NCBI GenBank assembly: GCA_002269645.1
Contig: NIVC01000013.1
Span: forward strand, 248,001-312,000
Source of the DNA: Macrostomum lignano
Lineage: Eukaryota
Length of the DNA: 64,000 nt
Direction of reading: 5' to 3'
In this document: positions 1 through 64,000 of the stretch, piece by piece
Position numbering within the stretch: position 1 is the stretch's first letter
How the letters are laid out: each line of letters begins with the position of its first letter
The notes under the pieces: model-generated
Databases searched by the model: none
Seen by the model: only the letters and a program-made list of their open reading frames with translations
Told to the model about the DNA's origin: nothing
Position numbers and translations under genes: made by a program

Positions 1-2
1 TG

Positions 3-1368
3 CCAGCTACGCCGCCGACAACAGTTCGGCGGTATGTCGCCGATGACCCAGATTCTGACGCTGGGATCGACCAACTAAATCCAGCAGCGATGCACAACAT
101 CAGGCAGTATCTCGCAGCAGAAGGAACAACGGCCGAATCGCTGAACGGAGTCGCCATACTAGCCATGCTGAGCGCACGCCGAAGCTGCGACGCTGTTAGA
201 AGAATTAAGCAGCTGGAGCAAAAAGTGCTGCCGATTCTGGAGGGCATCGCTTCTTCCCTCGCGGACGCACGTCTCGGCTCCGGAACATCAGGACCAGCCC
301 GCGGCAGTCGCCAATACTTTGAGCCCATCGACTCCTGGGAGAAGTATATTGACTTTCTCTCATCAACGCAGCTTCAGTCCAGCCTTGTAAGTATATCCGA
401 AACACTGATAGGAAGAGAATCACAATCACTTAAAAAGAAGACAGCTCATTTTTTAGTTTGTTATCTTTGTGGATAAAGATAACCGAATGTGTAGTGTGGA
501 AATGAAATAAGTGATTATGTATTTCTACTTAAAGTAGAGCGTGACACTTTTTGAGGATTTGTTTTTGAAAATTGAAAATTGAAAGTTTTCACAATTCACC
601 GGATACTTTTTATGTCACAACTCAGATCGCAGGCCTGCGTGGTTGCCGGTGCAGCACCCTGCCGGATACGATCCGTCGAATGATGGACAAGTGTTTGTCG
701 CCGAGGATGCTGTGTCTGGTCAATTGGAGCGGCAAAGGCTGTATTTCGCGCTGCCAAGAGGAATTTCCAGAGTGCGGCATCATCGACTATGAGCAGCTGG
801 GATTCAAGAGAGTCAGAAAGTTGTTTATTGGTGAGTGCTTGTTGGAATTTATAGCTATTCGTTTGCTTCCAGTTCACCACTACTCACTATTCTATTGCAC
901 TCCAGTTCACCACACCCAGAATCACTCGGGGTCGGGGATCACACTTTTTGATTTACAGTAAATCGGGCATATTATGTTAAAGTTTCATTTCTCTTTTTTA
1001 TTTCCGGTTGTTGCTACTGATAGTAGACATCTACAAGCGTGATCATTACAACATGAACTTGATAATTATTTTTTTCAGATGCCGTTCAGGACCTCTTTCC
1101 AAGGGACCCTAAAACGGGGGAACCTGTGCATAGCGACAAGAGCATTGAGAATGCTATCAAAGACGTCCTGAAGCACGCATTGGAAAGAGAGGTTGCGAGG
1201 CAGAAGCGACTTCAAGCAAAAGCTGCACGGGCCACCGATAATGCTGAAGCTGCCGCTGCTACAGCGACCAGAGGATTGAAGCGGGCTGCCACAGCCGATG
1301 ATTTATCAGCCAAAAAGCAGTGCAAAAGGGGCAGCCGGCCTACAGTCGTTGACTCAGATTCTGATTAA
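3..1368 (+). CDS. DUF4806-like (BEN-related) protein, 5'-partial, 3 exons: <3-386, 626-830, 1079-1368
   Basis: Frame open from position 3. Donor GTAAGT at 387 (phase 0), acceptor CTCAG at 625, donor GTGAGT at 831 (phase 1), acceptor TTTTCAG at 1078. Spliced text LRGCRCSTLPDTIRRMMDKCLSPRMLCLVNWSGKG...IDAVQDLF...IENAIKDVLKHALER fits the DUF4806 pattern as I recall it. AATAAA near 1522. Confidence 0.65.
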
Positions 1369-1739
1369 TATTTAATAACTGTCTATTTTAATTTTTGACT
1401 GGAAAAATGTACGGTATGGCTGGGTAATGAAACATTTAGTATAAAGAATTATAATTTGTCATTATAGGTACATTTATCATTGCTAATTAATTTATTGTAA
1501 TCTATTGTAATTATTATATACAAATAAACTTCAAAAACAAAAAAGTAAAACAACTCATTGCAATGCTTAAAAAGAAATAAAACAATTTTTAATTCTCTAT
1601 TTAAATCAAGCAAACTTCGCAATTAACACTACTGATAGTAGCCATAAATAGAGAGTCCAATAGCAGTCTTTCCAAAGTCTACAAGTCAGGGTCCGATCAG
1701 GGTCCGATCAGATAAGACATGGTCGTACTCGACTTTTTA

Positions 1740-3105
1740 CACTGGGCGACGACGGCGGAGAGCGTGATCCCCCACCTGCGGAGGCTGTTCGGCAGATACG
1801 GCGTCCCGATTGAGGTGGTCACCGACAACGGCCCGCCATTCAGCTCGGCAGCTTTCCGCAGCTTCCCCGCTTCGTACGGCATTCACCACCGCCTCATCTG
1901 CCCGCTGCACCCAGAATCCAATGGAGCGACGGAGCGAGTCAACCGCAGCATCGGGAAAGTGATTCAGACGGCAGTGGCCGAAGGTCGTAACTGGCGGGAG
2001 GCTATCGAGGACTGGCTGTTGGCGTTCCGCACGACACCACATCGAGCAACCGGCCGCGCACCTGCTGAGCTACTCATGGGCAGGACGATGAACGACGGCA
2101 TCCCGACCATCAAACCATCACAGCTCATCGACGTTAACCATGAAGAGGTGCAGAGCTGGCACAGAAACTATGTCCAAGACATGAAGGCGCGCTTCGATGA
2201 TCGCAAGGGTGTCAAGGAGCACGGCGTCAGAGTCGGCAACAAAGTTCTGCGAAAGAAGCAGCCACGTAACAAACTGCAGCTGCCGTTCGAGCCACATCCT
2301 TGGACAGTCAAGCAGGTCCAGGGAGACACGTGTGTCCTGCAACGCGGCGAACAGTCCTGCATGCGCCACGTCTCGCAGCTGCGGCCCCTGGTCGGAGAGC
2401 CTGCTGGCGAGCCTGCCGGCCAATCTGCCGGAGAGCCTGCCGGCCAGCCTGCCGGAGAGCCTGCCGGCCAGCCTGCCGGAGAGCCTGCCGGCCAGCCTGC
2501 CGGAGAGCCTGCCGGCCAGCCTGCCGGAAAGCCTGCCGGCCAACCTGCCGGAGAGCCTGCCGGCCAGCCTGCCGGAGAGCCTGCCGGCCAGCCTGCCGGA
2601 GAGCCTGCCGGCCAACCTGCCGGAGAGCCTGCCGGCCAGCCTGCCGGAGAGCCTGCCGGCCAGCCTGCCGGAGAGCCTGCCGGCCAGCCTGCCGGAGAGC
2701 CTGCCGGAGAGCCTGCCGGCCAGCCTGCCGGAGAGCCTGCCGGCCAGCCTGCCGGCCAATCTGCCGAAAAGCCTGCCGGCCAATCTGCCGGAGAGCCTGC
2801 CGGCCAGCCTGCCGGAGAGCCTGCCGGCCAACCTGCCGGAGCCTGCCGGCCAGCCTGCCGGAGAGCCTGCCGGCCAGCCTGCCGGAGAGCCTGCCGGCCA
2901 ATCTGCCGGAGAGCCTGCCGGCCAACCTGCCGGAGAGCCTGCCGGCCAATCTGCCGGAGAGCCTGCCGGCCAATCTGCCGGAGAGCCTGCCGGCCAACCT
3001 GCCGGCCAACCTGCCGGAGAGCCCGCCGGTCTACCCAGCGGTAGCATCGCCACGCGAGAACATCCAAGAGCTGCCCGTAACAGAGTGCTCAGCTACAAAT
3101 TGTGA
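1740..3105 (+). mobile_element. Ty3/gypsy LTR retrotransposon, 5'-truncated integrase with C-terminal EPAGQPAG repeat and a frameshift
   Basis: LRRLFGRYGVPIEVVTDNGPPFSS...HPESNGATERVNR...AFRTTPHRATGRAPAELLMGR is the second D and the E of the rve DDE core plus the typical gypsy downstream motif. First D is absent. A 2-nt loss in one repeat unit near 2841 shifts into the 2197..3105 frame. Confidence 0.9.
2398..3025 (+). repeat. 24-bp tandem repeat (GAGCCTGCCGGCCAGCCTGCCGGA, 12-bp subunits) inside the gypsy ORF
   Basis: Directly visible; explains the many overlapping repetitive ORFs at 2118-3175. Confidence 0.95.
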
Positions 3106-3213
3106 TCCTAGGGTTTTTGTGCGTGGGCGGGCCGCTTTGATTGCTTTGGGGTTTGGGCCGGTAGTAACTGAGTAATTGAGCTCTTTTTTTTATCCCCTGA
3201 GATCTCTCTGGTT

Positions 3214-3447
3214 GGGGAGAATTGTAGGCACCTGCTGCCCAGTGCTTGCATAATAAGTGTTTTTAGTCCTGGTGTGCATTTCCGATGTACATCCAATATT
3301 CTTGGCTTTCTGTTTTTAATGTACGCAGTCTCAACTGCAGGGTCGCTGCTAAATATATAAATAGATCGCACAGAGCCTACAATGGATTGAGGCTTTATCG
3401 GCTGCACACAACACATAACTTTCTCTCTCTCGGCTTCGCTCTCTACA
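3214..3447 (+). mobile_element. Candidate polypurine tract plus 3' LTR of the gypsy element
   Basis: GGGGAGAA (3214-3221) precedes TGTAGGC at 3223. Inverted ends GCCTACA (3375-3381) or CTACA (3443-3447). TATA-like AAATATATAAA near 3351. No second LTR to confirm. Confidence 0.35.
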
Positions 3448-3448
3448 C

Positions 3449-3840
3449 TGAGGATCATAGCTCCTGAGGATCCCAGATCCTAAGAATCCCAGCTCCTGAT
3501 GACCCCAGCTCCTGAGGATCATAGCTCCTGAGGATCCCAGCTCCTAATGATCCCAGCTCCTGATGATCATAGCTCCTGAGGATCCCAGCTCCTAATGATC
3601 CCAGCTCCTGAGGATCATAGCTCCTGAGGATCCCAGTTCCTGATGATCCCAGCTCCTGAGGATCATAGCTCCTGAGGATCCCAGCTCCTGATGATCCCAG
3701 CTCCTGAGGATCATAGCTCCTGAGGATCCCAGATCCTGACAATCTCAGCTCCTGAGGATCCCAGATCCTGAGGATTCCAGTTCTTAACGATCCCAGATCC
3801 TGATCCTAGAGTAGTAAAGATAATCCTGAGGATCCCAGCC
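3449..3840. repeat. Minisatellite, about 16-bp subunits (GAGGATCCCAGCTCCT / GAGGATCATAGCTCCT)
   Basis: Directly visible. Confidence 0.9.
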
Positions 3841-3981
3841 CTCGGATTCCGCTCATTCCCTGCCCTCAAATCCATGGACAGAGCTGTGTTGTGTCATCAT
3901 TTCGAGGGCGCCACCACTCATGAACCATAGTGGCCCGCAAAATAATAGAATAGCAGGTATGGATTTGAAGCGCCATCGTAC

Positions 3982-4161
3982 CTTGTACTTGTGCTTTCGC
4001 AGCTCGACATTGCGGCTCAGCAGTGTCTCATTAGTCGCCTGCTGTTGACGTTTTCGACGAAGCAGAGCGAAGCAGACAAGCAGAGTCCCAGCCGTTGCTA
4101 AGGGCACAGCTAATCTTACAGCATTGCGCAGTGTTGCGTAAGAAGCCAGCCTTTCAGACAT
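3982..4161 (-). CDS. Possible first coding exon of a signal-anchored protein (orphan)
   Basis: ATG at 4161; hydrophobic AVRLAVPLATAGTLLVCFALL followed by RRKR; donor-like AAG|GTACG at 3981; acceptor TTTTTTCCAG at 4256 upstream. No downstream exon found. Confidence 0.35.
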
Positions 4162-4789
4162 GGTCCGGCTGGAATCGATGCAACGGATAGAGGATGAACT
4201 TCTTAAATCAGCAAAGCGAAGTTATGAACAACTAAACAGGGACCATTTCCATTTCCTGGAAAAAAACTCTGCAATGATTGCATTTGATCTGGGGCAGTGA
4301 AGATTACCATTTGTTGAAGGTTGAAATTACTCACAGGGGAAGTTTTGCAGGAAACTGGCCTTCAAAAATTACACATTATTCGAGTTTTACATCCTATTAT
4401 ACTACAGTAATCCTTAGAGTAAACTAAGTGATTCATGACTGTAAGCTTCTTTAACTTAATTTTGAATGAATTTTAGTGACTTGCTATATATTTATAATTT
4501 TATTTACACAAGAAGAATGTATTGAATACGTATATACCAGTATTTGAAGACAATTAACAGGCGTATACCTTGCTGGGTTAGCAAAAATCTACAGTAAGTT
4601 TTAAAGAATATGATGTGCATATTTTACGAATAGATATACATTTAAATAATTAATATGAAACTGCCAAGCGATACTACAAGCGGTTAGTAGTAGATTAGTC
4701 TTTTAAGCTAATTTTATTTATTTGTCATCATTTTTAAACAACAAATTCAATGATTTTCTTTTATAAACTTAATGCAACAAAGGCTCACT

Positions 4790-5762
4790 AGATCAGCAAC
4801 AAAGAGCCACTGGATCAGCAACAAAGAGACATTGGATCAGCAACAAAGAGTCACTGGTTCAGCAACAAAGAGTCATTGGATCAGCAACAAAGAGCAACTG
4901 GATCAGCAACAAAGAGTCATTGGATCAGCAACAAAGAGTCACTGGTTCAGCAACAAAGAGCAACTGGATCAGCAACAAAGAGTCATTGGATCAGCAACAA
5001 AGAGTCACTGGTTCAGCAACAAAGAGCAACTGGATCAGCAACAAAGAGTCATTGGATCAGCAACAAAGAGTCACTGGTTCAGCAACAAAGAGTCATTGGA
5101 TCAGCAACAAAGAGCAACTGGATCAGCAACAAAGAGTCATTGGATCAGCAACAAAGAGTCACTGGTTCAGCAACAAAGAGTCATTGGATCAGCAACAAAG
5201 AGTCTTTGGATCAGCAACAAAGAGTCACTGGATCAACAACAAAGAGCCACTGGATGAGCAACAAAGAGCCACTGGATGAGCAACAAAGAGTCATTGGATC
5301 AGCAACAAAGAGTCATTGGATCAGCAACAAAGAGTCACTGGATCAACAACAAAGAGCCACTGGATGAGCAACAAAGAGACATTGGATCAGCAACAAAGAG
5401 TCATTGGATCAGCAACAAAGAGTCACTGGATCAACAACAAAGAGCCACTGGATGAGCAACAAAGAGACATTGGATTAGCAACAAAGAGCAACTGGATCAG
5501 CAACAAAGAGCCGCTGAATCAGCAACAAAGAGCCACTGAATCAGCAACAAAGAGCCACTGAATCAGCAACAGAGAGCAACTGAATCAGCAACAAAGAGCA
5601 ACTGGATCAGCAACAAAGAGCCGCTGAATCAGCAACAAAGAGCAACTGGATCAGCAACAAAGAGCCGCTGAATCAGCAACAAAGAGCAACTGGATCAGCA
5701 ACAAAGAGCTACTGGATCAGCAACAAAGAGTCAATGGATCAATGACTCAATGCAACAAAGAG
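4790..5762. repeat. 22-bp minisatellite (GGATCAGCAACAAAGAGTCACT), just downstream of the FAM50A stop
   Basis: Directly visible. Confidence 0.95.
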
Positions 5763-5836
5763 CCAAGTAACGCATATTTATGAATATTAAAATTTTTACA
5801 ATACCCAACGAGCGACAAAACGACAAATCTCTCACA

Positions 5837-7832
5837 CTATTTAACATTAATAACATTGGCAGTCTTGAGCGAAGCGGGCAAACTATCCCAATTTTTAGTT
5901 GGATCAAAGGGCTCCCATCGGCAGGCCGGGAAGATGTGCTTATTCCTGTCGTACCAGCTCCGCATGCACACCTTGCCAGCGTGGGTCTCCTGGCTAGGCT
6001 TGGCCGTGTCTACTGTTAGCCGAACGTCCTGCTTAACGTCGAACAGGTAGAGCGGGCCGCTCTTGCCCCTGGCCTGACTGGTGATGAGGTCTAGAAAGGC
6101 GACGTGATGCGGCAATATCGTATCCTCTTTAATAAACATCAATTGATCTTCGCTGATACTGCGCAACTCTTGAAATTCTTTGCGCAATTGTTCCAACACT
6201 TTGCGCAGAAACTGCCCGATAGTGTTGCCCTTGGTAACGGTGACGCTGCGCCTGTGACCGGAGCCGTCCCAATAGCTGTACACCACTTCCATCTCTTCGG
6301 CTCGGAGACGGGCCTGGCTCTCTTGCCACTCCTGTTCGAGCTGTTGGCGGAGCCGACGCTCTTCGGCCTCGCGGTCTATGTCCGGCAGGAACCAGGTGTC
6401 CACCTGCGGGTCCTTGCCGAACCGTCGCCTGCGCTTCTCCTCTTTTCTCTGCTCCTCGGCGACTTCATCCTGTAAGTCTTTGTCTTGGCGCGAATCCGAG
6501 TTGTCGCATTCTGATTGGCTATCGGATTTCTCGGCGCCTTTGTCTGAGTCTTTGTTTAACTTGGGCTTCTGAAATGGTAAGTCAGACAGTGGGGGGATTA
6601 AATGTTGCTTTATCAGTGGGAGAATGGGGATAGATGGGCAGCTTCATCACTGGGAGAATGGGGATAATGAAGCAGTTTTAATATTGAGAGAATGGGATTA
6701 AATTAGCAGCTTCAACACTGGGAGAATGGAGATAAATGAGCAGCTTCATCACTGGGAGAATGGGATTAAATAAGCAGCTTCATCATTGCGAGAATAGGAT
6801 TAAATAAGCAGCTTCATCATTGCGAGAATAGGATTAAATAAGCAGCTTCATCATTGCGAGAATGGGAATAAATAAGCATCTTCATCAATGGGAGAATGGG
6901 AATAAATGAGTAGCTTCATCACTGGGAGAATGGGGATAAATGAGTAGCTTCATCCCTGGGACAATGGGGATAAATGAGTAGCTTCATCCCTGGGACAATG
7001 GGGATAAATGAGCAGCTTCATCACTGGGGGAATGGAAATAAATGAGTAGCTTCATCAGTTGGAGAATGGGGAAAAATGAGCAGCTTCATCACTGGGAGAA
7101 TGGGAATAAATGAGTAGCTTCATCACTGGGAGAATGGGGATAAATGAGTAGCTTCATCCCTGGGACAATGGGGATAAATGAGTAGCTTCATCACTGGGAG
7201 AATGGGAATAAATGAGTAGCTTCATCACTGGGAGAATGGGGATAAATGAGTAGCTTCATCCCTGGGACAATGGGGATAAATGAGCAGCTTCATTAGTTGA
7301 AGAATGGAAATAAATGAGTAGCTTCATCAGTTGGAGAATGGGGATAAATGAGCAGCTTCATCACTGGGAGAATGGGACAGCGGAGCGCACTTACATATTG
7401 CCGATCCTCAGGTGTCTGGTTGGATTCCTCTTCATCATCCTCCTCAGCATCTTCATCTCCATCGAAAGCAAACGACAGAGCCCCAGTTTTCCTTTGCGAT
7501 TGCTCTTTGGCGGCCAACTCGTCCGTTCGAGACTTCTTACCGCCAGCTTGACTACTAGATGCGGCAGCCTCAGCTTCTCGAGCCCGTTTCAATCGGTCCT
7601 GATGCCGCTTCATCTCGTCCAGGGTCACCAAGCCGACAGTGGATTCTCCAAGCGACTGATCGGCAAACGAAGCTCCCGTATGAGTAGAAAATTTGTTTTT
7701 AATTTCGCCAATTCGCATCTCGGATTCCAAGCGCAGTTTGGCCAATTCTAATTCGCGACGGTCTTTTTCGCGTTGCCGCTGTAGCTGCATGGCTCGCTGG
7801 GCTTCTTGGGCGGCGCCTTTGAAGAATGCCAT
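5837..7832 (-). CDS. FAM50A: FAM50/XAP5 family protein, 2 exons: 7832-7395, 6568-5837 (389 aa)
   Basis: [79 protein letters not shown] match FAM50A. Donor GTAAGT at 7394 and acceptor TTTCAG at 6569, phase 0. Confidence 0.95.
6605..7380. repeat. 33-34-bp minisatellite filling the FAM50A intron (AAATGAGTAGCTTCATCACTGGGAGAATGGGGAT)
   Basis: Directly visible. Confidence 0.9.
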
Positions 7833-7924
7833 GCTGATTGGCTGCTGGCTAGCTGTTCAGTGCAGCAATGTACGAAGGTTGGGGAGATCTTTGACATTTC
7901 CTAGGAGCTCTACTCAGGATAGTT

Positions 7925-8817
7925 AAGGGGCGATTCTCGGGAATGTCTAGGGGCGATTATCGGGAATGTATAGGGACGATTCTCGGGAATGTCTAGGGGT
8001 GACTTTCGGGAATGTATAGGGGCGATTCTTGGGATTGTCTAGCGGCGATTCTTGGGAATGTCTAGGGGCGATTCTCGGGAATATATAGGGGCGATTCTAC
8101 GCAATGTCTAGGGGCGATTCTCGGGAATGTCTAGGGGCGATTTTCGGGAATGTCTAGGGGCGATTCTTGGAAATGTATAGGGGCTATTCTTGGGAATGCT
8201 TACGGGCGATTCTTGGAAATGTCTAGGGGCGATTCTTGGGAATGTTTAGAGGCGATTCTTGGAAATGTCTAGGGGCGATTCTTGGGAATGTCTAGGGGCG
8301 ATTCTTGGAAATGTCTAGGGGCTATTCTTGGGAATGTTTAGAGGCGATTCTTGGAAATGTCTAGGGGCGATTCTTGGGAATGTCTAGGGGCGATTCTTGG
8401 AAATTTCTAGAGGCGATTCTTGGAAATGTCTAGGGGCGATTCTTGGGAATGTCTAGGGGCGATTATTGGAAATGTCTAGGGGCTATTCTTGGGAATGTTT
8501 AGAGGCGATTCTTGGAAATGTCTAGGGGCGATTCTTGGGAATGTCTAGGGGCGATTCTTGGAAATTTCTAGAGGCGATTCTTGGAAATGTCTAGAGGCGA
8601 TTCTTGGGAATGTCTAGAGGCGATTCTTGGGAATGTCTAGAGGCGATTCTTGGGAATGTCTAGAGGCGATTCTTGGGAATGTCTAGAGGCGATTCTTGGA
8701 AATGTCTAGGGGCGATTCTTGGGAATGTCTAGGGGCGATTCTTGGGAATGTCTAGAGGCGATTCTTGGGAATGTCTAGAGGCGATTCTTGGAAATGTCTA
8801 GGGGCGATTCTTGGGAA
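7925..8817. repeat. 23-bp minisatellite (GTCTAGGGGCGATTCTTGGGAAT), array 1
   Basis: Directly visible; same family as 10360-11131. Confidence 0.95.
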
Positions 8818-10071
8818 ATATCCAGGTGTGGTTTTCAAAAATGCTGAGGGGTGATTCTCACACTCTTGATACTGTCTAGGAATACATGTAAGTTAATCTG
8901 ATGCCTAAGAGCGATTTCTTAGTACTAACTAAGATCGATTTTATCTTCTTCTTTTATACAAAACTACGGAAAAAGCAAAAAGGCAAAGACGAAATGAATT
9001 TCAAAACGTGTTGATGGGATTGCAAAGAAGAAAAACACAAGAAGAAAAACGCGCAGCAAACGTAGGTAGCGCTTATTTTTTAAATTTAATCTTGCATCAA
9101 TACCAATATCAGCGATTGAAATTTGATCCAATTAACTTAGTTAACAGCCGAAACCAATAAAATTGAATATTGCTTTTTCTTGCTACACAAGGTTAATCAA
9201 AAATCAAAAACCAGACCAATGATTTATTGCCAGATAGACTAGAATCTATTATATAAAAAATACAATTAAACGATGCTTAAAGCGCCAGTACTTTCTTTTA
9301 AATTCGATTGTATAAAGATAACAACCTCACAGTTCAGAACTCACCTGTTGATATTTAATATAAACAAGCTGTGATTAAATCAAGCTCAAAATAAATGACA
9401 CAAAACACTAACTTACCGCGGTTCTAAATAATTATTACACAGAAAGGAAATATAAATATAAATAATAAAAAACAGTTTTGATCTGAATTGCTGATTATAT
9501 AAATATTACTAATAGTAATAAGTGAATATATTAATTATGGATTTGTCAATTGCAAATCATCGAAATCAATCGCTGGCATGCAGATATGGTCAAGTATTGC
9601 AAGATCTGACACTGCAAACGCATGCAGTAAATCGCTAAATAAATGACTAAAGCAGAACTGATAATCAACACTTTGATTTAACAAAAAAAACGATTAAACA
9701 ATTTAAAACAAATCAAAAGTATAAAGTTTCTTGTGACGATTGAATTAATCAAAGACACTTAGCACAACAGTTGGGTCTTTCGAATGAGACAAGAGAGAGT
9801 AATAAAGAGACAAACTGAAAAAACTCGAACGATGAGTAAACACACAGATTTCATTTATAATTCTGTTAATATCAAAGTGAAATTGTTTGAGGAAGCAAAA
9901 TAAGCATTAAGCGCAATAGGGAAAACAACGAATTATAATGTTCGTTTATCGGTAAAGGTTAAATAAACTTAGAAGAGAAAAAACACTATGTGAAGACCAT
10001 GCGCTAACTGCTCTACTAGTAAGTGGCAGTAGTAGCATTTTGTTGGATTTTTATGCTGTAAAGCAAACTTT

Positions 10072-13000
10072 TTAAAGTTCCTCGTGCTTGCCCAGAGCTT
10101 CGCCAAAGTCGGTGGCCTGGCTGCCAACAAACACGTCGTATTTGTCCATGATCTCCTGGCGGCTGAGCCGGCCGTCTTTGTCCGTGTCGGCCTGGCTCAT
10201 CAGGTGGCGAGTCTCCGCTTCAACGTGATTGTAGTCTTCTGGCACAATCCAACTGGCGATCTGGTTAAGTTTTATATTGGGTTTTATATTGGTTATTTAC
10301 TGCATCCAATCTGGGTCTTCGTTCGGCCGTTTTTTAAGAGTTTTAAAAGTTTATTAGTAATGTCTAGGGGCGATTGTTGAGAATGTCTAGGGGCGATTCT
10401 TGAGAATGTCTAGGGGCGATTCTTGAGAATGTCTAGGGGTAATTCTTGAGAATGTCTAGGGGCGATTCTTGAGAATGTCTAGGGGCGATTCTTGAGAATG
10501 TCTAGGGGCAATTCTTGAGAATGTCTAGGGGCGATTCTTGAGAATGTCTAGGGGCGATTCTTGAGAATGTCTAGGGGCGATTCTCGGGAATGTCTAGGCT
10601 AGGGGCGATTCTCGGGAATGTATAGGGGCGATTCTCGGGAATGTATAGGGGCGATTCTTGGGAATGTCTAGGGGCGATTCTTCAGAATGTCTAGGTGCGA
10701 TTCTTGGAAATGTTTAGGGGCGATTCGTAGAAATGTCTAGGGGCGATTCTCGGGAATGTATAGGGGCGATTCTCGGGAATGTATAGGGGCGATTCTTGGG
10801 AATGTCTAGGGGCGATTCTTCAGAATGTCTAGGTGCGATTCTTGGAAATGTTTAGGGGCGATTCATAGAAATGTTTAGGGGCGATTCTTGGGAATGTCTA
10901 GGGGCGATTCTTGAGTAAGTCTAGGGGCGATTCTTAAGGATGTTTAGGGGCGATTCTTGACGATGTCTAGGGGCGATTCTCGAGAATGTCTAAGGGCGAT
11001 TCTCGGGAATGTCTAGAGGCGATTCTTGAGAATTTTTAGGGGGCAATTTTTGAAAATGTACGGGCGATTCTGGGGAATGTCTAGGGGCGATTCTGGGGAA
11101 TGTCTAGGGGCGATTCTGGGGAATGTCTGGGGCACTAGTCAGTCGATATTTTACAAATGATAAAAGAATAAAGACTGTGACGATCCTTTACCTCAGCCTG
11201 ATCCAATCTACCGTCTTTATTCTTATCGCGAACGTTGCTAAACGTTTCCCGCTCAGTCTTGACCCAGTCGGGCTCCTGCTCCCCGGCGCTGGGCGTCCAC
11301 ATATCGGCAATGTATTCGTTGATATCGACTCCGCCGTCTTTGTCTTTGTCCATGTCTTCAAGGGTCTCTAGGCCGACTAGTTCGCGCATGTGCGGCGCCT
11401 CCTCCGGATGGGTGAAGTCGGTGAACTCGGCTAGGCTGAGCATGCCGTCACCGTCACGGTCGGCGCGTTGCCAACGACGCTCGTCTCTGCGCGAGAAATT
11501 TTTTTGCGTAAATAATTAACATATTTGATTCTACTTGTCATAACGGGCAGATGTGCAACCGACAGCTCAACCGCAGATAATGCTGGCACCCATTTTTATA
11601 GAATTTTAAAATTAAACGTCTTGCTTAAGGACACAAATTGTTCAGACGAGTGGATCGAGAATCGAACCCCCGACCGGCTGGTTGTCATTGACAACTCATT
11701 GATAAGCTCGTGGACCCAGCCGTCACTATTGACGACATGCTGGCCGACAATAGCGAAGCAATTTGATGCTACGGTAAGCTAGTAATAGCCCTTCGTTTAT
11801 GATGGCGCACATAACCTATTGATAATCAAATGACGTCATGCAATAAAAAAAAGTAATAGGGGCTTTGCTCTACGTTCTGCTTCTGCATATTTTTTTCACG
11901 CGCTTACTTTTTAATTGTTTGTTACTTACCTGTTGTATATCCCTTTCGGTTGGTTTCACATTTATTTCTGCACTTTCTTCTCATTTCGCAGCCTCCACTT
12001 TTCATGTTTTCTACTTGTTTTTCTGTCATATTTGCTGTATTCTCATTTTCCTTCAAAAATCCGTTGTTCATCGGTTTTTATCAACAGACAGAATCCGTTT
12101 TTTCAAAACTGTTTTAATTTTTATTTTTGCCCTCTACATTATTTACAAGTTTAATTTACACTGGCAACTTGTCTCTCCTCCTTTCAACATGTACTTTTTA
12201 TAAAATGTTAGCTAATTCATACACTTTAACGCGTCAACTATAAAGTTATTTTGCGCTTCGCTTTAATTCAATTATTTCCCAACAGGCCTTCAAAACACTG
12301 GTAGAAAATGGTTTAAACTAATCTGGCGTTTGTACTTAAATGCGCAGCGCGTTACACTGCCCTGACGATGGGAAAGTCAGGGCCGTTGAACACCTCGTCA
12401 TCAGTCATAAGTCTTATAAACCTTGAATAAAGGTATTTTATGCGCTTACGAATATCAGCGGGTGGAATAAGTTCTCACCTGCTCATACTCTTAGAAGTAG
12501 CCTCGTCGGTATCTTTGCCAAAATTGCGCGCCTTATAGGTGTCCCAGGACAGCTTGTCGGCTGGTGAGGATGCGTAGTCTAGGAACTGCTTGCGACTGTC
12601 CTCGGTGACGTAGCGCTTAGAGATGTAGTCGATCCAGTCGCTAAGCTCTTTCTCTGTCACCTGGAATATTGCGGATGTACAAGTTAGTGCACTGTTCAAA
12701 GGTACCTCACTCAGCAACTGAGGATCTGGGAGGCTGGCCCAGCAACTGAGGATCTGGGAGGATGGCCCAGCAACTGAGGATCTGGGAGGCTGGTCCAGCA
12801 ACTGAATGTCTGGGAGGCTGGCCCAGCAACTGACACTCTGGGAGGCTGGTCCAGCAACTGACACTCTGGGAGGCTGGCCCAGCAACTGAGGATCTGGGAG
12901 GCTGGCCCAGCAACTGACACTCTGGGAGGCTGGCCCAGCAACTGAGGGTGTGGGAGGCTGTAGCCCAGCAACTGACACTCTGGGAGGCTGGCCCAGCAAC

Positions 13001-13587
13001 TGAGGATGTGGGAGGCTGGCCCAGCAACTGAGGATGTGGGAGGCTGGCCCAGCAACTGACACTCTGGGAGGCTGGCCAGCAACTGAGGATGTGGGAGGCT
13101 GGCCCAGCAACTGAGGATCTGGGAGGCTGGTCCAGCAACTGAGGATCAGTGACCAGTGAGGCTGGTGGCCCAGCAACTGAGGATCTAGGGAATTCTAGTA
13201 CTGGATTGCTGTCTAAAACTAAGATCACAGAACAGTTCAACCAATGCCCCAGAATCTCACCATTCCATCATTGTCTTTGTCAATTTTGTCAACAATTTTT
13301 CCCAAATTCGCTTTACTCTCTTCTGGTGACATCTTATCGAACTTGCTGGAATCCTCCTTGCCCAGGAAGGCCTCGTGATCGTACTTGTGATCGTCTTCAT
13401 CCTCGTCCTCGTCGTGGTCCAAATCGCTCAGATCGTGCTGATAGACGCGGTCGCCGCTGTCCTTGTGCGAGGAATCGGCTTTGACAACGGCTGGACTGGC
13501 CTGAGCGGATGGCAAACTGACAGCCAAGGTTACGGCAATAACAGCCAGGGTCATTAGTGGCAGTACAGACGAATGGCAGTTAGACAT
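10072..13587 (-). CDS. CALU: Calumenin/reticulocalbin (CREC family EF-hand protein), 4 exons: 13587-13261, 12660-12479, 11486-11192, 10260-10072 (330 aa)
   Basis: Signal peptide; [11 protein letters not shown]; multiple EF hands; FTHPEE; [10 protein letters not shown]; exon 4 [20 protein letters not shown]...[19 protein letters not shown] ending in an ER-retention-like HEEL. All junctions GT-AG with phases 0, 2, 0. Confidence 0.93.
10360..11131. repeat. 23-bp minisatellite, array 2 (calumenin intron 3)
   Basis: Same unit and orientation as 7925-8817. Confidence 0.95.
11546..11690 (-). mobile_element. Internally deleted copy of the tRNA-derived SINE (calumenin intron 2)
   Basis: Shares TGCAACCGACAGCTCA, AAGGACACAAATTGTTC and GAATCGAACCCCCG with the 42913-43210 copy. 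Confidence 0.7.
12712..13188. repeat. 28-bp minisatellite (CCAGCCTCCCAGATCCTCAGTTGCTGGG on minus strand), calumenin intron 1
   Basis: Directly visible; same family at 26945 and 33205. Confidence 0.95.
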
Positions 13588-14768
13588 GATGGCAGAATTA
13601 ATCTAACTGTATTAATTAATAGCTGCAATTGTAACCAGGGTGTGATTTTAAATAGAAAAATACTATACTTTTTTGATGACTTCATTCTAAAATTACAGGC
13701 AATATGTTTGCTATAGTGTTATTGAATTGAAACTGGAATTGAAAACTTGAGGTAATGTAACACATTTAATTGAATTTGTTTCACTTTAAAGCTTGTGATA
13801 ACTTTGGCTATTACAATAATGACACTGCATAGCACATGTAATGGCTGGCATTATCATATAATTAAAAAACCAAAAAATGATTGTCGCCATTGGGGTGGCC
13901 TAGCCTAGCTCTATAGGCCATAGATGGCTGCCCGCAGGGTTGAGATAATGGTTGAACTACTAGGCAAGCAACTATTAGCTGGGAAAATTGGTGCACAGTT
14001 TGGCCCATCAGCCCAAATTGGCCCAGATTGGTGCACATCAGCTTTATCATTGCGCTAGGGGTAGACAACACTGCCATGCTAGGCCAAGGCATGCCGCTAG
14101 CAGTCTTCCAATTGTGTCACCAAGGCTGCATTGCCAGTTTTACCCTGCTAGCCAATAGCACCCAAGGCACCCACCCTACCAACTGCAGAAGCTAGGCACT
14201 TACCATCCAAAGCTGCTACCCGTGACGTTTGCATCCCTACACCTGTGGTAGGATAGGCTACCATATTGTGACTTTTCTTGCAGCTGTTTATTGATACTCA
14301 CATGTGCATTTCCTTTGCCTCCCCTTTTGTGATAAAGATGTGTGTTGTCAGTGCCCATTCCCATGCTTGACCCTTTTGATAGTCAAGTCCCCTAACCCAA
14401 TTCCTATCCTAACCATTGGTCCCTTTTTGTATTTGGTTTTATTTTTTTGTTGTTTTTTATCAAAACTATATAAATAAAGCACTTAAACCAAGAAAAAGTC
14501 AGAATAGAACTTAGAAGAATTAAGACTAGAACTGCAGATAGCTCAGTGCATCATGGATGAATTAGATATCTTTGCCAACTTTGATGATTCGTTAGAAACA
14601 TTCACCATTCCATTCCAAGACCTTGATCTCAATCCTGACTAATCCTGAGTCCCAACTTTTTGAATCCAATCCCACTTGATCCTACCCAACCAGATTTTTC
14701 TTATCCCAGTTAGGCTATATTATTTAGCAAAAGAGAAAACATCAAAACAAACATTTAATCTATTTAAA

Positions 14769-14809
14769 CTGCCAACGCGTTTCATCCAAAGCAGACATCT
14801 TCAGGGCAA
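14769..14809 (-). ncRNA. Minimal type I hammerhead ribozyme motif (Penelope-like)
   Basis: Minus strand UUGCC-CUGAAGA-U-GUCU GCUUU GGAU-GAAA-CGCG-UU-GGCAG: intact core, 5-bp stem I, weak stem II, palindromic stem III, GUU cleavage triplet. Confidence 0.6.
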
Positions 14810-15034
14810 ACAAACCATCAAAAACACAAACAAGAATGTATTTAAATTAAATTGAAAAAAATTGAGTAAACAAAAATCAGAAAGAATGAAAAAACACATA
14901 CATGCTATAAACTTTTAACTAATAAACAAATCAGTTAAGAGGGTGCACCCACCTCACCACCGCACACAACGAGATCAAAAAATTCGGAGTTGTTGCTCAA
15001 GAATACATTCTTGTTTGTGTTTTTGATGGTTTGT

Positions 15035-15075
15035 TTGCCTTGAAGATGTCTGCTTTGGATGAAACATGTCAGCAG
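15035..15075 (+). ncRNA. Degenerate hammerhead motif (second arm)
   Basis: UUGCC-UUGAAGA-UGUCUGCUUUGGAU-GAAA-CAUG-UC-AGCAG: C3 changed to U, stem III palindrome CATG, GUC triplet. Confidence 0.45.
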
Positions 15076-15986
15076 TTTAAATAGATTAAATGTTTGTTTT
15101 GACATTTGCTCTTTTGCTAATTTTAAAGCGAGCTACATTATCACAGTCTATTATTTAGGCCTACAGTGACAGTGCAAAATCAATAAATGCAAAGATTTGT
15201 TTAAATGCTTTATAAGATTAGATGTTAGATATTAGGCTAGGCATAAAGAACAAAAAAGGAACAGACAAATATTAGGCATTAAGGCTTGCTGCTGGACACC
15301 CTTGATCTTGGTAAATGCTATAATTTCAGATTTAAGTTAGGAATTTAGAACAGCATCTTATGATCTTAGCCCTACTGGGGCACTCAATGGTACCATGAGA
15401 TTTCCAAGAAATCGAGTGAATTAGGGCAATCTTAGAAACAGGAAGCTTTAGGGTTGAACAAATTGGTGACTAGCATAGCAGTAGGATATAATAAATGGCA
15501 TATAGGATAATGGCTTTGGCGTTTGCCTGAGTTAGTATATAAAAACTGAAATACTAATAATTTAAAGCTAAAACTTTATAACTAAAAAATCCTGATTAAG
15601 GAATCTATTGGATACTGTCATGGTGACATGCAAATGCAAACCACTGAAAGTGAAATACTGAAGAATAGAATAAGTCTATCTGAATCGGAATATTTTATTA
15701 AAAAGAATTTTAACTTGTCTTGCGTTGCACAATGTTAAAAAATAAAAAATAGAATGCATTTTTTTGCTAGCCTTTACACGAACTTTTATCTAAAATTTAA
15801 AATAAAAATAAAAGAGCCGCTTATTTTTTTAAACTGGCAAAAGTAATTTTTCAACAGGAAGATATTTGTTGTGTCAATTTTAACGAAGAGGCTTATTTTA
15901 AAATTAAACACCGTGCCCGTTAAAACATTTTTCTTCACGATGACCGGATTTTCAGTTCCACGTTCAGTTCCACGAAAATAAATAAA

Positions 15987-16339
15987 CAAAAAATCAAATG
16001 CATACTACAGCAAGGAAAATCTTTTTAAAATTAAACTAAAAGCATTTTTGCAATATAACATCTGAGTAGACCTTACACCAAAAATATCTTTTCAATTGAA
16101 CATCTGTGAGCTTCGTGGCACACCTCGAATGCTGAAATGGAGTGAATTTTCTTTAGAATTTACGACGTAGATGGTGACTGTACAAAAAAATCAAATGCAT
16201 ACTACAGCAAGGAAATTCTTTTTAAAATTAAACTAAAAGCATTTTTGCAATATAACATCTGAGTAGACTTTACACCAAAAATATCTTTTCAATTGAACAT
16301 CTGTGAGCTTCGTGGCACACCTCGAATGCTGAAATGGAG
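15987..16339. repeat. Direct duplication of about 155 bp, period 197 bp, inside the TIR element
   Basis: TCAAATGCATACTACAGCAAGG...GCTGAAATGGAG occurs at 15994 and 16191. Confidence 0.9.
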
Positions 16340-17220
16340 AGATTTCTTCCTGCTTTTTTTATCTGTTGTGGAGACGCATCGTTCGCCATAGCGGCAAAAA
16401 ACACCTAAGCTTGTTTGGCAACGCTGGCGACCTCAGCCTCTTTTTCTCGTCTGTTGAAAGCACAGAAAGAGGTGGGTTCAAGCGTTGTCAGCATATTGAA
16501 GACCGAGATATGCTGACTGTGTCTGCTGACGTATCAGCGGACCTGACATGCCACGACGCAGACGCACGCTGCCAGCAGTGGTTCATCACATCAGCGGTCT
16601 GGTGCTCCATGTGGAGAGGAAAACCTTTCATATGAGGAGCCAGGCCCGAACCCATTGATCAATCCAAACTAGATGTACATGTATCCTGTTCTACGTTTTC
16701 TCTATACACTACATGTACTTTTTGCAATTTGAACCGTATGTCATCACAGCCTTAAAAGGATCCCCTGATAAAAATCCGTCTGTATGATCCCGGAGTTCCC
16801 GATTTGTGCCCAAGCAGATTCCTATTATAGCTATTCGGCTGCATGCTGCTCGCCGCTAGCTCCAACCCTTGATACCCATCCCAGGCGGGGCTCCGGCCTC
16901 GCCAGGTCTGGTCATACCGTAGATCCAGGTTCGCCAGGTCACAGAGTGGTGGCAGCCAGTGGGTCATGCAATAACCCGATGATCAATATTTGCACCTTAG
17001 CTATCGATGGGGCACATTTGGGTCTTTACCCCGTCTCTAATATAGCACTACCAAAAATTGTTATCAATATGCATGGGCGGGACAACCTGAAGGGCGATCT
17101 GTTGGTCATAGTCTGGTCATAGACGGCTGGCAGCCATCCATAGTCATACGATCTGATCCTTCCCCCATGAGAAGACGGTTCACTAGTAGGGCGATTACAT
17201 ACATGTAAATCATCATCAGT

Positions 17221-17670
17221 TCGACACTTCATCAGGAGTTCTGCATGGCGACACTTTGGCGCCGTTTCTCTTCGTGCTGCTGCCACTGGGTGCTTCGGAC
17301 CGCAGTCTCCTCGACTAACGACAGCTTCCTGCGCTGCGCAGACGCATCGGTCGCCGCCACGGCGAAAAGCGCCTTATTATTATTTGCTTGGCTACGCCGA
17401 CGAACTCGCCCTCCTGTCCTCGTCCGTTCAAGGTGGCATCCCGCCAGATCGACAGGTTGGTCAAGGTGGCATTGAGCGTCGGACTGGTTGTCAACACGCC
17501 AACCTGTTCAGGACGTCCTGTTGCTCACTCTGCAGGGCCCGCTCAGGCGGGGTCAGGCCCAAACCCGTCGATACGTGGACTGCCTCCTACGTACGCGACG
17601 CCAGGGCGCCCGACACTGCCAACGGGGCAGACTTCGTCCGCTCTCAGGCTCTGCGGCGCGCCATCTGAAG
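17221..17670 (+). pseudogene. Degenerate non-LTR retrotransposon reverse transcriptase fragment (RTE-like)
   Basis: Frameshifted pieces read FDTSSGVLHGDTLAPFLFVLL, LGYADELALLSSS, QIDRLVKVALSVGLVVN, matching the QGDxLxP and YADD motifs. Confidence 0.8.
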
Positions 17671-18148
17671 CACCCTGCTCTGTGACTTTGATTGCTAGCT
17701 GCATAATTTGTTGTTGTTGTTGCTGTTATGAGCTAACTTTTACAGTGTATATATTTTTTATTCATTTAAGTAAAACAATTAGTTGAAACAAGTTATACTC
17801 CATATAGTCCCAGGTAATTTTTTTTCTAGTCTTAAGAGTAACTAAAAACTAAAACAAAGTTCATCTACGCGTAAATATTTAATACCATCATTATAGAGTG
17901 ACAGTTTTGCTCAGCAAAAGACATTTGAGCATGACTTTTCTGCTTATATTTTATTCTTATGAGATTAAATTTTCAAAGAAAGTGCAGATAAATTAAATAT
18001 ATTTTTTAATTATATAATTATATATACATGTAATTAAAATTATAATTAAAATTATAATTATAATATGTAAAATATTATAATTTTATATTGAAATATAATA
18101 TAATTATAAATTTATATTGAAGAGAGGGTGTGTAAGGAAACTTTCGTT

Positions 18149-18339
18149 CAGTAGTGCAACCAGAAATTTTATGAGGGGGCGGATTCTGGAGGGTAAAGTC
18201 CAGGGAGAGGGGTCGGAGGGGTGGCTCTGTTTTGGCGAAAATTCGCTTGGTCCCCCCCCTCTGATTCTTTGATTTTTTGGGTCTCCGCGCCTTTAAGAGG
18301 GGGGCGACCGCCCCCGCCCCCCACCTGGTTGCGCCACTG
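18149..18339. mobile_element. G/C-rich MITE nested in the TIR element
   Basis: Ends CAGTAGTGCAACCAG and CTGGTTGCGCCACTG are 13/15 inverted matches; no clean TSD. Confidence 0.55.
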
Positions 18340-21300
18340 CCTTTGCCTTAGGCATTCTCCAAGCAATTCGAAAGCAATGTGCTTTTGAATTTCGTATGCA
18401 TAAGTTTCATATGCGCGCTAAAATGACTGACGAAAAAATTACAATAAAATGTAAAAATATCATCAAAAAATAATATAATTTAAATATTTATTGCAATTAC
18501 AATGCTTTTTTATTTGCTGTTTAAGTGCAATTGGAGCAGAAATGTTTTTACTTTGTTTATACACTAACTATTTAGAGGCAATCCGGAGTGAATTAATTTA
18601 AATTTCGGAACTGAACCGAGAACTGAAAATCCGGTCATTTCTTCACGACCTCTACCGCTACCGCTGTTGAATCTTTCATATTGTATGTATAAGCATTAAA
18701 CTACGAATATCACTGTATAGTTAGTAAAAATACACATGTATGGTAATCACTTGATCGGTTGGTTCTTTATAGGCGTGCTATTTAGTATCTTGTCAACTTG
18801 GTCCAGCTACCCTAACCCTAGGCTAGGGCTAGGCTAGGCCTAAACCCTACTAGTCTATTACCAAGCAGGCTTGCTGTGTCTGGGACAAGTCGACAAGAAG
18901 ATTACCCAGTCACCTTTCCTAGTCTAGCTAGAAATATCCCTAGGCTCTAGTGCTGGGAATGGGAAGTGCAGGTAGGCCTAGTAATAGGGCCTAGGCCTAC
19001 TACTAAATAGTAGGCCTAGTAGCCCCACAGGGTGCAGGCTAGGCCCTATAGGTAGGTTGGCCTAGCCATAGGCATACTACTGCTTGCATATGCAAGATAA
19101 TCTAATTAATTAATTTTTTGTCTCTGACTCTACTCTAATACAAAAAGACTGAAATTTTGTTTTAATTTGATATTGACTAGCCTAAGCTAGGCCTACTGGC
19201 CTAGGCTATATTATTTTACTTGTTTTATTAAAATAGAAAATTAGGTAGGGCCTAGGTCTAGGCCTAGTGACATGGTCAGCAATCAGTTGGCTAGCAATGT
19301 ATTGTTTAATTCAAAACCAATGCCACTACAATGCTAAGCCTAGTGTCTAGTGATAGTATCATTTGCTTTTAATATTGAGTAAGTGATTGATATATATTTA
19401 TCCTTATAATCCTAGATATGTCTTCTCCTAGGATTACAATGATTGTTAGTTTCAGGTTTTAATCTTTAAAGACTCATTCTTTGAGGCCTCAAAGCTGAGC
19501 CTGGTGTAACTAGTCTAGCTCATCAACTAGTAGTCAACTGAGATAAAGCAAAGAGAAGCTGCTTAGGCCTACTAAGTATTGATAAATGAGCCTACGCACT
19601 TGTTGATTGATGTAATTTCATTTGGGACATCTATGCTTAGGTACTCATTGACCATCTAGTTGAACTGACAAGCCCTAGTCATTATCTTTGAATAGATATA
19701 AATGCAAGTGAGTATCTATTAAATTATTTGGTTGGGCCTAGCTTAACTCAAACTCAACTTCTAGTTTATAATTTATTAGTTTGTTTCCAGTTATGTTAGA
19801 AATAGACTAGTGTATTAGAAATGAATTTTATATAAATTCAAGTTTAGAAAACAATTCTTAAAGATTTGCCTAGCTCGTGGTATGCATGCCCTAATAGAAT
19901 ATATTCAAGACCAAATAACTTCTATCATGGTACTTCTATTTTTATAAACTTAAACTCAAATTCTGCTTTAATGCTTAGAAAGAGGAATAAAGTAGTCATA
20001 ATAGGCCCCCTATATGTAGTCTAATCCTTTTATTTCTAGCCCATATTCAAGAAAATGGTCTATTTACTAGAACTTTTATCCAAATAACTATAAAAATAAA
20101 CAGTATTAAGAAAATTCATCTAGGGCCCATATAGCAAAGAGGAAGTATTTGGTAATAAAAGAATAGGTTTTCTAATCAATTTTAGACCTATTGCAATAAA
20201 GTCCTTGCATAGCCAATGCATTATACAATATAATATGACAATTTTAAAAATGCAGTATTGTCAAATAATATGATCCAATCTATGTAGGCCTAGCGAATGT
20301 ATTATTTAAATCAAATAAAACTTTTAACATATATAGGCCTATTAGCTCAACAAACGAAATAAAGAATACTTTTTTGGAAAAAGATTTTATCAATACAAGT
20401 TGTTATAAAAATGTTATGAAATTATTATATTCTTTCAAAATTGAAATATCTAATTCTAATTTCTATTTTAAGAACTAAAAAAAGCAAACTAGGGTAATAG
20501 AATATCTTGAAAAACTAAGATATTAAAATAAATTTAATTTTGAAAAGCATGAAAAAGCATAAACACTTTATCTATATATATAAAATATTGCATTACATGG
20601 TATATTTGTATAAAAAATAAATATTATATACTATATATTATTTTCTACTTTACATATGAAAATAATTTTTGCTTCAATAGAATAGTAATATTATATAATA
20701 CTAGGCCTCACAAAACTATATAAGACCATGTTTGTTATATCATATGCCTTCTTGTTATTTCTAACCTAGATAAATATTCAAAATCTTTACAATATCTTAT
20801 ATGATCCCTAATATAGACCGAGTCCCAAAAAGTCTATTGTATAGATTTAATGCATATGTCTAATATGTTCAATAATTAATTCAAATTCAATTCAATTTAA
20901 AGTCTAAAGCCAAAAAGTTGTTATCTTTTTGTCCTGTTTTGGTAAGGTCTAATTAGAAATTGTGGTAAAGGGTCTAATTTAACAAAAGTGAAAAAAAGTC
21001 TTTAATATTGATATTATTAGAAATTTATATTCTATATCAAACTTTCATTTATTTCATTTAGTATTTATTTTGACTCTATAGTAGATCAATAGTCTAGCAT
21101 GCATATTGTAAAAAATTGCAAGTGTAGTTCTATTATTGCTATAGGAAGTTACAGATGTAGTAAAATGGATATAGATATGGTTAAGTCCCTATGATTAAGC
21201 ACTTAAGCAATGGAGATTTTTAAAACAAATGCACATTACCTAATTAGTATGTTAGGGAATAAGTTAAGCTAAATACAGTATAGTCTTAGTCATTAATTTA

Positions 21301-21719
21301 TATAATAAAAACAAAAACTTAGACAATGTTAATGAGTACTTCATTGAAATATTTTTATCATTCTACTTCCACATTATACTATAATGAATGATAAAAATGG
21401 TTGATATTAGATTTTGCATGATGAAAAGTTAGGGTAAGTTATGAAAATATAATTAATTACAAATAGGCATATAGATACTGAAGGGTTAGTAAAATATAAT
21501 TTGCTTTAAATTTAGATATAGAAAATTTTTAGTTATGGTAGAATTTTTTTTCACAAGTCTCAATTTATTATGGCTATTGATATGATCAGTTTATTAGTTT
21601 ATCATTTATTGCTTAATTTATAATAGTTTATTTTAAATTTCAATTTCCACCTTATAAACTTACTGATTTTCTAAAACTTTTATTTCAGTCTTTTGAGCAA
21701 GTCTTGGTATCTTATAGGC

Positions 21720-24700
21720 ATGCCTTATGAAGGAACAGTGTGTCCTTTTTGCTCAAAGCCATATACTTTGAGTCAGGTGGCACAGTATATGTGTCATTTA
21801 AAATCTCATGGTTTTAACTTGCATCATTTGAAAGTCCCAAGGTCAAGGTCACAGAGAGTAAAAATCAGGCAGCGCCTTTTAGACAATAGTAGGAACAGAA
21901 AGGTAAGACATTCAATTGAGTTTAATAATTATGCAGAATGTTTTTAATACTTACTTATCAGTAATACAGTCGTAATATACAGTTGCTAAACAGCACCCTA
22001 AAGAACTCCATTTTGAACCCTAATTCAGAGGCTACGGATTTTACATGGCGGTCCATCAGCTAGGCTTCCTGCTGTGCCAGAAGAAGATCCCCAAATTGTT
22101 GATGACAATCTAGCACAGCCAATTATTGAGTCTGTAAGCTTTGTTTGTAGGACCATTGTCAGGCATTATAAAGTGATGGAAACTACATGATAACTACTAA
22201 ACCTATTTACATATTTAAAAATACTTAGATTGATGCCGAATTGAATCTGGAGTCTGCTGCGGGTAGTAGCAGTCGAGGAGTGCAACAACAGCATAGCGAA
22301 GAGCAGCCTTCAAGTGCTCAGGCTCAATCAAGTGACTTAATTTCAAACGTGTCTCGCGATTTAGTGATTAATTTAACTCGCTGCGATGCTAGCCAGGTAA
22401 TTATATGTGCTGTTTATCGAGTAATATTTCAGATTTTCTTGCCTTATTGAAGTATCAATAGTTTTGAAAACATGGAGTGTGCAGAATTTTGCAACATCTG
22501 TAGTGTCAAGGGTGGGGTTGTGATGTTGATATTCCATTTGATTTTCAACTTTTTTACTTATGTCTCAAATTTACTAAGGTTTTGAATGAGCAAGCTGCTG
22601 ACGGCGTAGAGACTGCTCAACCGGAACCGGAAGTACCGCAGGAGCCCAATTATTACATTGCGAATCGCTTTTTTCCAATAGTTAGACTCGCACGTCTGGA
22701 GTATTTGCCTACTGATGAGGTGAGTAGTAAATGTTATATTTACTGTGTGTAGTAAAATAAGTTACTAAGTATGTTATAATTAGCTAAATAGCCATCTATA
22801 ATTTTACCTTTAGTTTTCGGCATCTGCGTCTTCATTACTGCGTATTCCTCTAGAGCGTAACGATAATGAGAGTGAAACTGAAACTTCTGCTTCTTCTGCT
22901 GCTTCTGTTGCTGCTGCTTCACCTGCGGCGACTGAAGCAGAAGAGATGGCTACATTGCCAGAGCAAATTTGCCGGCAACGCATTGCCGTGGTTAGACTGA
23001 CTCGCTTGGATAGTTTCACGTCAATGGTTTCGTCAGATAAATCGGTAAGTTACTTCGGTTTCTCGTAATTTCTCCAGTTGCCTACTTAACGTGTGTATGT
23101 TTGAGCTTTGATACGTTATTGCTAATAATGCGTTTATTGTTGTTACTTTGAATCCTGCCTCGCCCTCATTAGGTGGCGCAATCCCGGTCGACCAGATCTC
23201 AGACCCTGGACACAACGGTTGAGCGAAAGAGGTTTGTGGAAACTGGAGAGCAACAGAAAACCAGGTCATCTTGCTTGGGGCCCAGAACCCGACATCAGGA
23301 TGCTGAAGATGAAGTGCCGAGCAGGCCCAGAACCCGACATCAGGATGCTGAAGATGAAGAGCTGAGCAGGCCCAGAACCCGACATCAGGATGCTGAAGAT
23401 GAAGTGCCAAGCAGGCCCAGAACCCGACATCAGGATGCTGAAGATGAAGAGCTGAGCAGGCCCAGAACCCGACATCAGGATGCTGGAGATGAAGAACCGA
23501 GCAGGCCCAGAACCCGACATCAGGATGCTGAAGATGAAGAGCTGAGCAGGCCCAGAACCCGACATCAGGATGCTGAAGATGAAGTGCCAAGCAGGCCCAG
23601 AACCCGACATCAGGATGCTGAAGATGAAGAGCCGAGCAGGCCAAGAACCCGACATCAGGATGCTGAAGATGAAGAGCTGAGCAGGCCCAGAACCCGACAT
23701 CAGGATGCTGAAGATGAAGTGCCAAGCAGGCCCAGAACCCGACATCAGGATGCTGAAGATGAAGAGCCGAGCAGGCCCAGAACCCGACATCAGGATGCTG
23801 AAGATGAAGAGCCGAGCAGGCCCAGAACCCGACATCAGGATGCTGAAGATGAAGAGCCGAGCAGGCCCAGAACCCGACATCAGGATGCTGAAGATGAAGA
23901 GCCGAGCAGGCCCAGAACCCGACATCAGGATGCTGAAGATGAAGTGCCAAGCAGGCCCAGAACCCGACATCAGGATGCTGAAGATGAAGAGTCCGGCAGA
24001 CCAAGAACCCGGAATCGGGATACTAGAGATGGAGAGCTGAGCAGACCCAGAACCCGACATCAGGATGCTGAAGATGAGGAGTCAAGCAGTCCCAAAACCC
24101 GACACCAGGATGCTGAAGATGAAGTGCCAAGCAGGCCCAGAACCCGACATCAGGATGCTGAAGATAAAGTGCCAAGCAGGCCAAGAACCCGACATCAGGA
24201 TGCTGAAGATGAGGAGTCAAGCAGTCCCAGAACCCGACACCAGGATGCTGAAGATGAAGTGCCAAGCAGACCCAGAACCCGACATCAGGATGCTAAAGAT
24301 AAAAGGTCGAGAAGATCTAGAACCCAAGATCGGGATGCTGAAGATGAAGAGCCAAGAAGATCCAGAAACCGACATCAGGATGCTGGAGATGAAGAGCTGA
24401 GTAGACCCCGAACTCGACACCAGGATGTGGCAAATAAAAGGTTAAGAAGGTCCAGAACCCGGGATCGGGACATAGGAAATGAAGAGCTAAGATCCAGAAC
24501 CCGACATCAGGATGCTAAAGATATAGACCGGAGCAGACTTCGGACACGACACCATCTTGCTGAAAATCTAGAGTCGAAAAGGTCTAGAACCCGACATCAG
24601 ACTGGGCATGAAGAGCCGAGAAGGTCCAGAACTCGACACAATAGCCTTCATCGACATAGTTCAGCCTCGTCGTTCCAAGCAGCCCGGCAGCAGAGCAACA

Positions 24701-25233
24701 GTCCATTAGGCAGCAGTCATAGAAGCTTCCGCTGTCGCTTCTGTCACGCCCGCTTCATTCGGAACGGCGACTTGAAGGCGCACGCGCGAGTGCACAGCGG
24801 CGCAAAGCCGTTCCGTTGCGCTCAGTGCGCGAGACGCTACGCACTGGCTGGCGATCTGCAGCGGCACGTCCGCTCAGCGCACCGGCTGGACCGGCCGCAC
24901 AAGTGCAATCGTTGCGGCAAATGTTTTGCTAGAGAATTCGACCTGAGCTGTCATGCGAGAACGCACACAGGTGATAAGCCTTTCAAATGCGACCTGTGCG
25001 GCATCAGCTTTGGTCATTCCAGCACCTTGGCTAAGCACAGACGCGTGCACACTGGCGAAAAGCCGTATCGTTGCTCACAGTGTAACATGCGGTTTTCCCT
25101 AGCGACCAGTCTCACCAATCACTTGCGAATTCACAGCGGTGAGAAACCGTTTAAATGTCGATTTTGCGGCACCAAGTTCTCTCAGGTTAGCACGCTGTCT
25201 AAGCATTATCGAATGCACGCAGAGGGTAGATGA
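21720..25233 (+). CDS. C2H2 zinc-finger protein, 6 exons: 21720-21902, 22029-22133, 22229-22396, 22579-22719, 22814-23044, 23173-25233 (about 962 aa)
   Basis: All five introns GT-AG and phase 0, each exon open. N-terminal CPFC..HLKSH finger, 14-aa repeat region, six C-terminal C2H2 fingers with TGEKP-type linkers. The start may lie further upstream (acceptor at 21688). Confidence 0.8.
23278..24600 (+). repeat. 42-bp coding minisatellite (RPRTRHQDAEDEEP/LS), about 30 copies, degenerating 3'
   Basis: Directly visible in DNA and translation. Confidence 0.95.
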
Positions 25234-25786
25234 TCAAAAACGTGATTCAAATTGAAATCTCCGTTTTCATCTGGTTGCAAGTTCTGTCACCAGTTTTGTT
25301 CAACTGAAAGTTGTGTTGTTAGTTCTTTTTTGTATTTTTCTAATTAACATTTGAAATTAAATCAATGCGTTTTGCATTTTTCCGGCTTTAGCTTGCATTA
25401 TTTAAACAATGCCTTTGTTAGGGAGGGGGGTGTTTGAAAAGCCTACGAGAATAGGTCTGCAATTACTACATGTAAGCCTGTGCGTAGCTATCTCAATAGT
25501 GTTCCGGCCTTCTTGGATAGTTTGATAGTTTGGATCATTATCATTAGTCTGGGTGAGATATTATTTGAGAAGTTAATTGCTTTTCCTGTCTCTGGAGGAG
25601 TTATAAGTGGTATTCAGATTGTTTTTGTCAAGATCGGGATTATAATTATTCCGAGTCATATTGGAGTAGGAAGTTTGGTACAAAAGGGTGTAGAAATAAT
25701 CTTTTTCAGGAGTACAAGACTCCAATATCCCATTCCTTATAGGCCGATTGTTTCGAATTTCTGAAGCACAGTCTATCTCCTTAGAA

Positions 25787-25862
25787 CAGGGGTCCGCAAA
25801 CTCCGGCCTCTGTATCTGACCATCGGGTCCTTTGAAACTTCACAATGGCAATCCGGCCCGCT
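25787..25862 (+). mobile_element. Possible hAT-type terminal fragment
   Basis: CAGGGGTCCGCAAACTCCGGCC...CCGGCCCGC resembles hAT/Charlie termini; no partner end found. Confidence 0.3.
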
Positions 25863-25904
25863 GAAGTTTTGTTTCTTTTATCAGGTTTTCTCAGGTTCTT
25901 TTCT

Positions 25905-26110
25905 CTCTAATCTCTTGTCTCTTGTTCTCTCATCTCCTCTCTCCTATCCCCTCCCTTCTCTTCTCTCATCTCCTATCCCCTCCCTTCTCTTCTCTCATCT
26001 CCTCTCTCCTATCCCCTCCCTTCTCTTCTCTCATCTCCTCTTTCCTATCCCCTTCCTTCTCTTCTCTCCCCTCCCTTCTCCTCTCCACTCCTCTCTCCTC
26101 TCCTCTCATA
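25905..26110. repeat. CT-rich low-complexity repeat
   Basis: Directly visible. Confidence 0.85.
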
Positions 26111-26309
26111 TTTTATCTACCCTCACCTATCTTATCCGTAATTTAACAAAACAGAAAGTGGTTCTGTCGTATTAGATTAGATCCTACGCTACGATAACCT
26201 GCGTTAGTTTCACAGCGTTTCACAATACTTTGTAGAAGTTTCTATTTGCATCCACATGCTAAACTTATTTTACTATATTTCCAGCTTTTTAATGCAATTT
26301 AATCAGTAA

Positions 26310-29257
<2,948 letters not shown>

Positions 29258-29344
29258 CTCAGAGTCGTTCGGAGAGGTTTTCAGCGCGTATAGCTTTTGC
29301 TGCTGCTGAAAGGTGGGCGAGTTTTGGTGTCTCGGTTTGTTCTA

Positions 29345-29625
29345 GCTGAACATTGGCATTGGTATCTGTTAGTGTTTGTCAGCTATTGGCATTGGTGTCT
29401 GTTAGTGTTTGTCAGCTATTGGCATTGGTGTCTGTTAGTGTTTGTCAGCTATTGGCATTGGTGTCTGTTGGTGTTTGTCAGCTATTGGCATTGGATGTCT
29501 GTTGGTGTTTGTCAGCTATTGGCATTGGATGTCTGTTGGTGTTTGTCAGCTATTGGCATTGATGTCTGTTGGTGTTTGTCAGCTATTGGCATTGATGTCT
29601 GTTGGTGTTTGTAGGCTACTGTCTT
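29345..29625. repeat. 33-bp minisatellite in the TXNRD2 3' UTR
   Basis: Unit TATTGGCATTGGTGTCTGTTAGTGTTTGTCAGC. Confidence 0.9.
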
Positions 29626-29848
29626 TGGTGTCTGTTGGTTTCACATTGCACTGAATCACTGACTAAAGACACCCTCGTCCACTGGTCGTACAATGCTCGC
29701 ATTTCAAAAAACTGGCATTTTGACATTGTTTAGAGCCCAGTGCCAGTAACGAATGCGAGCATTAGTTCGACCCCTCTCCACGGCTCGTGACTCTCAAAAA
29801 ACCAGAAATCAAGTTCATTTTAACTGCTCAAATTTTTTTTCTGGACTC

Positions 29849-29933
29849 GCAGTGGTGCTCTTATGACGGCCTCTCGGAATTAAACATTGGCCCGTTTGTG
29901 GTCCATTGGTCCGGTTGCCTGAACAGACATTGC
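29849..29933 (+). promoter_or_regulatory. Candidate SECIS element
   Basis: Helix I GCAGTG/CATTGC; AUGAC at 29863 and UGAA at 29920 form the quartet; AA lies 11 nt after AUGA; helix II GGC..CGGA/TCCG..GCC; the apical region is longer than usual. Confidence 0.55.
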
Positions 29934-30394
29934 CTGCTGCTGTTGTAGTTCAATCCGTAGTATAGATATTTTTATTTTGCCCAATTAGAAACGAGAATTT
30001 GATGATTAAACTGTTGCTCATATTCATATCAAAGAAGCAAATCAATTTTGCTACGGCTTTCATGACATCGCGTAATTGCTAACTGCATCCTGTCTTTGAG
30101 CTTTTATTCATTATAGAAGGCAGATGCTATTGCCGAAGTTGCTATTCGAACTTTTTGGCTGTCTGGATTGCAACCCGGAAGTTGACAGCTACGAGTACAT
30201 GTAGATGTTGCGAATCCGGAAGTTACTAGCTAGGTGTTGATCAAGAGCCAGTAGAAAACTTGCATTAAAAGTTGTTATTTATGTCAGTACGCTCGTAACT
30301 TGAACTTGCTAGCTACTCGTAGATGCTGCAAAACACTGGAAGTTGTCAATAAGTACAAACCGGTATATGTACAATGTAGAAGTTGCTAACGTTA

Positions 30395-31885
30395 TATCTC
30401 CTACACTATATCTCCGACACTATATCTCTGACACTATATCTCCTACACTATATCTCCGACACTATATCTCTGGCACTATATCTCTGGCACTATATCTCCG
30501 ACACTATATCTCTGACACTATATCTCCGACACTATATCTCTGGCACTATATCTCCGACACTTCATATCTCTGACACCATATCTCCGACACTTTATATCTC
30601 TGACACTATATCTCCGACACTTCATATCTCTGACACTATATCTCCGACACTATATCTCTGACACTATATCTCCGACACTTTATATCTCTGACACTATATC
30701 TCCGACACTTTATATCTCTGACACTATATCTCCGACACTTTATGTCGCTGACACTATATCTCCGACACTTCATATCTCTGACACTATATCTCCGACACTA
30801 TATCTCCGACACTTTATATCTCTGACACTATATCTCCTACACTATATCTCCGACACTATATCTCTGGCACTATATCTCTGGCACTATATCTCCGACACTT
30901 CATATCTCTGACACTATATCTCCGACACTATATCTCTGACACTATATCTCCGACACTTTATATCTCTGACACTATATCTCCGACACTTCATATCTCTGAC
31001 ACTATATCTCCGACACTATATCTCTGACACTATATCTCCGACACTTTATATCTCTGACACTATATCTCCTACACTATATCTCCGACACTATATCTCTGGC
31101 ACTATATCTCTGGCACTATATCTCCGACACTTCATATCTCTGACACTATATCTCCGACACTATATCTCTGACACTATATCTCCGACACTTTATATCTCTG
31201 ACACTATATCTCCGACACTTTATGTCGCTGACACTATATCTCCGACACTTCATATCTCTGACACTATATCTCCGACACTATATCTCTGACACTATATCTC
31301 CGACACTTTATATCTCTGACACTATATCTCCGACACTTTATATCTCTGACACTATATCTCCGACACTATATCTCTGACACTATCTCTCTGACACTTCATA
31401 TCTCTGACACTATATCTCCGACACTTCATATCTCTGACACTATATCTCCGACACTTCATATCTCTGACACTATATCTCCGACACTTCATATCTCTGACAC
31501 TATATCTCCGACACTTCATATCTCTGACACTATATCTCCGACACTTCATATCTCTGACACTATATCTCCGACACTTCATATCTCTGACACTATCTCTCTG
31601 ACACTTCATATCTCTGACACTATCTCTCTGACACTTCATATCTATGACACTATATCTCCGACACTTATTTCTCTGACACTATCTCTCTCTGACACTTCAT
31701 ATCTCTGACACTATATTATCTCCGACACTTATTTCTCTGACACTATCTCTCTCTGACACTTCACATCTCTGACACTATGTCTCCGACAATTCATATCGCC
31801 GACACTTTATATTTTCGACACTTCATATCTCCTACACCTCTTATCTCTGACATTTCATATCTCCCACACTTTATATCGCTGACAC
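30395..31885. repeat. Minisatellite of 14/16-bp subunits (GACACTATATCTCC, GACACTTCATATCTCT)
   Basis: Directly visible. Confidence 0.95.
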
Positions 31886-32384
31886 TATACATTTACCTCG
31901 ATAATCTATTAGATAATTGCATTAGAAAAAAATGAAGCCACTACCAATTAGAAATCCACTGTACACTACGCGGTAGAAATCATAAGCAGATTTGAATTAA
32001 AAAAATTGGATACCTTAAGTCTTTGCATCAAATTGAATGAGCCTCGTTGAATAATTCCCTTTCTATAATAACTCACATGTTCGCGCGCACTACTTGTTAG
32101 CGCTTAGTATAGTGTTTTAAATCAAAAGGATTTTTTTATGAGCGGATAGTTAAATAAAAAGTATTCAAAAACCGGAGTTGCCGACAAAGGAGCCCATTTT
32201 CCTCCGATGTAGGTCCGACCAGGTGTCAATAGGGTTGCTAATAATTGCTAATTTCATTTTTAGCTAATTCCGTTGCTTTTCCCTTGGACATGCCAATACT
32301 TTGTCCTTTGTCCCCCCACCCAACCTTGTGACCAGTTATGGAAATGAAAATTTTTGCTTCAGGGCGACAAAATATAGCACCTGT

Positions 32385-32540
32385 GGCGCTAAAATGAGTG
32401 TCTGCGGCGCCAAAATGAGTGGCTATAGCGCCAAAATGAGTGGCTGCAGCGCCAAAATGAGTGTCTGCGGCACCAAAATGAGTGCCTGCAGCGCTAAAAT
32501 GAGTGGCTGCAGCGCCAAAATGAGTGCCTGCGGCACCTAA
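32385..32540. repeat. 21-bp tandem repeat (GCGCCAAAATGAGTGGCTGCA)
   Basis: Directly visible. Confidence 0.85.
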
Positions 32541-32982
32541 ATAAGCGCTGAGAACACCAATTCTGAAAATATTGTACATATACATTTAAAATTCTTGGCT
32601 TTGTCCCCCCCCAAACAAAAAATCCCTGGCGATGCCCCTAGATACATTTAGCTCGTAAAAATTTAAAAGGATTTATGAATGCCCTAACATAATGCAGGTT
32701 GGAAATTGATAATTTTGAATGACCCGTAATTGGCAGTCACGCTAAAGTTGAACAAACCTACCTGAATATTTATGGCTTGTCTAAAATATAAACATACAAC
32801 TACCTACCTACAAGTTTTCATACATGTGCTTCGCTGTTGTAGGCTTTTAAGTCAGGTGACAAATTTAGTTTAAATTTACAGGCACGTACCGCTGTGAGGT
32901 GCAGATTTAAGTGGCTGATGCAACTGGATTCTCTGTGACCTTCGTAGCTGAAGTTTTAACTTTTATAATCAATTTATCCGAT

Positions 32983-35086
32983 ATGCTGCATTTGTACATT
33001 TTGCTATTAATCTGCTTCTCAGGAGTTGCTTTGCTAGCATCTGCTATTGATCCAGGTGAAGAACTCTTTATTGTTCGGGTGGTGCTTTGCAGGTACTCTC
33101 ATTTAGCGATTAACTTATTGATGCGAACTGCATGTGCGGTCTGTGTAATGGCTGATTGAGCTATTGTTATGAATATTGACTATGATTCGAAGCAAACATA
33201 GAGGCTTCCTTGCCCAGGTCCTCCGTTGCTGGGCCAGCCTCTCAGATCCTCAGTTGCTGGGCCAGCCTCTCAGATCCTCAGTTGCTGGGCCAGCCTCCCA
33301 GATCCTCAGTTGCTGGGCCAGCCTCTCAGATCCTCAGTTGCTGGGCCAGCCTCCCAGATCTTCAGTTGCTGGGCCAGCCTCCCAGATCCTCAGTTGCTGG
33401 GCCAGCCTCCCAGATCCTCAGTTGCTGGGCCAGCCTCCCAGATCCTCAGTTGCTGGGCCAGCCTCCCAGATCCTCAGTTGCTGGGCCAGCCTCCCAGATT
33501 CTCAGTTGCTGGGCCAGCCTCCCAGATCCTCAGTTGCTGGGCCAGCCTCCCAGATCCTCCGTTGCTGGGCCAGCCTCCCAGATCCTCAGTTGCTGGGCCT
33601 TACTTGACTTAGCTGCAGGGCTGTCCCGGAGGGGACACAGCGGGAAGGCGCGAGCGCCCATTCCGCTAGTCCCTGAACGGCCGACGCGTCGCTATGGACG
33701 GAGGGTTGGCGCCGCCCAGGGAGGTCCCCCAGTGTCGCCAGCAGTTGCTGGGCCAGCCTCCCAGATTCTCAGTTGCTGGGTCAGCCTCCCAGATCCTCCG
33801 TTGCTGGGCCAGCCTCCCAGAGTGTCAGTTGCTGGGCCAGCCTCCCAGAGTGTCAGTTGCTGGGCCAGCCTCCCAGAGTGTCAGTTGCAGGGCCAGCCTC
33901 CCAGATCCTCAATTGCCTGGCCAGCCCCTCAGACCCTCAGTTGCTGGGCCAGCCTCCCAGATCCTCTGTTGCTGGGCCAGCCTCCCAGATCCCAGCTGCT
34001 AAGACACCACAACAAGCTCCTTTGGCCATGTCCTGACTCGAAACCCGGTTCAGGCGTCTCACTTCACAGTCGAGCCCCTTTCTCTCTGCAATTCCCGCAG
34101 CCAGCTGCACCCCGCAGGATCCCGCGCCGGCGAACTTCAGCGGCTTCGATCCCCGGGTCTGGGCCGGCCGCTGCGTTCGCCTTTACGTCAGCCTGTCCGC
34201 CCAGAGGTCCGACGCTCGAGTCTGCGGCACCGAAACCTACCGAGGCGACTCCGACCTGGTGTCGGCGGCCATTCACGCTGGCCTGTTCAGTGGCTACAGT
34301 TTTGCTGCGTCGACAGTTGTCGAATTCGGCCAGGCCCTGACGGCCTACAAAGGCTCCAGACGGTACGGCGTCGCCTCGAGCGACTGCGGTGACTACGCCG
34401 GCAGCTTGAGCTTCCGCTTCCCCGCCCACCAGTTCCCTTTGCCGCCCAGCGGCTCAAACGAGATCGCCTTCTACTACGGCATGCTGGCAACGCTCGGCGT
34501 TGTCGGAAACTCTGACGGCGTCGTGATCGGCGGCGCCTCTAGCAGACGCAGCGGCGACGGTCTGGGCGTCTATGCCGCTTCGTCCGACGTCGGCGCCGCA
34601 GCCGTGCACGCCGGCCTGCTGGCGCCGGGCGAGTCGCAGCCGCTGCGGGTTTGGTTCCTGCCCAGACGGCGCAGCTTCTACGGCGGCTTCGGTCGCGGCC
34701 GCGGCTCCGGCATGACGTCAAGATCGTCGACTCAGCCTGATTGGTCGATGAGCTTCCCCGAGGCGGCGCGAACTATCTGGGGCGAGGCGCCGACGAGTTT
34801 GGAGCTCTTCGGCGGCGCTGACGGAGCTGTGCTGCGTTTTCGGCTCGCCTGCTGCTCCCCTCGTCAGCTGCCGGGGGTTCGCGGCTCCGGCGTCTACCAC
34901 GTCGACTCGAATTTCGCCGCCTCGGCGCGTCACGCCGGCCTCGTGCAGCCGAACACGGAGCGAATCTTGGTGGTGGAGTTTCTTGGAAAGGCCGATTCGT
35001 TCGCTGCGGGGTTTCGCAACGGCGTCATGTCCGAGCGGTTCGGGCCGGGCTATGCCTATCGGTTTCTGGACTCGGAGCTCGCCTGA
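32983..35086 (+). CDS. Secreted protein with three tandem LCCL-like domains, 2 exons: 32983-33055, 34101-35086 (352 aa)
   Basis: Signal peptide MLHLYILLLICFSGVALLASA; donor CCAG|GT at 33056 and acceptor TTCCCGCAG at 34100, both phase 1. Motifs VCGTETYRGDSDLVSAAIHAG, GLGVYAASSDVGAAAVHAG, VRGSGVYHVDSNFAASARHAG fit LCCL GxxxYxxxSxxxxAAxHAG. Confidence 0.75.
33205..33990. repeat. 28-bp minisatellite (two blocks, 33205-33600 and 33740-33990) in the LCCL-gene intron
   Basis: Same unit as 26945-27415. Confidence 0.93.
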
Positions 35087-35179
35087 TTCCAAAAACTGAT
35101 CTGCGCGACTGGCTTTGAAGTGTCTGACCGAGCTTCTCATCTGCATCTTCATCTGGATGCTGATCTAAATTGCGATTTT

Positions 35180-36030
35180 CACCCTGATCCCAACCCTAAT
35201 CCCAACCCTGATCCCAACCCTGATTCTAACCCTGATCCCAACCCTGATCCCAACCCTGATTCTAACCCTGATCCCAACCCTGATCCCAACCCTGATCCCA
35301 ACCCTAATCCCAACCCTAATCCCAACCCTGATCCCAATCCTAATCCCAATCCTAATCACAACAATCCCAACCCTGATCCCAACCCTGATCCCAGCCCTGA
35401 TCCCAACCCTGATCTTAAACCTGATCCCAAACCTGATCCCAAACCTGATCCCAAACCTGATCCCAACCCTGATCCCAAACCTGATCCCAAACCTGATCCC
35501 AACCCCACTCCCAACCCTGATCCCAACCCCACTCCCAACCCTGATCCCAACCCCACTCCCAACCCCACTCCCAACCCTGATCTTAAACCTGATCCCAACC
35601 CTGATCCCAAACCTAATCCCAACCCCACTCCCAACCCTGATCCTAACCCTAATCCCAACCCCACTCACAACCCTGATCCCAAACCTAATCCCAACCCCAC
35701 TCCCAACCCTGATCCTAACCCTAATCCCAACCCCACTCCCAACACTGATCCTAACCCTAATCCCAACCCCACTCCCAACACTGATCTCAACCCTGATCCC
35801 AACCCCACTCACAACCCTGATCCCAACCCTAATCCCAACCCCACTCCCAACCCTGATCCCAAACCTAATCCCAACCCCACTCCCAACCCTGATCCTAACC
35901 CTAATCCCAACCCCACTCCCAACGCTGATCCTAACCCTAATCCCAACCCCACTCCCAACACTGATCCCAACCCTAATCCCAACCCCACTCCCAACACTGA
36001 TCCCAACCCTAATCCCAACCCTGATCCTAA
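35180..36030. repeat. Hexamer-based repeat (CCCAAC/CCTGAT/CCTAAT/CCCACT), telomere-like variant
   Basis: Directly visible. Confidence 0.92.
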
Positions 36031-36484
36031 AGCTAATTAAAATGCGAATCAAAGTGCCAATAAAGGTCTAAAATACGCAAAAACATTCCCCCCAATAGCA
36101 CCATCGCAAAGAGCAAGAATTTTCTACCGTAAAAAAATTGTAAATCGTTTTCGATTCTGTTAAAGAAGTGCATAATCGGGAAAAATGATTTGAACATAAC
36201 TCCGCTGCTAAGACAACAATAAAGTGATGAAGCTTTGCCAACTAAATTTGGCCATCAAGCGGCATAATACTCATTTTTCAATGGCCGCTCCCGTCAGGCT
36301 TCGATGGGCAAGGAGCAGTCAGCATTTGCCTTGCAGATACACCGAACTGAGCTACGGCAAAACGGTATTCAACCTGCTCACTCGAGCGAGTTAAAGCTCA
36401 GTACTCAATGCTGCTAATTCAAGCCATGATTTCCATTGCTGGAATATTCCACTTTCTAGTTTTTTTGTTGCTGGATGTGTAGTG

Positions 36485-37505
36485 TAGTCAGGATGATGCA
36501 GGGAGGTGTAGTCAGGATTTGATGCAGGGAGGTGTAGTCAGGATTTGATGCAGGGAGGTGTAGTCAGGATTTGATGCAGGGTGGTGTAGTCAGCATTTGA
36601 TGCAGGGAGGTGTAGTCAGGATGATGCAGGGAGGTGTAGTCAGGATTTGATGCAGGGAGGTGTAGTCAGGATTTGATGCAGGGTGGTGTAGTCAGGATGA
36701 TGCAGGGAGGTGTAGTCAGGATTTGATGCAGGGAGGTGTAGTCAGGATTTGATGCAGGGAGGTGTAGTCAGGATTTGATGCAGGGAGGTGTAGTCAGGAT
36801 TTGATGCAGGGAGGTGTAGTCAGGATGATGCAGGGAGGTGTAGTCAGGATGATGCAGGGAGGTGTAGTCAGGATTTGATGCAGGGAGGTGTAGTCAGGAT
36901 GATGCAGGGAGGTGTAGTCAGGATTTGATGCAGGGAGGTGTAGTCAGGATGATGCAGGGAGGTGTAGTCAGGATGATGCAGGGAGGTGTAGTCAGGATTT
37001 GATGCAGGGAGGTGTAGTCAGGATGATGCAGGGAGGTGTAGTCAGGATTTGATGCAGGGAGGTGTAGTCAGGATTTGATGCAGGGAGGTGTAGTCAGGAT
37101 TTGATGCAGGGAGGTGTAGTCAGGATGATGCAGGGAGGTGTAGTCAGGATGATGCAGGGAGGTGTAGTCAGGATTTGATGCAGGGAGGTGTAGTCAGGAT
37201 GATGCAGGGAGGTGTAGTCAGGATTTGATGCAGGGAGGTGTAGTCAGGATGATGCAGGGAGGTGTAGTCAGGATGATGCAGGGAGGTGTAGTCAGGATTT
37301 GATGCAGGGAGGTGTAGTCAGGATGATGCAGGGAGGTGTAGTCAGGATTTGATGCAGGGAGGTGTAGTCAGGATGATGCAGGGAGGTGTAGTCAGGATTT
37401 GATGCAGGGAGGTGTAGTCAGGATTTGATGCAGGGAGGTGTAGTCAGGATGATGCAGGGAGGTGTAGTCAGGATGATGCAGGGAGGTGTAGTCAGGATGA
37501 TGCAG
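36485..37505. repeat. 24/26-bp minisatellite (GATGCAGGGAGGTGTAGTCAGGAT[TT])
   Basis: Directly visible. Confidence 0.95.
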
Positions 37506-38103
37506 GTACTCGTAGTTATGGGGATAATATACAGGGAGTTATGAGAATGATGCAAGGAGTTATGGGGCTGATGCAGGGAGTTATGAGGGTGATGCAGGGA
37601 GTCATGAAGATGATGCAGGGAGTCATGAAGATGATGCAGGGAGTCATGAGTGTGGAAGCAGGTAGTGATACAAATGCAGTCATAACAATGTGCCTATAAA
37701 GGCTGATGGCAAGGGAAAATACAATTGCATTTTCATCTGAAAAATTCGCAAAGCCACATGCTTTGGTTGAGGTTCATGATTGCGGGTATCTGGCCATCTC
37801 TGGTTTGAGCCATAGAGCGACCTGTAGTTGCAATTCGCCCACACAATTATCCAGTTCAATTGGTTATGATAGCCTGACTCAGCTCTAGCAATTAACAATA
37901 AAGATATTAATAGATTGTTATTTTTATTAAGCCATTTCACCATGACTGGAGCTCGAGAGCTCACTCAGCCCCCGGACCAGTGTACTTCCATTAATTTCAA
38001 TTGAAACATTAATAGAGAAACGACCACGGTTCGGGATCAAAGTCAGTCTGTCATGTTTGCGGTGACGGCTCTCGTGACTCATCAACGATCCCCGCGCTCC
38101 TCG

Positions 38104-38550
38104 TTAGCCAAATCGCAGGGTAGAGATTGGCGGTAGCTCGTTGCGCTTCTTGATTGCGGCAGCTTGCAGACGTTTTAGCAGTCTCCTGGTCCATGGGGAG
38201 CCCGCGATGTCGCCTGCGGGTGATTGCAGAAATTACTAATGCAATGCTGGCAGCAATTAATGTGACAGTTCAATGTTTTTGTACATGCCCATTACCATTT
38301 CTACGAGCCAACAGGTCGAGGTAAAGCTGCTCTACATTGTCGTCAGCATCTTTTAGCTCTGGAAATGTTTGCAGGTGTTGATTTATTGTGTTACGTTAAG
38401 CTTAATTTCATAAAAAAAATACGACACGGTCTCACCTGCGTCGCTAATTGAGTCCGAGTTCACTATCGAGTTAGCGTGCGCTGGCGTTGTCAAGGAGAGC
38501 AGCAGCAGCAGCAGCAGGCCGGAACTTGTCAGACAGAAGCAGGTATTCAT
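38104..38550 (-). CDS. RFamide neuropeptide precursor, 2 exons: 38550-38436, 38213-38104 (74 aa)
   Basis: MNTCFCLTSSGLLLLLLLSLTTPAHA-NSIVNSDSISDAGDIAGSPWTRRLLKR-LQAAAIKKR-NELPPISTLRFG-stop. Donor G|GTGAG at 38435 and acceptor CCCGCAG at 38214, both phase 1. Minus-strand AATAAA near 37925. Confidence 0.8.
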
Positions 38551-39827
38551 TTCCAACTCTGAAGATATTCAGCCAACTACTTTTGTCTGTGTTCTCACAG
38601 CAGATTCCTCAATTAGGCTGTGAAGGAGAGGATGGCTGGCATCGACTCTGCCCGAGTATTAATACCACACGGTTGCTCAACCATCGGAGCCTGAGGTTGT
38701 TGCAGAGGCTACTAGAAATTCTATTGGCTGTTCTACCGCAGCCCCTGCTGACTTGACTCTCCGACTCTAGATAATTGCTTTCCATTGTCTTGTTTACGAT
38801 TTGCATAAATTTACAATTCAATAAATGCAACACGGTGCATCTTTTGTGCAGGAAAATTGTATTGTGATTTATGGTGCGACTAATGGTCAGTCGGGACCTG
38901 AGTAGTGCTCAGGGTCACCTTGGTCTGGACAATGCAATTCAAAGAGTACATGGATAACTGCAGTAGAAGGACTTCTGAATGCGCTGGCAATCCGACAAAC
39001 ATCCGTTTTTTACCGGGCGCCAGCTCATTTCTAAGAAAAATGAGTGCAGCGTCCTTCGACATCAGTTTTTCTACGAAAGATTAAGGACTTTCTACGCATA
39101 AATATCTTAAATAAAATAGCAACAAAGCCCCTGTATATAAACTAGCTATACCATTAAAATGATCAAAAATTTCGAGTAGCTTTGGGAACCTGCAGCAGAC
39201 AATCCTCAAGCAGTGTGCTTGACGAGATTTACGAGTTAAATATCCGTCCTAGTGAATTCCTGAAATGTCTCATTTAGCTTGTCAATAATTTTGAAAAATG
39301 CTTTTTTATCTGCTTTATGCGACTATTTTGGTTGAACAAAGTCTCTGAAGGTTATCTAATATCCGTCTGAAATAACTTTAAGGCTGACAAGGTCGATAGT
39401 CAGTAATTTATAGCTACTGGTTGAATAGCCATGCATTATAGGGTTTTCCCGCCAAGCAGGCTATCTTCTGCTGTCGCCAAGCGCACTCGTGCTTTCGAGC
39501 CTCATTGTCTAGCAATTTGACGATCATTATTTGCATTTTTTATGCAGAAAAATACATAAACAGAAAAACAATGCAAAGAATCAGCGGTCGCAGCGCGTGA
39601 CAACGAATTTTCTATGGCTCGCGCCCGGCAGACACTCGTTTATTATTTATTTAACCACTGTTCACTTCTGTCTATGGCCAAAATCATAGCACGGACGAAG
39701 CGCATGCACAGACACAAGCACAGACGGTGGTCTATTCCCACCCGATTTACCGGGCAGAAATATCTCTGCCCTCTGCAGCCCATCAATATTGGTATAATGG
39801 TGTTTAAAAGAAGTAAGGGTTCAGTCA

Positions 39828-40128
39828 GGGGTTGTAGCCTAGTGGTTAGAGCGTCGGACTTACGAATTGAAGGTCGGGGGTTCGATTCCCGATCCCACTG
39901 GAACAATTTGTGTCCTTGAGCAAGGCGCTTAACTTTGCATTGCTTCAGTTCACTTAGCTGTAAAATGGGTACCCCAGCATTATAGCTGGGGTAATTGAAG
40001 GTGTGTATGGCGACCCCCCAGTCCTTGGACTGAACAGCCGTATGCAGTCTTCAGATGCGCCACGAAATAGCTGCGGCTGAGCTGTCGGTTGCACATCTGG
40101 CCCAATTTGGGGTAGGTGTAATCAATTA
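39828..40128 (+). mobile_element. tRNA-derived SINE
   Basis: A box TAGCCTAGTGG, B box GGTTCGATTCCC, then a GTGTCCTTGAGCAAGGCGCTTAAC core and a 3' tail ending GGTGTAATCAATTA; paralog at 42913. Confidence 0.85.
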
Positions 40129-41546
40129 ATATTGTTGATTGTTAAAAAGAAGACATGCTTCTTACTCTCTTGTCACGTGAATTCAGCCAGCTATACTTCC
40201 TGACGAGTTTGTCATGCGGTTGAGCCCCAGCTTAGGTTACTCCAGTTCAGCTGATACAGCTGAGGTTACTCCAGTTCAGCTGATACTGCTGCTCCGAGAT
40301 CAGCAAGATCTTCAAGCAAATTTTCCAATTCCCGATCCAAAGCGTATAGATGCATCCCAACGCAAGGAAGAATGCTTCTCTCAACTTAACTTTAAATGAA
40401 TTAGAGCTTCGACCATAGACTATGAAAATGATTCCATAGACTAAAATTTATCCAAGCGGGTGGAGAAACGAATCTTGCGTCTGATTCACATTGCAATCCA
40501 TGGGCTTCTGGCTCTCGGCAAGAGAAAAGACATTTCTTCCCGCCTTTGCAAATTAGTTGGGAATAGCTACTTCGATGAGAAATGTGTAAATCCTCAGGCC
40601 GCTCTCTCTCTGCCTTCTGGTATATTCCGGTAACACTCGTTATAAGACTGTATGCAAGGAATTCGTTGCAGCCATTTCACAAGTACAAGCAATATACTGC
40701 CGAAAATTTGCAAAAAAAGGAAAGGGAAGAATAAGCCGTCGGTTAGGTGCCTTCCCGCCCACTGATAAAAAAGCCATCCCATTTTTAGAGATGCCAACAA
40801 CGTTTAACCCATGCAACTATCATCTATCGATCTGGCCGCGGGTTGTACCATAGACAAACTCGAGAATACGAAAATTTGTGCTAGGAGTGATCAATGGTTG
40901 AGCCTGCATGGATCTGCATTCGGGTGTGGAAAGTATAATTGTTAAGCTTAAATCTCTAGCTCCATTGTTGAACACGCAGCTCAGACTGTATCGACTGAAC
41001 CAGCGCTTGTTTAATTGTTCGATCAACAAACCATCTCTGCTTATTAGCCGTTTTTGTTATTTCGGAAGCCATTTCAGCCATCGCTGCAAATCATTTTATA
41101 AATAGAAGTTCTGTCGGTAAAAGTAAAAGGCTTTTTTGTCGGCCTCGACTTTCTCTAGCACAAACTGCTTGCCAGTGAGAATATCTAGCTTTGCAAAACC
41201 GGCACTTTTTAAGCCACCCAGCGATGCATTTCAGACTGTCGCAGAGTAGCTTAGTGGCGATGTGATTTAAATTTCTATCTTCAGCGTAAAAGTAGCTAAA
41301 AATGAAAATGCTTTATTAGCTACTAACACAAGCGGGCATCAGTAGCCACCTAGAAGGACTTGGTTTATTTAAATGCCAAGAAATTGGCAAATTATAAAAC
41401 ACTTAACACCAAAAAAACTCGCCTTTTAGCTCCCCTTGTGCACATGCAGAATATCCGTTACCCAATCGTTGAAGTCGTTGAAAATGTCACTTTAGTGTCC
41501 CCGACTGCCAGCAATCCCGCGCGGCCGTCCCCTGTTCTTCCCCTGC

Positions 41547-41745
41547 CCTCCGCAGGGCCCTGCTTGGACTCAACCGCAGGGACATCAGGGCGGTGAGCAT
41601 GGCCCTCTCCGGTCATGGCTGTTTTGCCAGGCATGGGAAAAATCCGCAGCGAGGAATAATACCCTTTCTGCCTATCCGGTGTCGAGAATGCCTAGCAGTC
41701 CATCTGTGAATGCCCCGCCTTTACTCAGGACAGGCTCACCTACCA
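41547..41745 (+). pseudogene. 3' fragment of a non-LTR retrotransposon ORF2 (I/LOA-like C-terminal zinc knuckle)
   Basis: [23 protein letters not shown] then [23 protein letters not shown] resembles the xTGH...CxxC...H..C.CP.F...R C-terminus. Confidence 0.55.
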
Positions 41746-41752
41746 GGTTGAT

Positions 41753-42512
41753 GCATTGTCAGATTGAAGGATTGTCAGATTGAAGGATTGTCAGATTGAA
41801 GGATTGTCAGATTGAAGGATTGTCAGATTGAAGGATTGTCAGATTGAAGGATTGTCAGAGTGAAGGATTGTCAGATTGAAGGATTGTCAGATTGAAGGAT
41901 TGTCAGATTGAAGGATTGTCAGATTGATGGATTGTCAGATTGAAGGATTGTCAGATTGAAGGATTGTCAGATTAAAGGATTGTCAGATTGAAGGATTGTC
42001 AGATTGAAGGATTGTCAGATTGAAGGATTGTCAGATTGAAGGATTGTCAGAGTGATGGATTGTCAGATTGAAGGATTGTCAGATTGAAGGATTGTCAGAT
42101 TGAAGGATTGTCAGATTAAAGGATTGTCAGATTGAAGGATTGTCAGAGTGAAGGATTGTCAGATTGATGGATTGTCAGATTGAAGGATTGTCAGATTGAT
42201 GGATTGTCAGATTGAAGGATTGTCAGATTGAAGGATTGTCAGATTGAAGGATTGTCAGATTGAAGGATTGTCAGATTGAAGGATTGTCAGATTGAAGGAT
42301 TGTCAGATTGAAGGATTGTCAGATTGAAGGATTGTCAGATTGATGGATTGTCAGATTGAAGGATTGTCAGATTGAAGGATTGTCAGATTGAAGGATTGTC
42401 AGATTGATGGATTGTCAGATTGAAGGATTGTCAGATTGATGGATTGTCAGATTGAAGGATTGTCAGATTGATGGATTGTCAGATTGAAGGATTGTCAGAT
42501 TGAAAGATTGTC
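41753..42512. repeat. 16-bp minisatellite (ATTGAAGGATTGTCAG)
   Basis: Directly visible. Confidence 0.95.
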
Positions 42513-42912
42513 AGACCTTGGAGAGAACTGTCCAAATCTGCCTATTCAACCCGAAAAAGAATGAGACCACCAAGCAAATAATCATCTGCTGCACGCTTGA
42601 TTCTATAACACTCGAGCGTAATGGAAACTCTATCAAAATCCGTCGAAGACGTTGACACAAGCCAGAATGCAGCTGGCCTGAGGCTTCATTTTGGTGCCGA
42701 AAAAATATCCGTCTAAATCTCAAATCTCAAATTAAAATTAGTGTTGTTCTGTGTGCATATCAGAATATGTTTTAATTCCGTTACGGTCGAAAAATGCGAA
42801 AAACAAAAGAAATATTTCTTAGAAAATGTAGATATTTTTATTCAATAATTTTATTTTTTTCTGTTGCTATATCAATTAGATCGCTTCAATAAAAATAATA
42901 TAATAATATAGG

Positions 42913-43210
42913 TAATTGATTACACCTGCGCGGGCAAGTCTGCAACCGACAGCTCAGCCGCAGCTATTTGCGCGGCGCACCTGAAGGCTGCGTACGGCTG
43001 TTCAGTCCAAGGACTGGGGGGTTCGCCACACACACCCTCAATTACCCCAGCTAATGCTGGCATCCATTTTACAGCTGGATGAACTGAAGCAATGCAGAGT
43101 TAAGTTTCTTGCTCAAGGACACAAATTGTTCGGAGTGGGATCGGGAATCGAACCCCCGGCCGTGAAGTCGTGAGTCCGACGACGCTCTAACCACTAGGCT
43201 ACAGCCCCCC
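42913..43210 (-). mobile_element. tRNA-derived SINE, second full copy
   Basis: Reverse complement aligns along its length to 39828-40128. Confidence 0.85.
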
Positions 43211-44760
43211 TCATTTAACATAATAAAACTAAAAATCAGCACCTATCGGCGTGCGTATTTAATACTAGTAATAGTAATATTAACAGTAATAATAATAATA
43301 ATAGTAATTGTAACTGTAGAAACCCCAAGGTAACTTTTGAGACTTTTCAATGCATCAGACGTAATCAATAGCGACGAAGAACTGACTGTGGAGTCACCTG
43401 AACTACATGACCACCCATTTGCCTAGCAATACAAAATCGGCATCAGGGGGAGTAGACAGGATTTTTGATTGGATCCCTGCTCTGATGCTTTAGTCCGTTG
43501 TCAAACCAATACTAATTGCTAGTCAAACATATAACCATCGATCAGGTTACATTTTGATTTACTGTCTACTTTGAGCTCATCGCTATTTGCTTTTGGGGAC
43601 AAGTCAGACTTTTTAAAAGTATAGTCAAATAAAGTCGTCAGACTGGGGACAAAAGAAGAATCGACATTGAACGGTAAACATGAGAAGGAGAACAGAAGCC
43701 ACGAAGGAAAAGTCGACAACAGGCCTTGCAAAAGCCATTTGTGCCATTCCGCTGACGACAAAAACTCCACAGTGGAAAGAGCAATAGCAACGGGCACAAA
43801 CAGAGGAAAGGCACACGAAGGGTTTAGAAACAAAACACACACAAACTTGCATACACAGTGCACACCTTTGAAGAGAAACGAAACCAGAGAAGTCTCAGCT
43901 ATATCGCCATTCCCAAGCACTGAGTGTGCACCTACAATGGTGGGGTAAAGCTGTTGCCTAAATGCTAAATATAGTAACTGCAAACGTGTTCCGATGTACG
44001 CTCATGATGTACATGTACGCTCAACTCTGCACTCTCTAAATGGATTGGAAGTGAATGGCCAAGCCTAGCTTCTCGCCCTCCCCCTGCCCTGTAATAAAGA
44101 TGAGCGTTTAATTGTTTCAGCCAGCGGCAGGGGGTGCCAATGCAAACTGTGCTCAACAAGCAGAATTTCTCACAGTCTGACGCTGCCGCAGTGTCTGTAA
44201 AGGTAAACAGCGCTGCGAGGGGCCAGCTGATCTTCTCTGCTTCGGAAGGGGCTCATCTTCATCGTCAGCTTAAAGGACGTCAAAACATTTCAGCAAGCAG
44301 ATCAAGCAACGAAAACGGGATCACAGGAGGTAGTTCTTGACTACTTGACCTGAGAAAGATATCTATTGTATCTGCTTTCAGGTAAATTTTCGTTGCCTTT
44401 ATGGCAATTTTTCATTCATTTCAGCCAAGATACTATCCCTTTAAAACTGTACTTCTTTACTGTAATCTTTTTATTAGTAATTCCGCTAGGAGAAAATCAA
44501 TACTGGTATCCAGAAAGACTGAGGCGATTAAAAATCCCTGAATCCCGGAAGACACTATCGGCAGTAAATCTATAAGCCCCCCCCCCCTACTGTGTTGTTC
44601 CTGACAAACATGACGGGGAAACGGTTTAAAGTGAGATTTTTTACGCAAACTGACAACAAAGCCAGCTAGTAATCTTCAAGATTAAATACTGAGCTGTAAG
44701 TACGAGCTAGCTTTGAAATAATGCAATCTTATCTCTTTTAGAGTCTGGCGCCGCGACAAG

Positions 44761-46812
44761 ATGAGCAGCAGAAAAGCCAACTCGGGGCAGAAGGTCGAGC
44801 AAAATTATGAAAGCAAGGAGAGTCCAGTGGTAAGTGAGGTCGAGGAGAACGAAGAGTTCAAGGACAACCCGGATGAGGTGGCGTGTAACTGGCACCCCAA
44901 GTGCCAACCCCAGTGCTGCCAGTGCTTCGCCCGACCCTCCTGCCTGCTGCTGTGGCTCTGCCTGAGCAGTTTTACTCAAGGCCTGGTCGTGAACGGCTTT
45001 GTCAACTCGGTGCTAACAACCCTCGAGCTGCGATACGATATGACTTCATCCGAGAGCGGACTCATCGCCTCCATGTACGACATCGGGAGTGTGCTCTGCC
45101 TGGTCCCAGTCACCTACATCGGACACCGGTACCGGCGAAGTCGCCTCATCTCCATCGGGCTGCTCATCATGAGCGTCGGATCGTTTGTCTTCACCATTCC
45201 ACAGTTCACCACCGACGCCTACAACTACCAGAGTCCGGTGTCGCCTCTGTGCTACCTGTCCGGCAAGGTCTATCCGGATTTCTGTACCAAGCAGACTCTC
45301 AACAACTACAAGTTCGTGTTTTGGCTCGGACAGTTCCTGCACGGAGTGGGCGCGTCTCCGCTGTACACACTGGCCGTGGCGTACCTTGACGACAACCTGA
45401 CTGTGCAGCAGTCGGGCGCGTTCCTGGGTGCTTACTACATGATGAGCTTGATCGGTCCCGCCATGGGCTACCTTCTTGGCGGCATATTCCTTAATATCTA
45501 CGTCGAGCTGGGCGTGACGCCGTCAGACCTCACGCCAAGCAACACCAGTCTCTGGGTTGGCGCTTGGTGGGTCGGCTTTCTCATTTCTGGAACTCTGTCT
45601 CTTATTATTGTGGTTCCTTTGTTTGGCTTTCCAAAACTTTTCCCCGGATCGGCTCGCATTCAGCACGAGAAAAAACAGGAGACGCATGGCAACTCCGAAG
45701 CGAAATGTGCCGAAATGCAGGAATTAAACGTTAAAGACTTCTGCCCCTCGGTTGGCGTTATCCTGAGCAACCCAGTGTTTGTGTTCATCTCCTTCAGCGG
45801 TGCCGCGGACGCTATCTTAGTAGCCGGACTGTCAACCTTTGGGCCGAAAGTGTTGCAGACTCTGTTCATGGTGAGCGCGAGCACGGCCACCTTCACCATC
45901 GGCCTAGTGTCCGTGCCGAGCGCTGCCATCGGGTTGCTAGTCGGCGGCTTAGTGATTCGCTTCAGCAACTTGCCAGTCCGTAGTCTACTCTGGATGTGCG
46001 TTGGGGTTGCGGCAGTTGACGTGCTATTCGGACTCGGGCTGCTGGCCAAGTGCGACCTGCAGAAGTTTGCAGGTGTCAATCAAAATTACCCGCTTACGCC
46101 AAACCAGTCCAACTCGCTGAATGCTACATGCAACATGAACTGCCACTGTCAGGAGAGCAAGTTCATGTACAGTCCGGTGTGCGGCGCAGACTCCGTCATC
46201 TATTACTCGCCCTGCTACGCAGGCTGTCAAAGCAATGGAACGATGATCAATGGCGCAAATTACTATGCAAACTGCACTTGCATTACCGGACAGATTACAG
46301 CAAACAATTACAACTTCTCAGCTATGGAGGGCACTTGCAAGGACGCCAGCTGCAACAAGATGCCCATTGTGCTAGTAACCATTGGCTTCTTTCTATTTGG
46401 AATTTTCTTCATTTCGATACCCACGCTGCAGTGCACAATGCGAGTCATACCAGCTAGGCTAAAGGACTTCGGCCTGGGCCTGCAGTGGGTGATCCTGAGA
46501 CTGTTCGGAAGCATCCCGGGACCCCTGGTGCTGGGAAAACTGATTGACACCACCTGCAGCCTGTGGACCGGCGGCTGCGGTCATCAGGGCTCGTGCAGCT
46601 TCTACAACGGCGAGAGCTTCTGGGCGATGGTGCTTGGCTTTGCGGCCGTGCTGAAAGCCCTGGAGATTCTGTTCCTGATCCTCGCCGCCGCGCTGTACGT
46701 TCCGCCTGACCAGGTCATTCAGGTTGACGTTGAAATCGAGACCAAACCTGACGGTCAGTTCGCTGGCCCCGAGGCGCACGCCAACGAAGCTTTCAAACCG
46801 GACATTGCCTGA
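44761..46812 (+). CDS. Organic anion transporting polypeptide (SLCO/OATP, OATP4-like), paralog A, intronless CDS, 683 aa
   Basis: QGLVVNGF, LELRYDMTSSESGLIASMYDIG, FLHGVGASPLYTLAVAYLDDN, WVGAWWVGF, Kazal-like CNMNCHC...PVCGAD...YYSPCYAGC, GSIPGPLVLGKLIDTTC. Confidence 0.95.
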   Translation: MSSRKANSGQKVEQNYESKESPVVSEVEENEEFKDNPDEVACNWHPKCQPQCCQCFARPSCLLLWLCLSSFTQGLVVNGFVNSVLTTLELRYDMTSSESGLIASMYDIGSVLCLVPVTYIGHRYRRSRLISIGLLIMSVGSFVFTIPQFTTDAYNYQSPVSPLCYLSGKVYPDFCTKQTLNNYKFVFWLGQFLHGVGASPLYTLAVAYLDDNLTVQQSGAFLGAYYMMSLIGPAMGYLLGGIFLNIYVELGVTPSDLTPSNTSLWVGAWWVGFLISGTLSLIIVVPLFGFPKLFPGSARIQHEKKQETHGNSEAKCAEMQELNVKDFCPSVGVILSNPVFVFISFSGAADAILVAGLSTFGPKVLQTLFMVSASTATFTIGLVSVPSAAIGLLVGGLVIRFSNLPVRSLLWMCVGVAAVDVLFGLGLLAKCDLQKFAGVNQNYPLTPNQSNSLNATCNMNCHCQESKFMYSPVCGADSVIYYSPCYAGCQSNGTMINGANYYANCTCITGQITANNYNFSAMEGTCKDASCNKMPIVLVTIGFFLFGIFFISIPTLQCTMRVIPARLKDFGLGLQWVILRLFGSIPGPLVLGKLIDTTCSLWTGGCGHQGSCSFYNGESFWAMVLGFAAVLKALEILFLILAAALYVPPDQVIQVDVEIETKPDGQFAGPEAHANEAFKPDIA

Positions 46813-47715
46813 ACCATTTTTTAAAGAATTCCAGATCCGCGTCTGTGTAATGCAGCTTTTTAATGTGCGACTTATTTTTTGTTTTATTTTCCTGCTGAAT
46901 GTTTTTAATCACTGTTAATTTTATCCTACGTTGTTCGAGCAATGTAATTCATAATACTGCAACTTCTGGTGGTTTTCGTCTAATCTATTTACCAACAGTT
47001 TTACTGCGTGCCTAGTTACTTGCACTTTTAAGCTCTTTTTATTCTCACCGTGTTTAGCACAATATATCTTCCGTGCAGCATGGATACTAAAGTGTGCAGT
47101 AATTGTAATTATCCGATTTTAAATGCTTTAAAAATACACGCTATTAACGCTCTTTGTAGTTCAGTTGATATCAGAGACTATGAAATTACAGTACTATTTC
47201 ACTCCTCTTTGCTGTGATGATAAAAACTATGCTTACCCTTTCAGCGCCACTTCGTGTATAAAAGTATCTTTTTGACTCGCATTACGCTTGTATCTGACAT
47301 TTTATTAAATATTTATTGACTAAAAAATGTGTGTTTTATAAATATTCTTTGGCATACAAACTAACCGAGACCTGTAACAGACAAAAACTTAAAAGTCATT
47401 TAAAATATTTAGCATGTACTTAACAAGTAGTTACCTTAACTGCTTTCAAAATGGTGCAAAAGATAAAAAAATAAATCTTTTGGTTTGCATACAGATGCGC
47501 CGCTTTTAATAGAAACGCTCGGGAAAAAGGCATCTGTACTTTGCAGAAAGACCAAAACACCGCAGCAGACAAAAAGTGAAAACGGTTCCGCAAGCCATAG
47601 ACAACGAAATCGCAAGTTTATGCGACCGATTATATAAAGCTTACCAGGCCGAAAATCTTGGAAGAATAATTCTAACAAGAAAGAATCAAACAAAAGCTTT
47701 TTACAAAAAAATCAA

Positions 47716-49749
47716 ATGAGGCCAGCAACGCCATCTCAGGTCCAAGAGGTGGAGGAACCTAAACAAGTCGCTGCGAAAAGTTCTCCGAAAACTGATGATG
47801 TGTTGAAAAGCGACAGCAATGAGCTCAATGACGACCCGGATGAGGTGGCGTGTAACTGGCACCCCAAGTGCCAACCACAGTGCTGCCAGTGCTTCGCCCG
47901 ACCCTCCTGCCTGCTGCTGTGGCTCTGCCTGAGCAGTTTTACTCAAGGCCTGGTCGTGAACGGCTTTGTCAATTCGGTGCTAACAACCCTCGAGCTGCGA
48001 TACGATATGACTTCATCCGAGAGCGGACTCATCGCCTCCATGTACGACATCGGGAGTGTGCTCTGCCTGGTCCCAGTCACCTACATCGGACACCGGTACC
48101 GGCGGAGTCGCCTCATCTCCATCGGGCTGCTCACCATGAGCGTCGGATCGTTTGTCTTCACCATTCCACAGTTCACCACCGACGCCTACAACTACCAGAG
48201 TCCGGTGTCGCCTCTGTGCTACCTGTCCGGCAAGGTCTATCCGGATTTCTGTACCAAGCAGACTCTCAACAACTACAAGTTCGTGTTTTGGCTCGGACAG
48301 TTCCTGCACGGAGTGGGCGCGTCTCCGCTGTACACACTGGCCGTGGCGTACCTTGACGACAACCTGACTGTGCAGCAGTCGGGCGCGTTCCTGGGTGCTT
48401 ACTACATGATGAGCTTGATCGGTCCCGCCATGGGCTACCTTCTTGGCGGCATATTCCTTAATATCTACGTCGAGCTGGGCGTGACGCCGTCTGATATCAG
48501 CCCTAAGAATAATAACCTGTGGGTTGGCGCCTGGTGGATCGGCTTTTTTCTGTCTGGAACCCTGTCACTGGTATCTGTCGTACCCATTTTTGGGTTTCCT
48601 AAAAGATTTTCCCACTCGACAAGTTCTCAGACGCAGAGTACACACGAATCGCCTAGAGACATCGTTGGCGCAGAAAATGCAGCAACGCAGATCAGTGCCA
48701 AGCATTTCTGGAGTTCAATTGTTACCCTTCTGAAAAATGCTACATTTGTGTTCCTGTCATTCTCCGGCGCAATGCAGTATGTCATAATGACTGGATTATC
48801 CACTTTCGGTCCAAAAATCCTGCAAATTTTGTTCTACTTAACAAAAAGCTCTTCTACAATCACTATGGGCCTCGTGACCGTGCCCGCAGCCGCCTTTGGC
48901 GTCATGACAGGCGGTTTATTGATTAGATTTACTAAGTTTTCCGTACAACGACTTCTGTGGTTGAGCTTCATCGTGGCCTGTGTGGATTTGATACTCGGAC
49001 TCGGGCTGCTGGCCAAGTGCAATCCGCAGAAGTTTGCAGGTGTCAATCAAAATTACCCGCTTACGCCAAACCAGTCCAACTCGCTGAATGCTACGTGCAA
49101 CATGAACTGCCACTGTCAGGAGAGCAAGTTCATGTACAGTCCGGTGTGCGGCGCAGACTCCGTCATCTATTACTCGCCCTGCTACGCAGGCTGTCAAAGC
49201 AATGGCACGATGATCAATGGCGGAAAGTACTATGCAGACTGCACTTGCATTACCGGACAGATTGCAATCGACGGAAGCGATCAAAAGTTCTCGGCAGTGG
49301 AGGGAGCGTGTATAAAAAACGCGTGTCACAAGTTGCAGATTCTGCTCAGCATGCTGTTTTTGTTCATTTTTGTACTATTCTCAACCTCGGTGCCAATTCT
49401 GCACTGCACGATGCGAGTCATACCGGCTACACTCAAAGACTTCGGCCTTGGCCTGCAGTGGGTGATCCTGAGACTGTTCGGCAGCATCCCGGGACCGCCC
49501 TTGATGGGAAAACTGATTGACACCACCTGCAGCCTGTGGACCGGCGGCTGCGGTCATCAGGGCTCGTGCAGCTTCTACAACGGCGAGAGCTTCTGGCTGA
49601 TTGTGATCGCCTTTGCCGGCGTACTCAAGGTGCTGGAAGTCGCCCTGATGGGACTGGCCGCTTTTTTCTACTACGCGCCGCCTGACGAGCCGGAGACGGT
49701 CACGATAAAAACTGTTGAGTCCACCAGTGACAGACAGTCAATTGAGTAA
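47716..49749 (+). CDS. SLCO/OATP paralog B, intronless CDS, 677 aa
   Basis: Same motifs as paralog A; tandem offset about 2967 bp. Confidence 0.95.
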   Translation: MRPATPSQVQEVEEPKQVAAKSSPKTDDVLKSDSNELNDDPDEVACNWHPKCQPQCCQCFARPSCLLLWLCLSSFTQGLVVNGFVNSVLTTLELRYDMTSSESGLIASMYDIGSVLCLVPVTYIGHRYRRSRLISIGLLTMSVGSFVFTIPQFTTDAYNYQSPVSPLCYLSGKVYPDFCTKQTLNNYKFVFWLGQFLHGVGASPLYTLAVAYLDDNLTVQQSGAFLGAYYMMSLIGPAMGYLLGGIFLNIYVELGVTPSDISPKNNNLWVGAWWIGFFLSGTLSLVSVVPIFGFPKRFSHSTSSQTQSTHESPRDIVGAENAATQISAKHFWSSIVTLLKNATFVFLSFSGAMQYVIMTGLSTFGPKILQILFYLTKSSSTITMGLVTVPAAAFGVMTGGLLIRFTKFSVQRLLWLSFIVACVDLILGLGLLAKCNPQKFAGVNQNYPLTPNQSNSLNATCNMNCHCQESKFMYSPVCGADSVIYYSPCYAGCQSNGTMINGGKYYADCTCITGQIAIDGSDQKFSAVEGACIKNACHKLQILLSMLFLFIFVLFSTSVPILHCTMRVIPATLKDFGLGLQWVILRLFGSIPGPPLMGKLIDTTCSLWTGGCGHQGSCSFYNGESFWLIVIAFAGVLKVLEVALMGLAAFFYYAPPDEPETVTIKTVESTSDRQSIE

Positions 49750-50994
49750 AAATTCGTTCAAATATATGTAACTAGCATGATTATAAATCTTGGTAATATA
49801 ACATTTAGTACTCTAGCGTGATTTGAGTATATGCGGTATTATTGTAAAATACACAAGCTTATCTGCGCCTATGACTTTTTAGCTCAACTTCTGATTCTGT
49901 AATCTTGTCTTTACTAATCGCTTAATAAATTTATCGCTCAGTTTGTATAGTATGGCACTTTTGCTGTTCAGTTGAACCCTGGCCAGAATACTCCTATGAT
50001 GTTCTTATAAGGCATGAATTGGACACTCAACGCGCAAAGTCCTTCATTTGAGTAATCACAGACTTCCAAAACTTCCTTGTTTTCAATTTGGCTGGGTTTG
50101 AATGTTTAAAAATTATTTGCGAAATTAATTACTAGTTATGACATTGAAGGGTTTTGCTGTTTTCTGAAGTTCGATTCGAAATCTATTTTTTATCCAGGCT
50201 GCTGTGAGAGTAAATTTACTCTCAATTCGTATGAAGTGACTTGTGAACCATCGACTATTTCGTCTAATTAGCACTACTTAAAACTGGTCCTAAGAGTAGT
50301 GCAATAGCATTTTTAATAACTAGATACTAATGTAATTATACATAGCTCGTATGTTATCTGCTGTAGCTATTAGTAAAAAATCAATTTAAAGAAGACAGGA
50401 TAAAAACTCAACTTTCTTTTTTTGCACTAATTTGCATTTATTTGTCAACTAGTAACATAACAAAGAGTTTTATTTATTAGTCAAACATAGAACTCCTTCT
50501 AGCGACCAAAGCATTAAAGGCAGCAGTAGGCGTTCCAATAAATTTCAACTTTTTCTTCCAAACAATCAAATAAAAATTTATTAAAACAATTCAATTGAAC
50601 AAAAGCAACGAATCCGCTTTTATTAAAGAAACGAAAACGATTAAGGAAAAATCAAGCGAAACGATTATTAATATTTTACCAACAATTTATTACTTAGAGC
50701 AGATTATTATGGGATTAAGAAAGACTATCGATTAAAAGTTCGGGCAATTTTAATGCCTTCTATTAGTTGGTTAATAAAACTGTCTAATAAAGCTTCTATT
50801 TCGCATAATATAAACATGCTATTGATATGTTTACAGGAATGCAAAAACAAAGTGCGAGAACAATCATTTGAAACTGTGCATGATACAAAATACCGCAAAA
50901 AGTACAAATAGCACGTAGAAATAGTACGCGTACATATTCATTTAGCATTGTTTCTCTAGTATGCATAAGAGTATGTTACAGGACTTAAGATAAT

Positions 50995-51460
50995 GGAGGA
51001 AGGGGTGGCGGCGATAAAATAGCGGGAGGAAGGGGTGATGGCTATAAAATAGCGGGAGGAAGGGGTGGTTGCTATAAAATAGCGGGAGGAAGGGGTGGCG
51101 GCTATACAATAGCGGGAGGAAGGGGTGGTTGCTATAAAATAGCGGGACGAAGGGGTGGCGGCTATACAATAGCGGGAGGAAGGGGTGGCGGCTATAAAGT
51201 AGCGGGAGGAAGGGGTGGTTGCTATAAAATAGCGGGAGGAAGGGGTGGTGGTTATAAAAAAGCGAGAGGAAGGGGTGGTGGTTATAAAAAAGCGGGAGGA
51301 AGGGGTGGTGGTTATAAAAAAGCGGGAGGAAGGGGTGGTGGCTATAAAGTAGCGGGAGGAAGGGGTGGTTGCTAAAAATAGCGGGAGGAAGGGATGGTTG
51401 CTATAAAATAGCGGGAGGAAGGGGTGGTTGCTATAAAATAGCGGGAGGAAGGGGTGGAAA
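50995..51460. repeat. 30-bp G-rich minisatellite (GCTATAAAATAGCGGGAGGAAGGGGTGGTT)
   Basis: Directly visible. Confidence 0.92.
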
Positions 51461-52165
51461 GCGGGTCTAAGATAATGGAACTGAAAGAGGATGACGGCTC
51501 TATAATCGAATTGAACAAATTCGAAATACAACAGCGGCTTTACCGTTAACAATAATTACATACCGGATTTAAAACATGTAGAATGTCAGGAACAAAACAA
51601 GCAACGTGTGCACAGACAAAAAACAGACATTATTACAAGTGAACAAAACAATTAAGTACAATCAGTACTTTTATTATATACGTGCTCATCAATACAACCG
51701 CCAGTGCAGTGGTAACGCTAAGAATCTCGAACTTGGAACGCTAAGTAAATCGAGAAGCAAATAGGAGAAAATGCCATATTAATGGAGCTGACTACTGATA
51801 TCCTTAGCAAGCAGTACGGCTTAGCGCGTTTAGTTAAACTCTAAATAGAATAGGTTATATTATAAACAAACAGAACTGAGATTCCAATCTTTTGCATGTT
51901 TGGGGACCTTAAAATTAATGGGGATCACGGTTAGAATTTACACGCATAAACTGAACATATTTGGGTCTTAAATCGTCGTTGAAAAGCAGAACTCGAACCA
52001 AGGACCAACGAAAGTAAGAGGAAATAACGCTTAGAAAAATGAATAGGAACTTATTTGAAGGCTTATAATAAATTCAATTAAGCCTTTTAAGTAAATTAAG
52101 CATAATTTTGAAGTGTAAAATTCTCTTTCAACAACATTTAAAGTCCTCGATTCATACTTAGCAAT

Positions 52166-55100
52166 TCAGACTCCTGTGGCTAATGAGAATTCCAGCATCT
52201 CGGACAGTAGCGGCTGTGGCAGATACTTCGTCCGCTCAATAACTGAGGCCCAGAATCCCACAGAGTGAATCTTCATCGCTGACAGGGTGCCAAACAGCAT
52301 GAGCAGTGTGCTCTTCCTGGTAGGATCTCCGCACACCTTGGCCAGCTCAACCAAATAGCAATTCTGAGCAGCGTCGATAGCTTCTCTATTCGACCATTCG
52401 GTTTGAGCATCTGCGTCTAATAGAAAAATTGCTTTTAGTAGCAGAAATTCCAATCTAGTCACCTGCAGAGAGGTTAGTCTACGGATAAACGTGCGCATCT
52501 GCTGGCCAGCTCGACTAGAAAATGAGCGCGAGTGTTGAGACGAGTGCGACTCGTGCAGACGGAAGGTGTCACTGAACCGGATGTAGCCTGCATGGGTTGT
52601 ATGGGGTTAATAGGGATTTTAATGGGGATTCTAATAGGTATTCTAATAAGGATTCTAATAGGGATTCTAATAAATATTATAATAGGGACTCTAATGGAGT
52701 TTCTAATAGACATTCTAATAGAGATTCTAATAGGTATTCTAATAGGTATTCTAATAGGTATTCTAATAGGTATTCTAATAGAGATTCTAATAGGGATTCT
52801 AATATGGATTATAATAGATATTCTACTAGGTCTTCGAATAGGTATTATAATAGGGATTTAAATAGGGATTCTAATAAATATTATAATAGGGACTCTAATA
52901 GAGATTCTAATAGAGATTCTAATAGAGATTCTAATAGGTATTTTAATAGGATTCTAATAGACATTCTAATAGGGATTCTAATAGGGATTATAATAGATAT
53001 TCTAATAGGTATTTTAATAGGTATTCTAATAGGGATTCTAATAGAGATTCTAATAGGGATTCTAATATGGATTATAATAGATATTCTAATAGGTCTTCTA
53101 ATAGGTATTATAATAGGGATTTAAATAGGGATTCTAATAAATATTATAATAGGGACTCTAATAGAGATTCTAATACAGATTCTAATAGGTATTTTAATAG
53201 GATTCTAATTGGGATTCTAATAAATATTATAATAGGGACTCTAATAGAGATTCTAATAGAGATTCTAATAGGTATTATAATAGGGATTCAAATAGGGATT
53301 CTAATAAATATTATAATAGAGATTCTAATAGGGATTCTAATAGGGATTCTAATAAATATTTTAATAGTGACTCTAATAGAGATTCTAATAGTGACTCTAA
53401 TAGAGATTCTAATAGTGACTCTAATAGAGATTCTAATAGTGACTCTAATAGAGATTCTAATAAGGATTGTACAACAAATTCTAATAGAGATTCTAATAGT
53501 GACTCTAATAGAGATTCTAATAAGGATTGTACAACAAATTCTAATAGAGATTCTAATAGTGACTCTAATAGAGATTCTAATAAGGATTGTACAACAAATT
53601 CTAATAGAGATTCTGTATTCCAACAGGTATTTCGACAGAGAATTATGAGCAAGTATTTCTTGGATACTGATTAGGACAAAAACTCATTAATCTGTCTTAA
53701 TATCCTTAACTCACCGTTGTAGGGCACAGAATTATTAGAAATCTCCCACACATTCAAGCCTAACCAATGATGCTGCAGCAAGAGCTTTTTATCGGACATA
53801 GGCAGCGAAGAAAACTCTGGTAGGCCTTTAGCAAAGCTCACTAGGTTTTGCACTAGGTTCTCGTTTGCCTGAGACACTCCCGCCGTGATCTCCTCGCTGC
53901 TCAAGGGTGGCTGAGTCTCCACAGGCTCCGACGGTGGTGGCAGCTGATCCAGCGGAGAGTCCAACTGTTGCAGGCGGTAGAGCAAAGGGCTGTCAGCTTT
54001 TAGCTGATGGCGCGGCTCGACGAGCGGTTGAAACAGACCTGTCGGTTGGGGGAGGGGGCAGTTACAGTAGTCTGTCTAATCGCTCTTTTGCCTCACTGTG
54101 TCTAATCCCTATCATTTCCCCTCTCTCTCACCTGTGTCTAATCCCCATCATTTCCCCTCTCATTTGTGTCTAATCCCCATCATTTCCCCCCTCTCACCTG
54201 TGTCTAATCCCTATCATTTCCCCTCTCATTTGTGTCTAATCCCCATCATTTCCCCTCTCTCTCACCTGTGTCTAATCCCTATCATTTCCCCTCTCATTTG
54301 TGTCTAATCCCCATCATTTCCCCTCTCTCTCACCTGTGTCTAATCCCTATCATTTACCCTCTCTCTCACCTGTGTCTAATCCCTATCATTTACCCTCTCT
54401 CTCACCTGTGTCTAATCCCATTATATCCCCGCTCTCACCTGTGTCTGATCCCCATCATTTCCCCGCTCTCACCTGTGTCTAATCCCCATCATTTCCCCTC
54501 TCTCACCTGTGTCTAATCCCATCATTTCCCCTCTCTCTCACCTGTGTCTAATCCCTATCATTTCCCCTCTCTCTCACCTGTGTCTAATCCCCATCATTTC
54601 CTCTCTCACCTGTGTCTAATCCCATTATATCCCCGCTCTCACCTGTGTCTAATCCCCAGCATTTCACCGCTCTCATCTGTGCCTAATCCGCATCATTTCC
54701 CCTCTCTCTCACCTGTGTCTAATCCCTATTTAGCCCAGCTATCACCTGTGTCTAATTTCCATCTACCCTACCTCTCACCTGTGTCTAATTCCCATCTAGC
54801 CCAGCTCTCACCTGTGTCTAATTCCCATCTAGCCCAGCTCTCACCTGTGTATAATTCCCATCTAGCCCAGCTCTCACCTGTGTCTAATTCCCATCTAGCC
54901 CAGCTCTCACCTGTGTCAGCCGGTTTCGGGTCATGGTTAAGAAATCCCAGAGACTGGTCCTTCTGGACCGGCTGAGGCTGCTCCAACGGCTGTGGATTAG
55001 CGGTAGCAGAAGCGTCGGCTGCGGCAGTCCCGGAGGACCTGATCAACTCTGGTCGCATCCCGACAGTGAGGCAGCGGCGCCAGCGACAGGCGGCGCACTG

Positions 55101-55268
55101 ACGACGCCGATTGCCGTGCACCGGACACTGTCCGGGATTTCCCGGCCGAATGCAGGAATAGGTAAGACAGGAGTGCACAGTACGTTTAAAAAATGCTTTA
55201 CAAGCTTCGCAGGTGGTGGCGCCATAGTGCACGCCAGACGGGGGCGCGCCGCAGATGCTGCACTCCAT
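52166..55268 (-). CDS. Nuclear hormone receptor, ERR (NR3B)-like P-box, 3 exons: 55268-54911, 54038(or 54071)-53715, 52587-52166 (about 367-378 aa)
   Basis: [30 protein letters not shown]...[14 protein letters not shown]; LBD signature [27 protein letters not shown]; [14 protein letters not shown]; AF-2 LLSEML. All junctions phase 1 GT-AG. Confidence 0.88.
52610..53615. repeat. AT-rich repeat of 12-bp subunits (GATTCTAATAGG/AGAGATTCTAAT) filling receptor intron 2
   Basis: Directly visible. Confidence 0.92.
54095..54915. repeat. 33-37-bp minisatellite filling receptor intron 1; each unit contains CAG|GTGAG on the sense strand
   Basis: Plus-strand CTCACCTGTGTCTAATCCC recurs about 20 times. 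Confidence 0.92.
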
Positions 55269-55387
55269 GACGTACTTTTAGTTAATGGCTTATTAGATTA
55301 GTGAGTGGTCAGTCATGAGTATATTAGGCTTTGAACAATTTATTACAAGTTATTAATAGTCTCTTGAGTAGTTGTCATATATAATGG

Positions 55388-55770
55388 CTTCTTAGCGATT
55401 CTCCTATGAGCCATGACACCTCAGCAATTCCCCCATATAAACCTGGCTTCTTAGCGATTCTCCTATGAGCCATGACACCTCAGCAATTCCCCCATATGAA
55501 CCTTGACTTCTTAGCAATTCTCCTATGAGCCACGACACCTCAGCAATTCCCCCATATAAACCTGGCTTCTTAGCGATTCTCCTATGAGCCATGACACCTC
55601 AGCAATTCCCCCATATGAACCTTGACTTCTTAGCAATTCTCCTATGAGCCACGACACCTCAGCAATTCCCCCATATAAACCTGGCTTCTTAGCAATTCTC
55701 CTATGAGCCACGACACCTCAGCAATTCCCCCATATAAACCTTGACTTCTTAGCAATTCTCCTATGAGCCA
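55388..55770. repeat. 59/60-bp repeat with a 119-bp higher-order period
   Basis: Identical ORFs at 55404 and 55523 show the 119-bp period. Confidence 0.9.
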
Positions 55771-56565
55771 CAATTATTAATCCTTTTCTATAATATAGTG
55801 ATAAAATAAAGAGCAATAGTAATATTCTCCATTAAAGTTCTTATCTTTTAATTATACAAAAATGGCTAAGATTAGAGGTTAGACAAGATCTTAAAATCTT
55901 AATCTTGATCTTGGTTTCAAGATATAGAAAAAAGTCAAGATTTAACTATAATGTAAAATCTATTGGTGACTACAATAATAACTATTTCTCATTCTATTAT
56001 GATGATTGTATATACTTACTAAAGAAAAATATTAGCATTGATAAATAGAATGGTATAAATATGCCTATTAGATGCTAATTATGCCTAGGTTTAATATCAA
56101 ATCTTGATTAAAACTCAATTATCTTAAAAGTATAGATCTCAAGTCCTAAAAATTTTTTTTAAATTCTCTCCAACCTCTAATTAAGAGTAAGACTTCATTT
56201 ATCTTATCTTAGCCCCTAATTACCCCAACCATACAATGTGCATATGGTATTGGAAATCTTTAATGCTTAAAACTCTAACTTGAAAGACTTAAGAGTAGAT
56301 TAAAACTCTTTTAATATTGAAAATGAAAGTTTTATCCTAAACTATAGCCCTTACCATATTATTTATGCAATGTATATATAAAGCAAAAAGTCGATTGCTA
56401 TAGTCCCCAACTATAGGAACTTAAAAGTTTCTTTTACAAAAGCTTTGTTGCCTTAGTTACTTAGAGTAGACCTTAGACCTAGTCAAGAAACAACTTTTTT
56501 AATATCTATGTCAAAATATTGTTTTCAAAAAGATAATAAAATATTTAGAAGCATTGCCATTACTA

Positions 56566-57911
56566 CGAGGTTTATTCAAAAAGTTTTTTTTGGTCCTTTG
56601 GCATTTATTTTTAGAAAGTGTTGTAAACAGAATTTTAGCGATTTTACCAAGTTATGTCTATGGCCTAAATGTTCCTAGGGTTTTAAGTCTCAGTTTGCAA
56701 CTATGTTAGAGCAGCGAACATTTCTATCAGCTGCCACTCAATTTCTTGGCCATGGCTGAATCATTTTCAAAGCAAGACGTTCGAAGCTTGATGAAGTTTC
56801 AGTTTCTGCAAGGAAAAAAGCCATCGGATATGTTTAGAGAGCTTCAGCAAGTGCTTGGCAACTGTGCACCAACTGAGCAGACAGTTCGAAAATGGTACCA
56901 GCTGTTCGCTGAGGGAAGAGAGAGCGTTGAGGACAATGGCCGCTCTGGAAGGCCGATGACTGCAACCAAAGAGACTGTTGTGAAGAAAGTGCAAGAGCTC
57001 TTGGATGATGATCGGCGACGGACTTGCAAAGAGTTGGCAGAAGACGTTGGTGTGTCAATAGGAAGCGTCCACACTATTCTGACTGAGCGTCTTCTCCTAC
57101 AGACAAAGTTCTGCAAGTGGGTGCCACACCTGCTGACAGGTGAGCAAAAGATGCAGCGAACTCTGGCTTCAAGCAGCCACCTGCGTTGGTTCCATCAAGA
57201 AGGGGAGGATTTTCTATCAAGAATTGTTGCTGGAGACGAGACGTGGGTTTACAGCTGGGATCCTGAGACAAAGGCCCAGTTTGCCGAATGGCTTCCAGCA
57301 CATTCTCCAAGACCTCAGAAGGCCATCAGGAAGCAGGGCGCAATAAAGATCATGCATGTCATGTTTTTTGATTCCCAAGGAATCCTGCTGAACTGGGCAG
57401 TCCCACAAGGAACCACCGTCAATGGGGACTACTACAAGTGGATTCTGCAGGAGAAGCTGCGCCCAGCAATACAAAAGAAGCGCCCTGGTCTGCTGGAATC
57501 TGGCGTGATCCTGCTGCACGACAATGCGCCAGCACATCGCAAGCACAACGTCGTGGAACTCCTGAGCAAATGGGGCTGGGAAGTGCTCTAACATCCACCC
57601 TATTTGCCTGATTTGTCGCCGTGCGACTTCTTCTTATTTCCATCTGTAAAGAAGCACCTTTGGGGCATTCGATTTGACAGCGTCGAGCACATCGAAGCTG
57701 CATGCAATCAAGCTGTTTGCCAAACGGACGCGAATGGTGTGAGTTCCAGAATTAGAGGCCTGGTAAATCGCTGGCAGAAGTGCAAAGACATTGGTGGTGA
57801 ATATGTTGAGTGACAGAATCATGTTAAGCAATCTAACAGTGTTTTCATAGTTCCAGTTGTTTTGTGTTCAGTTTTGTAGGGCACCGAAAAGAACTTTTTG
57901 AATACACCTCG
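56566..57911 (+). mobile_element. Full-length mariner (Tc1/mariner, D,D34D) transposon, 1346 bp, irritans-like TIR
   Basis: TIR CGAGGTTTATTCAAAAAGTT / AACTTTTTGAATACACCTCG with one mismatch; TA duplication at 56564-56565 and 57912-57913. Confidence 0.95.
56752..57813 (+). pseudogene. Mariner transposase with a single in-frame TAA at 57589-57591
   Basis: WVPHLLT, GDETWVY, LLHDNAPAH, WEVL*HPPYLPDLSPCDFFLF; the same frame resumes after the stop. Confidence 0.92.
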
Positions 57912-59509
57912 TACTAGTAGTAGTAGGCTTAAGGCCTAGGCCTAATGGCTAGGCCCTTAATGCCTAATAAAAAATTATATTTAAACATTTTTTCTATGTT
58001 TGCTTTTATACTTAATGCATTTTAGATTTAAGACTGACTTCTGAAGCATTTTTAGAAGTATTTAGCTATATTAAATTTATTTTTATCAGTAGATACAAGG
58101 ATATAAAAGCTAAAAATGATATATTAGGCAATAGGCCTAGGCAATAGGCATAATAATTGGTTAAATATTAAATAAATCATTGAACAAATAAACATAGACT
58201 AACTTTCTAGGCCTATTTCATATAGAAAACTAGACCATTAGGGCTGGGAACCTAATTTGATGAATATAGTATAGATTAGTAGGATTGTAGAATGTAGGCC
58301 TATTCTAGGCCTAAACAAAAATGATCCACAATTGATATAATAAAGACCTGGATTGTGGCTTATGCATGTCTATCCCTTATTAGCCTTGTGGAGAATAGGC
58401 CCTTTGCTACTACTACTACTTACTGAAAGCTATATTTGAAATATTTGTTTGTGGTTTGATTTGATTTATTGCATAGGTCTGACTAAAAAGCCTGATTCTA
58501 ATGAAAATTTAAGAGTCACAAATAAGTCTATCTTCCTCGGCCAGGGCTAGCTATCTGGCGTCTAATAGTAATAGGCCTACGAACATGTCAATAACGCTTA
58601 CACATCATTTAAATTGGCAAATAATACCTATCATATTACCATACCAAATATGGTATCCTATTGAGGACGAGGGATTGTATGCATTGCATGTTGACGACTT
58701 CAAGAAGATATTCAGACTTCTTGTTCAAATCGGTGCTGGTCTTTGCGATTCAAACAAACTCGAACGAGACGCAGGGTGCAAAATAAAGGGGACTCCGTCT
58801 GCTGAGTTCCTCAGGCTCAGGAGGGAGGGTATAGCTAGCTGTGGTCGTGACTGAGCGGTCTAGTTGATGCCGTCTCTCAGAATGCCGAAATGCAGAAATG
58901 TAGCCTGCTACGGAGAACTTAAAATAAACTAAGATTTGCTGAGTGTTGTACTGAGAGTGAGTAGTAGTAATTCGCAAAGAAAAGCTCAAAAGCTTAAATA
59001 GACTCGAATCTGCCCCTCTCTCTTATCTTCTCTCGTCTATCAGCTCTCTTGATCCTCCCTCAGATCTTTGCATCTGAGATCTGAGGGACCTGAGATCTTT
59101 TTTCCTCTCTGCTGTCATTCGTCTCTCCTCTTTTTTTCTTTTTTTCCTCGCCTCCCCATTCGCCTATCTTACAGCTTCTCTCAATTCCCTCACTACCTTG
59201 TGAAACAGTGTTTTTATTCAGATTGCATCACGCTGTGGTTGTGACGATGCCACCTACATGAAATGCATCAAGTGAACATGTTATTGTAAACTTATGTTTA
59301 CGTGTCACTCTTCTTAACATTTATGAGTACATATCTATTACTGTACAGTCACTGAGATACATATTATAAAAGTATTTTCAAACAACCAAAAATTCTAAAA
59401 TATTCGTACATGCACGAGCTAATCATTGAAATACAAAAACGGGTAGTAATAAAATCTGCAGAACATGCAAACTTAATTTCTGGTTTATTTTGAGATGCTC
59501 GAGTTGGTT

Positions 59510-60026
<517 letters not shown>

Positions 60027-60403
60027 TTTGGCTTTTTGGTGCAGAAAAACCTCCATAAGCAGTTGCCCACCCCGTGTGTAATATTCCACAGATGTCATAC
60101 ACCCACAAAAGCAGATGTAATTGGACACTTACGGCCTTGTGTTTCCTCATTAGCACTAGAGATCCGTCTTTCCTAATTAGGCTTCACTTTCGTCCGTACG
60201 CCTAATGCAGGCTCTAGCTGAAGTGAATTTACAAGTATTGAATTCTTAATTTTGTTTAATTTCCCAACATGTGTTTGCCACGGCAATGCAATGAAAGTAA
60301 TTGCCTTCCGTTCAATAATAAATACTGCAACTGCTGTGAATTTTCCTTTTGTTCTAATGCAAATATTTTTTTGAAGCATCAGCTCCATTCATCAAGACTA
60401 GCT

Positions 60404-61286
60404 ATGCTGCCGTTCAAAGACGGCCTCGCACTGTGGCTGAGACTCTGTCTGCTCTGCTGCCTCGCTGCAGTTGCTGCATCGCAGACGCCGCAGACAGCTG
60501 CACCCAGCTGCAAGCCTCTGAGACTCGTCCGCTCGGTCCTGCCCGTCTCGCTCGACCCGACCGTGAGCAGTGACGTCATTACCGAAACCAACGTGGCTTC
60601 GGTGCCCGACTGTCTGCTCAGGTGCCGAATGAGAGCCTGCGCTGTGGCGGTTGTTTCCAATGGCGCCTCCACCTGCCAACTCGTCTTCATCAACGATGCG
60701 TCGCAGTCTCCGGGACCGACGGCGAGTCACGTGACGCGAGTTCTGGGCTCCGAGGCGGGTGACTCCGTGTGGACGGTGGACAACCTCGAGCAGCTGATCC
60801 GGGAGAGGGCCTACAGGCTCGATGTCGTGTTCAAGAGTGAGTAGCAGCTGCCAGTGCAGATATCAGTATCCTTATATTTTGCTGGCATATTCCAAATATA
60901 ATCAATTGGATGCAGCTGGGATCAGAAGGTCTGTTTTCGACGCGTTGTTATAATTACAGACTCGTCCACGGGCAGCAGCGGGTCCGTCCAGCACCTGCAG
61001 ATCGGCCTCACCGGCTGCTACCGCATCGAGGCCGCCGGAGCCAGAGGCGGCGGCAAGCTGTCCAAAGGCACCGTCGGAGGCCACGGAGCCACCGCGGCTG
61101 CCAACTTCAGTCTGACGGCCGGAACCCGACTGGACATCGCAGTTGGACAGGCGGGCAGCAACGAATCGGTGAACGGCGCTGCGCCTGGCGGAGGCGGCGG
61201 CAGCTTCGTGTGGACAAGCGACGGATCGGAGACTCGGCTGCTGCTGGCTGCGGGCGGCGGCGGCGGAGGCGCCACTGGTAGAAACG
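60404..61286 (+). CDS. Secreted protein with a PAN/Apple-like domain and an ALK/LTK-type glycine-rich domain; 3'-partial, exons 60404-60836 and 60960-61286
   Basis: Signal peptide; CLLRCRMRACAVAVV...CQL PAN-like cysteine spacing; exon 2 TGCYRIEAAGARGG...GGHGA...FSLTAGTRLDIAVGQAG...GGGGGSFV...LLAAGGGGG. Phase 1 GT-AG junctions; next exon not found. Confidence 0.8.
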
Positions 61287-61929
61287 GTGAGGAGCTTCCC
61301 GAAATGGTGTTTTTGCCATAGACAAACCCGCTTTCGTCCAGCCGGGATGTCTTCAGTGGGTTAGCGACGTGTGCTTTGCATCTGACAGGTTCTCAAAGCA
61401 GTCGAGGTTTCAGCGATACCACTAAGACGCCACATTTTTGTGTGAATATAATTCTTATAGTGAGTTGACAATAAATGCTCACCCGTGTATAGTACATATG
61501 CTGAGTGAGGCCCAAAGTACCATGTTGTGGTAAAAAGAGAAGCTCACTTCCCGTTAAGTGTAGTTGGAAATTTTGTATTGCTCCTGGTGATACATTTGAA
61601 CGATAAATCTAAGAATTTAAGAAGCATTGCTGTGTAGGACAAACACAACTGAGCAAAATTTAAAACCAGCATTGGCGGAGCGATTGACTTCAGCTAACTT
61701 GCACTGCAAAGGACGCCAGGTTTTCCAACTCTCGTTTTGGCACACTTGGTTTGGGGTGGCGGCTTTCAATGTATAGTTTATCCTACTAGCAATATTCGCC
61801 CCCGTTGGGGGACATCTGTATAGAATCTCTGCTCTCTACAAGTAACAAAAATATAGCCAAATAAAGCATTCACAATCACAAAGAAAACAGACAAAATACT
61901 TAAATGAAGTGCAATGCAAAAAGAAATCA

Positions 61930-62200
61930 TCCCAAGACAGCAAGCATCCCCCAGATAGCAAGCATCCCCCAGATAGCTAGCATCCCCAAGATAGCAAGCA
62001 TCCCCAAGATAGCAAGCTTCCCCAGATAGCAAGCATCCCCCAGATAGCCAGCATCCCCCAGATAGCAAGCATCCCCAAGATAGCAAGCTTCCCCCAGATA
62101 ACAAGCATCCCCCAGATAGCAAGCATCCCCCAGATAGCAAGCATCTTCCAGAGAGCAAGCTCCCCCAGATAGATAGCATCCCCAAATAGCAAGCATCCAC
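61930..62200. repeat. 18/19-bp minisatellite (AGATAGCAAGCATCCCCC)
   Basis: Directly visible. Confidence 0.9.
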
Positions 62201-62294
62201 CAGACAATAAGTAGCTAGTGCGACAATTTCCTTAGCATTATAGTGGCTCCTTTAAAATTCGCTTACTTTTACGTTTGAAATTGTGTATCTTTTA

Positions 62295-63110
62295 TGTTTG
62301 ACATGGTGGCTCTTTATTGTTTGACATGGTGGCTCTTTTATGTTGACATGGTGGCTCTTTTATGTTGACATGGTGGCTCTTTTATGTTTGATACGGTGCT
62401 TTTCAATGTCTGACATGGTGGCTCTTCTATGTTTGACATGGTGGCTCTTTAATGTTAGACAAAGTGGCTCTTTAATGTTTGACATGGTGGCTCTTTTATG
62501 TTTGACATGGTGGCTCTTTAATGTTTGACATGGTGGCTCTTTAATGTTAGACAAAGTGGCTCTTTAATGTTTGATATGATGGCTCTTTTATGTTTGACAT
62601 GGTGGCTCTTTAATGTTTGACATGGTGGCTCTTTAATGTTAGACAAAGTGGCTCTTTAATGTTTTATATGATGGCTCTTTTATGTTTGACATGGTGGCTC
62701 TTAAATGTTTGACATGGTGGCTCTTAAATGTTTGACATGGTGGCTCTTTAATGTTAGACAAAGTGGCTTTTTAATGTTTGACATGGTGGCTCTTTTATGT
62801 TTGACATGGTGGCTCTTTAATGTTTGACATGGTGGCTCTTTAATGTTCGAAATGGTGGCTCTTTTATGTTTGACATGGTCGCTCTTTTATGTTTGACATG
62901 GTGGCTCTTTACTGTTTGAAATGGTGGCTCTTTAATGTTCGAAATGGTGGCTCTTTTATGTTTGACATGGTGGCTCTTTTAGGTTTGACATGATGGCACT
63001 TTTATGTTTTGACATAGTGGCTCTTTAATGTTTGACATGGTAGCTCTTAAATGTTTGACATGGTAGCTCTTAAATGCTTGACATGGTGGCTCTTCTATGT
63101 TTGACATTGC
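62295..63110. repeat. 23-bp minisatellite (TGTTTGACATGGTGGCTCTTTTA)
   Basis: Directly visible. Confidence 0.93.
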
Positions 63111-63737
63111 GCTTCTACCAGGTATTATGTTTAGCAGTTTTGTTGTGTTTTTAAGGTGTTTTGATAAAAAAATCCTTTTGCAGTACTAAGATTCGAACCC
63201 AGGTCGCTACATTAGCATTCCATTCTGTTCGCATCTTGGCTATCTCTTTTCAATTGGAGAACATGAATTGTGGCCCTTATAATTCAATTCTTACTGCAAG
63301 TCAATTGAAGTAAAAAGTTATGACATAATCAATTTCTCAGTCAGCCAGTATCAGTCTCAATTTGAGTTAGCAATATTGGTTACGCAATTTAAATCAAGTC
63401 GTGTGTGCATTTCTTCGGCACTGTTTTCAACTTGTTGTGATGCAATCTTTATCACAATCGGAATTCAGCCAGTCAGCTTTTTCTCTAGCATTCTTACAAT
63501 GCATTTCAAGTCGAAATTTTGCTTGACCTTTGCAAGAAAGCATGTTTTTCGAATATTTAATCCCTTTCACATTGAGCAATTTCTTAGCTAAGATGCATGT
63601 ACCGTCCCAGAAAAATTTCTGATCGAATGGTGCAAGTTTGAAGAAAATCGGTTGAGCCGTTTTTTCTGAAATCAATCGCATACCCATATACATACATACA
63701 TACATACATACAGACAACTCATTTTTAGGATATAGGA

Positions 63738-64000
63738 CTAGCAATCTACGCCCCCCGTTGGGGAGCCAAAGAAATGCAATACACGTTTTTTTAATAAGCT
63801 ACATGTATCCTTGAAATCTTAAAAAATCTCCTGTCAAACCTTGTAAGCCTTGACATGTCAGTTATCCCCCCCACAAGCTTTAACATATCAACTTCCCCCC
63901 TTGACATCTCAGCAATGCCCCCAATAAGCCTTGGAAATCTAAAAATATCTGTCAACCTTCTAACCCTAACCCTAGCCTAACCCTAGCCCTAACCCTAACC
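63738..64000 (-). mobile_element. 3' end of a second Helitron-like element joined head-to-tail to the first
   Basis: CTAGCAATCTACGCCCCCCGTTGGGG repeats the terminus at 61786; the interior differs and runs off the window. Confidence 0.55.
63960..64000. repeat. Telomere-like (CCCTAA)n variant tract at the window edge
   Basis: TAACCCTAACCCTAGCCTAACCCTAGCCCTAACCCTAACC. Confidence 0.7.

What the first reader, a model, noticed from the sequence alone, without database searches (positions are those of the whole stretch)
38104..38550. Hidden two-exon RFamide neuropeptide gene: predicted NELPPISTLRF-amide
Seen: neither exon appears in the ORF track, yet splicing gives a 74-aa precursor with a 26-residue signal peptide, KR and KKR sites, and a terminal RFG-stop. 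Established: basic-site cleavage plus C-terminal Gly yields an amidated peptide. I do not recognise this sequence as FMRFamide, NPF (RPRFa) or sNPF (LRLRFa), so it may be an undescribed single-copy RFamide.
Basis: partly seen in the sequence, partly recalled or inferred. Interest (0 to 1): 0.82.

Follow-up and report, generated by a model that had tools for sequence, protein, structure and literature searches.

The report
Flatworm RFamide-type neuropeptide precursor gene
This is a real, transcribed small gene of the flatworm Macrostomum lignano, with three exons rather than two and already in GenBank as a "hypothetical protein", that looks like a precursor for one amidated RFamide peptide, which makes it a plausible but ordinary and untested addition to flatworm neuropeptides.

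Summary
The window is Macrostomum lignano scaffold NIVC01000013.1.

The gene model is incomplete. A 63-nt in-frame middle exon (38358-38296) has canonical AG/GT borders. The three-exon product (95 aa) is 100% identical to GenBank BOX15_Mlig031658g1, whose annotation was derived from transcripts. The gene is therefore not hidden, only functionally unannotated.

A second genomic copy is about 95% identical and keeps all splice sites. It differs by 7 synonymous and 2 non-synonymous changes (dN/dS about 0.10, P = 0.002). Four of the silent changes lie inside NELPPISTLRFG, so the peptide frame is under purifying selection.

The layout matches flatworm single-peptide "npp" prohormones: signal peptide, acidic spacer, basic sites, KKR, an 11-mer, then Gly-stop. 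The LRFamide ending fits the sNPF/LFRFamide motif but fails the NPF and FaRP criteria.

No homolog was found in an exhaustive search. That result says little, because no close relative of this species is in the database. Expression site, processing, amidation and receptor are all untested. I rate it a new member of a known kind, of modest interest.

The parts
38436..38550 (-). Coding exon 1 (115 nt, codons 1-38 plus the first base of codon 39). The ATG is at 38550-38548.
   Evidence: Followed by the donor GTGAGA. Matches the start of GenBank protein P0001.
38473..38550 (-). Predicted signal peptide, codons 1-26 (MNTCFCLTSSGLLLLLLLSLTTPAHA), with cleavage expected between A26 and N27.
   Evidence: Read directly from the sequence: Leu7 hydrophobic core, Pro at -4, Ala at -3 and -1. 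Hydrophobicity profile. No SignalP was available. The only two amino-acid differences from the second copy fall here (G11S, L12V).
38359..38435 (-). Intron 1 (77 nt, GT...AG, phase 1).
   Evidence: Borders are conserved in the second copy, which has 3 substitutions here.
38296..38358 (-). It encodes ELKDADDNVEQLYLDLLARRN plus one base, which is part of the acidic spacer and the first RR site (codons 57-58 at 38305-38300).
   Evidence: One search shows the in-frame AG|...|GT borders. The exon is needed to reproduce the 95-aa GenBank protein at 100% identity. In the second copy it has one synonymous change and intact borders.
38214..38295 (-). Intron 2 (82 nt, GT...AG, phase 1, splitting the Gly60 codon).
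   Evidence: The second copy has 5 substitutions here and conserved borders.
38104..38213 (-). Coding exon 3 (110 nt including the TAA stop at 38106-38104). It encodes DIAGSPWT-RR-LL-KR-LQAAAI-KKR-NELPPISTLRF-G.
   Evidence: All 5 substitutions against the second copy are synonymous in this frame and non-synonymous in the other two frames.
38143..38151 (-). KKR processing site (codons 81-83) immediately before the predicted peptide.
   Evidence: Sequence. Identical in the second copy. Cleavage is inferred from general prohormone-convertase specificity. A PC2 homolog is expressed in the M. lignano nervous system (PMC4490696).
38107..38142 (-). Predicted bioactive peptide plus the amidation-donor Gly: NELPPISTLRF-G (codons 84-95). 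The expected product is NELPPISTLRF-NH2, [M+H]+ 1285.726.
   Evidence: There are 4 synonymous and 0 non-synonymous differences from the second copy within these 12 codons.
37923..37928 (-). AATAAA polyadenylation signal candidate, 176 nt after the stop codon.
   Evidence: by pattern match only. The 3' end was not verified experimentally here.

Best explanation
A small three-exon gene of Macrostomum lignano (BOX15_Mlig031658g1, minus strand 38550-38104) encodes a 95-aa secreted prohormone.

Proposed mechanism:
1. The 26-aa signal peptide is removed.
2. Prohormone convertase (PC2-type) cuts at basic sites, most confidently at RR57-58 and KKR81-83. Both are followed by Asn.
3. Carboxypeptidase trims the basic residues.
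4. The C-terminal Gly95 is converted to an amide.
5. The result is one copy of NELPPISTLRF-NH2, an RFamide with an sNPF/LFRFamide-like LRFamide ending. It would most likely act as a neuropeptide on a G-protein-coupled receptor.

Shown here: gene structure, identity to a transcript-derived annotation, and purifying selection on the reading frame.
Inferred: secretion, cleavage, amidation, neuronal expression and receptor action.
For: - The gene is real and spliced as three exons. The 95-aa conceptual product is 100% identical to GenBank P0001. The GenBank annotation of assembly Mlig_3_7 was built only from RNA-seq and de novo transcripts plus TransDecoder (PMC5730564).
- The frame is under purifying selection. 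Against the second copy (L002) there are 7 synonymous and 2 non-synonymous substitutions. dN/dS is about 0.10 and binomial P = 0.0018. Both replacements are conservative and lie in the signal-peptide core. All 5 exon-3 changes are silent only in the peptide frame, and 4 of them are inside NELPPISTLRFG. All four splice borders are conserved.
- The architecture matches documented flatworm npp precursors, which are 85-100 aa long with a signal peptide, acidic spacer, dibasic site, one short peptide, then Gly and stop. Examples are T. crassiceps Npp-1, -15.2 and -44 (PMC11196405 supplement) and Smed-npp-3, which ends KRAIVLTRFG (PMC2953531 Table S5).
- The mature region has no cysteines, and AlphaFold2 gives no confident globular fold (pLDDT 60.5, pTM 0.29; the C-terminal 11-mer is unstructured). 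This suits a processed precursor.
- A PC2 homolog is expressed in the M. lignano nervous system, its knock-down was lethal within two weeks, and GYIRFamide-type staining of neurons is described in this species (PMC4490696).
- LRFamide fits the published sNPF motif M/T/L/F-RF(W)amide (PMC6389622). STLRF differs by one residue from Aplysia STLFRFamide (PMC4208409).
Against: - There is no direct evidence of neuronal expression, of the mature peptide or of amidation.
- The RFG-stop motif with an upstream dibasic site is not rare enough to be significant alone.
- The cluster RR-LL-KR-LQAAAI-KKR would release odd 2- and 6-residue fragments if fully cleaved. The real cleavage pattern may therefore differ.
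- The signal peptide lacks a positively charged n-region.
- The second copy carries a 1-nt deletion in a CCCC run that would remove the peptide. If that deletion is real, one copy is dispensable.
Confidence: 0.6

Rival explanations
1. The gene makes a small secreted product, but not a neuropeptide. It could be a gland, epidermal, seminal-fluid or host-defence peptide in which the cationic stretch WTRRLLKRLQAAAIKKR is the active part. That would resemble frog-skin antimicrobial precursors, which have a signal peptide, an acidic propiece and a cationic amidated peptide. Under this reading the RFG ending is incidental.
For: - The acidic propiece (net charge -7) is followed by a segment with net charge +6.
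- A helix is predicted for residues 66-83.
- 11-residue windows at positions 63-70 have a hydrophobic moment of 0.6-0.7.
- The RFG-stop motif alone is compatible with chance.
- There are no expression data.
Against: - Over the whole 18-residue basic helix the hydrophobic moment is no higher than in shuffled sequences (0.36 against 0.31, P = 0.35).
- The basic residues come as classic convertase sites (RR, KR, KKR) rather than being spread along one helix face.
- The 12 C-terminal codons carry 4 silent and 0 replacement changes, which argues that this end is the constrained part.
- The overall layout equals known flatworm npp prohormones.
Confidence: 0.18
2. The gene is a neuropeptide precursor, but the active product is long. 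Cleavage occurs only at RR57-58, giving the 36-residue NGDIAGSPWTRRLLKRLQAAAIKKRNELPPISTLRF-NH2. This would be a helical NPF- or PrRP-like RFamide whose internal basic pairs are protected within a helix.
For: - The length (36 aa) is in the NPF range of 36-40.
- NPF peptides do contain uncleaved internal basic pairs, for example Tcr Npp-20.3 ...FRRYLQRL....
- RR|LL and KR|LQ have a hydrophobic residue at P1'. From my recollection of published insect cleavage rules, not checked here, this disfavours cleavage.
- A phase-1 intron splits codon 2 of this long peptide. That resembles the phase-1 intron near the N-terminus of PrRP-type peptides (PMC7314547).
- A helix is predicted for residues 66-83.
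Against: - The RXRF motif is absent, with Thr at position -4.
- There is no intron in the Arg codon of the terminal RF, which is the hallmark of NPY/NPF genes.
- It lacks the Tyr/Pro pattern of NPFs, and local alignment to five cestode NPFs gives z <= 0.4.
- KKR followed by Asn is a strong convertase site.
- The phase-1 intron match is weak evidence, since one intron phase in three matches by chance.
Confidence: 0.12
3. There is no functional protein. The annotated ORF is a fortuitous reading frame in a transcribed, repeat-rich region.
For: - The ORF is short and has no Pfam domain.
- It has no homologs outside the species.
- It is surrounded by minisatellite arrays.
- The C-terminal motif is within chance.
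Against: - 7 of 9 coding differences between the copies are synonymous (P = 0.0018), and they are frame-specific.
- All splice borders and the frame are conserved in both copies.
- A signal peptide, basic sites and Gly-stop occur together in the order expected of a prohormone.
Confidence: 0.04

Closest known systems
Flatworm single-peptide "npp" prohormones (McVeigh 2009, Collins 2010 and Koziol 2016 nomenclature), for example Smed-npp-3 (AIVLTRFamide) and Taenia Npp-1, Npp-15.2 and Npp-44
   Same: - Precursor of 85-100 aa.
- N-terminal signal peptide, then an acidic, partly helical spacer.
- A basic cleavage site, one short peptide at the extreme C-terminus, then Gly and the stop codon.
- Smed-npp-3 also ends in ...RFG-stop.
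   Different: - There is no detectable sequence similarity to any of the 30 precursors I could obtain (best z = 2.3; BLASTP found nothing against Smed-npp-3).
- The peptide sequence NELPPISTLRF is not among them.
- It has an extra cluster of basic sites (RR, KR, KKR within 15 residues).
- I could not read McVeigh 2009 or Koziol 2016, so I cannot say whether the gene is already listed there.
sNPF / molluscan LFRFamide family (for example Aplysia STLFRFamide, Lymnaea GTLLRF-amide, insect xPxLRLRFamide)
   Same: - A short peptide (11 aa) ending in LRFamide, inside the published motif M/T/L/F-RF(W)amide.
- The last five residues, STLRF, differ from Aplysia STLFRF by one missing Phe.
- Pro lies 7 residues from the end, as in insect sNPF (my own knowledge of those sequences).
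   Different: - It lacks Arg at position -4, which is present in arthropod sNPF.
- It has one copy per precursor, whereas protostome sNPF and LFRFamide precursors usually carry several.
- No precursor homology was detected.
- Receptor pairing is unknown.
Neuropeptide F (NPY/NPF family) of flatworms
   Same: - A C-terminal RFamide that is also the end of the precursor.
- A 36-aa amidated product is possible if only RR57-58 is cut.
   Different: - TLRF rather than RXRF.
- No phase-2 intron in the Arg codon.
- No Tyr/Pro scaffold.
- No alignment to cestode NPFs.
Flatworm FMRFamide-related peptides (YIRFamide, GYIRFamide, GNFFRFamide; Smed spp-11 and npp-4)
   Same: An amidated RF C-terminus produced from a small prohormone.
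   Different: The FaRP definition requires an aromatic residue at position -4 and a hydrophobic one at -3. Here -4 is Thr. There is no precursor similarity to Tcr Npp-4 (z = 1.2).

Membership tests
Amidated neuropeptide prohormone (generic) | N-terminal signal peptide | tested here: met
   By inspection and hydrophobicity profile only: Leu7 core, Pro at -4, A-x-A then N. No SignalP was available.
Amidated neuropeptide prohormone (generic) | Basic convertase site directly before the peptide, and Gly directly after it as amide donor | tested here: met
   KKR(81-83)-NELPPISTLRF-G95-stop. Identical in the second copy.
Amidated neuropeptide prohormone (generic) | Expression in neurons or endocrine cells, and detection of the mature amidated peptide | not testable with these tools
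   No RNA-seq, in situ or peptidomic data were reachable. The gene ID was not found in any searchable paper.
Amidated neuropeptide prohormone (generic) | Conservation concentrated on the peptide and its cleavage sites | tested here: inconclusive
   Only an intragenomic duplicate was available: 0 replacements in the 69 mature-region residues and 4 silent changes in the peptide. No other species could be compared.
NPY/NPF family | C-terminal RXRF/Y-amide | tested here: not met
   The C-terminus is S-T-L-R-F-G, with Thr at position -4. Definition from PMC6389622.
NPY/NPF family | Intron between the 2nd and 3rd base of the Arg codon of the terminal RF/RY | tested here: not met
   Exon 3 is uninterrupted from codon 60 to the stop. 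Hallmark as described in PMC7314547.
NPY/NPF family | Peptide length of 36-40 aa | tested here: inconclusive
   A 36-aa product arises only if three internal basic sites stay uncut.
sNPF / LFRFamide family | Short peptide with C-terminal M/T/L/F-RF(W)-amide | tested here: met
   A predicted 11-mer ending in LRF-amide. Motif from PMC6389622. Compare STLFRFamide.
sNPF / LFRFamide family | Precursor homology, or several peptide copies per precursor | tested here: not met
   There is one copy per precursor. Exhaustive phmmer found no homolog outside M. lignano.
sNPF / LFRFamide family | Activates an sNPF/PrRP-type receptor | not testable with these tools
   This needs a receptor assay.
FMRFamide-related peptides (FaRPs, strict sense) | X1-X2-RFamide with X1 aromatic and X2 hydrophobic | tested here: not met
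   X1 is Thr and X2 is Leu. Definition in PMC4208409.
Named flatworm npp families | Recognisable sequence similarity of the peptide or precursor to a named npp family | tested here: not met
   Smith-Waterman with shuffling against 29 T. crassiceps npp precursors and Smed-npp-3 gave a maximum z of 2.3. BLASTP found nothing.

The most novel reading that the evidence does not exclude
NELPPISTLRFamide is the ligand of a previously unrecognised, macrostomid- or flatworm-restricted RFamide signalling system. Alternatively, it is the highly diverged single-copy sNPF/LFRFamide-type ligand of an early-branching flatworm. That would give a genetically tractable entry point (RNAi and transgenesis exist in M. 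lignano) into how RFamide systems diversified in Platyhelminthes.
Probability: 0.25. Interest if true: 0.45.

Novelty: new member of a known kind. Interest (0 to 1): 0.3.

Why it matters
If confirmed, it would add one RFamide neuropeptide to the poorly catalogued peptide repertoire of Macrostomum lignano. This regeneration and reproduction model has working RNAi and transgenesis, so the function and receptor of a single-copy peptide gene could be tested directly. RFamides are strong modulators of flatworm muscle, and flatworm peptide GPCRs are being studied as anthelmintic targets. However, in silico discovery of lineage-restricted flatworm prohormones is routine, with dozens of npp genes already known. 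The gene model is already public and nothing about its architecture is unusual, so the finding is useful annotation rather than a surprise.

Tried and rejected
- Pfam scan of the precursor: no family.
- Word-indexed homology search: only the gene itself and its duplicate.
- Exhaustive phmmer of the mature region against 1.84 billion representatives: only the M. lignano cluster.
  - A control search with the neighbouring 683-aa OATP gene found nothing closer than 59% and 49% M. lignano paralogs and then about 40% molluscs.
  - The database therefore holds no close relative of this species, and the lack of orthologs is uninformative.
- Exact-protein look-up for transcript contigs: only the genome scaffolds were returned and no RNA-derived contig, so junctions could not be checked directly.
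- Literature searches for STLRF, TLRFamide and the gene IDs: nothing relevant.
- McVeigh 2009 and Koziol 2016 are not held.
- Comparison with 30 flatworm npp precursors: no significant similarity.
- NPF reading: rejected on motif and intron position.
- FaRP reading: rejected on motif.
- Antimicrobial or amphipathic-helix reading: the hydrophobic moment is not above shuffled sequences.
- AlphaFold2 on the single sequence: low confidence and no fold, so no fold search was run.
- Rfam and tRNA scans of the window: nothing related to the gene.

Full report
**Origin of the window.**
- The three-exon conceptual protein from the finding is 100% identical over its full length to GenBank [quoted passage not shown] (P0001).
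- The encoding contig is NIVC01000013.1 of assembly GCA_002269645.1 (Mlig_3_7).
- The locus returned there matches window 41550-35104 at 100%.
- The window is therefore free-living flatworm DNA. It is rich in minisatellites (36 TRF rows), as published for this genome (PMC5730564).

**Check of the observation.**
- On the minus strand the ATG is at 38550. Exon 1 ends at 38436 before GTGAGA, and an acceptor CCGCAG precedes 38213.
- The frame runs to ...KKRNELPPISTLRFG-TAA at 38104.
- Exon 1 sits in a 57-aa ORF and exon 3 has no start codon, which explains their absence from an ORF list with a 60-aa cutoff.
It is 63 nt long, has TTTCCAG|AG and ATG|GTAATG borders, and is phase-1 compatible on both sides.
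- Only the three-exon CDS reproduces the 95-aa GenBank protein.
- The GenBank annotation of Mlig_3_7 was produced solely from transcript evidence: StringTie/TACO assemblies of RNA-seq, a mapped de novo transcriptome, and TransDecoder ORFs (PMC5730564). The three-exon structure therefore has indirect RNA support.
- I could not inspect reads, and no RNA-derived contig was returned by the exact-protein look-up.
- The exon-skipped 74-aa form remains possible as a minor isoform. It would not change the predicted peptide.

**Is it more than chance?**
- The C-terminal motif alone is not. RFG-stop occurs once in the six-frame translation of the window against 0.9 expected, or 0.16 expected with a dibasic pair within 25 residues upstream.
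- The decisive evidence is comparative. A second copy (BOX15_Mlig006573g2, P0002, on NIVC01000381.1, locus L002) lies in a collinear duplicated block, with L002 1210-8486 corresponding to window 40199-33742. This is consistent with the known genome redundancy of the sequenced line.
- The two copies are about 93-95% identical across exons, introns and flanks.
- Within the CDS there are 9 substitutions, 7 synonymous and 2 non-synonymous (G11S and L12V, both in the signal-peptide core). This gives pS 0.094, pN 0.0095 and a ratio of about 0.10. The binomial P is 0.0018 against the neutral expectation of 26% synonymous.
- All five exon-3 substitutions are silent in the annotated frame and replacements in both other frames. 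Four of them fall inside the 12 codons NELPPISTLRFG.
- All four splice borders are intact in the second copy.
- The second copy has one C fewer in a CCCC run (GGCTCCCCATGG against GGCTCCCATGG), which is why it is annotated as a truncated 71-aa protein. This could be a homopolymer error of a long-read assembly or a very recent lesion, and I cannot tell which.

**Anatomy of the product.**

| Residues | Sequence | Feature |
|---|---|---|
| 1-26 | MNTCFCLTSSGLLLLLLLSLTTPAHA | signal peptide |
| 27-56 | NSIVNSDSISDAELKDADDNVEQLYLDLLA | acidic spacer, net charge -7 |
| 57-58 | RR | basic site |
| 59-68 | NGDIAGSPWT | |
| 69-70 | RR | basic site |
| 71-72 | LL | |
| 73-74 | KR | basic site |
| 75-80 | LQAAAI | |
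| 81-83 | KKR | basic site |
| 84-94 | NELPPISTLRF | predicted peptide |
| 95 | G, then stop | amidation donor |

- The mature region has no cysteine.
- A single-sequence AlphaFold2 model is of low confidence (pLDDT 60.5, pTM 0.29). It shows only two helices (37-58 and 66-83) and an unstructured C-terminal 11-mer. That is compatible with a processed precursor rather than a folded protein.
- An AATAAA lies 176 nt after the stop.

**Most likely mechanism.**
- The layout is that of known flatworm single-peptide prohormones. These are 85-100 aa long, with a signal peptide, acidic spacer, basic site, one short peptide at the very end, then Gly and stop.
  - Cestode examples are Npp-1 (...KRGFVRLG), Npp-15.2 (...KRAQFLRIG) and Npp-44 (...KRTYARPAIRMG) (PMC11196405 supplement).
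  - The planarian example is Smed-npp-3 (...KRAIVLTRFG), whose amidated peptides were detected by mass spectrometry (PMC2953531).
- M. lignano has a PC2 homolog expressed in the nervous system whose knock-down stunted worms and killed them within two weeks. GYIRFamide-type staining of neurons is also described in this species (PMC4490696).
- I therefore propose signal-peptide removal, convertase cleavage, carboxypeptidase trimming and amidation of Gly95, giving NELPPISTLRF-NH2 (monoisotopic 1284.719 Da), which would act as a neuropeptide.
- Gene structure and selective constraint are shown. Secretion, cleavage, amidation, cell type and receptor are inferred.
- Which internal sites are cut is uncertain. 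RR|N and KKR|N look favourable. RR|L and KR|L have a hydrophobic P1' residue, which as I recall from published insect cleavage rules disfavours cleavage. This is my recollection and was not tested.

**Rivals.**
- *Non-neural secreted cationic peptide.* The acidic-propiece and cationic-segment arrangement, and high local hydrophobic moments (0.6-0.7 for 11-mers at positions 63-70), make this possible. Over the whole basic helix, however, the moment is not above shuffles (P = 0.35). The basic residues form classic convertase pairs, and the constraint is visible on the terminal peptide.
- *36-residue amidated product.* This form, NGDIAGSPWT...STLRF-NH2, would be NPF- or PrRP-like in length, and a phase-1 intron splits its second codon. 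Against this, the NPF hallmarks are absent (see below) and KKR-Asn is a strong site.
- *Non-coding or chance ORF.* This is contradicted by the frame-specific synonymous pattern.

**Comparison with known families.**
- *NPF/NPY.* The family requires RXRF/Y-amide and typically 36-40 aa (PMC6389622). Its genes have an intron between bases 2 and 3 of the Arg codon of the terminal RF/RY (PMC7314547). Here position -4 is Thr and exon 3 is uninterrupted, so it is not a member.
- *FaRPs.* These require an aromatic residue at -4 (PMC4208409). Here it is Thr, so it is not a member.
- *sNPF/LFRFamide.* The published motif M/T/L/F-RF(W)-amide is met. STLRF is one residue short of Aplysia STLFRFamide. However, there is one copy instead of several, no Arg at -4 and no detectable precursor homology. 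It may work like an sNPF-type peptide, but membership cannot be claimed without a receptor.
- *Named flatworm npp families.* There is no significant similarity to 29 Taenia npp precursors or to Smed-npp-3 (max z 2.3; BLASTP found nothing). The comparison set is incomplete.

**Homology searches.**
- Neither the word-indexed search nor an exhaustive phmmer of residues 27-95 against 1.84 billion representatives found anything outside M. lignano.
- As a control, the neighbouring 683-aa OATP transporter finds M. lignano paralogs at 59% and 49% and then molluscs at about 40%, with no other Macrostomum or flatworm in between.
- The database therefore contains no species close enough for a 95-aa prohormone to be recognisable.

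**Novelty and verdict.**
- The gene model is public, and its reading as an RFamide prohormone appears nowhere in the literature I could search.
- It is best classed as a new member of a known kind: a flatworm npp-type, single-peptide RFamide prohormone.
- Interest is modest (0.3). The gene is plausible and testable in a tractable model, but architecturally ordinary and unvalidated.

Noticed in passing
window 44761-46812 and 47716-49749 (+): Two tandem, apparently intronless, full-length OATP/SLCO4A1-like transporter ORFs (683 and 677 aa; Pfam OATP E about 1e-149 and 1e-143). No identical protein is in the protein database. The best M. lignano hits are only 59% and 49% identical, so these two genes may be missing from the GenBank annotation, or may be retrocopies.
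   Followed up: partly
L002 5001-5446 (NIVC01000381.1), corresponding to window 38550-38104: The second copy of the prohormone gene has a 1-nt deletion in a CCCC homopolymer of exon 3. This truncates the annotated protein to 71 aa, yet every other exon-3 difference is synonymous. It is probably an assembly indel, or otherwise a very young pseudogene.
   Followed up: partly
window 34259-35086 (+); L002 7141-9300 (-): An LCCL-domain coding exon lies next to the prohormone gene and is syntenic with an LCCL gene beside the second copy. The region between the two genes in the window is filled with 12-bp and 26-bp tandem arrays (35181-36027 and 36482-37506).
   Followed up: partly
window 23173-25233 (+): A 686-aa ORF has C-terminal C2H2 zinc fingers. 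Its N-terminal two-thirds coincide with a 45-bp x 30 tandem array (23279-24638), which would be a 15-residue protein repeat if it is coding.
   Followed up: no
window 39828-39897 (+); related copies at 42913-43208 and L002 1210-1641: A tRNA-like sequence (Rfam tRNA 35.9 bits, not called by ARAGORN) is embedded in a repeated element of about 440 bp. It looks like a tRNA-derived SINE rather than a tRNA gene.
   Followed up: partly
window 1719-3044 (+), 56746-57591 (+): Mobile-element remnants: an integrase-core (rve) ORF fused to a 24-bp tandem array, and a Mos1/mariner-type transposase ORF (HTH_48 plus Transposase_1).
   Followed up: no
window 26391-27068 and 28670-29251 (+); 5837-6403 (-): Exons of a pyridine nucleotide-disulphide oxidoreductase (FAD-binding and dimerisation domains) and of an XAP5-domain protein.
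   Followed up: no
window 12712-13147, 26945-27416, 33213-34000; 7926-8817 and 10359-11133: The same 28-bp minisatellite unit recurs at three separate sites in both orientations, and the same 23-bp unit recurs at two sites. More than 20 arrays with 12-59-bp units are spread over the 64 kb.
   Followed up: no
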